A stretch of 64,000 nt of DNA from Catajapyx aquilonaris (lineage: Eukaryota), in assembly GCA_000934665.2 (NCBI GenBank), contig JYFJ02000602.1:1-64000 (forward strand), written 5' to 3'. Position numbers and translations under genes: made by a program. Below, one piece after another: positions 1 through 64,000 of the stretch. How positions within the stretch are numbered: position 1 is the stretch's first letter; the number at the start of each line of letters is the position of its first letter. The notes below the pieces were generated by a model. That model worked only from the letters and a program-made list of their open reading frames with translations, made no database searches and was not told the origin of the DNA.

Positions 1-153
1 ACGTCAACATTTTCTAGGGAAACAGTGACGTCACCATTTCCCTACATAAAAACCCCAATTACTCCGGAACGGGAACTGATATCTTAAAACGGAATATTCC
101 AAAAAAATCCAAAAAATATGGGCGAATTTATTATGTAGTTTCCAAAATGAAGG

Positions 154-2966
154 CTAGTTCCCCATTATGTAGGCGCAGCTGGCCATGCCGACCGCTACCT
201 CCTTCAACATACGAAAGGGGCTGCAGAACGTGCTGTGCTGATCGGTCATCGATGCTGCACCCTGTAAAGTTAAGACACTCACATTAGATCTCGTACTGAC
301 GCTCCTAAAATACAATGAGTAAGGTAAAAATTACGAAGCTGAGAGTATCGGTTTGGTCCCACAACTTTCCATCCCTCCCCATGCTACATGTCTTACAAGA
401 GTTACAACCATAGTGCTTTAGTGCATGCAAGATGTACTACTGTTAGTGCCCTGGATCAGGCCAGTGAGTAAGGAACGTACTGCTTCTACGAACTCTTACT
501 GACTGTCAACAATACTTGCCAGTTGACAACCACAGTCATGCCAACTGGACAACTATACAAAGGTTAGGCTACCGTGTATACTGACCGTAGTCTCTTCAGC
601 CGCAGCATCCAGCTGGACTACAACCGACTCCGCCGCGTCCTCCAACGGAACAACTGTGCCCGGTTGCCATGGCGCATCTCCAGACACTGATCGCTGCCTT
701 GCTCCGTACAATTCCGTGATGTATGGTCGACGACTATATGAAAATAAGATTTGAAAAAATAGAGAAGTACCAGTAGAGCACGCTGGGGGTATTCCTACCA
801 CCATCACATTTGGGATCACTATTGCAAGTTGCAAGTGATCCCAAATGTGATTGAGATTGACGAAGCTTCCTATAGCTTAACGTCAGTGCCGATCACGGTG
901 CTTGCCTTTTGGGCGCCCAAGATAGAAGAGGTTGTATCATCAGATATCTCGGTTTATATTCTACATCCTCTGCAGCGGATTGGTTGATTTAAATGTGAAC
1001 TGATAAGAAGTGTATGCCCCGTGGTATATGCCCTATTGGAATTATTCTAAAAATTGGGTAGTCAGTTGGGTCGTTCCATGATTCATCTAGCCACCTGACA
1101 CTTGGGTTGTCAAATCATGACGGAAAACGGGGGCTCGGCTGCGGCTGGCATCGGATTTGTCATTTCCTTTAAATTCCACCAAGATTCCACTTACTTTCCG
1201 CACTGCCTTGAATGTGCCAAGTTTTGTGATCAAAAATTATCCGACTTTTACCAAGAGTAAATAATATGAAATAAATAAAAATTATAATTAATGAAATAAT
1301 TTTTTTTTGTCATGCCACTTCCTGTCCGCAAATAAAAATTTATACATTAGGTAAATAAAAGGTGTAAATTTATTATTTTATAATATATATTTATAATGGC
1401 TCCTCCCTATTTTTTGCATCCCGGCTGCGGCTGACACGTCGGGTTATTTTGTCATTCCACTTCCTTCCCGCAGTGTCTCTTGATCTTGAATGTGTTTTAT
1501 AGTTGCCACCAGCACTGACCTCAAACATGGACTCATCACTAAAAACGACCTCCATTTCATATTATAACTCATTCGCTACCTGCCAATGCAATGGTTGAAT
1601 ACGGTACCAAATAGTTCAAGTTTCCGACCACAGATGGCGCTAAAAGCATCCACCAATTAACCCAATTAATTCGAATTAAACAATCACCAGTGAAAGTCAA
1701 CACGCCAATATTTTCTATCCAAACACTTCAGACATACTGGCAGATCACATCGCAATTCGCAAAAAAACCTTAAAATGAGTCTGCAAATCATGCGGTTCTT
1801 GCAAAACCATGCTTCCCATCCTGCCCATGTTCTGGCTACGACTTGTCAACTACGAGATGTTGTCTGAACTGGCATGCTTTTTTTGCTTCGGCTATTTCGC
1901 ATATCTCTTAACAGATTTCTCCAGAAAGGGGTGGTAAGGTACCACCCTGCCCAAACAAATCCAAAGACAATACATTTTTTGGCCTCCACCCGGCCCGGTT
2001 CGTGGCTCGGTGGACCAGAATGTGTCCGTATACGAGGTACGACCCGTACCCCATTAATATATTATGTATAACTAATAAAATGCAATTTTGTCCAATTTCC
2101 TGCCACCAGCTGGGCATGTGACTTCCAACGGTGTTTCCTTGTTCTCCTTGCAGTGCAGCACACCACAGCGGCAGGTGCATATACCTGCTGCTCAGTGGCG
2201 CACGTGTGGAGCATGTGTGGCTTGCACATGCGCTCCAATCCAATGGGCCGGAGGAAGCCCGCGATAAATATTGCAAGACAAGCCGCGGAATCGACTAGTC
2301 CAGGTAGGTAGGCAGGCAAGGCCCATAAGGGAAGGAGGGTGCGGTGTTCGCCCCCCCCACCATTGATCCGGCCGAAAAAAGACATGCAACACTGACACTG
2401 CAACAACGACCAACAACAACGACAACCAACCTGGAGCCCATAGTGGGACTAGTGTTGTGGGGAGACAACAAGTGGACTCTTAGACTCATCAGAGGGTGAG
2501 TGTGTGTCCTTATGTGTGTGTGTGTTTATGTCCCATCCACCACATGCGTGAGGATAGATATTGAACCTGCTACCCCCCACCCACTATGCCCCCCCACACC
2601 CACACTGTGCCCACCCACACCGTCCATTGCCGTTCAACTCCGGCTAGTGTACCACTCTTCATCATGGCTCACTCGGTTTGCTAAAAAGTTGGGGGGGACA
2701 AGTGCGGCTTTTGACCCCAAGTGTGTTGCGCAGATGAAGTACAGTTCTGGACAGGTACAGTATGCAAATTAGCACATTCTGCAATTTTACAAAAGTAAAC
2801 AAAAATGTTGGTGACATCTGAGTGGACAAAAAATTATTTGAATTTATTGGTTAAAAATAGCATATTCGGAAATGGATCTGTCGAGCCCGCAACAACTATA
2901 TGTATATATAATAAATAGTCATGGACTCGCATGCCTTACATAAGAATCCAGGTTTAGACTCACCAT
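154..2966 (-). CDS. Tentative orphan gene (~122 aa); exons 2964-2966 (ATG only), 2185-2294, 586-733, 154-261
   Basis: Minus-strand GT-AG sites (ATG|gtgagt, CAG|gtatat, ACG|gtcagt; pyrimidine-rich acceptors at 734 and 262) join in compatible phases. The model ends at TAG 154-156 with AATAAA about 20 nt downstream. No recognised homology; the last two exons are better supported than the first two. Confidence 0.3.
803..851. repeat. Perfect 18-bp inverted repeat (hairpin)
   Basis: ATCACATTTGGGATCACT (803-820) is the exact reverse complement of 834-851; the inner spacer contains TGCAA-G-TTGCA. Confidence 0.85.
1136..1493. repeat. Degenerate direct repeat, 2 copies about 285 bp apart
   Basis: CGGCTGCGGCTG...TTTGTCATT...ATTCCACTT...CCGCA...CTTGAATGTG occurs at ~1136-1217 and ~1421-1493. 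Confidence 0.6.
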
Positions 2967-3846
2967 GTTATAGGCCACCACATTTTGGATTATATCCACT
3001 CCACTTATATCGGATTATCTGCAATAGACTCAGCACTCGCGGTCACTGAAATAGGAAGTGCAATTTGCATGCCCTCCATCTATTATGCACCATAGCAATC
3101 TTGATATCGAACTTTTCCAAACGAATGAGTGCAATTAGGATTTTTTTTCTTATTCTTATGTCCTCGTTTTCCTCTGCACTACAAGACGGGTCACGTCACA
3201 CAAAGTAATCTACCCCCCCAACACTTGCGTGAGCGACCCTAAAACTCTCCTGGGCAAAAATGTTATCACCATCCCATACTTAATGCAGCTAAATTATGAA
3301 TAGATACAAGCCTCAATGTCAGACTCACTGATATCCACACTTCCGCACTATGAATTAGATAGTCTTAATCATGAATATGACCTAATGAAGGGCTGAGAGT
3401 GGGAATTACTTAGCTAGTCTCATTGAGAGAAAGACAATAATAGGACAATATACTTGTACATTTTAGCTTTTTTTATATACATATGCATATGTATATGCAT
3501 ATCGCATATGTATATCAGTATACGTGCTAGTGAACCCTTTCCCAAAATTTGGCAACACTATCTTTCTTCTAAATACTGTTTCTCTTCATCTGATGTTTGT
3601 CCGGCCTGATAGTACCGCTCTGGAGGCCGATTTACCACGTAGTACTATTCTTCACGCGCAGATGGCGCACACTCCTGCCACTCAAGCCCTGCGGGTGATG
3701 GAGGTACTAACAGGTCGGACAAACATCCGACGGAGAGAATAAGCGGATCAGTATATTATGTGTGTACGACATACCGGTATGTAGTATATTATATGCAACA
3801 TGTTAACCACAAAGAAACCAAATTTTCACATAATACTAGATATAAT

Positions 3847-4135
3847 AATTAATAATAATTCATACCCCGTTATCAGCCGGCGGCTCTTTAGGGGGGATAT
3901 TTTTTGTTTTGACTGGAACTCTTCGTTTCGTTTTTACTGCGCTTTTTGGGATAGGATAGGAAAGGAAGGAGGCGGCTGTGGCCTATTAGTTTAGGAAACA
4001 ACTGCGGAATTCTCCTGGAGGAACCGTGGGAAACCACAGAAAACCACAGTTAGAGTTGCCGGCACCGGGATTCGAACCCAGGACCTCCCGATTAGCAGTC
4101 GGATACCATATCCCCTCCGCCACCACTGCTTCGGT
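3847..4135 (-). mobile_element. tRNA-derived SINE with target-site duplication
   Basis: The minus-strand head has an A-box (TGGCGGAGGGG), an anticodon-like stem CCGA-CTGCTAA-TCGG and a B-box GGTTCGAATCC. A GTGGTTTCCC...CCAGG...TAGGCCACAGCCGCCTCCTTCC body resembling arthropod SINE cores follows, then an ATT-rich tail. Flanked by ACAT(A/G)ATACTAGATATAAT at 3828-3846 and 4136-4154. Confidence 0.85.
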
Positions 4136-5699
4136 ACATGATACTAGATATAATTAAATATCTTGGTGACTAATATAATAGTCGACTATTTACGTGTAAA
4201 TCGTACATTTTTTATATTTTTGAATTAGAGGCATGAAAGGGAAATTGACATGTAAAGGAATGAAATGGGACGCTTATGTCGGATTGGAATAGAGCATTAT
4301 GTAGCCTACATATTGACGTCAGAGGATTGTACCAAGTTTGGCATGTCCATGGTCAGGGTGAGGGCACTTGGGTTTGGCGTTCGAGTGAAATGAAATTGGC
4401 TATTTTTGCGTGCAATACAGGTCTTATGTGATACGCGCGGATATTACAAATAGAACCGCGATGGATAGTAATCCAGCCCGGATATGATGGTGGTTGGTCA
4501 CGTCAAAATTGGATTTTTGCCACCCTTTTGGAGCACTAAACCTAAGAGGTCAAGGTTCAAACCCTGGCGACCTAATGAATGATTCTGCAGGGAATTAGTC
4601 GCACATGTAAAGGCTATCTGCAGGATCTTTCTGAACATGTTAAGTGCCCTGCAGTCTCAACCTAAGCAATCGATATAGGCATAGGAGGGGGCAAGGTGGG
4701 GGGGGGGGCACCTTCGGGACGGAAAATTGGGTTTTCATTTTTTTTTAAAGGGGGGCAATATGCGGTACCTGTTGTAAGAAAACGGGGTCAGTGTCGTTCG
4801 TTGTGGGCGGAATTATGCGGCAGGATGGTTTTGGAAAATTGGGGATTTTTTGGAAATTTCTTTTGATGTTAAGAAATTAATGATTGCGGTCTTGTTCGCG
4901 GTGGGGTGTATAGTTTGATTAATTTACGCTGGGATAGAATCGATATGTTTTCACTCTGAGGACTTCTACGCAATTTGGTGCATAATGCAGCTGGACATGG
5001 CTGATAGACTGGTTACATTAGATAAACAGTTTAAGGAGGTGGCTAGGGTAATATTACTAGGAAGTTTGAGGATATATTGGGGTGAATGTTTGGTTATGGA
5101 TTGATAATAGGGACTGTTTTATATATTCAAAATTAAGAGAATACTGGTGCATAATTTGAAATTTTTGCCTTAGAGTACAGTACATGGCAAAGAGTAAAGT
5201 AAAAGTATATAAACAGACTGTGATAATTTCCAATGATGTACTGTACATAATGTAGAAGTACTCACAAAACGCCTCTTAATACTAGGCTACTGTATATCAT
5301 TATGTTGACACAGCGGCTTAATGTGGCTCAAATATAATAAAAGTGTAAATGGGCTGCAACATTGTGATTTCAATGCTATTGCCTCGGTTTATCATCAAAT
5401 TTTAAATGAATCTATGACTTCACGGTGTATTACAGTGCTTCTTGCGCACGAAAATTGCCTGCATTCAGCAGTGTAGCCACTTGACCTTTTGCTCTTTTTT
5501 TCTTTTCTTTTTTTTTTTTTGCAAAGACCGTAATCGGTGCCAGTTGGGAGGGGCTTAGGATAAAGACTGTCAGTAATGGAGGGTTGTACATCCTTCAAGT
5601 AAAAGGTGCTAATTTATTACGATCGGCTCTTTAAAAAAAATTTGATCATGGCGATTAGTGGGATGTGGAGAATGCCACATTGAATCACCCCTGGTATGA

Positions 5700-5778
5700 T
5701 ATAAAAGCCAGACGGATTTATTTCCTCCGGGTCAGTGACTTGTCGACACGTGATTTGCTAGTTCAGCAACCAGCTAAG
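5700..5778 (+). promoter_or_regulatory. Putative TATA + Inr core promoter and non-coding first exon, possibly of PTPDC1
   Basis: TATAAAAG at 5700, arthropod initiator TCAGT at 5732, donor AAG|gtagga at 5778/9. The PTPDC1 ATG exon begins with an acceptor at 9285. Confidence 0.45.
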
Positions 5779-8700
5779 GTAGGACAAGCTATTGTGAGAC
5801 CAAAATACACTATAGTGTGAATCATATGGACATGGAAATGCTGCCATTCATCCTGCAGTGTATGCAACAGCAGCCTTGTCATACTGGATGCGTAATCAGC
5901 AGGGGTTAATTGAAGGTCACAAAAATGGACACAACAGTGTTCTGTTCATGTGCAATGTCTTATTACAATTATTGCCAACAATGTACTGTACTTAACGATT
6001 AAAGGCTTGTGACGTCAGTACTAATTTAAGGCTGAATACATAATTTAGGTTTTGCATGGTTGTAAGGGTCAATAGGTGATCATCTGAACATTATGTTTGG
6101 GCAATTTTTATTAATATAGCTTTTAAAAATATAGGACGTTAATTGTTTAAAGCCCTATCGACATCATATACAAGTTATTTTAAGATATCAGATAATACCG
6201 GTATTAATGACCTATGGGGAGTCATATCATTAGGGAAAGATCATTTCCTGTCATCGGAAATAATAGGGTGACCTATAGAGAAGTGGGTCCGATTTCCCGA
6301 TTTCCCGTCCTCCTGATAGCCTCCTATTAGTGAACGTTTTCAATTAGGTGTGTGGGTTTTGCTAATTGAAATGACTAATGTTACAAGAGCTTAAATAGAT
6401 TTGGAGCGCTTAATCGTCCTGTATAATACTGTTCACTTATTATATTCGTGTGTCATATCTATAAAGTCCAGCTTATTCCTTACTTTTATTTGAAACGTGC
6501 TGGAATTTATAGAACGGTGGTTTGGACTAATTTACTGCCACACTTACGTTTCATTATACCCGACAGCAGACATGCAAATAGGCCTTTAGTAACATGACTG
6601 TGATTTACACCTCTCCAGTTCACGGCCAACCATTTGCATGAAATTGTGAAACCTCCAGTATTATTTTATCAGGTTTCTTGTGATTTTACAGAATATTTTA
6701 CAACTACACGTGTTAGGTGCTCTACGTTACTAACTTGCATGAAGGGACATAATTCGTGGAATTCACTTACAATATTAATAGTATTGCTTTTTAATTTTTG
6801 TGTTCGTATATTTAACAATATTTTGTAATGGGAAGATTTGGGATTCATGTGCATATAACAAAGGTACTTGACCCAGCACGACTATGCCATGAAGGTAAAT
6901 CTGCGTGCTGTGGTAGGCGTGCTTTCAATTTAATGTAAGGACAGTCCGAGCCAAAGCAATGTTGCGAAACGCACAACAATAAAATTGCCCTTGATGGCAC
7001 GTGTAATTGGGTGCAATTGACCCTGCCCTTTTCCACCATCAAGGTTAGTCAGGTCAAGGTGCATTCCGGATATGGCTGATGACAGATGTGAGATTGGACT
7101 GCGGACCAAGTGAGATGAGACACGCCACACTTTATATGGCTAGAGGGGGATAAAACCACATGCAAACCGGACTTTGAATTTTAAAAATAAAATTGCGCCA
7201 AATTCCGTGACATTGCCTGTATAGCCCTTGAGCAAAAAGTGGGCGTTTCAAATTGGTCGTTTTACATTTAAAAAATGACTATGACGTGTTCAGGGTCGGT
7301 TTTTACCAGGTTTTTACTGTTAGTTACTTTTCCCCCAAAAATTGATAGGAGCCTGGAATATCAATTCATTCGCATTTTGGTTATAAGCTGGGCCATATAC
7401 GATTGGGTCGAGTGATATGGATTTTATCGATTGTCTCAACTTGTTGAAAAGATCGTTCTTATGCCACAATCGAGGCTTCTTAGGGTACAGTACAAGTCCA
7501 TGCAAACACGGGAATCACCAGTTCAGAGAAGTTCAAGTAATATTAGCATAATAATATTTTTAGCATCTATCGCGCCATAAGAACCGAATTAGTTATTACT
7601 TGTTCAACAGTCTTCTGGCGCATTTTTTTTAAATGGCTAAATTTAATTTTTGTGTTAAGGTTAGATCAAGGCGGAGACTCTTTAAAGGTGAAAGAGTTTC
7701 ACATAGTAATTTTCTGGCTTCAATGTCAAAACACGTGGTAATTACATCGTCAAAATGCTCCAGTTACGAAACGGTTCTCATTAGAGCTCTATAGGATTAT
7801 TTTTTTCAGTCCGGTTTTTCTAGAAGGGTGGCGTGTTTGTGGTGCGATTTTCATCCATCAGGTAATCCTATTTTGGTATACCAACCACAAATTTTCTGTG
7901 ATTAATCGTCGGAATTCAGTCAAGAGTTGGAAAGGAAAGAGGTGGGGGTATAGAAAAATCTTGCCTGTAGATCAAGATAGTGATTGCATAGTGAGGGAGT
8001 TTGCTATTATAAGAGGGAGGGGTTACCTTTGAAATGACCGGATATTGCATGCGAAAATTTTCTGAAGGGCAATGTTCTGTGATAGTCTGCGTATTTTCCC
8101 CATGATGATTGTGGTGACACACGAATTAAATGTTGGTTCATATTAATCAATTGGTGGATAATGAAAATATTGCAAACGCTACAAAAGCACGCTACGGTAT
8201 TTAAAGTGAGACAATGAGCCGATTGTGACAATGACCGGAGTTTTTAAATGAGTCAGCCTCTATATGAATATTTTTTTGACATGGTAATAGTGAATAAAAT
8301 AATATGACTTCAAAGTCTACAAGAAGTGAGCTCTTCACATAGCTTTTTTTTTGTGGCCTTTGCGTGTAGTATTTACGGCCTATACGACAAATATCGATTT
8401 CTATAGAACTCGGAAAATGCGCAAAGGGTTCAAGTAAACCGATGTAACCTTCATAGATTGACATTAAATTTTAATGCGAGCTATAAAAGCCCATCAAGAC
8501 ATTGGAACGTTGAAAATAACACATATTTTGTTCTGGATATGCTAGGATGGACCTGGGCAAAATAATTCAATAATGAAGTGACCAAGAAGCCGTTAACTTT
8601 TGCATATATGGAACATACTTATTATTGGATCGTACAAATTTCTAATATTTAATGTTGCGTGCTTAGCTTCTACCATTTTGCTATCAATTTTATTTTGTAC

Positions 8701-9013
8701 TAACATCGCCAATTGAACCAATATCAACAATAGCACAACACGTGCAGTCAAATCAATTCGATTCTTTACTCAGCATGTTAAACTGCATGTATTTGATGAC
8801 TTTTAGGATCCCAAAATGGCACTGCCAGGAGCTTTATTTGGATGGAACTGTAGAGATGGTAGCGCCTGGTTCTATGTCACGAAGGAATCCGATTTAAACT
8901 GCAAATTGTCCAACCCACACGTTTTAGGCAGACGAAAAAAAAAGTGCCGCAATTTATTCATAAAATGCATCCCGTGACCTCCACCCCGATCAAAAATGAA
9001 TCTCCCAATTACT

Positions 9014-9026
9014 GTTGCCTGGAAAC
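9014..9026 (+). promoter_or_regulatory. RFX X-box-like motif upstream of PTPDC1 ATG
   Basis: GTTGCCTGGAAAC, close to the GTNRCC-N0-3-RGYAAC consensus, about 270 bp before the start codon. Confidence 0.45.
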
Positions 9027-9291
9027 GAAATTTCTCTCATATATCCCGGATCTCGGACGTCCCACTAAATTCATTCGACAAATTTTTGACCTGACCAAAT
9101 TTTAAGAGTGACCAACATGATGATTTTCGATTTATTGAAATTTCGTAAAATAATGGACCACAAGCTAAATTTCACGGTATGGTATTTACCAATCAGATTC
9201 CTCATCGTTGTATATAGGCTACTGATAAATGTGTTGTTAATGATGGTGGATGATGATGATGAATTTTTGTCATTTCCACATCCAGGTCGCC

Positions 9292-12200
9292 ATGTCAGGC
9301 CAAGCCATGGATTTGGACTCCTTGGTTCCAGCTGGGCTTCAACCGGCCAACCGGCCTAACGACCCAGGTCATGTGCCTTCCAACTACAATAAACTCTCCG
9401 AGAACCTTCGTCGGGTCACACCGGCGGAATTCCAGTGTTCCGTCTTCTGTGGTGGTCGACGATGCAAGTATGAGAACCCATCTAGCTGGAAACCTGAGGA
9501 GATGGCCCTCGATGGCCTCTACTCGCATTGGTCAGTATATGTCAGGTGTACCGCACGTATAACACAAGACGGATTATTTAGGTTGGAGATGTAGGAGGCG
9601 GACCACAGATGGCAGGCAAGTGACGGGTGGCGGTCCAGGGGGGAGAGAATGGAGGTGTAGGAGGCAAACCACAGATGGCAGGCAAATGACGGTCGGCAGA
9701 TCACAAACGGCTTTATTTATATAGATTAGTGTTAGTATTCCTACCCCAGCCTTATGGAGCTTAGTTGCTGTCCGCCACCAACAGTTCGCGGTAACTGTTA
9801 CATGATTGAAACTTGTCCTAATCGTGTGTAACCCGGATATCAGTTCTAGGGATAGTTCGAATCCAATAGTTAGCAAGCATTGACACGTAGGCGGCTTGCT
9901 TATAAAGGCAACGGATCGATGTGGGTGTAAAAGCTTGGGTGGTCGTTGGGGGTGTATATAGTGATGGGCCATGAGGGGGTTTTTGAAGGGGGTTGGTGTC
10001 CGCACGGAAACCCAAACAGGGGATGGTTCCAGGAAGAGATGGTTTTTGTGAACGAGACTATGTATATGCACGCACGAGGGGTGAGTGTGCTTTATTTTTT
10101 CTTCTATTAAACAGGGTGACGGATGAGATTCTGGCAATGGCAAGGCCCACCACAGAGCTGATGAAGAACAAGAATCTTCTGGAGCAGTTTTACAATCTGG
10201 GGATCAAATCTATCATCAATTTGCAAAGGCCTGGGGAGCATGCCAGTTGTGGAGGACCTTTGGAAGACTCGGGGTTCTCCTACGATCCGGACGTTTTTAT
10301 GCAGAATGAAAGTTAGTACCGGTTTTACTTACCCTTTTTTTTGATATCCATACAGTACATCTAAGCAACAGGCAATTGGCGATTCATGATTACTGGCCAA
10401 TTTCAGGCAGTCCATATGCTTGCTAAGCCATCTGGTGGTTTACTTATAATGGGCACTATGCTCATATGGTGTAATTTTCCCGATACACAAAATGAGCAGC
10501 AATACTATAATTATGACCGAAGTACTTTCTGTTATCTTCCATACGTCACTTCTCATTCACCGTTGTTTTGACACTTGTGGAGCTTACCGGCAGTACACTT
10601 TATCTGATAGTCAATATCGCATACAGGGTGTTCAGTTGAATGTTTCAGTTAGCCATTATTGGCACTCAGCTACTTTGTATCCGGATAGTTACCACAAGTT
10701 TTTCTGTATTGCTTAGTTTACTTCTACAACTTCGCATGGAAAGACTATGGCGAGGCGACATTGACGAGTCTACTGGACATGGTGAAGGTGATGGCCTTTG
10801 CCCTGACAGAAGGCAAGGTGGCTATCCACTGTCACGCAGGTAGGAGGAGGAAAAAGGAATCGACATATTTTTTCCGGGGGCTTCAGGGCTGCCACCCCAT
10901 GCAAGTTAAGGACAATACTTTCATGTGTCTTGTAGGTCTGGGTCGCACAGGTGTGCTGATTGCCTGCTACCTGGTGTTCACCCTGAGGGTGAGGGCCAAC
11001 GACGCCATTCGATTCGTTAGGATGAAGAGGCCCAACGCGGTGCAGACCAGAGGACAGATCCTGTGCGTGCAAGAGTTTGAGCAGTTTGTCCTTCCTCAGA
11101 GCATAGTCTTCTGCAACAAGTGGGTTTCTTGGATTTCTCGAGTGTAGCACCCCCAGTACAGCGTGTTCTATCGAAATGTTCGCATTGACCTTTTGACCCT
11201 CATTAAGCAGTTATGGAACAGGCACCTATCAGTGACACCTGAGGTCAAAGTAGACCTTGCTGTAGAAGCACGCTTTTAAAATGGTACACTGTAGTGTACA
11301 ATAAAATTACTGTACGATGAGCTTTTTAGTAGACAATAAAACTGTGCACGTGTACGATACTTCAGGTGGACATGGCGAATGTCATAATTGAATAGGGCTT
11401 CGGTTGTCATCCTTTATTGATGTCCGGTTTTTCCATTCGACCTGCCCGAAACATGTTTATGCCGGATATAAATCTGACACTTAATGCCAAAAGGTCCATA
11501 ACTATGTTTTTAGTGATGTGCCACAGTCACGGAACATTAATCGATGGGCCACTCCCGTACTGGTATATCCGGGATCCCACCCAACTTTGGACACTGATTA
11601 TTTACTAGTGTTTTGTCACACACTATAGGGTGGATCCGCAATGTTACATAACAGAAAAGGTCACACATTCGCACTATTTTTATATACGCTCCTGATGAGT
11701 ACTTGGCACGTATTATTACACGGTGTAATCATTGCATTTGATATAACATTAAAATCATTTGTTGTATGACCGCTGATTGGCCCGCCGAATATTGTTTGTA
11801 ATTGTCCCCCGTTATGCGCCTGCGCAATGGGGCAAACCAGCGCCTCTGGTGGGCAGGAGGAGGAACTTATTATTGTTTATTTATATTATTGTCAATGATT
11901 GATGCATATGAGTAATAATGCGCATACCAAGTGCCTTATCGCTACAACTGCCCACACGTTTGCCTCACCCGAATTGTATCATTATTCACGTGTGTGTGTA
12001 TAGCGCCTGGCATGTATTATCTGGTGCAGCCTACATATATCCGTGCCCTTTTGCTAGCTTGTTGGGGGTTCTCACGCGATGTCGTTCCTTTCCAGAGACT
12101 TTATCAAGAATAAGAAACTGCAGGAGTTCACCCTTTCGCAGTACCTCAACAGGCAGAAGGTCATGCTGCATGGTTACGAAGCTCGAGTATTCAGGCACAT

Positions 12201-14452
12201 ACCCAAGGTGCGTTTTAAGAATGTCCTCGAAGATGTCTGATAGTTAAGTAGGCTGAATATCTGAAGCAGTAAAAAAAAAAAGACCATTTGTGCTGAAACC
12301 TATGATGAACGTTGCATATGTTTTCCCGAAGGACCTTCCGACTGAATAAATCTTTTATCCTCCCTGCACATAGTTGACAATGGTAGATCGATATGGAACA
12401 GGTTTTTAGGCGACTGTCGGTATAGAAAAGGCCGCATTGTCAAATGAAGCTTTGAGATACCGAGGGGATTGATGGTGCGACACTTTTCAATACTACGTAA
12501 AATGTTGGGGGAAGAAAATGATTTAACTTGCGGCAATGAAAGGATTGCGTGTCGAAGTGCTGTAGTAATTATTTTAGTGCTTAAGACACGACTATCGGGA
12601 TTTTACTGCACCTGATACGTTGTAATGTATGGCGCATGACGCAACTAATTGTGGCTCAAGGATGGTCATGAGAGTTCGCAAGTTCATTTGAGTCTAATGA
12701 GATATGCTTATTTGGCAGGTCTTGTTTGCAATATGTGAGCGGCTGTTGAAACTGTGCAATAGGCATCAACCCAACTACCCTAACGGACGTTCAGTGAGCC
12801 AACTGGGCATCCGGTACGAGGTATCTCCTGTGCCATTCACCAGGCATTTCATGTCAGCTCGTCTCGACGAGATTTCCATCCGACCACCTTCCGTCGACTC
12901 ACCCTTCTTCATGAGCCCCTCCAGTAGCGGAGGTAAGTGTTCCGTCTCCAAGTCGGGACATGAATATAATGTTTGTTTCCCAGCTCCTTCGGCAGTGTCC
13001 ACGAGAAGACCCAGCACAGAGTTGGACGCCAGTCTTCGGACGGATGAAGATGAGGACGCCATCATGGGGGACGGAGGAGAGAGTGCGTCTGAAGGAGGCG
13101 GAAGGAGAGGGAGGAGCGGGGGTGGGTCAGGGGGGGTGGGGAGCAGTTCTGGTGGTGGAAGTGGAGGAGGAATGGTCGCAGGGGTTGCAGTCATTGGTGA
13201 CGACTGCAGTTCTCCGGATATGCCCTCTTGCGCGTCTGGAATGCTAGGTAAGGAAGAAAGCCGTATCTGCAATCCAGGAAGGTCCTGATTGGTTTCTTTC
13301 GGTTAGGCATTGACGACAAGAGCCTGGATTCCATTCTGGACGACGGTATTCACGACCAAGACCTGACTGAAAACGTATGCTACCAGGAGTTGAGTTCGCA
13401 ATTGGACCTCCGGAAGGTGACGAGACAGGAAGGTGCTCCGGTTAGTAACCATTCCTCAAGTCCTTTATACTGCTTCCAATTGAAGTGTACGCTTCAGTTG
13501 GAACAATCTGGACACATTATTCACAATATAGTATCGCAAGCAGCCATACTTCGTGGTTGACGTGGCCAAGTCCTTGTTGGCTGATCACCAACTCCTGAGC
13601 GAGGGCCTCCACAAGTACATCCGGCAGTACCGAGTGGACCTCAACCACCGGTACAGTTCCTGGTCCCGATTGGCCACCGAGAAGAACCTTTACGTGCTGA
13701 CTGGACTGCTGTTCACGTGGTTAGAGCACCTGAAGGCGCCCGTACTCACCACCGAGGATCTCAGTGTGATTGTCGTCATGGCTTCCAGACCAGAGGGATG
13801 CATGAAGAAGTTTGACAAGGTACATCGGTATATTATTCGATGGTGCTAAATTACTTAACGTACCGTACCTTCAGGACGCAAGATATACGCTGGAGTATTT
13901 GATACGATTCTTGGCGCGACTTCGGCCTCTCGATAAGGAGATGCAACAAGACCTTCTGAAGCGTTTTGCTGCGTCCCTAACGCATCGGGGGGTGCCCATT
14001 CAAGGAGTGCTAAAACCTTCAGGTAAGGTCAGCCCCTTCAGTACCTGAGGGTCCATGGAAATGTAGCGTAGAGTTGGAAGAAGAGTGAGGCCTACGACAC
14101 ACGAATGCACCTCGTTAGCATCCAGCACCATCACATCGCTACCAGAGAGTGACATCCATACCAAGCAGGCAATTGCTGTTGACCAACCTCTTCTTCAGCC
14201 CCTTTCTCTTTAGGTGGTGGTAGCTTCCGGAAGCTTCGCAACGGAACACTGGGAAAGCTGATGGAGTTTATGGAAAAGTTGATGGACCAAGTTTCGGAGG
14301 ACAGTAGTTGGACCGCCTCGTCTTCGGCAGCCCATACCACCAACTCTTCTCCAGTGATGGCCAGTGTCTCGGCCAATAGGATCACTCCTCCAGCGCCTCC
14401 TGGAGAACTCCGATCACCTTCCACCTCACACCCTGCCAATTATGTTTCGTAG
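9292..14452 (+). CDS. PTPDC1: Protein tyrosine phosphatase domain-containing protein 1 (multi-exon)
   Basis: Exons ~9292-9531, 10115-10311, 10717-10839, 10936-11120, 12096-12207, 12719-12932, 12984-13247, 13307-13440, ~13541-13819, 13875-14022, 14213-14452. Motifs: CSVFCGGRRCKYENP, WVTDEILAMARP, IINLQRPGEHASCG, FYNFAWKDYG, and the catalytic CX5R loop HCHAGLGRTG after splicing. Confidence 0.92.
9584..9692. repeat. Intronic tandem duplication, 66-bp period, 2 copies
   Basis: TGGAG(A/G)TGTAGGAGGC..ACCACAGATGGCAGGCAA.TGACGG at 9584 and 9650. Confidence 0.8.
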
Positions 14453-15642
14453 GATCTGACTTGTGTATGCGCGTACACACAGAGGTGTATATAATTATAA
14501 CAGTTTATGTATATGGTCCTGTATATACACACACAGAGACGACAGTGCTATGTACCTACTACGTCGGCGGCGTTTTGTTCTCGGTCTCACACTGCTGAAG
14601 AGGAAGAAGTAGAGACACCTTTTTACAGCTCAATACAAATGCAAGTGCCTTAGTTAGATTCCGTCCGTTTTTATTCGCACGCAGGCTATACGCGCATTGT
14701 GTACACGCCGTCCTGCTGGTCCGGGAACGGTACAATACTCGGTGATCTGCGTCAAGGTTTGCGGAAAGGACAGAATTGCAGTACAGCCTCTATTTCGGCT
14801 TTGTTTATATTACATGTAGGTGCACTTTGCTGCCTTCCCCGTTTCATGTAGAAATTAGTAGAACATGAACCGCCATGCATGTCTTTCGAATTTTCTCTCT
14901 CTCCACACGCTATAATTTTTTTTTTGTAGGTTTAAAGAATGTGGATTTCTATTCGCACACTGTTGATGCGGGTAAGAATAATTGCGTAACTAAATGTTAT
15001 TTAATACTCTACATTGCTACAAAGATCAGGTCAAACTTTGGCTTCTGCTGTGCCCTCTCTTGCAGCGCACACGCATTCACGCGTCATTTTTTTAACCATA
15101 TCCCTAACGAATTATGTCGACCAAATACCACACCACAACATATGCAAAAACATTTTTGTGAAATTGTTCAGTGTACTGAAGCTGTAAATTTATGATGAGC
15201 ATAGTTACGGCCAGGCGATTACATAATTATGGTGCTTTTATGATTGTGGTTAAAATTATGTAACGATTCGAATCATTCTGTCTAGTCTGCTTGAGCCGTG
15301 TCTATGCTCCTGATTGTTACTAATCGTTTTTGTTAAGAGATTTTAATCTAGAGTTGATGACATTGCCGGCGACTATTTTTACCATAGGTCTTCTAAGTGA
15401 CAATCATCGTTCACCCAATCCCCGTCCAAATCATGCCTTTGACATTAATATAGTTGACGCTTCTGCGACTCCTTTGATTTTAGCACGAAATATGATGCGT
15501 CATCTGGATGTATTTTATAACAAAGAATAAATCTGTAAGAAAGAAAAGTGGCCTGTCTCTCTCTCTCCATGTCTAGTGAAACTAAAAGGCACATTTTATT
15601 AACACTGCGAGTGGAGTGCTCCGGAAGTCCTTTTGGCTGTGA

Positions 15643-18545
15643 TCAAGTCCATTGTTGCCAACACACGACTGCAACAGCGACTGCTATCATTTTGGGCGCC
15701 GTCAACGCTGCGATGGTCTGTGACACGTTGCAAAAGTCGCTGTCGCAGCAGTATATCTCCTCTGCTGAGCTGGTGTCTGCAACAATGGAAAAGAGTGGCA
15801 CAGATGAGTAAGAATCGCAAGTAAACAACTTGAATTAGGAAACTCTCCCGTTTCATTGTTGAATGTGACGTCGCCAAGAGACCGCTCTAATCAAACTAAT
15901 GATATTCCGATTTGAAAGCATCAGCACTGCCATGGAGGGCAATGACCGATTCCGTAACCCTGATAAGGACCCGAAGAATACCCGTGACATATTTAAGGTA
16001 TCTGATAGCTCTCCCAGGTTCCTACCGCCTCCTGCATATGACTGTGGATTGTCAGACCATGAGTATGACGGTAAGGACTTGTCCAGAATTCTCCAGAATC
16101 ATATGTGTGAGCTCCAAATGTTGTTTCCAGAGGGGGAGACGTCCTTTCTGAACTCCTTGAAGGTTCTGGAGGAGGAGGAGAGCATGGTGTTCCAGGATCT
16201 GACCCCTGAGCAACGCGATGCTATTTGGAACGTGACGGAACCCTCTTGCTCCAGGAAGACAAACAAGAACTCGGATCGTCAAAAGGGTCGTGTGCGACCG
16301 ACCAACAACTCCCTTGTTCCCAAGGTGGAGATTCCTCGAAGGAACCGGGTGGTCTCTACCAAGTGCGGACCCATTAGACGAAATGGAGGTAATGTCTGTT
16401 TACAATAACACTCGGATCTATTGTCATGACATTTATGGTTCTCTGTCTGTAGCTGGCAGCAGGCGTGTCATCGGAAATAAGGAGACAGCACAACTTAGTG
16501 AATCCGAGAGCTGGGACTCGACAGACGATTCAGGGGCGTACCGTCAAAAGGGCGAAAGTTCGTCCTCCTCCCCCTCCTCGTCTGATGACGAACGAGAAGA
16601 CGATGATGACGTGTGTGTCCCGAAGATGTCCGTGGAGCCCGTGGACTTCACCAAGAGCCACCTGATTCACGTGCAGGAGGCCGAAATTCACACGAGTTCA
16701 CCAGAGGTGACTTCCTCTCAGGTATGAATAATTTGAATGAAGCCAATTTCGTTGCCGCATATTGACCATGCTTTTTCAGGAGGCGAACCCGAACAAAACC
16801 ACTTCTTCTACCCCATCTGTCGATCCGCTGGAGCTGGAAATTCTGGTGGCCAAAAGGTTCGAGTCGGTCACATCATCTCCTGGACACCTATCCGACCAAG
16901 GCGAAGGTAAGGCAATACATTTGTGGTTGTCCCACGGATCGCTCGAGTGTGACCCTTTCCCTTCACCATGTAAATACTCGTGAAGAGTCTGACTCTACTG
17001 ACACCGAATCCGTCACAGGCGCAATGTGCGAGATGTGCCGCATGTCCAGGGCCAACGTTGCCGAATGCTTCGTGTCCGACCTGACATTGGCAGCAGGAGG
17101 AGACAGGGCAGGAAACACCACCAAGAAGATGGTAAGAATAGACTAAAAACCACAGCTTTCCGCTACCTTTTGCATAAGTATATGTTCCGGTTAGGCTATT
17201 CTGAGGTCTGTGTCCTCATCAGAGGCAAGCAGAGCGTGACCCATCCATTCCCCTTGTTCATTTTACAGGAGCGTGCAGGCCGAGACGGGAAAAGGAAGAA
17301 GGGCTTCTTACACCAGTGGTTTCGGTCCCTTCACAGCTTCTTCCTTCGACTGATGGGCAAGAAGTAGGCGTCTCAACCACTATTCCCCCCCCCCCAACTA
17401 GTTCAGAGTTTATGACCGTAGAAGGGTAAAATAAAGACCATACCACTTGGGTCGTCTGATACAGCTTGTCTGACTCGGTACCATAAGGTTGTTCCTAGTC
17501 GTTGGATCAGTCCGTATCCGCATGTGTCCTGAGGAGCGCATTGGCGGTCCACGATGTCTCCTCGGACGAGCTTCTGCAATGGGACAACGAAAAAGGGGGT
17601 TGAAGGCCTACATGCTCACTGACCTCAAGTCATGACCCGAGGCCGTTACGCGCCTAATCTGGACTTATCTCGGTGGGGGTATTAATCTTCAATGGTGATG
17701 TAATTATTATAATGTTGCGCCAGGTTGGAATTGAAATCTTGCGGTGCAGGATAAGTTTTTCAGGAGTCGTAAGCAGTATTATTTTGTGTGAATAATATGA
17801 GCCAAATCAGGTGTAGCATTGTTGGCGTTAACAGTAAAAATTGAGTATATTATAAAGCAGCAAATATTACCCAATAATTATATTTGCATACACAAACAAT
17901 AATCTAGGTGTGATATAGGAATTCCTTTCCACTATTTGAGCACATATCGGCATTAAATTACAACTAAAAACAACCATGGCGGAATAATATGTATCTAGGA
18001 TTTTTTAAAAAAAACACACAATTTCATAGAGCCATACAATCCACTTCTTATTGCTAATGCTGCCCAAGACCTAAAATGATACTATGGAATTTAAAAAGTG
18101 AAAACGCACGATGAATAACGTGATATGCTCATCCATTAACTTTACTCACTAGACCGCAATTAGTAAGATGAAATGGCCCGATAGTACTTCAAATAACCCT
18201 TAGTTCCCGTTGCAACCCGTTAGGAAAAATGCATGTCCACAAATCAAAAATCTCATTTCTAGAACGTCAGGCACCATTTACAACGAACTTTTCTGACAAT
18301 GTGTAGTATAGTTGACTGATATGCTTCATTACTTGTACCTCCAAAACCAATAGTGTCACAATCAAACTAACCATACACCTGTTCATAATGGGCCTGCAAG
18401 GCTGTGGGTCCCCAATCCAATGTCCACAGTTGTCGCACTTGTAGCAGCTGAGAGGATCCACCGTTGGCACGAAAAGAGCCACCCACAGAGCCACCCACAT
18501 GGCCCACGATGGCCTCCTGGCCAGAAGCACCTTCCGCACCACCAT
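15643..18545 (-). CDS. Ly6/uPAR (three-finger, LU domain) protein, probably GPI-anchored, ~145 aa; exons 18372-18545, 17444-17573, 15643-15776
   Basis: Signal-peptide-like N-terminus, then LSCYKCDNC...PC...RC / ...QC...TC... / IYCCDSDFCN: 10 Cys with the canonical CCxxDxCN end, then a hydrophobic tail. Splice phases (0, 1) match. Alternative ATG at 18500. Confidence 0.88.
15932..17367 (+). CDS. Orphan Ser/acidic-rich protein, 365 aa, nested antisense in Ly6 intron 2; exons 15932-16388, 16453-16721, 16780-16906, 16986-17131, 17269-17367
   Basis: Four short GT-AG introns join five open segments in matching phases (1,0,1,0). Good Kozak context (GCCATGG) and AATAAA at 17430. No family recognised. 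Confidence 0.7.
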
Positions 18546-19962
18546 ACCTTCCAGACTGTGTGCGTGGTACTGGTAAGCAGCAGAAGGCAGCAAAGCCCGT
18601 CGTGGTCTTCACCCAGCTGGAACAGGGAGGAGGTCACCAGTTCTGCTTGGCCACATCCTACCGACCCCATCAGGGGGCCTACGCCCACCTTTAATTGCAT
18701 CTGAATCATCACAAGGGTCAAATTGGAGACGTGGAGGATGGCTTGTTTAGAGAGGGACAAGTTATACGGTACCTGCCCTTATGCAATCAGGTGTTTATTA
18801 GGGGGCTACACCCTTTGTTACGTCAGTAGTTAACTGCGGAAGGGTTGATATGTAATTTAATAACATTGCGTAATATTCGCATGACTTTTCTGCAAAGCAC
18901 GGCTACTCGCGTATGAAACATGCGTGTAATGCATAATGCGCAGAATGTGGAAATGGTGCAATAAACATTTGTTCTAGCGTAAAAATGGGCTTGACAGATA
19001 AATGGACTTGGCCGCAAGGTTTCCAAAAAATGTATGGCTAACCGCATATCACGTCTTCATGTGGTGTTATGCAATTTCAAATGTAGGTCAGATTTTCTCA
19101 TTTCAGCTGCACTTGTTGAGTTGCAGGGATATTACAGGGTGTTGCACTGACCAAGCTTAGTCCAAAAGGGTGAAAAAAGTGAGAAGTCATTGATTATTTG
19201 TAACCAGTTTAAAGAAAAGCAATAATTACAAGTAAGTGTTTGGAATGTGTTGATTGTCTTCAGACATGCTGCTGTGCTGAGGTAAATAATCCGTGACTTT
19301 CCCTCTTTTGAACTGCGGATATGGCCACTATGCACTGTTCCGCATGACTACATTTTTATTCACACAATTGAAAAGGCGTTTGCTTTGTTGTAATAATTAT
19401 TATGGAAGTCTACTATGAATGAAAACAGCATTATTCTTAAATTAATTTCCATAAGGTGATGTAAGCTCCAGGTAGTGCTGATCAACTTACAAAACCAACT
19501 ATTGTCTGGTGCAACAGGCCTTTTGATAACTTTAATTCCTGAGCCAATATTACCCTATAACCATCCCAAAACCACTTCAAATATCGCGCGTTATGAACGG
19601 TAGCCAATTCACTCTGCAGCGCTGCCAACATGTCACGGGCTTCCGAATATCCCTCCAACTAATTCTATCCTGCATTTCCTTTTTCTGGGCCACATCAATC
19701 AACACGTAGGTTTTTGCCTGGCTCTGATTTCCTGCCTGCCTTTTCTTCGTTTTGTTTCCCACTAATTAAATTCCAATGTGTCGTCCTTGACGAGGGGGGG
19801 CAAATGTAGGTCGGTTCTGTTACCGTAATAATTATTATCTCCAGTGATGCGGATCCGTACCTGCTCCACATGCTGATACAGCTGGGGGAGGGGGATACCT
19901 TTTGTGTTGATTGTGTGGGCAGGTACCTTGCAGCTTTAACCCCTTTGCAGAGTTGGAGGAGG

Positions 19963-21592
19963 ATGGGTGCTGGTAAGAGTCAGTTCAGCGAGTCTGAGCT
20001 GGAGGATTACCAGGACCTGACCTACTTCACCAAGAAGGAGGTGCTGGCTGTGCACCAGAAGTTCCGCGCTCTCTGCCCCGAGAAGGTGGCTCACAACCGA
20101 AATGCCAAATTGCCGCCTGCCAAGCTGCTGCTCTTCCCGGAGCTGAGAGCCAACCCGTTTGCCAGTCGCATTTGCCACATCTTCTCCTCCACCAGGGACG
20201 GGGAGTGCACCTTCGAGGACTTCCTTGATATGATGTCCGTCTTTAGCGAAAATGCACCCGCTTCGGTCAAGGCGGAGTATGCTTTCAGGTAAGACGTGTG
20301 CTTATACTTGGCTTTGTAATGCAGTAGAAGCCTGATTATTCATCACCTATGGGACCACGGGATGGTCGGAACGCAAGAAAGGTTGGATAATGCCAGGAGC
20401 AAAGAAAACTTTAATGAAACACAACACAAAACATATAAAGACCATGACGTAAATGTACAATATTATGGCTTTCTAAGAAATAGTGAAGTACCAGTGGTAC
20501 CGGTATTTATCTTTTATTCATGGCAAAGGGAAACTCGCGGACAATTGCCAGGTAGATTGATAATACTAGTAAAACTAATATAGAGATGTGGATTTAGTTT
20601 TGGGCGCTGTTACATAGTTAATGCGTACGGTGCCGTCAAAGTTTAGTGATGTCGCATCCACTCCTCCAGTTTCAAAGAAGCAACAGTCAGCTCAAGGGCC
20701 TCCAAACAATTCAGCCTTGGGTAGCCTACATAACAGATCGTCCATGTGCAATAGGTGATCAAATCCCGTCAGAGTAATAATCCGGGTGCAACACCCATGC
20801 ACTTTGTCGTTTTTACCTAATATTTTACCATCCGTCCCTCTACACCATATGCATTAACTATGCAATGGCGCCCAAAACTAATTCCACATCCCTACATTAG
20901 TTTCGGGAGTACTTTCAGTCTACCTGGCGATTGTCTGCGAGTTTCCATTCATCCTGTATGCGCACTCTACTCTACTGTATTTACAAATTAACTACGGCAA
21001 TACAAAACAAATCCGTAGTACATTACAGTATTTGATGAGAAAACAGATTTATTGCTGGAGCGGGATGGTCAGATAAACTGAGGAGTCGGATAATCCAAGG
21101 TTGAATAATCAGGATTCTCCTGCAGTTCCAATTATTGTCACACACATTATTGTATGATACATAGAGGCATAATAATGAGCCATAAAATAAGGTGAAGTCC
21201 ACTGAAAGCAATTTTGTTGCAAGGTCAAAGGTCTATTATGGGGCAACCATGAACAGTTTTAAAAATAAAATGCAAATTAGTGCTTTTCACGTGACCTTTA
21301 TCAATAGGCGACATGACCTGAATTAATAGAGTTAGAAAGTGCTATAATATTATTGCTCTCTAGGATATTTGACATTGATGGCGATGACATGCTTGGCCCT
21401 GAGGACCTCCGGGAGGTGATCCGACGCTTGCTGGGTCCAGAACAGTTGGGTGAGTCCGACTTGCAGCTCCTCATTCAGAACGTGATGGAGGAAGCTGACT
21501 TGGATGACGACGGAATGCTCTCTTTCGCTGAATTTGAGCATGTAATATCAAAGTCTCCAGATTTTGTGCAAGCATTTAGGATCAGGCTGTAA
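19963..21592 (+). CDS. CIB1: Calcium- and integrin-binding (CIB1-like) EF-hand protein; exons 19963-20288, 21364-21592
   Basis: N-myristoylation-type start MGAGKS, EDYQDLTYFTKKE, PELRANPF, FEDFLDMMSVFSE, YAFRIFDIDGDD, EF-hand DLDDDGMLSFAEFEHVISKSPDF. Paralog assignment is approximate. Confidence 0.88.
20529..20956. mobile_element. MITE-like element with ~105-bp degenerate terminal inverted repeats in the CIB intron
   Basis: 20529-~20632 (GGAAACTCGCGGACAATTGCCAGGTAGA...TTTTGGGCGC...ATAGTTAATGC) is the approximate reverse complement of ~20843-20946. The right end ATCCTG-TA resembles a Tc1/mariner CAGG.TG terminus. Confidence 0.75.
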
Positions 21593-23919
21593 ACCCAACG
21601 TTTTTATTGTACCCTCTGCATACTCGATACCAAAAATGTGTTGTGTTATTTGTTATGCACTCAGAGCGATGCCATTTCTGGGTTTCAACTCTCATGCTGG
21701 TTGATATCTCAACTTTTTTACCAAAATATCAAAGTATTAGGGACTTGTGGTTGTCCATAATTATTTACGTAGCATTTCATAAGTAATGGGGATTAGTTTT
21801 TATTACAAGGGAAGGGAGTTAAATTGTCAGTCAGCTGATGAATGCTGCAGGAGGAAAACTCGTATTTGCCAAAGGAAAGAAGTGGCAATATCTTTCTGGC
21901 TGGTTGCACTGTTCTTCATCTTTACGAGCTGAGATTCTCAAGCGAGTAATCAATATTTGTAGGTGCATTTATTACAGATTCTTTTTTGTAACAGGAAATC
22001 CATGTAATGGGAGGGAACTCGGTTGTCTAGGACATTTTGTCACAGTTATGACCCTATTTTGTGTTTATGAGTAGGTTTTTTCATGGAATGTGGCCGATAA
22101 ATAGGTTTGGTTTTGTGAGGATGTGTTAGTGTAGCACCATATTTTTTTCTGCATGCACAAAATGGAAATGTGACTCCAAGGATTTAGTGTCTGGCAGTGT
22201 TTGGTATGGATTAGCCAAGTTGCACTGCTGAACTTTTGCTTTTAATGATTGAGCTACAGGATGACATGACTGCTGAGGAAGGCAAGTAAGTGTTGTAGAA
22301 TGTGCCTTCACTTTCCACATGCAGTATGTGTCATTGAAAACATGCTCTCAATTGATTGCATAAAGTATGTGAAGCAATTGTAATTTCTAATTGGATTTCA
22401 ACACATAACAAGCACAACATCATCATCACAGAATTCTTCTGTAAATATGGAGTGGTCAGTGGTTAAGGAGACGTAAGGTAATGAACAAAAATAGGCATGA
22501 AAACATGCGCATGAACAGATAACGTCAAATTCAGTGTAATGAATTATGCTGCAATTGCATAGCAAATTCACACTAATTGGAAATTCCTCTGAAATTGAGT
22601 TGTGCTTCTCTCCTTCCTGCCAGTCAGCATTTAATTACCAACATGCATTGAGAGACACAGTATATTGCATTTAAATAAATGCATTTTTAAGAATACCAAG
22701 CAGAAAGATAGTTCTAAACTTCCAACTTTTAACATGTGTATTGTTTCATATGAAGTATTGATATTATTATAGAATGTCTCAGACTCTCACCTGCGTGTAG
22801 GAGTAATAGGGAACTCGTGAGCAAGATTATGTGCAATTTGGTGTAATAATTGTAGGAAATACTGCAATGTTAGTACATTGTTGGTGCCACTGAATTGATC
22901 ATTGCAATACCGAGTACAACATTGAGGCTGAATCTCACATGCAGTCTAAATGAATAGCTGAGTCAATTTAGAATCTGGTGATTCAGTGAATCTCATAAAA
23001 GAATCTTATAATGTTGCACCCGGCACTTTGAGGCACGATAGCACGATATTACGCACCTGTTTAGCCCCTATGTACCCAGCCACACGCATGCGGAGGTGGC
23101 AGATATCACAACATTGGTTTGCGTCTTACATTTGCCACTCTGATTTGTTTGAGAAGTAGCCTACTGGTAACCCAAACTCTGACTTGGAACTTAATATGTG
23201 GCTTTTATTTATATATAGGCAAAATTGTAAAGGCTCCTCCTATTGATTACTTTGCTCTCTAACTGTAGAGTCAATGAATGTGACATCTGTCTCTTTTGTA
23301 GCAGGTGGTTTTATTTATTTATTCTCAAAAAGTGACTTTGCAATTCGTTTTTGCTTGTTGATTGGGGTACTTAAAAAGCACTTGACTGTTTGATGAAAAC
23401 TGAAGCCCCTTTGTCTTGTCACCAAATGAAGCTGTCTTTTTTACATTTACACACATGCAGCGTTAATGATGGCATACCTTAGAAGCCTGTAATTCTCTCT
23501 GAACCTGTGGTTTTATGATGACATATGTAGGAGATAACGGAAGTAACAAGATCTGTAGCAGTCAATTCATATTTCACTGTAGTTAAAATCAAGTGTCATT
23601 CACTTCTCGAAGTTGTTACGGCAAATGTGACTAAGCCAAAGTGATACTTAGCAAATAGACGTGAAATGCTAATAATATTAAATATGGGTCACATACTTGT
23701 AGTATTTATTTCATTTTGTGTCTTTATATAAATTGTACTTGCTTGCTGGCACATTCTTACAATAATTTCCTGTTTACCACACTAATTCATTTTGTGGGAG
23801 TTTGGTGGGAGATTGTTTAAAATGTTACACGAACTTATGTAATTTGTGGGTGGATGTTAATGTGATAATTATGTTTGTTACCTCAGTGTAGAATTTTATG
23901 TCTGCAGGTGTTTACAGTA

Positions 23920-23931
23920 TTTATTAATAAA
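23920..23931. terminator. Palindromic double poly(A) signal TTTATTAATAAA between convergent CIB and IQCA1
   Basis: AATAAA on both strands back to back, 200 nt past the IQCA1 stop. Confidence 0.45.
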
Positions 23932-24130
23932 TTGTGGACGATTAAGAAAAGGGGAACTTACTCATTTCCAACGTTATGAGGGAACACACCATGTACCTTG
24001 CTGTAAACAATTATTATTTACTGTTTGAAAAGAAATCTGTTCCAATATAATGTGGTCATACAGTTTTTGCGAGAGTAACACACCAGGTATGTAATTTGTA
24101 ATGTTATGGCCTGACCTGTGTGCCACCTCA

Positions 24131-27100
24131 TTATTTTTTCTTGTCTTTGCCTTTGCCTTTTCCTGCATCCGGTTCTTTCTCTGTAAGCATCTTGTTTCTC
24201 TTCTTTCCCATAGGTGTTTTGTCAAACCATTTTTTGTACTGGTCTTCTTCTTCCCTGATGGCAAGAAAAAAAGCATCTCGAATAATTTGTCACTATCCAA
24301 GGTTTTTCAAAGTTAATACACCAAAGGTGTCATGCCATTCTCAACTCTGATGTCATGATCATTTGGACCAGGATCGATTCTGATAGTGGGTAGATTCAAA
24401 TAACCCTAAGAAAACATAATTTTACTAACTTGAACATTGGCAGATACTTGGCCAGAGCATCAACGAACTCCGATATTTGTATTGGCTTGTATTTAAGTTG
24501 CAACATCCTTCTCTTGGTGAAGACGTCTTTGATTACTTGCAGGATATTTCCTACTGTGTATTTATCTGACAGTTTGGTCAGCAGACTAAAGTCGAAGTGA
24601 GGGCTGGTGGTTGGAAGATGTTTATACATGGCACTTTTCCACAGAAGAAGCCGAGCTGCATGATCCGGAGGAGGAATCAACAGCATCCGGTTAAATGCTT
24701 GTGACATTCCCTTAGCTTCACCTTCCCATGGCTTGGAGGAGAGACCCACCATGATGAGTTGGTCCAGGGGCCCCACACCTTTCATCAATTTTATGAGGTC
24801 TTTCTTGATCCTCTTTGGCTCACTTTTGTCTGTCTTGGGCACCCGCTTCTGGAAGGTCCTGTGTGCTTCATCAAGCAATATAACTGACGGCTGCATCAAA
24901 CGGCCCACTTTTGACACCAGGTGCATCAGCATTTGAAGACCTGGTTTCCCTGGGTATTTCCCTTCTAAGTTACTGGCGGAAAGGTCGAAAAGTACAGCTC
25001 CAAGGTGTGTGCAAATTGCATTTAGGAGCAGGTGCTTTCCTGTACCGGAGGGACCAGCTAGCAGCACTGACTTCAGTACCGGAAGGGAGGCATGAGCATA
25101 GGCAGACCCTGTAAGAGTGAGTGATTACATTGATTGCTAAAAGCCACAGTTACGACTAACTAATGATTAACAATTATACATGAAGAGTTGGCACCTACCA
25201 ACACCCAATATGCAATACTCAGAGACCACACGTCGAATGTCACCAAGGCAAGGGAGAGGATTTTTGTTCTCTGCTCTCTCAAGCACTCCAGAGTAGCTTG
25301 CCTCTCCGAGAAATTCAGAGATGTCAACTTTGGGGTACTTTTTGATGATTCCTTCTATCACAAGTTCCTCGTACAGGGAATCAAGTGTCCTATCTGGAGT
25401 CAGGTCTTTTTCTTTGCGGCCCTTCTTGCCTTTACCCTTCCCCTTCTTCTTTTTCTTCTTCTTCTTCTTGCTCTTTTTCTTCTTGTCTCTGTCAAGTGCC
25501 TGAAAGGAAGCGCCTCTATAGGTAATTCAAAAAGCTGTGAACTTTTGTGTTACTAATCTGTAATGGCATGAATCCCTCTTAAGCCAGTGGTCTTCAACTT
25601 TAAGTAGTGCTGTGGTTAGAAAATTTTGGTGGATACCCAGGGTGGATTACTTACTTGCTTTAGTTGTTCCAGTTCCACTCTCATAAGTGCGTCCACCACT
25701 TGCCTCATTTCGGACTCCACCTCTGGACGTTTCAGAGCTTTAACCATTTCAACTACGTGAGATTGTTCAGGATTGTCGCTCTCATCCAAATATTTCCACA
25801 CAGCTGTAAATTAAGCTGCTGTATAAACCTTACATTCATTCACACGAGAGCTGTGCTCACCTCTGTATTCCTCGCACATTTCTTTAAACACCTCTGTAAA
25901 CAAGGAAGGCTCTACTGCCACTTCATTGTCATCTTTTTTATTCTTCTTGGCATCCTTTTTGCCTTTTTCCTCCTTCTTGTCCTTCTCACCCTTTTTGCCC
26001 TTTTTATCCACGACTGGTTCTTCATCAATGGGCGGAGGGTTAAAAATTAACGCTGATCCTCCTTCGTCATCTGATGGATATTCAGGGAAGTTTCCAGTCT
26101 GCTCTCGGGTGGTGATGAACCAATCTCGAATGTCGTCCTGCATTGTTTCCTTCATGGTTGGGCCTTCGGTGACCACCAGATATTCCCTCACTTCTATCAG
26201 GGCGTTCTGGTACTCTTCCTCATACTTGATTTGCGTTTTTCTCCGTGACTCCTCAATTGCAGTCAGCTTTTCTTTAAGGCTGTTGTCTGGTGGAGGAGCA
26301 ATCTGAAGCGAAGTTAAACGTAATTTAGTGTGAATTGGGACATGACTCGATGCTATGCAACTTGTTTGTAGCAGACATTGTGTACAATGGAAACTTGGCC
26401 ACCACAAGTATTTTAATTATAATTATTTATTTTGTTTTTTATTTTTTCGTGTTTGCAGGTGACAGCGTGTTGCTGTCATACTGTACAAGTTCTGTTCAAG
26501 TAGTGAAACCGCTACAGGTAAGTAACTATCTTGCTATCATTAAGCATGTAACAATGTTACCATTCCAAGAAACATGTCCTCCTCATCCTTCATCCTCTTC
26601 ACCCTCCTCATCGTTACGAACCTCCTGATCCAACTCTGAATCTTGGTTGCTGCCTCTTCAGGAGTGAACCTGGGAATGGACACTTTCTTTTGCCTACTTC
26701 TTATTTCCTTCTTCCTGAGAGTCAGCATGAGACGATATCTCAGTCTCCCCTGACGTGCCCTTTCATTTGTCTGAAGCAACTTGATTGCTTCTTCTATGGT
26801 CATGACTTTTGCTTCCGGTTCCTAGAGTTAAGTATGGTTTCTTTATAAATGAATGAGAGGGAAGCACCTGAGGAGCAGTACCTCTTCACCCAAAGCGAAC
26901 TTAATGTCTGAGTATTGGGTCGCTTTTTTTTCTAGGAAGGTCCGCCTGTCCTGGGCAAAGTACCTTGGGATTGGAATTTCGGTGTTCAGTGGTGTCATTT
27001 TCTCATCGAGCATGGGATTGTCAATGAAATTGACATCAGCCAGATCCATTAAGACCATTTGTTGCTGTCAAAAATATACAAGATATTTCCATCTGTGGTG

Positions 27101-28101
27101 TACAGTTAACAGTACATTTTTGCTCACCTTAAGTTGCAACATTCGTGCAATGACGGCATCGAGTACCCTTCGTACCAGCATCCTCTTTTGGGGATGCACA
27201 ACTTGATCATAGGTGAGATCTATGTCCTTCAGGGCTCTCATATATTTCAGGTACAGTTTACCAAGCATTTCATATGCATCTTCTTGCGACTGAAACAGTT
27301 ATTATAAATGTCATACATTGAACTATTACTATAGATGTCACGCAATGAAATAAAATTTAAATACAGTTTCCGCTTTTCTGCTCCATATAATTTCTTCCGA
27401 CACCAAAAGTTGCTCCAGCCTGTCTTGTACATCCTTCCACAGCTCATTGTATGTACTAGAAAGCAGAAGTTAGAAACATAAGTCAGATCTGCAAGATTCG
27501 CATTTAGTCATGAACGTGCCTAGCTTAGGACTTAACCATTAATAAATAGTGTACATCTGGAAAAAATCACATTACAACAATATGCATTGTAATATTGTAT
27601 CTCATTTGCACCAAATTATCTCAACAGGTAAATATTGCTCCCTTGCGCAAGTTTAGGAAGAGTCTATAGTTATTTCTCCTATCAGAAGGTTGTGTGTATT
27701 TTGTTACATTTGAACATAATTATTACATATGCAGTAAACATTCAAATCAGCAGAATATATGACATAATGTAACCTTACGTATTCTAACAGTCAAAAGTAT
27801 AACAAATCAGGTTTTTGCATCAATATTGCAGAATATGAATAAATATCAGTATACATCTCAGAGTGTGTGTGTTGACACCTCCAGCAATGAAGCTGGGCAA
27901 AATGCGATGGATTACTAACTCCAGTTGCGCATGAGCACTCCCATTGGTAGATCCCAGTGCATTTGGGACTGGCGTGCACCACCTGCACAAACGGAGTGAT
28001 TAATCCATCACTCTCCCCATTGTTGCGGAGTTGCCAGTGATGTTGTACCACCTATTGTTGAATGCCTTATATGCATAAAGTCATACTCACTCGTTGGACA
28101 T
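24131..28101 (-). CDS. IQCA1: IQ and AAA domain-containing protein 1 (dynein regulatory complex subunit DRC11), multi-exon
   Basis: Spliced N-terminus MSNDTYNELWKDVQ (11-nt first coding exon 28091-28101), YDQVVHPQKR, ERARQGRLR, IQ motif AATKIQSWIRRF, GNFPEYPSDDEGGS, Walker A GPSGTGK, Walker B ILLDE, last exon EEEDQYKKWFDKTPMGKKR...KKK-stop. Confidence 0.93.
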
Positions 28102-28175
28102 GTTGAGGACTGCTTCCCTGCAGTGGCTACACCATAAATCTAGGACGGTATTGAATTCAACAAGTAAAGGAGAGT

Positions 28176-28189
28176 GTTGCTGTGGTAAC
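28176..28189. promoter_or_regulatory. RFX X-box upstream of IQCA1
   Basis: GTTGCTGTGGTAAC, a 14-bp imperfect palindrome matching the X-box consensus, 75 bp upstream of the IQCA1 ATG. Confidence 0.65.
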
Positions 28190-28740
28190 GGATCAATACG
28201 TACTGGTGCTTACAAAATGAGTGATTGTGACTCATATTGATTTACTAATGTGGCAGTTTGAGAAATGCCAGATTTATTAAATATGCGCATTTCCCACTAA
28301 TAAAATATAGGAGAACATGGGCATGCACATATAGTCCATAAGTCAGTTCTGCATATTTGTAACAGGTGCTATTAACCTAATTAAGTCATGCACTATTTGT
28401 AGCCTACAGTACTCTATTTCTGATGGGTACCATGCGCAATTAGTAGCCCACTGTACAATACCAAGAGCTAATAACAACTGTACAATACCAATGCAGTAAT
28501 TTTACCCCCTTTAAGTTGTAATTGGTGCATTATTGTGTAAACAGTAAAGGAAAGGTGCTATGATGCACGCCATGGTGTATACGCCACTGATACACCCTTT
28601 TTTTTAAATCAATTCTCAAATGACAGATCATTCCATGGCAATGTTCCTTTCACAACATCCTGTACATTATTTAGCAAAAAAGAGCGCGAAACATGTTTGG
28701 AATGGCGTCTCTCCGGCGTGAATTCATTTCGGGTACTCAC

Positions 28741-28987
28741 ACGGTGGTGCGGGCGTAACCTCCGGAGAGCTCCGATTGGTCCAAGATGCGCCGCACTCCT
28801 TCTGCAGCCAATGACGGCTTCCCTGCAGCCACCGGTGTGAGTGGGTGTGAGTGGGACATTAGACAGAAGAGGAAGATCCATTGATCCTGCGGCAAGTGTC
28901 AGCCAGCCCGGCTCTCGTCGTCAGTCAGTCAGTCGGTGAGGCACCCACGATGTCTCCAGCATTTGCGGCACCGTCAGCCACACCAGG
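28741..28987. promoter_or_regulatory. Putative bidirectional promoter, IQCA1 / RXYLT1
   Basis: GC-rich island with CCAAT boxes in both orientations (~28775, ~28808), tandem TCAGT initiator motifs at 28921-28934, and a minus-strand donor (gtgagt) at 28740. Confidence 0.5.
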
Positions 28988-31777
28988 ATGTCCCTCCTGC
29001 CTGCCCTGATCGGACGAGGGGCCCACCGCCTGCTCTACTGGGGGGTGGCATTCCTGGTGGCCTACGTGCTCTTCACCTGCTATGCCGCCTACAAGCTCTA
29101 CACTGCCTCCTCAGCATCATCATCATCGGAGGAGGAGGGCATCCTCGTCCAGGCCGGTACTGTGCTGCAGCTGCACACCCATGCCTGTCCCAGCTTGGTA
29201 ACGAAGGTTATTCGCAGGAGATGTGCTGCAGAGGAGGAGGAATGCAACCGCGGAGCACGTGAGGCTGGATGTGGAGGTCTGGGGGAAGGCTGCCGTTGGG
29301 CTCTACCTCTGGGAGCATGTGCTGGGGGCCACGCTGCAGGTGATTACATGCATGCTCTGCTCAACCATGGTGGGAAACCAAGCCTAGACATTATTCAGGC
29401 AGTCCAGACATAGTGTCTAATCTTTCACTCCATTCCCTGCAAGCCAAAGAGGATGTTTTGGGATAATGATGTCCATTCAAATTGACAGAGCTGCCATGTG
29501 TGAGGTACTATATCGCTCAAAAATATGAGAGACGATTTTGCATTTTGTTTCAACGCACCGGCTGTCTCCCCAAATCGCTCAAAGCCCTCCAGGGGAACGT
29601 AAATAAAAATAACAAATATTTATTTCAATACAAGATTGTCTCCGTTTTTTTGCGCAATATACTAGTACAAGTAACATGTATTCATGACATACCAACTTCT
29701 CTTTTATTGCCCAAGGATGTGTACTTTTAGTTCAAGTAAGGAGGGTTGTATTATGATGATGTGGTGGATCTAGTCTTGCACATGTTCTGAACTGTACATT
29801 TGTATAAAGTCTTTCTGCACCCATGCTCTGAATTATTCAAAGTTCGCACCACTTTTTGAACAGGTGAAACTCACTGCATAACTTGACAGTAACATGCGGC
29901 AGGAGTGTTTGTTGAGATGTTGCGTATGCAAGGTCACATCTGACATTGTAATGGTAATTTTGGGTACTGATGGGACTAGCCTTGAATTATTATTATTATT
30001 AGGTGTACAATTTTCCAATTGATAAAAAGGTGTTGTTGACATTGTTATGCTAGTACTCCAGTTATATCAGAAATGAGAAGAAATTTTCTTCATGATTGAT
30101 GTGCTGTAACTGACAATTTCTGTTATACTGCTTTTGATGGATAGCTCAGCTGAGAAAGGGTTGAATGTAGCAGTTGCTATATAATAGGGCCCCTGGATAG
30201 GGCAGAATAAGCTACAAAAAAAGTAACAGTTTCAAGCAAAATTTCCTGTACCTAAAGGGTACTGTATATTTATATTTGTATAAATAGAAATGTATTAATT
30301 CCCATGTAGAGAATGTGTGCAGTGCTGGTGGGCAGGTAGTATCATTATCAATCTGAATGCTAGGTCATTATGCTTTGAAGATGTTAATAAGTAGTTACAG
30401 AAAGAGTTAGGCAGATTAAGTGATCGATTCCTAAAATTTCACAGGATGTGGATGGTGGCCTGTGGCGTTATGGTGTCTTCCAAGTGGGTGACCTGACACT
30501 GACCTATCGCAATGGTCCTGCCATCACCCTTGACACTGTACCGCCCCATGCGACTCATGTGATTTTGGTGCTAAATGGACGCTCACCTGAGAAGATTGAG
30601 TATTCCCGGACATGGCTGGACCATCTAAAGAGGAAGCAGCATTCAGGACGATTAAAAAAGGCTGCTGTTGTTATTCTGGGAGATGAAAAGTGTGAAAATG
30701 ACTGGCTGCTTCCATACATGGCTTCGAGGGGCGGGCCCATCAATGCTGTGTTTATGATATATGACAGCCTGTTGATTGATAACAAGGAATTTTTTCAGTG
30801 GCCTTTAGGAGTAGCCATGTAAGTAGGTGTAATTCAGCAGCAGCACTGAAATTCCTTATTTGTGCCTCTGATCCTGCAGATACAGGAATTTCCCAAGAGT
30901 AGATGCAGAAAGTTTGGACATTGTGTCCCAGCGAGCATATACATGCAACTTTTTTGGGACAGTCTATCCTGGTTCGTCCAGGGAAGAGCTGATGGACATT
31001 TTGGAGAGGCATAATCTCAGGGAGACATGCTACTCACGAACTAGAAGCGAGTGAGTCTAAACTTGTTCATCTGAAAGCGTATAGCTAAGGCAGTTTAGGT
31101 GTTGTTGTATCTATAGTTAGCACAGCAGTTTCTGCCCGGTAATTTTTATTATATCTAAAATCAACTGGCATACAGTCCTTTAAACGAGAGAATCATCTGA
31201 CATCACAGTAGCCATGTTTTCTGAGTATGTGCAGCGGAGTGATTCGGGGATGTGATAGTAGGGAAGAGCCAGCTGGACAGATCGTTCTTTAGCTTAAAGC
31301 ACTAGTTATATTTAGCGGTGATTACATCACAGAAAATTTCAATTAATTTCTTTATTTATATACAGGTGGGTGCCTCAAGAAACTGAGGAAACTCTCAGCG
31401 CCTATGTCGATGCTCTGCGACAGTCAGATCTGACACTCAGCCCCACTGGCAAAAACACTGAATGCTACCGTTTCCTGGAAGCCCTCTCTTTAGGAAGTAT
31501 TCCTGTGGTAGAAGATGTCTCAACTCCAGGAAAGTGCTCAACAGAACCACTTCGCCTCTTGAAGAAGCACAAAGCGCCATTTATATACATTAAGCATTGG
31601 AATGAGATTGTGGGACTATTAGAAAAGGAGAAGCAGCTCTCTCTGCAGGATAAAGTTAGTAGGAGAAGGCACGCACTAGAATGGTACCAGGACTTTCGGA
31701 AGCAAATGAAGAAACTATTCCTAGGTGTCATTATGGACAAGTTTTTCTCTCATGCCAGTAATGTGTTACTAGTCTGA
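28988..31777 (+). CDS. RXYLT1: Ribitol-5-phosphate xylosyltransferase 1 (TMEM5), type II membrane glycosyltransferase, multi-exon
   Basis: N-terminal TM helix; spliced motifs VWGKAAVGLYLWEH (29218-29339), ILGDEKCENDW, QWPLGVAIYRNFP, YTCNFFGTVYPGSSR, WVPQET, SDLTLSPTGKNTECYRFLEALSLGSIPVVED. Confidence 0.92.
29508..29665. mobile_element. MITE family X, copy A (RXYLT1 intron)
   Basis: TA-CTATATCGCTCAAAAA..GAGACGATTTTGCATTT left end with a degenerate inverted right end; shared with the 54021 and 60218 copies. Confidence 0.7.
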
Positions 31778-32450
31778 CTGCTCAGTATTACGGAATGGCC
31801 CTTTACATGGCCAGAAATTTTGCTTTAAGTAATCTCATGAAGCATTAATGCATTTGTTTCCAAATTTGAAGAATTTTGGTTTCTTTTTGATATCAACATA
31901 GGCAGCGCACTATCCTGTATTTTTACAAATGTTATTATTTGCATATTGAGATCACCCGGCAGTGTTTTACCTGGGAGTTAGTTTCACGTGTAATTTAAAA
32001 TAATTTTGGCTTATAAATTTATTTAGAAATCAATGTAACGAAGCTGTTAACACAGCCCTACCCATTCTGTTGTATTTATCCTGCAATCTGACTGATTAAT
32101 ATTTAGAAACAAGGTTGTTGGATTCCCATGTGGATGGATGTAGATTGTTGTTGTTTACTAACATCATCATCATCATCATCAAATAGTGTGATTGAGGGGT
32201 CAGGCTTTTCGGGGGGGAAAAAAAATCTGTTAGGATTACACCATGGTTTACTGGTGATTCATCATGATTGGCACAAGATTTCCCAAGTATTCACTCGCTT
32301 AAAATGTGAGTCATCATTGCCTTACCCTTGACGTATCATGTGTTTCAGAATTGACCTCACATCAGTATTGGTGTAAATTTCCTGCTTTTTCTTGTGACGT
32401 CTCATTCAAATGACGTGTGAATCATACTGTAGGTAAGCACATTCAATATA

Positions 32451-33213
32451 CAAGGGCGGATCAAATGAAACCCGAATATGGTGTCTGGACCGGATGCTAC
32501 TTCAGGCATGGATTTGAAACTGCCAGTACAGGAAGATGGTATTGATACCTCCTGTTGGCATGAGTCAGAATCTTCGCACGCATACCACGGCCACAGCCAC
32601 AGGCATTCCAAGATGGCATGCTCCCTATCTCACTTGTCCAAGAGGGATCAACACATTGTCGTTCAATGTTTGCTGGTCGAAGGAAATACACTGGAGCAAG
32701 TTTATAGGAGGATTCTTCCCGTATACGGCAGCAACTGCATGGGAAAGACAAGCGTATGGGAATGGTTTGGGCAATTCCAAAATGGCAGAGAATCCACGGA
32801 CGATCCTCCCTTATCAGCTTGTTGATTGCACGCCGAGCCTGGCCTGGTTGGGGAAGGTCGTCCGTGGATTCTCTGCCATTTTGGAATTTCCTGACCCATT
32901 CCCATATGGTTGCTGTATTTCCCATGCAGTTGCTGCCGTATACGGGAAGCATCCTCCGATAAATTTGCTCCGTTGCATTGCCTTCGGCCAGCAAAAATTG
33001 AACGACAATGCGTTGATCCCTCTTGGACACGTGAGATAGGGAGCATGCCATCTTGGAATGCCTGTGACTGTGGCCGTGGTATGCATGCAAAGATTCTGAC
33101 TCATGCCAATAGGAGGTATCAATACCATCTTCCTGTACTGGCAGTTTCAAATCCATGCCTGAAGTAGTATCCTGTCCAGACACCATATTTGGGTTTCATT
33201 TGATCCGCCCTCG
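32451..33213. mobile_element. Fold-back (palindromic) non-autonomous mariner derivative made of two head-to-head 5' ends
   Basis: TA dinucleotides at 32449 and 33214, termini C(A/G)AGGGCGGATCAAATGAAAC, ~360-bp inverted arms. Each arm encodes the mariner transposase N-terminal HTH (QRIVVQFLLAEG...IYRRMLPVYG...WEWVRKFQNGRESTDD). No DDD catalytic domain. Confidence 0.92.
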
Positions 33214-33806
33214 TAAGACAGGAGTGAATAGAAATGGTTAACTGATACATATGTGAGATAAATTCTGAAACACATGATGTAGGTATATTTCTGCTTTCAA
33301 AAAGCATTCCTTTTATTTTTTCAAGCCACTTTTTTATTAGATGTTGGTAAATTATTAATTAGGTATGGACAGTGCTTTTCCATGTCTTCTTTCAAGTGAT
33401 ATTGTTGCACAGTTCTCCCCACCTTTCATTGCAACTGACAGCTTAGTGAGATCCCAACACTCTGACAGTAGCCACAATAAATGTATGACAAAAAGTGGTG
33501 GAACATATGGCAAAGTGCATGGAGACTTGGCTGCAAGAATAGTGCTACTCAATAAGTGCAATTAGACTTGTTCTGCTTTCAGTTGTCTGCCCTATGTTGT
33601 TGTCATGGGCAAAGCTGGACCCCTGTTGTTTCCCTTGATGATGTTACTGTGGTGACTAACACTGACTTGTTTACAAGTTGGGATTATTGTTGCCTGTGAC
33701 TCACTTCCAGTCTGAACCACCGGCATTAAAATTTTCTGAGAACAAGGAAGCGTTTGTCTCAGATACCACGACTTTCCTTGAGATAATTAGCAAGTGACAG
33801 TACAAA

Positions 33807-34557
33807 ATGGAGGCAGATGTACCACCCTCCTACATAGTAGACAACAAGAGACTGAGACAAATAGGGATCCCTTCCAGGTCCAGCCCGTATCAGTTGACTA
33901 CCGTCATTATGCAGGTATGTACGAACAGAAAATGGTGGAACTCGGTGGGTGGAAATTTCGTCGTACTACTACATTTTCGTCATTACTACATGTAGTTACT
34001 TATAACTTAGCAGTACCAGTGTAATGCAATGGTACTGCTAGGTTAGCAGTAACTAGTAGCATGATGAAGATTCCACCCAAATATTTCTGACAATAGATTG
34101 TCAGTTCGAAAATATGAAATGTCTTGTAAACTGTGATTATATTTTGCCTGTTAGTTATTAGCTTTTGTGATACACACGATTAGTTCTGATGTCTGTTACT
34201 TTTTATGTGGTTGTACAGAAGCGCACTCTGTGGAACAGTCTCCGCCTCTTCTGGATGTGCAAGAACAGGAAGTCCAGGCCACGTCTCGTGGAGGATGCAG
34301 CCACAGATGATGCGAGCCGGAGTAGGCAGCAGAGAGTAAGAATTTCTGAGTTTCTTAGTTATTTTTGTGCATGATGTATTGCATGCCACTTCTTATAGTT
34401 TGAGGAAGAGGTTAATGATGCATTTGAAGAGGAAATGCAAGAGGGCAAAGTTACGGTACTGGAAGGACACCAAACTGAGAAGTCAAGGCGCAGTGTCCTG
34501 GACTTGCTCAGCTACGTTCCTTGCTTTAGGCAGCCATTGGATTCTTCCGACGTTTAG
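33807..34557 (+). CDS. Orphan 127-aa protein; exons 33807-33914, 34219-34335, 34399-34557
   Basis: AAAATGG start, donors CAG|gtatgt and AGA|gtaaga, acceptors gtacag and ttatag. All junctions are phase 0 and open to TAG at 34555-34557. Confidence 0.6.
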
Positions 34558-36884
34558 GAATGCATTGAAATGGTTTCATTTCGATACATCCGACTTCTGG
34601 TAGTTCTCAAGACTTTGCAGCTGATCGATTTACACTTTTGGTCAAATTTCGACTGGAAGCTGTGCAGCAAAATGAGCTCACAATGGTGTATGAAGCATAA
34701 ATTTTCAGTTCTAGTTTGTACAATTGAAACAGAAAATTTGAAATATAGGTGATCTTGTTGGCTGATTCAATCCACCTTCTTTTCAAACAGTCCGGCCAGA
34801 TCCACATTGTTTGTAATACAGCGCAGGACAATATTGAATACCCAAAAAGCACACTTTCCACCCAAGCATGTCTGATCAGTGATCCCTCCAGGGTCCGGAC
34901 CTGCCCTGCCGCAAGCTGAAAATTAGCAAAATCAAAAGCATGGGCGGCCCAACTTCCCTTTGAAATCCAATCGCCCACACCCTTAAAAAAAAAAACCCCA
35001 GCCAGTCCAATTGGATTTTGGCAACCATCAAAAGGGACCCCATATCGCGCCAAAAAAATTCGTATTTTATTTGCACTGTTTGTGTGTACCTTTACTCCCT
35101 CTGGTGGAAGGATGCTGAACTCGCTCTGTTTGTGTACGTGTGTGTGTGTGTTTTGTCAGTGTGTGTGTCGTAGGGGGGGGGGGGGGTGATGAGTGTGAGG
35201 CGGCGCATCTTCATCAGTCGCTCAGCAGGACAGGTGGAATAATCATATCAGGTGTTACACAGTGCGTTGATTTGGACAGGACCAGGATGGACCACGTGCT
35301 TTGATGACCTCACCGTTCACAAGGTACGGTAATTAACACTGTTACCGTATTTATGACCGATACTGTATTTACGACTGATATTGTAATTAACGCACATAGC
35401 TACCGGACAGAAATAACTTTCGGCGACATAATTCATAACTTGGCAGTAAATCCATTGCGTACGGAGTTTATTCTGGCCGTGTTTACACGACAACTCGCCC
35501 ACCTAGTCCGCTTGTAAAAAGTCGCGTCGCTCGCAAATCTGTCAGATTGGATGCAAAAAGGCCGTATCTGCGATTACAGATACGGCTTTTTTATTATTTC
35601 TGAAACGCGGGTACGCATGAATGTCCGGATGTCGTGACTCTTTCGTTACCTCGCGTATTATACCGTCGCATTCCAAGATGCAGGCGACTGTGCTGGGTCG
35701 AGATTAGGTTATCTTGGCCAGTGTTGCCATAAGGGAAGTGCTGCTGTAAGGAGATGTGGTTGACCACAGTGAGGAAGGGCGGGGGCCATGTCGACCACTC
35801 TCAAGAGGACCATGTCAGGTCACTTTCCAAGGATCAAGCACCGAATGTGAGTTTGAAGCATCAGTATTCATTTTGTTGTTTGTATAAAAATATGAACAAT
35901 GCATTATGTCCCGGACACCGATAACCTACATTCCAAGCCACAATATATTGTGACACTAGACACGAAATGCATTGACCCAGAGTACCGCAATGTGTGGGTC
36001 CTGTATACGGTACAGGGTGTGACGCGGTACACACCCGCGTACAAATAAGGCGATGATAGACACTGGACCAACCCAATATGGCTTGAGGAAGGTAGCAACT
36101 AAATGGGCGTAGTCTGGTTTTTACGTAGGTAATAATTGGGAGTTTGGCATGCTACCTGTGACGAAATGCGCGGCCGCTTCTTTACATGATAAGTATTCCA
36201 CGAGTAGTCAATTTCACCTGATAAATATTATCGTTGAGTAAATGTTTTGAAATGGTAGGGTGCACACAGGTGCGGATTGTATTCAAATGGAAAGTAAACT
36301 ACTTGAACTCGGTGATTTATTCAGGTATGGGTTGCCACAAAGTTTGCGGGCTCTAATTGGCAGGAAGTTTGTTGCTGTTGAAGTAATTTGAAGAGTGCGA
36401 ACAATACCACGAGGAATAAGCTGTGCGGACCATGTACGATAAGGATAGAACCTGGCGTTTGCGATAACATGTTGATAAATATGACTGACGAGACATACGT
36501 ATTGAAACTTCTCCGCTATGTGTAGCTGTAGAATATCGGAAGCAGCGTGCGCCACCTGCAGATATCCGGAAATGGCCCGTAAGCGGCGCGCACCTTCTTG
36601 AGCGCGTGCTCAGCAATTGACGGGTGTCGATGAGACAAGCGGTGCTTCAGATCCGCGTCCCCAATGGCGATATGCACATGTTTGAAGACAACAAGTGTCG
36701 TAAAGTGCTTTATTGCACCGTAAATCACATGACCCGTGGCAAGCAAGGGGCGGAAATGGATGGGTATGGCCTTCAGGGACACATCAGGTGCCATCCTTCC
36801 GCCCTGCATAGTTTCCCTGACTGATTGTGAGCGGGCTTTTCTTCTTCTATATCCAGGCATGTATTTTTGTTTGGTTTCAGGGAC

Positions 36885-36992
36885 ATGGAGGCGCTCCGGT
36901 CACGGATGCATACGGCCCTGGGGTCGCTGGCTGACCATGTCATTCGGCCAGGGAAGCAGGCGGTGGCTGCAGCCAGAGCCTACAACCTCAGG
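36885..36992 (+). CDS. Candidate alternative first coding exon of the RhoGAP gene (MEALRSRM...YNLR)
   Basis: Acceptor ttcag at 36880, ATG at 36885, strong phase-0 donor AGG|gtgagt compatible with exon 44890. Confidence 0.55.
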
Positions 36993-38439
36993 GTGAGTAC
37001 GATCAAAATATCAATCCGCAAGCAGGGGGGCGCACTGTGGCTACATTAGTCCCGCGGAACAGCACAAATCAGATGTTCCAGTGTGATTAAACGACATTAA
37101 AATGTCATCCGCCACAATTTTCATGTGGAACCATATGGCCATCCTATATTCTTCACAATTCTGCTATATGATCTCAAACTGTGAAGTGTTCCTGGTAGGT
37201 GCGCTGTTGGGGGTAGCAGTAATTTGAAGGTTATGTCACTTCTTAATGCCACTTTCAGTGGTGGGATGACCACGAGGTGTCAGGATGTCGTAAACAATAC
37301 GGATGTCACCCACTATGGGGTCGCCATATTAGGCACATTAATCGCATGCACAGTATTTCTGTCTAGTTTCCTGGGAGCGCCAAGATGGCGTACAATGCGG
37401 CTGGCGGCCATATTGTCGCTCGTATCTGGCTCGTATTTTTGCCGCTGCTGGCCATCATTCCTCGCGTCTATCTATCCATCCAGCAGCATCCCTCGGCGGG
37501 AGTGGAAGAAACGGAAAAGGCGTTGGCTCTAAAGATAGGTCTTTTGGGAGGGTTTCCTGCCAACCTCGTGCCTTCACCCGCCTCCCCCTACTTCAGAAGA
37601 AGGGGGTGAAAAGGCGGGATTGCCGTCTCGTTTTGCGGAACTCTTAATGTGCAATGTCACTTGGCAACCCTCTTTTTTTTGCATCAGGGGACATTAACCA
37701 TTGGCGGTTTTTTAAGCAGACAGAGGGCACTTTTCATTACAGTTTCTATCCTTGGCATGGCTCGTGGATAGGCGTATTTGCGGGCCACTTTGCAAGGTGA
37801 GCAGGAAGTTGGGCGCGGAAACACGGGGCTCATAATTTGTCATTAACGCTGATATTAATTATGCGGGGATAGCCCAATTAGTAAATAAATCAGAGTCTTC
37901 TCATATTTGCCAATCGGTTTTTGTTGAGATGTGTCATACCTGAAAAGGTGCGGCATCCGGAAGAGAGGGGGGGAATATATGGCTCGGAAAACAAGTTGGG
38001 GGAGGCTGAATGGCATCCTCTTCAGGACCAAGGCGAAATTCCTGACGTTCCTATGGAAGTGGACTCTTGACAGGATATTTTGGTTGGCGAATGCACCATA
38101 CACATCACGCCAATCTTTTGTGGACACCTTGTTTCGCCTACTGGTTTATTTGGGTGTCTGTTTACACGGTGCGCCCGAATCTGATTGGCTATTATGTCCC
38201 ATGTGACACAACAGAATTAAAACTGACCTTATGGGACATTGCATAGTGATTTAAAACAATATAAGCCACATTTTTTTCATTACCTCATCTGAGGTGGCCA
38301 ATCACGCCTATAATCGGATTATAGGGGGTTAGCCTTCACGTGCCTGCTTCCACTGTCGTGCAGCATAGTACAAGACGTCACTGGCACGAACATGTCCTGG
38401 ATGCAAAATTCCGGCACCGAAAGCACACATGCACCATAA

Positions 38440-38652
38440 ATGACAGCTTGGCAAGGCAGCAGCATGTGTGTGGTGCTGGGGCTGCTGGGTTGGAGAGGTT
38501 GGGTGTGGGGCAAGGGAGTGAGTATGTGTGTGCGGTGTGTGTGTGTAGTAGAGGGGGTGCATCTGTTGGCAGCAGGGTTTGGTCGGGTTGCTTGCCAGCA
38601 GGTTCTGCTGGTTCCTTCGGGAGAGCAGTGGCGTAGACTACAGAAGCCACAG
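38440..38652 (+). CDS. Second candidate alternative 5' exon of the RhoGAP gene
   Basis: Open frame ending in a phase-0 donor CAG|gtgaga; start codon uncertain (internal MCVRCVC possible). Confidence 0.3.
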
Positions 38653-40357
38653 GTGAGAGAAGTTAATTCCATGTATGGACCGGAGTATGTGAAGTGACAT
38701 GTGATTTTGTTCACCTTTTTTTTGATATTTTGGGGGGTAAGTGGAGTACTAACCTACTTACAGTACATTTTGAGCGGGGCCCTCATCAGGAAAATTTGCT
38801 AGTGTCATCGACACCGCGAACCACGAGGTCATTGCTGTCCTCCCCACACTCGTGTGGACTGTCCTCCACGTGTGTGCCCCACCCACTTTTCCTTATCCAA
38901 AAGGGGGATGACGGGGGTTAAATTTAAACCGGCACCTTGTTGGAAATTGCGCTCCTCAGATCGGGAAGGCTCAAATTAGGCTGCGAAGAAGTAGTCGCGG
39001 GGGCAAAGGGGGACGGAGCGGGGGCCAAAGGGTTCAAGAAAAAGAGGGAAGAGGAGGGGAAGGGGAGGATACAGTGATGCCAACTCTTGTGTGGCGTTCA
39101 TTGGTTCTGCCCTGACGCGCAGGACGTTTATTTTGGAAAGAGTAGGAGTATGTGGAGGTAGTTAAACACACACACACATATGCATGACGTAGTCGCTCAA
39201 GTCTGTGGATTCTAATTGGGCACGTGCCCTTGACCAATAGGCTGCCTGTAATTTATACCGAAATTGGCATCATTATTGTTGGAAGAGAAGATCGGAAAGT
39301 TTTGCAATTAAGGGAAATATGTTGTCTTCATTTGTGATCTGGATTCAAAAAATTAAATGAGTAGAGTTGTCTTTTATGAGCGAGAAAGCAGAGTTTGCAG
39401 ATTTGTAGAGCGAGCTGACCCTATTTTTGCTACGAATACATAGCAGTGATAGACATGGGTCAGCGCCCATGCAGGTGGATTGCTCTGGGAAAAATCTGGT
39501 GGTGTATCACATGGCTAGTATGGGAAGCAAGCGATTGTTTTGTTGGGATGATTGCCATGTGACATTTTGTTTTTTTTTTGCAATTTTATTTTATTTATTT
39601 ATAAAAATTAGTGAAAGTGTCATGCTTGTTTTCGATGCAGCTTTTCGGCGTGGTTAGTACAGGGGACATAATATGGTAAGCACAACTTCACAAGAGTTGT
39701 GTTTTTTTATGTTTTCTTCAACTGACACTGCCAAGTTGGAGGTGGTCCAGATTGGACCAGACTGGAATCCACAGTTTGGGGAGAGTTTGAAAGGGGGGGG
39801 GGGGGGGTTATGCCGGGAGTGGAAATTAGCTCCAGAACCGACTTGTCTCGCTTACCAACTGCTGTTTTACTGCACTTCCATCTGTGGAATTCTTCAAAGT
39901 TCCATTCATTTTTTTTTTCTCAAGCTTCTTCCTCTTCCTAGACTGTTTTTGTGTGACCCTATTTCCTAGATGCGTTTGGGAGTGGGAGGGATGTCCTGTA
40001 GGGGGAGGTAGGGGAGGGTTAACGCTCGGGAAGTTTGCTATATTTACCAAACTAGTGGTGACGTTAACCGGATTTCGACCTAATCCACTTCAGAAGCTGT
40101 GTGGTTTTTTTTGGGAGGAGAGTAGATTCAATGTGAGCGTGCGCGGCCTGTCAGTTGACGCTAATCTTGCTGATGTCGCTGGGCTACTAAATGCTGGATG
40201 TTGTCGCTTATTAAACGGGCGTTTTATTAATTTTAGGGGGATTAATCGGCCGGGGGTTTAAGTCTTTGAGGTGATTGGGGACTGACTATAGTTTGTATGG
40301 GAAATGAATTTCACTGCAACAGCAGCAGAATGAAACACTGAGTTTCACTTTTTATCT

Positions 40358-40702
40358 ACACATTACATTACACATTACATTACATTACATTTTAGCTAAT
40401 ATTATAGTTCATCAAATAATATTATGTTTCAGCCAATATTATAGTTTAGCTAATATTATAGATCATTTATTATTATTATGCTTTAGCCAATATTATATTT
40501 TAGTTAATATTATATTTCATCTAATATTGTATTTTAGTTAATATTATATTTCATCTAATATTGTATTTTAGTTAATATTTCCATCTGATATTATATTTTA
40601 AGTAATATTTTCATCTAATATTATATTACTATTCCCGTATTATTATTGTCCAATATTATTAGCCTATTATATAATATTATTATGCTGAAAATAAATATTA
40701 TT
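40358..40702. repeat. (CATTA)n microsatellite followed by AT-rich TAATATTAT-type degenerate tandem array
   Basis: Direct reading: cattacattacattacatt, then repeated (c/t)taatattata...tttag units. Confidence 0.8.
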
Positions 40703-43333
40703 GTGGACAGCAACGTTTCTGGAAGGTTTCTGTGTAAGTTGACATATGCAAATTTTTAAAAACTTGTACTATGTATGGTCCGCACTGGTAGCTCATATTA
40801 TAAGAGAGGAAATACGCGGCCTGCATGACGTTATCTTCTGTGAAACTTATGTGCGTTTCCCGATTTTGTGTGCTTTATGCACGGGAATATCTATGTGCAC
40901 GTGTTTCTGGGACTGTAATTTCCGGGAGCTTGTGGACTCAAGTTGGGTAAACTATGAAGTGAGAGTTAATTTTACACTTTCGGTCGAACGAGTGAGGGAA
41001 GCGGGTGAAAATTTCATCGGAGGAGCGCAAAATGTTGCAATAACAACATCGAGGCCAATCAAAAAAAAATTTTAAACAAAAAAAGTATAGCGATGCAATC
41101 TACAATATATAGGTTATGGACAAACACTAAGCCAACCACTCGAGATATTAGATACTGAAATATAGATAAGCTGCATCGGCTTGCGTGATGCGCGCGTACC
41201 CTACATTTACTACGGCTTATTTAGCAACTGTTTTTTTTCTTCATCTTAATTCCTCTAGGCATATGGCCTTGACTTTGATGGCAAAACAGCTTATTAGCAC
41301 AATTTTTCTGAACTGACCACACACTCTCGAACGTGCCTATTGAATGCGAATGCTCCGGTCTTTCCTGTCCGTCCTTTGTCATGCTTTGATGCCAGGCTTC
41401 ACCTGCACATCCTCTCATTCGTCCTTTATCCCCAAAGGACACCTGAGCAAGGTCAGTGTATGACGATACTCCCCGTGAGAATCTAGGATTAATTAGGTTC
41501 TGACATGAAAATGGCTGAGATGTGCAATTGACGGTGAATCATTTATAGGCGTCATATATCAGTTGGATGCAACACATATGATGAAATGATGAATGGTGCC
41601 ATCTTCATTTGAGTCATATGTGTAGCAATATGATTTTCTGGTTTAATTGTTATAATATGAAAATTGCGTTATTTGGATGTTGGGGGGAGATATTGGTACG
41701 GACGTCTGATGCACCCTGTAGATGCCTAAATGAGAGCCATGAGAAACTGCGTCAAGGCTACCATCAGACACCCTGTAAACTCTCACTGGGTCTGTATCGT
41801 GAGTCACGCTCATCACGCATACCTGCTGTACACTCTACAATGCAATGTCCCGTGATAATGTATCGCCCAGTGAGGCTATACCAAGTATGCTCCCTATTTT
41901 TTTAAATTCCATAGTCGCTTCATTCATGGATCCATGCAAACGATTTCATTCAAGTACCGTGCCCTGACGTTGTTTTTTTTTTTTTAAAGCATGGCGGAAT
42001 TTTTGAGATTCGTAACAGGCCGTTGCTTCTGCACGATTCTTCCGTCCATTACGGGGTGTTCCGGAGTCTGATGCTGGAGAGTGGTTAGAAGATAAGCTAT
42101 TTGAGATGATGGGTTTTTTGGGGGGAGAGGAATGTCTGGGTCAAGGTGGGGGTGACATTCCGGGATTTGTTGGCCCAGTCTTTTTTGGTTTTTTTTTTAT
42201 CTTTTCTTGATGGATGGCGCCGGAGGGGGGGCTGATTGGTGTGGTATTTCCGGGGAGGAGTGTTGCCATGTTGTTTAATGGAAATTGCTAATAAGTCGGT
42301 GGTACACCTGCTGCTTTCGGTTATTGGTATGCGACTTTCTATAGGTACTCACTCGATTGGTTCAATGCTTGTTTTGACGAAGAAAGTGGGTGACAATTAA
42401 CTTTCCATATTGCCACGGATTTGATTTATTAGTGAGTCTACAACGGAATGTAGTTTAAAATCTTCATATAAATATTAAATATTTAACTAATATTTTTTAA
42501 AACCTGCTTGGGACAGTAGCATTTCATTTGAGAAATTGCACTATTCCTCCCCCCCCCCCCCAAAAAAAAAACAAAAAAAAACGAGATGTTTTGGACAGCT
42601 ATGTGCGCAGGTATTGTCATTATCAAAATAACGGAAAATTGTAACTTTTTTTCCCCCCCTTTCACAGTTTACAGTGTGGGTCACAAAAGCGTTTCACTTT
42701 TTTCAGTTAGCCCAAGTATGCTTCAAACTTTCGAACCCTAATCAAATGTGCAAATTCAAAGAGTCTGAAGCTTGAGGCCTTTAATAACTCATCCAGTTGC
42801 GCACAGAAAAATATTTCGGCTCGTTAAACAGCAATGTCCTTGATGGGCATAACGGGTCACCTTGAATCTTCCCATCAGTCATGACCTCACGTGACCTACC
42901 AGAAAACACTGCACCCCAGCTAGCTTAGCGTGCATCTCATTGCAATAGTGCGAGCCGGCCAATCTCGAAAGGTGAGTTTTCTCATGGTGGCAACACCGCC
43001 TCTCACCCACCAAAGAAGGTAGGAAAAGAAGGGCAAGCCTTCCAGTAGAAAGAAGGTGGTCATCAGGGGTAGTCGAGACAACAGACCAGTAGCGGAACTC
43101 GGTCTCTTTTTAATTCATTATATACCCCCCAAAAAAAGAGAAAAAAAATTATTGCGTGCGAGTGCGTGCCAAGTATGCAGAGTTGAGCGGTACCCAAGTG
43201 GGGCAGGACATTCCTGAGGGGGAGGGGACAGAAGGCAGCGGGACCTCGAACACACATTGCGGTTTTCTGTACGAACATGGGTACGAAGGAGTGAGGGAGT
43301 GTCGTAGGTTGTAGCTGTGACGAGCAGGCGACG

Positions 43334-46300
43334 ATGCCAGCGGCGTTGTTCGAGGGCAGCCGGATGGCCGTGGATGGCCTCAGGGCCAAGGCGAGGATCA
43401 GGCTCTTCAAGAGACATTCAGTCCCAGGAGGAGTGAGTACCAGCACAAGTGATGAAAAATACGGAACTACTTTTATCGCATTGCACATTGGCGGAGGGAC
43501 GTTAATGCTTGAAAATATGCCGAATTCATTGTGATATCAGAAATTGCTATAAATATTGCAATTCGTGATTTCATCCTGATTTCATTAAAAAATGGATACA
43601 TGTGTTAATATTGGAGACAACCCCCCCCCCCCCATCCCCCTATATAAGCGGATTGATATTAATGTGCGATGTTCGAGTGAGGACAGCATCCGGTGGCAAT
43701 CGGCACACCAGGATGGCCGCTACGTGGCTGTACCGTTAGAACACTGGGTGACTGCGGGGAATGCCACGGAATTCGGTGTCTGATCCATCTAATCGCAGGT
43801 GCTTTTGACCTCGTTAGGACGAGCCCACTCAGGCATTCCTGATAAGGAGTCTGGTGGAGCACCATACGTAGGTGTGACCCTTGCAGAAAAATCCTACGCA
43901 AGGTTGGCAGAAAATGGGCTTAGGTCTAAGCCAGGGTGTAATTCCAGCGTCAACAATGCTATCTTGGCAGGGTCGACACGGAGGACTTGATATCTGTGCG
44001 AAAAAGATAGTCCAGCCAAGGCTCTCTTGTTTTGTTTGCTTTTCAACCTCTCTGCAAACTGCAGCCAAATTATTCTCCGTAAGTTCAATGTCACGTGCCG
44101 CTGGCTTTTTGTTTAACGGTGCCAAAACAATGTAGCCAGGAGGGAAGACACGTGACGCGAAATATTGGCTAATTCTGTTTGCATATTTGGAGCGGTTAAT
44201 TGCTGACCTTTTACGTCACCGCGAGCTATTGTTGTGGGCGGGGTGGTCATTAAAAGATTTAAGGTACAGGGTGGGAACAAAAAGGGGGGCCGTTGCTCTC
44301 CAAATTCGGCCCCATTTTTACCATATGACCAATCAACAAATCAATTGCGCGACCTTTAAATCGCACGGGTCATTGCAACATTGAAGCGAAAGTGACTTCT
44401 GACTTTCCCAGTTTTATTGTTGGTTTTTTTTTGTCCGTAATAGAGTCACGGTTTCGAAACCGTTTGTCTCGGAACGACATCAAAGATAGCGAATGGCTGG
44501 CGGGTAGTACCTGGAAAAAAAAAAAGACGTCTTCGTCGTTAAAGACTGGAGTATTGCCAGAGGGGGCGACGTGCTGCCAAAAAGGTCGTCTCAGGTCTCT
44601 TCGAAGCCAGGGGATGTGGGTCACACCTTGTCGAAGCCTCGTCTCGGAGAAATCCCATTTAGAATGAGCCGGAGGTTTTGATATTCAATTAGTAAGGGCA
44701 CATGACTGGAGGGTGTGACAACAAGAGAGGAAATTGTCGTCAATTATGTTCGTACTAGGAAAAACCTTGCGACTGGGCCAATAGTTTCATTTTCTAGGAA
44801 GAACCCCCTAAAATTGGGCACTGGGGGGGTTATGCCGCAGCACGTGCGCCGTGAGCCAGAATTTACTAGGGTTCCTTGGTATATTTCAGGCCCCGTCGGG
44901 CAGCAGCGAAGACGGGTTCGAGTCGGACTCCCCCCGGATGGACAGAGGCCCACCATCCGCCTGTGGCACCCCGACCACCACAAACGCACCAGCATCGGCC
45001 ATCAGTGGGGCAGCAGGGGTTAAGGGTCAACAAGGGGCCAATCCGTCCAGATGCATCTCGATGGCCAGCATCAGCAGCGACGGAAGCAGCGAGAGCCACG
45101 TGGTGGAACAGGAGGACATCGCGGCACTCACCCATGATGTCCGGGCCTTTAAAGAGGCTCTCGGGAAGCTCAGGAGGCTCTTCCAACCTGATAGAGGTCA
45201 GTCTGATGCCTGCCAGTCAATGGGCACTTTCACACTGGGGAGGACTTTCGGTGGCGACCTCGGGGCATCTTGTGAATGAAGACACTTTCACGGTGCAGGT
45301 GTTTGGGTGAATGGCCAGTATTTGTGACGCGGAAGACAGGTGAGAGTAGGCTCAATGTTGGATGTCGATGGCCAGATTGTACCAGCAGAAGAGGTTATGA
45401 AACACTGTCCGATTGCCACGCCTGTAGTAGTGACAGACGTTGCTAAAAAGGCCGTTGAGTCATCTCCGAAAAAGAATCGGCAGGAATAACCGGCAGACGC
45501 TGCCAGTGTTTCCTTTGGACTCCTCGAGAGCATTTGGTCCATGGCTTCCACTCCTGTTGGAATCCTGGTGTTTCAGAGTGTGCCGGTGGAGGAACTGGGT
45601 GAGGCTGTGCCTAACCTTGTTGTTTGTTGCTTTGATCGAAAAAAACCCACATGCGATGAGAATGAGAGCATTGTCTGTGTGTGTGTGGAGCAATAAAGGC
45701 GGATGTGAGAAACGGACAAATGCTTCCGGGTTTTGGCATTGTCTCTGAATCGTACTGCTTGATTCAGGAAGAAGCAACTTCGATTGCAATCATAACCGAA
45801 TGTGTTTTTGCTTTCTCTTAGGCTCTCTGCAGGAACCACTTCGATCTGCTGCCCACGAGCGTCTCAGCGATGTCCTCCGGATCTTGAGGTCGGTGCTTGA
45901 GAAATACCCGGCGCTGCATGCCCAAGAGCTACTTTTGGCTGCTGGAACACTCATACAGCAAGTCAAAGGTTAGTAGCCGTGGTGTATCACAACGTTGCCC
46001 TCAATCGTTTGTTACCTCACTGTGATTTTCACTTCAGGATTCAGCTATGAGGAAGAAAAAGCGGATCCCAAGGACGTCTTCGAGCCTATTGATCAACTGG
46101 CTTTGGCTTTCAGCAGTCGGTGAGTTACATTATGAATTTAATAAATTGGAGAGATAAAAATGAATAGAAGGAAGATAGCAATTCCGGGATTGCTGAAGTG
46201 GGACACATCAATTCACGGCGGGGCTTGCTCTATTCAGGAAAAAGATGCGGCGGTTGCCATGGCTTTCCCTCTAAAGAGTAAAAGTGACCTGGCTGAGGTC

Positions 46301-49300
46301 GGCCAATTGTGTCTTCCTTCATTTGCCACTCAGGATTGCTTAATGAGGTGTGCCGTCAACTTTGAAGTTAACGAGTCATGATGCCCTCCTTCGACTCTTC
46401 GGCATGCAAATCGGACGAGTTAGTGACCAAAGTGGGTCAATGCTTCCTATCCCAAATGCAGGACCATTTGTGTGGAGGCCATTAGTGCGCGTGGCTCTTT
46501 TAAGTATAAAAATCCAAGGCTACGACGCAGGTGGGGTCTTTCGAAGCACCCTTAAAAAACAAAGGAGTTTGAATGAAAAAAATAAGGTGCGTCACAAGGA
46601 GATGGGAGTGGTTGTCCTCGCCAGGAAAATGCGTACGACATGATTTGTTGTGCAAACAATCATTCGTCGTGCTAGTCATCCTGGTATGGATGGATGTGCA
46701 GGGACATGTTCCAAACCAAACAGCGTTGGGCAACCTTGTGCGGACCATGGTACGTTAGATACACTTTGGCCACCGTACTTCCAAGTACGGTAGCCAAAAT
46801 GTTTTGGATGTACGGTAGCCAAAATGTGTTGTCGTAGCTGCAAAGTGTGTCTTCCTGGTGTATTGCAGAAATTATGCTGGTCACGAACATTTTTTTTGAC
46901 AAGTAAAAGTCACCGTTTTAGGACGGAGTGTAAATTGTGCAGGAAACGTTCTTGCTGACCAGCGTACCATGGAAACAGCTGTATTTTGAATTTTCTGGGC
47001 CGGCAATTTTTGGATGCAAAAGAAGTGCTGAAATAACTTTTCCATACCGGTACTGCTCGGGTTGCGTCACGAAGATGACCCATTCAGATCATTTTTTATA
47101 TATACGGGACCGTTTGTTAGAAAATTGCTCGGTGTGACCAGTCACGGTCAAGGCCGTTTGTTCTTGACCCAAACTTGGGACATTTTTCTGTGGTCTCCCT
47201 AGAGGGGAAGGAAAAACGATCTTGGAGGCGGGACCCACATTCCAGAGGGCCCTTTCGAAGAGGGGGGTGGGCTCAGATTGTATGCAGAATAACGCGGAAC
47301 ACAGTGTTGCCTAACACATGCGAAACACTGTGGACATTCGCTTTATAAAAAAAATGAAGTTTGGCAATCCAGGACCATGCTGTAACTGATCTCGAACCAG
47401 CAGACCTGGTAGGGCAAGTGCCGGAAGAGGAGCTATTTTCAAAGTGTTTGCATATGCTGTGTATGTGTGACCACACCTTTATGTTGGATGGAGAAAAAAA
47501 AAGTAGGACTGTGTACGTGACAACAGCATAAACATTCATGCCTTGCGATGCTGTCAAAGGCATTCTGAAGAAGTAAGTGGTCAGCATGTTTTTGGTTGCC
47601 TTCAGGCGAGGTCATCTAGCTTTGAACCTTGCTAGTGGGTGGACTGTGCAGGATCATTTTCTCCCTAAGGGGCCGTTGCCATCTGTCAGATCTCACTTTT
47701 TGCTGCCTGACACTATTAGCTAGAGTAAACCAACTGATTTATTGATTTGATACCCAGGTCAACAGATTTTCGGTTGTGGCAAAGTTCAATCACGATTAAT
47801 GGAGTTTAATAACGGTGATTAGGTGGGGAGGCTGATCGGGCTTTTAGCACGTTGAATTATTTCCTGTGACGTTTTTTTTTCATGGGTGATTGATATGGAG
47901 TGATTGGGGCGTGAAGTGTGTGTTGATGATGGGAAACTGGATGGTGTGTAATGGTTTTTGATGTATTTTTTTTTTCAGGGTGTCGGAATACCTGATGGGA
48001 GATCTGGATGCGACGGTGTCAGTCTCCAGCAGAACCAAGGTAAGAGGAAAATGTGCATGATCAGAGAGGAAGTAATTACCATTATTTGCATATACGTAAC
48101 TTAAAATACGATCAAATATTCATGGCTGTAATATGTAAAAATAAATTAAATGAAAAATTCATAACATCCTGTACGCAGTTTAGCGGCTGCTGTATATGCT
48201 TGAAAGCTTTGCAGAAATATAGCTGGAAAGTTAGTATCCGTAACCAATAGCTTCCATCCTTAGTTTCATATTTTTGCTTGTGGCATATTTCTGTGTCAGC
48301 TAAAAAGGAAGTGGTAGGATGACTCAGCAATGCAGATCATCACTTTTTTTCCTTGTTGATCATCCATCACTGCTTGCCAAATGCGTCAATGTAAGTACAC
48401 TTTGTTGCAGTCGTGTGAGAATCTGGCAGCATCTGATGCAGAGAGCCTGCCGGATCTCCGCGAAGGAAGAGACTCCAGGAGCATTGGCTCTTTGCTGAGT
48501 CCGGAGCAGGCGGACGAGGCGCTGCACCATACTGAACAAGGTGTGGAGTTGGCACTCAGGAGGGCCAAGCTGTGGGCCAAGTACGCCAGGGACATCCTCT
48601 CTTTCGCTGAGCGCCGGGCTCATCTGGAGCTGGAGTTCTCCAAGGGAGTGGCCAAGTTGGCCCTGACTGTTAGGCCCATTTTGAAGGAGGAGGTATGCTT
48701 GATGGTTCAATGTCTGATTTATTTTTTGAGCGAACTGTATGTAACGGGGAATTTTTCAGTCATTCCAGCCTCTCCAGTCAATCTACTGCACTGCCCTAGA
48801 CCATGACCTAGAAAACAGTAACTCAAGCCAGGCCACATGGAGCCTCCTTCAGGGCTACAAGTTCATGGAACCCCTTGCGGCACGTCGGATAGAACATGAG
48901 AGGTGCCGCAAGCAGCTGAAGGAGCGCTGGCAGAGGGAAGTGAAGAGGGTGCAAGAGGCAGTGGCAGCCATGAGGAAGGCAAGGAACCTGTACATGCAGC
49001 GGTGGGGAGAGTGGGAGAAGGCCAAGGAGGCCACTGCCAGGAGCGAAGTCAGTGCAGAGGCCGCTGGAGGGGCAGAAGCCTCTGCAAAAGTCGATAAGAA
49101 GAGGAGGCTTGAGGAAGAAGCATTACAAAAGGTGATTACCATATTTTTAATGAGCTGTCATTGTTTTCCCTCCTTGTAGTGTTCATAAAAATAACTTTCT
49201 CCATCATTGTTGGCAAGTGGTAATTTTAAAAAGCTGAAAGACTTTTGTTCCTTTAAAACTGTGTGCTATTTAAGATTTTTATTGCATGATGTTCAATTTA

Positions 49301-52300
49301 ATTTGGCAGCTGGGTGAAGCAGAAGGGGCTTATCGAACATGGGTGTCAGAAGCCAATGATCGACACTCCCAAATGAAGCGCACAAAGCTGGAGGTCTTGA
49401 AGCAGATCCGAGAGCTCATGATGCAAGGAGACCAGACCCTGAAGAGCGTCACTGCCAACTACTTCCACCTTCAGCACACTCTTGTGGCACCTCAGCCAGT
49501 ACAGGTGAGTTACTGAAATGATTACTACACAAGAGCAACATAATGACACACCTGGGCAGTTCCAGACACTCCAAGAAAGCAGCCGGCTGTATGAACCAGG
49601 ATCACAGTACCTGGAGTTTGTTCGCCGTTTACCTCCATCTTCCCCAAGCAAGGATTCACCGAAGGCTCCATTTGCATTTGAACCAGTGTCAGACTCATCT
49701 CCTTCAGTCACTGATCGCAAGGCCAATGGATCACTGGAAGTGTGCGAGATACCTCGTGGACCTCCAACCCCATCAGCTCTGCCATCACTCATCCACCACC
49801 AGCCAAAGGCATGGAGTCCATCTACCACATCTGGTGCCACAACCACAACCAATACGACTACAACTGGTGGCAGTGACACTGATTCTCTGTCAAGTAGCCA
49901 GAGCAACAAGAGTCGCGACACCTCACCAAGCACCAGTCCGATGATGCCTGCCAGAAGATTGCAGCAAGCACAGTCCGCATCAGCAGTAGGAGCAGCTGCT
50001 GTGGCGTCATCAGGTGATGAGCTGGAAGTGGAAGCTGATGGGGATGCCCTTCCACTCCCACTGCCTTTGTCCATGTCCACTTCACCCCACCAGAGCTCCA
50101 TCTTGTCCAAAGCGGCTGTTACGCACACCTTTAGGAAGCTGAAGACCCCCTCCAGGTGCAGGGAGTGTGACTCCTACGTGTACTTCCAAGGAGCAGAGTG
50201 CACTGAGGTAACAATTCTGAAACATTATGAAATGCAGTTCTATGATACATTTTTTCTCCATCAACAGTGTGGCTTGGCCTGTCACAAGAAGTGCTTGGCA
50301 TCACTTGCAATCCAATGTGGCCACAAGCGCCTCCCTCGCAAGATGACTACCTTTGGAGTGGATCTTGCCCAACACTTGTCCGAGACTGCTGCCTCAGTCC
50401 CACCTTTGGTTGCCAAATGCGTGGCTGAGATAGATTGCCGAGGTCTACAAATTAAGGGGATATACCGTGTGTCTGGTGTCAAGTCTAAAGTGGAAAAGTT
50501 GTGCCAGGCTTTTGAGAATGGAGCTGACCTAGTCGACCTGACAGACGTTCATCCAAATGTAGTGGCCAATGTGCTCAAGTTGTATGTGCGACAGCTGCCT
50601 GAACCACTGCTGACATATAGACTGTACCCGGAGTTTATTAGGATGGCCAAGGAGTTTCCGTCAAGACATAATCCAGAAGTTGGGGATCTCCGTGAACTGG
50701 TAAAGCGCTTGCCACGTGCACATTTGGTGACGTTGGGTTACATAATGCGTCACTTGCACCGGGTAGCGTCTGAATCTGACACTAACAACATGCCAGCCAG
50801 CAACCTAGGAATTGTATTTGGACCAACACTGTTGAGGACTGCAGAAGGAAATGCTTCATTTTCATCGCTGGAGGATACAGTGCATCAGACACGCGTAGTT
50901 GAAATGCTTGTTTACAATGCTCAAGAGGTCTTCGGGGCACTGGAAGCGCAGCTTGCATTGGCTCCTGTTGTGATTCATCCCAAAGTGGAGGATTTCACAC
51001 ACTCAAAAACATCTTTCCTGAGGTCAATATCAGTGCTCGAGAGGAAAAGGCAGTGCAAGGATCTGGACTTGTCATCTTCTGAAAGGAGGAAGAGCGATGT
51101 CCCAGATGAGATCTCCCTCCCAGGGTACCTTGGCGACCTGCCATCCACTCCAGACAACCAGTCAGTTGGTGAGTGTCAAATCTTTCAAGTGGACATGGCA
51201 AACGGATTGCCGTGTCAAAGTGTTGCTATTATTGTACACTGTACAGCATAGTGTAGCCCTTAGTAGCTACCATGTCAAGCTCATGTGAATTAGAGAGAGA
51301 TTTCTTGCATCTTTTTGACTTTAAATTTCCGTGAGCTTCTAATAATGCTAATTGTGGAATGGAATCCGTGAAGTTTGAAACATGACTTCTTTTTTCTTGT
51401 CAGATGACATCTTAGGGCTGGTGTCTGACGAAGATATTCCAGACTTCCTGTTGGAGGATCCAAAGAAGTCTCCCATGATCCCGAGACGCACCTCACCAAC
51501 CAAGATATTCAAGGGAACCCTGAAGGATTACCATGGGCTTGAAGGGGTGAGTGCTGAAATTCTGATCCTTTTCTGAAGGTCTCGTTTTAACCTGCAATAT
51601 TATCATGCAGTTCTCGACACCTGAGCCGGACAACCCACACCTGAAACTCCGGAAGTGCATGTCAGACAACACGGTGCAGCCTTCCCCACAGCAGCCAAAG
51701 CCGCCTGCCAGTCCTGGTCTGCATGAGGAAGAGGAAGAGGAGGAGGTTGCCAAGGATCCAAGGAAGTTGGCCAAGTCTCTCAGTGAGACTGTAGTCATGC
51801 TGGGGCCAAAGGGAGGGCGGGAACACAAAGTGCTCACAGGTGAGCCATTTGAGTGACAACAGTGCAGTAGGATTTGTGTGGCTCATATTGCAAGGGAATC
51901 ATTAAGTAAATAAGAAAATAATGGAGTCTGTTTTCAACGGCACATTCTTTTGTAGTGAAGGGAAATGGTGCTTTCTCTTATTCCAACTAAAGATAGTTTT
52001 TGTATCATTTGGCTTGTTATTAATAAGGTGCTGCTTTAGTGATGCACTGATAGTATGTTGCTCTCATTATGACTGTACAATACCATGCCAACACCTGACT
52101 TTCTTAATATTAAGAGGAGTTAATAACTTGGAAAATTGTGAGAAATTCCCTGAATTGGTGAATGGGATATTTATCTAGTGCCAATTGTACGAAGACAAAT
52201 TAAGGAGAAAGTTTCTGATTATGTAGAATTATGTATTGTGCATTCTTTTCATAAGTAAGCATTTTCCCCAGTGTTTCATGCAAGCCTTATTTGTGGTGGG

Positions 52301-52891
52301 GAAACATGATATCACTCAAATATAACCCTGACTTCACCACACAAATTGTACTCAATTCAATGCCATTCATGGCCATATATTTTGTAATTAATGAAGGCAT
52401 TGGAAATCAAACTGAGACTTCAAATTATAATTTCAGCAACCAAAGAAGGACATATGACATTGACGCCACCTGTGCCACCTCCGAGGGCAAACCGCCAGGA
52501 CGATCACCGCGTAACGATCCAGGTACCTGGGAGGAAACCCCCACCTGCCAGTAGCAGATCTACCTTTTATTCGGAGCTGGATGTTGTAAGTAGGGAAGGC
52601 TTCAGTGGTAGTGGTGATGGTGATGGTGGTGGGTGCTCTGGTGGTAGTGGTGGTGGCAGTGACTCAGTTGACTCTTCTGTGGTGGGCGGGAGTGTCAGTA
52701 AGACGAAGAGGAGCACGACTGCACAAATGCAATCCCCAATTCTCAATCCTAGGGACGAGGCTAATAGGTGCGAGGAAGAGGGCGAGGAAGACGAGGAGCA
52801 TCCAAGGGGGATAACGAGGATGGTCAGGACCAGCGAGAGGAGCGTGGTGACCAGGAGGCTGGCTGAGGATAGGACACCCAGATTTGTCTGA
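43334..52891 (+). CDS. F-BAR + C1 + RhoGAP protein of the ARHGAP45(HMHA1)/ARHGAP29/GMIP family, multi-exon
   Basis: Exons ~43334-43432, 44890-45196, 45822-45968, ~46039-46119, ~47980-48039, 48411-48692, 48760-49131, 49310-49504, 49560-50207, 50268-51168, ~51404-51546, 51611-51840, ~52436-52891. Motifs: AHERLSDVLRILRSVLEKYP, LALAFSSRVSEYLMGD, F-BAR (GVELALRRAKLWAKYA), C1 (HTFRKLKTPSRCREC...CHKKC...C), GAP arginine finger GIYRVSG, NNMPASNLGIVFGPTL, and a PDZ-ligand-type C-terminus PRFV. Confidence 0.93.
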
Positions 52892-54020
52892 AATGGGCAG
52901 CAGTCCTCTGTGAAACGTACACTTCATGGTCACAGGTGACATATTTTCTTTGGTCTATCTCAAGGAGAGTGAATGTACCAATATTGTGGTCTGAGCTAGG
53001 CATCATTGTTGGATGTGGTGAAACCATACAAGCCGTGATGTACCACGCATCCGTCAGTGAGGTCCAGCAGACCCTTCCCTCTTTTTGACTCCTGGGCCAG
53101 GAAAGAGTGTGAGACCAGTAGGGGGCTAGTCAGTTGACAGGTGAAAAAGTCACAGTTTATGAGCCAAAGACATTGGGAAAAAGAAGACTCGGTCAATGTG
53201 CAAAACCCTTTTTGAAGGTTTTGTTTGGGACTGAGGGAGATCTATCACCTTTGCATTTGGGTCTCTAGGTGTCGCTAGTCAGGGGGCATTTTTTTTTTCT
53301 CTGTATTATTATATTTCCTGTGCACAGTCATTGTTGTTGAAGCATTCCGCACCTATACCTGTTTGTTTGTTTTTAGTCTCAGAACCTTTTTTTGTAACAG
53401 ATCCCAGTGGATTTAAGGTCCATTTTGTGGCCTGCAAATGACCTTTTGCTTTACTTATAAGTCACTATATTTATTTAGGAAACAAATTATTTCTCAGCGT
53501 CTGCTATGAAAGAGATTCTCGTTACAGAGACCTGTCGTTGCTGTAGCAAGTGCTTAGACTGTGTATTGTTTCAGGCATCCAAAACGTTTGTTGTTGAGCG
53601 AGGCACTGTCTCTTTTGGATAACATTTTTTGTGTGTGTCTGTAAACCGTGATATGTGGATTTTCCCCCCCAACTTGGCCTGTTATTGGATATATGAAGGC
53701 CACAATCTTGGGAGCATTTCCCAACAGACTCTAAACACAATTATTAACGTGGCAAAGGTTCAGGGACGAAAACAGGATTGGATGGAGTCAGAGGCAAGAA
53801 TATCTTGGAACAAAAAAAAATGAGAGTAAAAGAATATGAAAAATGTTTATATCCACAGTCTATAGAATATGAAAGATGCAAATATATTTCTGTGAGTCCA
53901 TCTCAACCCATGTGCCTTATTACCCTCCTGAAAGATGTCTGCCGGCCCAAGTGAAAACCCTGTATATCTGCTTTTTGTCATTTCGAGATGTTTGCATTTG
54001 CGTTGTCGTATATAGAAGTA

Positions 54021-54121
54021 CTATATCGCTCAAAAAGATAGAGACGATTGGCATTTGATTCAAGTGCAAGTTGCACTTGAGTCAAATGCAAAATCGTCTC
54101 TTATATTTTTGGGCGATATAG
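54021..54121. mobile_element. MITE family X, copy B: 101-bp near-perfect palindrome
   Basis: TA-CTATATCGCTCAAAAA...TCAAGTGCAA-G-TTGCACTTGA...TTTTTGGGCGATATAG-TA. Confidence 0.85.
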
Positions 54122-56018
54122 TACATGACTTCCTATTGGCCAACCCTTTGCAAGGGTTACACCTACAGGGCTTTGTACCAAAAGATGTGGCTTACAAAGA
54201 GGAAGGCAATGGTGCACTTTCGCCATTTATGTCATTTTCGAAACTGGGTTTTCATTTGGGCTGTCAGCCTTATTACTTTTCCACATAATAACTGGAAGAA
54301 ACCGAATGTTTCTTCCACTTATTTAAGTGGAGGATAAATGGATATTCAGTTTACAGAGAAAATAGGTGGATGGAATTATACCAATCAGATTAAGTGGAAG
54401 GATTAGTCACTTATTCAGTAAATAAATTAAATAATTTTCGAACAATTTAATGAAGACGTGATAATCAAAGCACCAGGTAGAAGTAATTTCCACTTATTTT
54501 TTAAAATTCTATATGGTTACATTTTAAAATAAAGCTATTTCCAGATTTTCAATAGAAATGTGTAAGAATATGCTCATTTAGGGAAAGAAGTAATGCGGAA
54601 ATAATGACTTTCAACAGAAAATTTCTTCTCCGTTCACTTAGTTGTTAAATTTTTTTCTCAGATATTAAAGTGAAAATTATGGACCAGTAGCATCAATATT
54701 TTGGAAAATATCCGATTATTCACACTGCAAAATAATATATTTTCTTCTTAATTTTTACTCAGACAACCAGACATAATCCGACGTAATTAAGGCTGATGTA
54801 GCAGGCCCGGAAAGAAGAGTGAAGCCTTATTGTTTATTTTTACAGAGTTTACAGCTTCCTAGCAGACTTTCAGGTGATGACCTACATGTGGTCCACCCAG
54901 GGTCGCCTTATTTCCAACTCCACCCCCCCCCCCNCCCCCCCCCGAATCGAGCGGGAAATTCCAAACTTTATTCCGTGAATCATATCAACGAAAAGACTTT
55001 ACTCCAGATAAAACTGGACTCACCAAAAGTTATTTCCCACCATTGTTTATCCTGTGGTCAGACCTTTTTTTAAAAAAGTATCCTAGATAATGCGCACGTT
55101 CACAACCAGAAGGTCAAGCGAATGACCAGCACTTGATGGGGGAACTAGAAATGAATTTTTATTGGTAGCGCACATCCTGCCTAGAGCTATTTGATAGAGT
55201 TGAACTAGGTAGTGATGACGTCTTCCGTATAGGGAGGGCATCATAGTGCAATAGGTTCCAATCGTCCATCGCTTTGGTTCATTTTTATATGCAAACTTGG
55301 TTGCAGGCCGAAAGGTCAGATTGATCGTGGCTCGACCTGCCTTTAATCGGAGGAGATAAGAAGGAAAGGGTTTGGTTACAGGCAGTTTTTGCGAGAGATT
55401 ACATTTTTCGTGGAAGTTTGTTGCGTAGAGACGTAATCCGTTGGGAGTAATAAAAAAAAAATAGAGGGGGATTTTAGATATGTAAATATGTTGACACCAG
55501 TTGTCGTGTTAGTAGATTGCTTGAAGTTGAAGGCGTCATTTTGTGAGCGGAATACTGCTGTTCAGGTAAGGAAATGACATTTAGAAGTTAGTTTTAATTG
55601 AGAGAGCTTAAGCTAATTAGGTCATTGAACTGTAATCAGTTCGGGTATTTAAAAAACAGTTATAAGTAACTGCAAGAATATTAGGACATTAAAATCCATT
55701 TTTTTTTGTTGATATTAGACACATGGTCCAAATAAGCTGCTAGGAATTGTCGGAAGTTCGTCATACAATACGCGGGGAAGTCCGGTCTTGATCCGAATAT
55801 GCTTCGTAGTTTCCAGTAAAATCTTGCGACAAGTTCCGTCCTTATTACGTAAAACTAGGAGTAAAAGTTATCAAGTACTTTACCCGGAATTGCGGTTCCT
55901 TTTTTACATAACTTGACCACGCATGAGTGTTACCTATGAAGGCCTTCAACAATAGGTAATACAATGTAAGGCAACGCTTCTAAAGCAATTGTATAGGCCA
56001 AATATAAACATGAAAATA

Positions 56019-56641
56019 CAGTTGAATCCGGATATACCGGTAACCGATTTTAAGGGAAGTCTGTTATAGCCAAATCGTCACTTTTGCAACGAATACACAA
56101 ATTTTTCTGCTTTCCATATGCCTATACTGCACACTACTACGATACTCATTAATGAAATCCATCAAAAGCTCTGTGAATTACGCAGGACCCCTATCCTTAC
56201 CCCATGTCCTTTCATCCTTGCACCGCCGGGGTTAAAATTTTTTTTAGAAAATTGAAGGAAAAATGGTGGTATTCCATCCCCCTATAAGGGCCTCTGGCCC
56301 TATCACGGGGGTAACGTAAAAAAAATACACAGGACCCCAAAGAATCGGTACCGTTTTCCTGCCCGTTCTTGCCAACAATACAGTATATCAAAAAAAGAAT
56401 GCTTTTTACCTTTTCAGCAACTGTTAGATCAGTGACAGGTGGGAAAATCACCCCCTCTCCAGTATGCAATGTTTTCCTCGCGAGGAAAGGAAGCTTAGTA
56501 ATCAAAAGCAACATATATTTTTCTACCGATGCGATGTGACAAGAAATTGTCTGTTATACCCGAGGTGAGATGAAACGAGTCTGTTATATCAGGAGTAAAA
56601 ATACACATGGCCTTATGGCAGTATGACTCCGGAGTCAACTG
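56019..56641. mobile_element. Non-autonomous pogo/Tigger-like DNA element
   Basis: TA-flanked TIRs CAGTTGAATCCGGA / TCCGGAGTCAACTG (13/14 match) and subterminal GTCTGTTATA repeats (~56059, 56549, 56579). Confidence 0.7.
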
Positions 56642-58400
56642 TACGTATTAAAAGACACACTGTTGTCACGCACTGTGACGCTGACAGCGTGACTTTAGTG
56701 GGGGGAGGCTCAACACCGTCGCGTCGCCTGGAATTTTGGCCACTCTGGGGATCTTTAACGTGTACTCGCGCAACAGCGTGACTGTGAGTGACAACACCAC
56801 GAGCACAAAGTAGCTCATTGCTAATACTATCTATCTGCTGCTGAAAGTTATTTTGAACTGTCCAACTTGCCCACAGCATACAAACCTGATCAACCTAGTA
56901 ACTCTCACATTTTTTTTTTCTAGTGCGAATTCGCCTTGTTACGTCCTATTGATTGCCCACAATTCAGATTCGCGACACATTCCAAGAGGTAATGCGGATT
57001 TCCGCATTTCGCCCCATTTTCACCCCCTGACCGTATTTCCAACCCCTAGGAGCGTGGACGGTAGCGCCTCCGCATCGAGCTTCGGTAAATCCGCTCGGGA
57101 TCAAGCCTTGGCAGTGGCGTCCGCAGCGCCGAGCTTGAATCAGCCTCATCGGGGATACGGAGACAGGACCATACATTTCCCCGAACACCTCCCATACACC
57201 CCATCGGAATATATGGGGAAATCCACGTGGGCGACATGACCCGGTGATCGTGACACGGTGACCCAGTGACAGTGAGAGTGAGTGCCATGCAGCCTGGAGG
57301 TCACACGTTCGGTGAGTGTACCTGCGATGACCTTGTCAGACTGAGGGGTCAATACCGTGATTTGATGGTCACCTTTCACTAGCCTGTTTATCGGACAGGT
57401 GATAACGTGATACTCGAACACTTATGCAATTATGATAATTTTGTACGTAGATTAAAAATATAGGCACGTACCGCCGGGAAGGTTAGGTTGGTACAGCGTG
57501 CCCCTACCACATTCGGTCTCCCGATATGAAAATGCACAGGATATGTCAGGTACAATCTTTGGTGTATGTACCGCATTTGACCATTTCCCTCTAAAGTTGG
57601 CCGCGGTGCCAGGCTATTTCTGTGCGGGTCAAACTCTGTTTCTGGTTTATGTGACACACACAGGTGGGCCCAGGACATTGACGTGACACATGTCAGGTGT
57701 TGGGCAAAGGCACTACAAACCCTTGGCTATTTGATCAGGGTTTTCCAACAGTAGGAGTCAATACACACAGGATGGATATACCTGACCTGGTGGTGCTCCA
57801 GGGGGCCAATTAGTTAAGGCCGGAGGCTGATCTGGTATTTTTAGGAACTGTCGGTCAAGATGTCACGTGACACTTTTCAATGATTCAAGATGGCGTGTTT
57901 CCAAATGATCTATATAATTTTTTTTTTCTTTTCTATTTGAAAAGGAAACTCCGCCTAGCTTCCTTTTTGCTAAGCCATAGATTGTCGTCAGTCTATTTGT
58001 GACACGCGACCCCAAAGCTAGATGACCCACATTGATGAAAAAGGTACACGTCAGATCTAAATATCGAATGGTAATGGACCTCTGGACTTTTAGATGATGA
58101 CCTTGTGGTTCGCCAATTGTGAAGAACTGACGCATATGTATGTTAAATTACGACTTGTTTGCCTGGAAATGCCCTAGCCGCAGAAATGCAAAACCAGATG
58201 GTGCAACGTACAAACATTTACCATATGTTCAGGGTATGCAGCCGAATACATTTTTCGCAATAAGCAGCTTGTTTGGAATAACAGGTTTTCGAAAATATTA
58301 GCTAAATGTGCTGAGGGATCTCACAGACAATATTTAGGCTCTAACCATGTTTTTTTTTTTTAAATATCAAATTAATTAATAAAAATATTTTATTACAGCC

Positions 58401-58641
58401 ATGTCTGGCGGTATGCACGAGGTGGATGCGGCCATGTCCAGCAAAAGGACTACGGCCAACGGATGTCTTCCGGTGGGCAATGGTCAGAGCCTGAATGGGA
58501 GGCCACCGGTTGACACCCTGATGACCCCTACGACCCCGGGGGCCGAAGACGGAACTAGTCCAAAGCAAGTCAGGAGGAAGAGCAAGACTGTGTCCTTCCA
58601 TAGTGCGACGAGTTTGCCCACCGAGAGGAAGATCTCTAGTG
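58401..58641 (+). CDS. PLCL: First coding exon of an inactive phospholipase C-like protein (PLCL/PRIP); gene continues beyond the window
   Basis: Acceptor ttacag|ccATG. The exon ends RRKSKTVSFHSATSLPTERKISS|gtaagc, matching the PLCL1/2 pre-PH-domain segment KKTVSFSSMP(S/T)EKKISS with the PP1-binding RVxF motif KTVSF. Candidate upstream non-coding donors at 55565 and 57312. Confidence 0.72.
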
Positions 58642-60217
58642 GTAAGCATGACCTTTGACCCCTCTAATACTGTCTGCCAAGAATCGCCGCGTTTTTTCCA
58701 TATTAAATATTTTATGGCAACTATGTTGGTGACAGTGTTGCCAAACGAACTCAGGAAGTCCCTGCGCATCGCACGACATATGTCACAATTACTGGTTTGC
58801 ATTGAAGGCATGAATAGTCATGAGCAATTGGCTCCCCTGCGGACATTTTACGCATTAATTGCGTCCACAGTACACTCAAGGACGTAAAAAAAAACACGCC
58901 ACTTTTATGTAATTTGCCATATTTTTTTTAGGTATGTTGCTCTTTCATTAAATGGCCAGATATTTTAAGTCATATCCTAGCAATTCTCGGTTTTACTGAT
59001 ATTGCCCCGTTGGTTTACGATCGCCAACTTTTTGTGCTTTGATATGTGACTGAAAGGGCAAATCTCACATTCGCATGCGCAAAAGTTTGCGAATATTTTT
59101 TTTTGGGTGGACCCCCAGTCTATTTTTTATCCTGTCTTCACAACCGAGAGGGAAATCGATGTAAACGGCGCGCGTTTTGGGCGCCTAGATGACGAAAGGC
59201 CCCCCTGCCCCCACCCAAAAAATGACTCGGATAGATATGGTACCAATTTTGGAAAAATATATAGGCCAAACTATTTCTTGGCATGGTTATAACCACCTGC
59301 TGAATTTAAACCCAATTATTTTTTAGATATTTTTTTAAAAGTCGAAACGAACATATGATTACTTAATATGTTACGTAAAAAGGGGGGCTAAAAAATTACC
59401 TTACGGTACATGTTTTTTACCTCCTGAACTTTTACAGCGATAAAGATTATTCTGCTTCTAACGTTACTTGCATAATGGAGTTCTTTCAACATTGCATAAT
59501 TGGTAGATTAACCCCTTCTCCACACCACCACCCCTTTGCTTGAGCTATATATCTTAACGAGTTGGACCAAGGTTAATCGTCAGCAACAACGGCGCGGCGT
59601 AAAAAAATGACGCCAGTTTTTTTTTTTTACTATTCCTAACTTCAAACGTGCATACTTAATAAAATAGCAGGTAGCTGCTAGTAGCGGAAAAATATATTTT
59701 TAAAAAATGCAAACATTGCTATTTTTTCGACCTTGTTGAATAGCCAATAGAAAGCGATAGTAGCCTGTAATCTTATCTACTGACGCTTGTAAATAAACTC
59801 GACAATTGCCACGGAATAGGCTCCGGAGTTTGGAGAAGGTTTCTATCGAGTGGTCGTTCAAAGACAAGTTGAGAGATTGGAGGGAACAGGTGCCTTCCTT
59901 CCTCCTTTAAAACTAGTCTAGGCTTCCCACGGTGATGTCTAGAGGACACTTGTGAAGATGCCACACCCCCCAAAAAGCCCCCCTCCCGAAATGCGATACC
60001 ACAATTTTTTTTTAAAGTAGAGATGGCGTTGGGGTTGAGTAAATCGGTTAATAACGCCTGGTGATTGATGGTATTCGTCGCGGGTTAGCTGGGTTGAAAA
60101 TCCGCACCGGATATTTACATCTGCGTAAGAGGGCGTAAATAAACATGGAAATCGCGTGACTTTTGATAAATTACTGATACCGTGGGGGTGAAGACGGGGG
60201 TGAATTCTAGCGACGTA

Positions 60218-60323
60218 CTAAATCGCTCAAAAAACATAGAGACGATTTTCTGCAATATATTGCATATATTGCATATATTGAATTAAATACAAAAATTGTA
60301 TATGTTGTTTTGAACGATATTAG
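60218..60323. mobile_element. MITE family X, copy C (decayed; PLCL intron)
   Basis: TA-CTAAATCGCTCAAAAAACATAGAGACGATTTT left end; decayed inverted right end TTTTGAACGATAT. Confidence 0.6.
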
Positions 60324-63059
60324 CGAACAAATTATTTATTTAAATTTTATTATAATGAGACGGCTACGAAAGTTTATTGCGGCTGTCATTTCCAGCTTCA
60401 GTACATACTGTATGGCTCTAGTAAAACCAAGGTCGATATGAGAGGTTGGAAACACGTGTATTTCGATATAAGTCTTGCCACACACGTGCTTTGTTGATAT
60501 GCAAAATTGATGCGGGGGATATGCACAGGGTGGTGCGTTACCTGCAGTGCATATACCCTGCACTAAAAATAAAAGAAAGTTCGACCTGAATTGCTTATGG
60601 AAGCCCCCTCCATACATATCCCAATTCGGTCTTTGTAAGTCAAATAACAGACAAGTAGGGGACCTTTGGCAACCTGATATTGAATAGAAAGCAGGGGGCG
60701 GACAACTGGACAAAAAAAAATAGAATTGACCAAGGATTTCTCCAGAGCCCACTGTGGGATCTAAGGATCAATAGAGTTGGGGACTAGTTTTTTATGTGGT
60801 GTATGTCAGGTGAGCTGACGGCCCAAGTGGCACAATCCCATTATGCTAATTCATACCGCGACTATTATGTGACAGGTTAAAAATAATTAGTAGGGTCGAG
60901 AGTGTCACCCGTGTGTCTTATTGTTGCGTAATTTTACAAAGTGCTTGATTATTTTAATTTTTTTTGATGTCACCTATAATGCGATGTTGAGTATTTTTTT
61001 TCTGAACCTGATCTGGGGTTTGAACAATTCGTGGTTGACAGTGACTTGTGGTCTGTAGTCCTTGTCATTCAGCGACCGCGTGTCTGAAGCCGCTTATTTG
61101 CCGGCTGGCAAGGGTTAAGGCGTCTGGCCAGAATTAGTCGGTGGCCATTCTAAATTTGGGGGGTGGGTAGGCCCCTGCTTTTCTCCCAGGAACCACTGGC
61201 GCCTCTTCAGAAAAAAAATCCCCGACCACTTTCGCTGCACATGGACCGAATCCAAACCCTCGGGTGACGTCTTTTCCCGGCCACCACTTTACGTCATTGT
61301 ATGGCATATAAATCGAACTAATATCAGCAGTTAAGAGCTTAAAAGTAACTGCTTTTTTCGTACATCAATACATGTCTTCTGGAACACCTTGTAGGTGTGA
61401 CGTCAGAATTCTAATTGGCTTAATATTTAAAAGATGGTATCGTGGTTGGACAACGGTGTGCCAATTTTTGCAAAAGGTCGCCCTTGATGACGCGCAGGTT
61501 GGGTCAGCTCCAACGCCATCGTGCGACAGAAATATAGATTTGGCAACAGTCTGGGGGTGCTGAGAAACAAAACTTTTTTTCTTAATCTATGCATAGTACG
61601 TGGGGGTTAACAAATTAAAACGGCACATGCGTTATATATGCACAGACTTGACCCTGAATGTCAGATCTTTTGCATGACTTGGTCTGCGCAATTGCCATTT
61701 GAACTGTGGGAATTGCAGATAGACGCTATTAGATGTTGTCAAGGTCCATCTTTCATTGTAATGATAATTAGAGTCGGTTGTATAGTTGACTTTTTTATGT
61801 TACCAGGCAGGAAGCAGGAAGTTTCCACGACCTGTCATGCCCCCATGTATATTCGCTCGTTTGCATGTACGCACAATTGGCTCGCATTAGCAAAAGACTT
61901 ACATCACCCTTGGAGAACAAATATTTTTAGCCGCCGTGTGCTGCATTGTTACGGGGCTTCCCCTGCAAAACTTTTCCAATTGAACAGTCCTTTTTGAATG
62001 GCTTCTCTCCTGGAATCGGATTCTGAGAAGGAACGTAATTAATCTGTCTTTGATGCCATTGCATCGGAGAAAATTATGTTCCAGATCCGCGCGAATTCGC
62101 TCGGAAAGTTTGGCGGGCTATATTAGCAGCACATGGCTATGCTGATATTAGCAATAAATGTCTATCGCATGTATGAGCCAGACTTATTTACAGAATGGGT
62201 AATTATTCATTATTGTTGTTCAGAGCAACCTGGACTGTACATTGTAACTCCGTGTAACACGCAGATAATTTGCTTGCAAAGGCCTCCCAAATTTTGAGTT
62301 ATAGCGTCACATTTCAAAATTAGCGCATGATCGTTAACAAAGGGCCCGGTGAAACCCATCCACTAATTATCCAGTATTGAAGACCATCCACCGCGCAAAC
62401 TCTTCCTTTTGTTTCAACATTGCTGGAAATCCCAGCAGTGTTACTTGCACGAACAATCCGTTTAGCCCAACCCTTCCAATAATTTGGCGAAACAATGCTA
62501 CCTAAAACTCAATCCGCCAAATTTGAGCCGCATCTGTGGTGGCAGATCCATTGTGCGGGCTGGCACCACTGCCGATTCAAAGGTGCCAGATGTAAGGTAT
62601 ACCCTCCAGCAGGTCAATACCAAACCGCTTACTCATAATTGGTTAATTAGCAAAGGGTGGGTGGGTTGGGAGGGGGATGGTAAAAGGCGGCATTGCACGC
62701 GAATCTACATCACCGTCCCTTCAAAGCGTATCGACCGATGCGTATATACCTGTCCTTTAAGCGAACACGGTAGTTACTTTGTACGGATTTGAAGTACCCT
62801 AGAAAAGCTAGCAGAGTTATGATAATGGCGGATGGAAGCCATTACCAGAGCAGATGGCAAAAAAGGGGATCCCTTCGCCTCCTTGGGAATCGATGGATTT
62901 CAAAGCACGCTCTTGTAGCTGCAGAAGTGTAAATAAATTTTCGCCTTTTGCCATCCAGCAAGAAATGAGCGTGCCTTGCGCTTCAGGTATAGCAACGAAT
63001 CACGCCAGACATTTTCTTGGGGAAAAAAAATTTGGTGGCCCAATTATAAATCTAGCTCG

Positions 63060-63482
63060 TGTATATTTGAAATATAGAAAATATCGAAATATAAAAATAT
63101 CGAATACAGCGAAATATAACAATATCGAATATAGCGAAATATAGAAAAAAAATTAAAATTTTTAGGTCTAATATATTCGAAATATCTAAAATATTGAAAA
63201 TATCGAAAGAGAAAATTTTAAAACATCGATAATATAGAAATATAACTAACATAGCAAACATCGGAAATGTCGACATATCGAAAAATTTCTTTAATATATT
63301 CGAAATATCGATAATATAGCAATATATCAAACATCGGAAATTTTGATATATCAAAAAATATTTAATACGTATGTTCGAAATATCGAAAATATTGAAAAAA
63401 GTCGAAATATAGGAAAACATCGAAATCCTTGATATATCGAAAACTTTAGCTCGAATATATTCGATATATCGAAAATATCGAT
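63060..63482. repeat. AT-rich array of (A)ATATCG(AA) motifs
   Basis: Many degenerate AATATCGAAA units over ~420 bp; possibly a DNA-transposon subterminal array. Confidence 0.75.
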
Positions 63483-64000
63483 TGGTTCTATTGACACGAA
63501 TGATTTTTTTTTTAAATGAAGGGCCCAAGATGGAAACGGGTTGTTTGATTTTCAGCTGGGTCTCGAGGCTTTGCTGACATTTCTGGTGCAGATAATTTGC
63601 ATCCAAATCGGAGGATCGTGCCAGGAATAGGATTAGTCCACCTCCGGGAGCCATGCGTCTTCTCCGGTGTGGAGGGCACCCCGAATGACCCCAGGACCTC
63701 CCCTGGGGGGGCAACCACTGAGAGGGTAAACTCCGGGATCCGAATCGATGGCCGCCCAACCCCTCAAATCCACTTCCTAGCCCCGATAATTTCCCAAGCA
63801 GTCAAGTTGAGCTCGTTTTTCACGTATTAATTACATGTTTACATCCCTAGGTTCAGTAGATATAGGCTAAGATATAATCCTCTTAGGTGTGTGCATAGAG
63901 CCTGGTGTTTGACAGTGTAACTGGAGGAAAAATCTGTGTGCTGGCCACGTGGCTATAGTCCGCAGGGTTGCCATTCACCTGTTTAAAGTTAGACAACCTC

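Follow-up and report, generated by a model that had tools for sequence, protein, structure and literature searches.

Does the second intron of a small Ly6-type gene in this 64,000-nt window (the whole stretch of DNA analysed) harbor a complete protein-coding gene on its opposite strand? The first-pass annotation had proposed a five-exon plus-strand coding sequence (CDS) that spans most of this intron, and had suggested from such tight packing that the two genes may be expressed in a mutually exclusive way or that host splicing may be disturbed. By its neighbouring CIB gene the organism is an arthropod; the genome is pancrustacean and its introns are short.

The structure of the host gene was examined with two sequencing runs. 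Run X1 is a DNA run. Run X5 comes from a sample and a study other than the probable source of the window and appears to be cDNA, as its contigs skip introns. A 1301-nt spliced contig of X5 (record 11) contains the joints 18372|17573 and 17444|15776, the second being the host junction that the first-pass annotation had named as a check. Both skipped stretches have CT..AC ends on the plus strand, which correspond to GT..AG on the minus strand. Record 11 and the translation define a first coding exon at 18372..18547 (ATG at 18545, 58 codons), a 130-nt middle exon at 17444..17573 whose 5′ splice site GT is at 17443-17442, and a last exon at 14785..15776 in which the CDS continues to 15646, the stop codon occupies 15643-15645 and the 3′ UTR extends at least to 14785. 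Intron 2 (15777..17443, minus strand, 1667 nt) is exactly the stretch that the spliced contig skips. The 1667-nt skip is missing from X1, where one contig is contiguous over 13000-20424.

The Ly6/uPAR family is defined by 8-10 Cys residues in a characteristic spacing and a C-terminal CCxxxxCN motif. Translation of the first coding exon gives a signal-peptide-like N-terminus and the first five Cys residues, and the last exon encodes a CCxxxFCN motif followed by a hydrophobic C-tail. The spliced product of 145 aa has a hydrophobic N-terminus, 10 Cys residues in its mature part and the sequence CCDSDFCN, so that both its Cys count and its C-terminal motif are those of the family. A Pfam search carried out exon by exon on the unspliced host exons found no family above threshold; the best match was Activin_recp (E 0.027, 15.9 bits vs a cut-off of 20.9). 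The host product resembles insect Ly6/uPAR three-finger proteins (such as Coiled, PMC3058042; family expansion, PMC4476152) in its hydrophobic N-terminus, 10 mature Cys residues, CCxxxFCN motif and GPI-signal-like tail, and differs in that its exons taken singly fall below every Pfam threshold. From its predicted product we conclude that the host is a three-exon minus-strand gene for a putative GPI-type Ly6/three-finger protein.

On the plus strand of intron 2 we found the CDS as claimed, from an ATG at 15932 in a gccATGG context to a TAG stop codon ending at 17367, the whole lying within 15777-17443. Exon 1 (15932..16388, 457 nt) encodes a PPAY motif and three predicted helices, exon 2 (16453..16721, 269 nt) a low-complexity core rich in Ser, Asp and Glu, exon 4 a CEMC motif, and exon 5 (17269..17367) a KRKK motif, a basic amphipathic helix and the stop codon; exon 3 (16780..16906, 127 nt) was assigned from its splice sites, phase and codon score. 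With exon 4 at 16986..17131, as first annotated, the five exons total 1098 nt, or 365 codons plus the stop, and their phases agree. The four introns, of 64, 58, 79 and 137 nt, are all GT..AG on the plus strand, opposite to the host joints. GC content was 0.51-0.57 in the exons vs 0.36-0.48 in the introns and 0.437 in the window, and GC3 of the CDS was 0.63. In-frame stop codons lie upstream of the ATG at 15809, 15836, 15860 and 15866; an alternative in-frame ATG at 15899 could extend the N-terminus by 11 aa.

A chain of open exons might be expected in any intron if splice sites are chosen freely. When any GT/AG was permitted, shuffled sequence yielded CDSs with a mean length of 840 nt, and consistent phase by itself is therefore weak support for a gene. 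A stricter control allowed only GTA[AT] donors and YAG acceptors and used 300 dinucleotide shuffles. With these sites the region gave a CDS of 1206 nt on the plus strand and of 261 nt on the minus strand, and the shuffles gave a mean of 391 nt (sd 140, maximum 897 nt), none of the 300 reaching 1065 nt. The longest stop-free run, 179 codons, was reached by 3 of the 300 shuffles. We also scored the codons by log-odds, with 1460 codons from conserved genes nearby as the training set. This score, which is partly driven by the absence of stop codons and to that extent circular, was +77.7 in the model frame, and the five remaining frames gave −9.3 to −86.2. Exon 1 scored 26.8 in frame vs −18.9 and −52.1 in its other frames, and every nested exon scored highest in its model frame. 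The controls and the CDS structure together bear out the proposal of a complete-looking multi-exon plus-strand gene within intron 2 of a Ly6-type gene.

Transcript evidence for the nested gene consists of one short X5 contig (record 12, 191 nt) that covers only part of exons 4 and 5; X5 has no cover on exons 1-3, the 5′ region or the 3′ UTR, and so provides no evidence on these either way. Record 12 was placed on 17017-17130, ending at the predicted donor, and is preceded by 15 unplaced letters that were not seen. The X5 depth was 0.93 in the bin 17005-17271 and 4.29 in the bin 17272-17538. Each value equals the contribution of the host exon plus about 118 and about 57 positions, respectively, at a depth of 2.1. 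Applied to the bins with host sequence alone, this calculation returns their depths exactly (4.32, 1.41 and 7.1). The bin depths fit about 58 further letters of record 12 starting at 17269. Record 12 thus appears to cross 17131|17269, a junction deduced from bin depths rather than from a listed joint; the skipped stretch has GT..AG ends only on the plus strand. Reads across all four plus-strand introns had been called for, and X5 points to this one junction, exons 1-3 lying outside its cover. Contigs of host and nested gene are both found in X5, which is uninformative as to cells or tissues.

Record 12 also bears on the 5′ end of exon 4. Two in-frame acceptors are available, 16986 (gtgaAG|A) and 17019 (cacAG|G). 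Because record 12 begins at 17017 and the sequence reads cacAG|G, 17019 is the more likely acceptor; the 2-nt ambiguity in the start of the contig arises because exon 3 ends in AG. Use of 17019 places exon 4 at 17019..17131 and removes 33 nt in frame, giving a product of 354 aa. The first-pass five-exon layout stands; its exon 4 acceptor, and with it the length of 365 aa, was probably slightly off.

At the 3′ end, an AATAAA poly(A) signal at 17430-17435 (plus strand) is the sole canonical hexamer between the nested stop codon and 17833. It lies 9 nt from host exon position 17444, in agreement with the earlier statement that it falls within 10 nt of the host 5′ splice site. Beyond it, a CA at 17444-17445 is followed by GT-rich sequence within the host exon. 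Judged from the position of the hexamer, the transcript would be cleaved at the edge of host exon 2 or slightly within it, and the 3′ end of the nested transcript would then overlap this exon in antisense. At the 5′ end, a scan of 15600-15935 for core-promoter elements found no TATA, DRE or Motif 1 and a single TCATTT at 15687, inside the host exon, and was uninformative.

The predicted nested protein contains 12.9% S, 8.8% E and 7.9% D and has a net charge of −10. In order, it comprises an N-terminal PPxY motif (PPAY, residues 33-36), a small three-helix module, a basic linker, a long acidic Ser-rich stretch with many CK2-type sites, a short Cys-bearing segment (CEMC, residues 299-302), and KRKK (residues 341-344) with the basic amphipathic C-terminal helix. 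AF2 modelling of exon 1 placed helices at 47-64, 69-82 and 92-99 with pLDDT 50-67 and the rest below 50; the overall value of 48.5 is poor. The 32-aa exon 5 peptide was modelled as a helix over residues 10-30 with pLDDT 71. Its hydrophobic moment of 0.54 was equalled by 1.0% of 5000 shuffles, and its W, L and L residues have a putative calmodulin-type 1-5-10 spacing. The first-pass description of a Ser/acidic disordered core, a CEMC motif and a basic amphipathic C-terminus agrees with these features. Proteins that serve as WW-domain ligands expose a PPxY motif to which the domain binds; PPAY is in a segment with pLDDT <50, and from the protein composition the chance of one PP.Y is about 1-3%. 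Features as short as the PPxY motif, the CK2 sites and the helix may arise by chance. As modelled, the product looks like an intracellular, largely disordered acidic and Ser-rich protein without a signal peptide or membrane span.

Homology searches gave no convincing relative. Pfam searches of the five nested exons returned only VWC2L_2nd at E 0.16, on exon 4. Neither exon 1 nor exon 2 had a usable homologue among longer proteins or PDB sequences, and for exon 1 none was found among metagenome or viral contigs. A phmmer search of exon 1 against 1.84 billion representatives gave three hits, all repeat proteins, which we judged spurious. The ESM Atlas recognition value was low, at 1590 (91 of 100 known-family proteins reach 2300), and indicated no family. 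The first-pass remark that the protein belongs to no recognised family accords with these searches (Pfam on five exons, sequence searches on exons 1 and 2), and any reading of it as an orphan is limited by databases that contain only distant relatives, the neighbouring CIB gene being at most 76% identical to its matches. Fast-evolving disordered proteins without detectable relatives are common. The low ESM recognition and the poor AF2 model of exon 1 would also suit a non-functional ORF.

We considered and rejected the possibility that exon 1 encodes a TPR repeat protein. In TPR proteins, helix-turn-helix repeats of 34 residues follow one another in tandem and are recognised by TPR profiles. 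In exon 1, residues 42-84 are 41-42% identical to one helix-turn-helix unit in two weak database hits (P0001 and P0003), and AF2 predicts two helices over the matched segment. The E-values of 1.7e-6 and 1.9e-5 come from summing 5-6 matches between this one query segment and the repeated unit. Only one unit is present, without an array, and no Pfam family matched exon 1 at E up to 1. We read the likeness as chance or at most as a generic helical hairpin.

Four other explanations of the locus were weighed against a protein-coding gene. That the exons are a chance chain of ORFs in an ordinary intron, with the X5 contig being noise from unspliced pre-mRNA or a chimeric assembly, might be suggested by the shortness of the contig and by the ease with which unconstrained GT/AG shuffles produce phase-consistent CDSs (mean 840 nt). 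However, no shuffle attained the model length once realistic splice sites were imposed. Host pre-mRNA would be contiguous, whereas the contig ends at the predicted donor and begins at an in-frame AG acceptor with no intron run-on, and the bin depths put its remainder at exon 5; we regard this explanation as very improbable. If the locus produced a non-coding antisense RNA that is spliced, or were a proto-gene of very recent origin, its frame would not (yet) be selected and any effect would come from antisense transcription across the Ly6 intron. The absence of a homologue from all of the searches, the low ESM recognition and the mostly disordered predicted product are all compatible with such a transcript. 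Set against this are a frame of 1065-1098 nt that stays open across four introns, a length reached by 0 of 300 shuffles, a likeness in codon usage to the conserved genes nearby that is confined to the model frame, the GC3 of 0.63 with a clear GC contrast between exons and introns, and the strong start context gccATGG. On balance a non-coding or proto-gene origin is unlikely.

The exons might instead be part of a larger plus-strand transcription unit whose 5′ exons lie beyond the host intron, for example as alternative 3′ exons of the dual-specificity phosphatase gene or downstream of an unseen first exon. This plus-strand gene is directly upstream, and AG dinucleotides occur ahead of the ATG, past the in-frame stop at 15866. 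The phosphatase gene has its own stop codon at 14450, however, and its contig extends as 3′ UTR as far as 14798 and there meets the contig that ends the host Ly6 3′ UTR. Moreover, the four in-frame stops from 15809 to 15866 close the frame upstream of the ATG, which is itself in a strong context, making a larger unit distinctly unlikely. The last alternative is a domesticated or decaying mobile element or retrogene. Introns are common landing sites for such insertions, and the window contains, elsewhere, a mariner-like remnant and a high-copy MITE-like repeat. Yet Pfam detected no TE, reverse transcriptase, transposase or integrase family on any nested exon, the viral-contig and metagenome scans were empty, and no inverted, direct or terminal repeats flank the gene in the window. 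The window contains the gene once, X1 likewise shows a single copy, in a contig whose depth is uniform at 31.4, and its four spliceosomal introns exclude a recent retrocopy. The match to a transposon that would have overturned the earlier proposal was not seen in these searches, and a mobile origin is extremely improbable. By comparison, a repeat at 20.4-21 kb reaches an X1 depth of thousands.

We think it probable that the plus strand carries a true protein-coding gene, spliced and present in one copy, which is contained entirely or nearly so in intron 2 of the minus-strand Ly6 gene and has a product of 354 or 365 aa. Gene structure, copy number, host splicing and part of the transcript are observed here, and translation, the function of the protein, the 3′ overlap and interference are inferred. 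That product would most likely be a fast-evolving intracellular adaptor or regulator, whose PPxY motif and phospho-acidic tract would be offered to other proteins and whose C-terminal helix would dock either on a membrane or on a helix-binding partner, calmodulin-like or other. The host intron would be long only because of its guest. Deletion bias in a compact genome would have trimmed it to the functional limits of the guest, leaving no more than about 155 nt between the host 3′ splice site and the guest promoter, and 9 nt between the host 5′ splice site and the poly(A) signal. If both genes were active in one cell, their polymerases would run towards each other over the entire intron, and some interference in transcription would be expected. 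A bolder proposal is that the guest is lineage-restricted and possibly recently born, that its promoter and poly(A) site are interlocked with the host splice sites such that the host coding exon serves as a downstream 3′-processing element of the guest, and that guest transcription obligatorily gates how the Ly6 pre-mRNA is spliced or elongated, with the host acting on the guest in turn. The locus would then be a hard-wired bistable switch, producing either the three-finger protein at the cell surface or the disordered regulator inside the cell. We give very little credence to this proposal. Should the gene model hold, a probably unannotated protein-coding gene would be added to an arthropod genome, in a compact host/guest pair that is easy to manipulate. 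Because the guest promoter and poly(A) signal lie so close to the host splice sites, a single compact locus would allow a direct test of the long-discussed interference between nested genes.

Arthropods frequently have genes nested on the strand opposite to their host, and the arrangement seen here is an ordinary one in an unusually tight fit. According to two Drosophila surveys, about 10% of D. melanogaster genes take part in nested pairs, 71.27% of the nested genes run opposite to their host, and nested genes are fast-evolving and narrowly expressed, with 43.91% expressed most highly in testis; interference between nested partners has been proposed (Lee & Chang 2013, PMC3814207; Assis 2016, PMC5174743). 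Like those nested genes, the present guest is short, has few and short introns, and is contained wholly in an intron of an opposite-strand host. The Drosophila hosts have long introns (median total 12,183 nt), whereas the present host is a tiny three-exon Ly6 gene, and its guest takes up about 90% of the 1667 nt of the intron and has a poly(A) signal 9 nt from the host 5′ splice site. Another comparison is with the antisense overlap of TR-alpha2 and Rev-erb-alpha in mammals (PMC3047299). As in this pair, the 3′ end of a convergent gene would, at the Ly6 locus, overlap the splice-site region of an opposite-strand gene. Overlap of this type has been discussed as influencing splice choice. In the vertebrate nuclear receptor genes it is a coding overlap of exon with exon, at an alternative splice site, whereas at the Ly6 locus the predicted overlap would be at most a few to about 20 nt and would involve a constitutive 5′ splice site.

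Run X5 recovered the host, a minus-strand Ly6/three-finger gene, as a spliced molecule. An X5 contig of 1301 nt (record 11) aligned to 18547-18372, 17573-17444 and 15776-14785, skipping 798 and 1667 nt with CT..AC ends, which correspond to GT..AG on the minus strand. The DNA run X1 covered 13000-20424 with a single contiguous contig without these joints. Because record 11 was spliced while X1 was contiguous, we infer that X5, whose sample and study differ from the probable source of the window, is cDNA. The same comparison confirms the host model, including intron 15777-17443 and the 17444 to 15776 junction predicted by the first-pass annotation. The host coding exons (18545-18372, 17573-17444 and 15776-15643, minus strand) specify a 145 aa product whose N-terminus and tail are both hydrophobic. 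Its mature part has ten Cys residues and CCDSDFCN lies close to the end, features that together we take to mark a GPI-type Ly6/three-finger protein. Searched singly against Pfam, the host exons gave no match above threshold (top match Activin_recp, E 0.027). At 14851, in the Ly6 3′ UTR, the X5 contig departs from the window by a single G>T change, probably an inter-sample polymorphism.

Inspection of the host intron confirmed the proposed five-exon coding sequence on the plus strand (15932-17367). As first modeled, its exons (15932-16388, 16453-16721, 16780-16906, 16986-17131 and 17269-17367, the last ending with a TAG stop) join in consistent phase to 1098 nt, or 365 codons plus the stop, and all four introns (64, 58, 79 and 137 nt) start with GT and end with AG. 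GC content is 0.51-0.57 in the exons versus 0.36-0.48 in the introns and 0.437 in the window. The start codon lies in the context gccATGG, and the frame is closed on its 5′ side by in-frame stops at 15809, 15836, 15860 and 15866; an in-frame ATG at 15899 could add 11 residues. An AATAAA at 17430-17435 is the sole canonical hexamer from the guest stop codon to 17833.

Phase consistency by itself is weak evidence for a gene, because dinucleotide-shuffling the 1667-nt intron 150 times, when any GT and any AG were allowed with up to four introns, already gave "genes" averaging 840 nt (maximum 1185); the real sequence gave 1326 nt on the plus strand and 1008 nt on the minus strand. Once GTA[AT] was required of donors and YAG of acceptors, the actual sequence gave 1206 nt on the plus strand versus 261 nt on the minus strand, and 300 shuffles averaged 391 nt (sd 140, maximum 897), none reaching 1065 nt. 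The longest stop-free run, 179 codons, was matched by 3 of 300 shuffles. A codon log-odds score trained on 1460 codons from conserved neighboring genes, which in part mirrors the simple absence of stops, was +77.7 in the model frame versus -9.3 to -86.2 in the remaining five. The model frame scored highest for each exon, and among about 2000 segments drawn at random from the window the best reached 73.2, below the guest value.

X5 also contained part of the guest. Letters 16-129 of a 191-nt contig (record 12) aligned to 17017-17130, ending where the donor of exon 4 is predicted (17131). Its 17131|17269 joint was absent from the listed joint table and was deduced from bin depths. Host-only bins equaled 10.8 times the exon overlap exactly (4.32, 1.41 and 7.1), while bin 17005-17271 (depth 0.93) required about 118 positions at depth 2.1 and bin 17272-17538 (depth 4.29) required about 57 positions over and above the host exon. 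Because these depths equal those predicted for 17017-17131 plus 17269-17329, this one of the proposed plus-strand junctions is strongly implied; the skipped stretch has GT..AG ends on the plus strand only. The first 15 letters of record 12 do not match the DNA immediately 5′ of 17017. Since exon 3 ends in AG and the site reads cacAG|G, the alignment begins 2 nt ahead of 17019, and therefore the true exon 4 acceptor is probably 17019 (CAG) rather than 16986 (AAG). This shift removes 33 nt, keeps the frame and reduces the product to 354 aa; the coding sequence otherwise stands as first described.

We rejected a mobile-element origin of the guest. No transposase, reverse transcriptase or integrase family was found by Pfam on any guest exon, no direct or inverted repeats were found around the gene, and tblastn and blastn revealed no second copy within the window. 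Furthermore, the guest lies within one X1 contig at a depth of 31.4, versus depths of thousands for a repeat at 20.45-20.96 kb. The transposon match that the first-pass annotation had raised as a counter-explanation did not emerge in these searches, and a recent retrocopy is ruled out by the four introns.

Exon 1 (152 aa) and exon 2 matched no protein among the longer candidates and nothing among PDB sequences; the guest exons matched no Pfam family, and metagenome and viral scans and the ESM Atlas (recognition 1590) also yielded nothing. An exhaustive phmmer search of 1.84 billion representatives with exon 1 returned three matches only (E 1.7e-6 to 1.9e-5). Two were TPR-repeat proteins, in each of which residues 42-84 aligned to 5-6 repeat units, and the third was a repeat protein aligned four times by residues 5-54. 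We rejected these as homologues, as they represent summed repeat scores to unrelated families, most simply due to chance. These failed searches do not establish the guest as an orphan, because the nearest relatives in the databases are so distant that a disordered protein would be missed: the first exon of the highly conserved neighboring EF-hand gene CIB (19963-20289) had 217 relatives among 222 candidates, the best being just 76% identical. The top relatives were insects of several orders, and malacostracans were 73-75% identical. These CIB matches place the organism among the pancrustacean arthropods and show that its own proteins and those of its close relatives are missing from the databases searched.

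The guest protein contains 12.9% S, 8.8% E, 7.9% D and 7.7% R, with a net charge of -10. Mean hydropathy over 20 residues never exceeded 0.56, and no hydrophobic stretch suggested a signal peptide or a transmembrane segment. It contains PPAY (residues 33-36), a basic region (+13; ~101-160), an acidic region with many S/TxxD/E sites (~161-300), CEMC (299-302) and KRKK (341-344). AF2 modeling of exon 1 alone gave a pLDDT of 48.5, with helices 47-64, 69-82 and 92-99 at 50-67 and the remainder below 50. The proposed amphipathic basic C-terminus held: a helix was predicted at residues 10-30 of the last 32 (pLDDT 71), with a hydrophobic moment of 0.54 that was equaled by 1.0% of 5000 shuffles. Sequence and models tentatively suggest that the protein is intracellular and disordered, serves as an adaptor or regulator and might dock via this helix.

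Intron lengths nearby are small, at 58-137 nt for the guest and 191 nt for the upstream gene, so the host intron presumably owes its 1667 nt solely to the guest. The span from the guest ATG to AATAAA occupies 1504 nt (90%) of the intron, leaving 155 nt and 8 nt. At the usual spacing of 10-30 nt past the hexamer, guest cleavage would be expected at 17445-17465, within host exon 2, where a GT-rich sequence is a candidate downstream element, and the guest 3′ end would overlap that exon. X5 includes contigs of both genes, which has no bearing on exclusivity between cells or tissues.

The pair is one more case of known opposite-strand nesting. According to a D. melanogaster survey (PMC3814207), nested pairs take in nearly 10% of genes; nested genes lie on the opposite strand in 71.27% of cases, evolve faster and are narrowly expressed, often with testis bias (43.91%), and including genes have long introns (median total 12,183 nt). 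In another study, expression divergence was used to argue transcriptional interference between nested partners (PMC5174743). Like the opposite-strand nested genes of Drosophila, the guest lies inside a host intron; unlike them, it fits tightly in a very small host, the sole unusual trait of the pair. Overall, the first-pass observation was confirmed, with the exon 4 acceptor corrected, and its interpretation was partly supported.

The neighborhood is as compact as the pair. The upstream dual-specificity phosphatase gene (DSPc match at 10689-11147, plus strand) has its stop at 14450, and its contig extends through the 3′ UTR to 14798. This contig shares 14 nt (14785-14798) with the Ly6 contig, whose 3′ UTR extends to 14785, and therefore the convergent 3′ ends abut or overlap tail to tail. 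Family matches also identified CIB, an AAA ATPase (24396-25124), RXYLT1 (N and C domains; 30424-31777) and a GMIP-like FCH and RhoGAP gene with one 580-codon exon (48745-51251); the window is gene-dense and ordinary for an animal genome.

CIB exon 1 is closely followed by a high-copy MITE-like element (20452-20963) with inverted 107-nt arms (20526-20632 and 20843-20949) that are 83% complementary; its summed X1 contig depth is in the thousands versus 31.4 in the flanks, with many variant junctions. An Rfam tRNA match at 4057-4129 on the minus strand (32 bits versus a gathering score of 29, E 0.0091) may be a degenerate tRNA or tRNA-derived repeat; ARAGORN found no tRNA in the window. An open reading frame at 32497-33195 on the minus strand, with a sub-threshold match to HTH_48, the Mos1 transposase HTH (E 6.3e-4, 20.3 versus a cut-off of 24.1 bits), is probably a mariner-type remnant.
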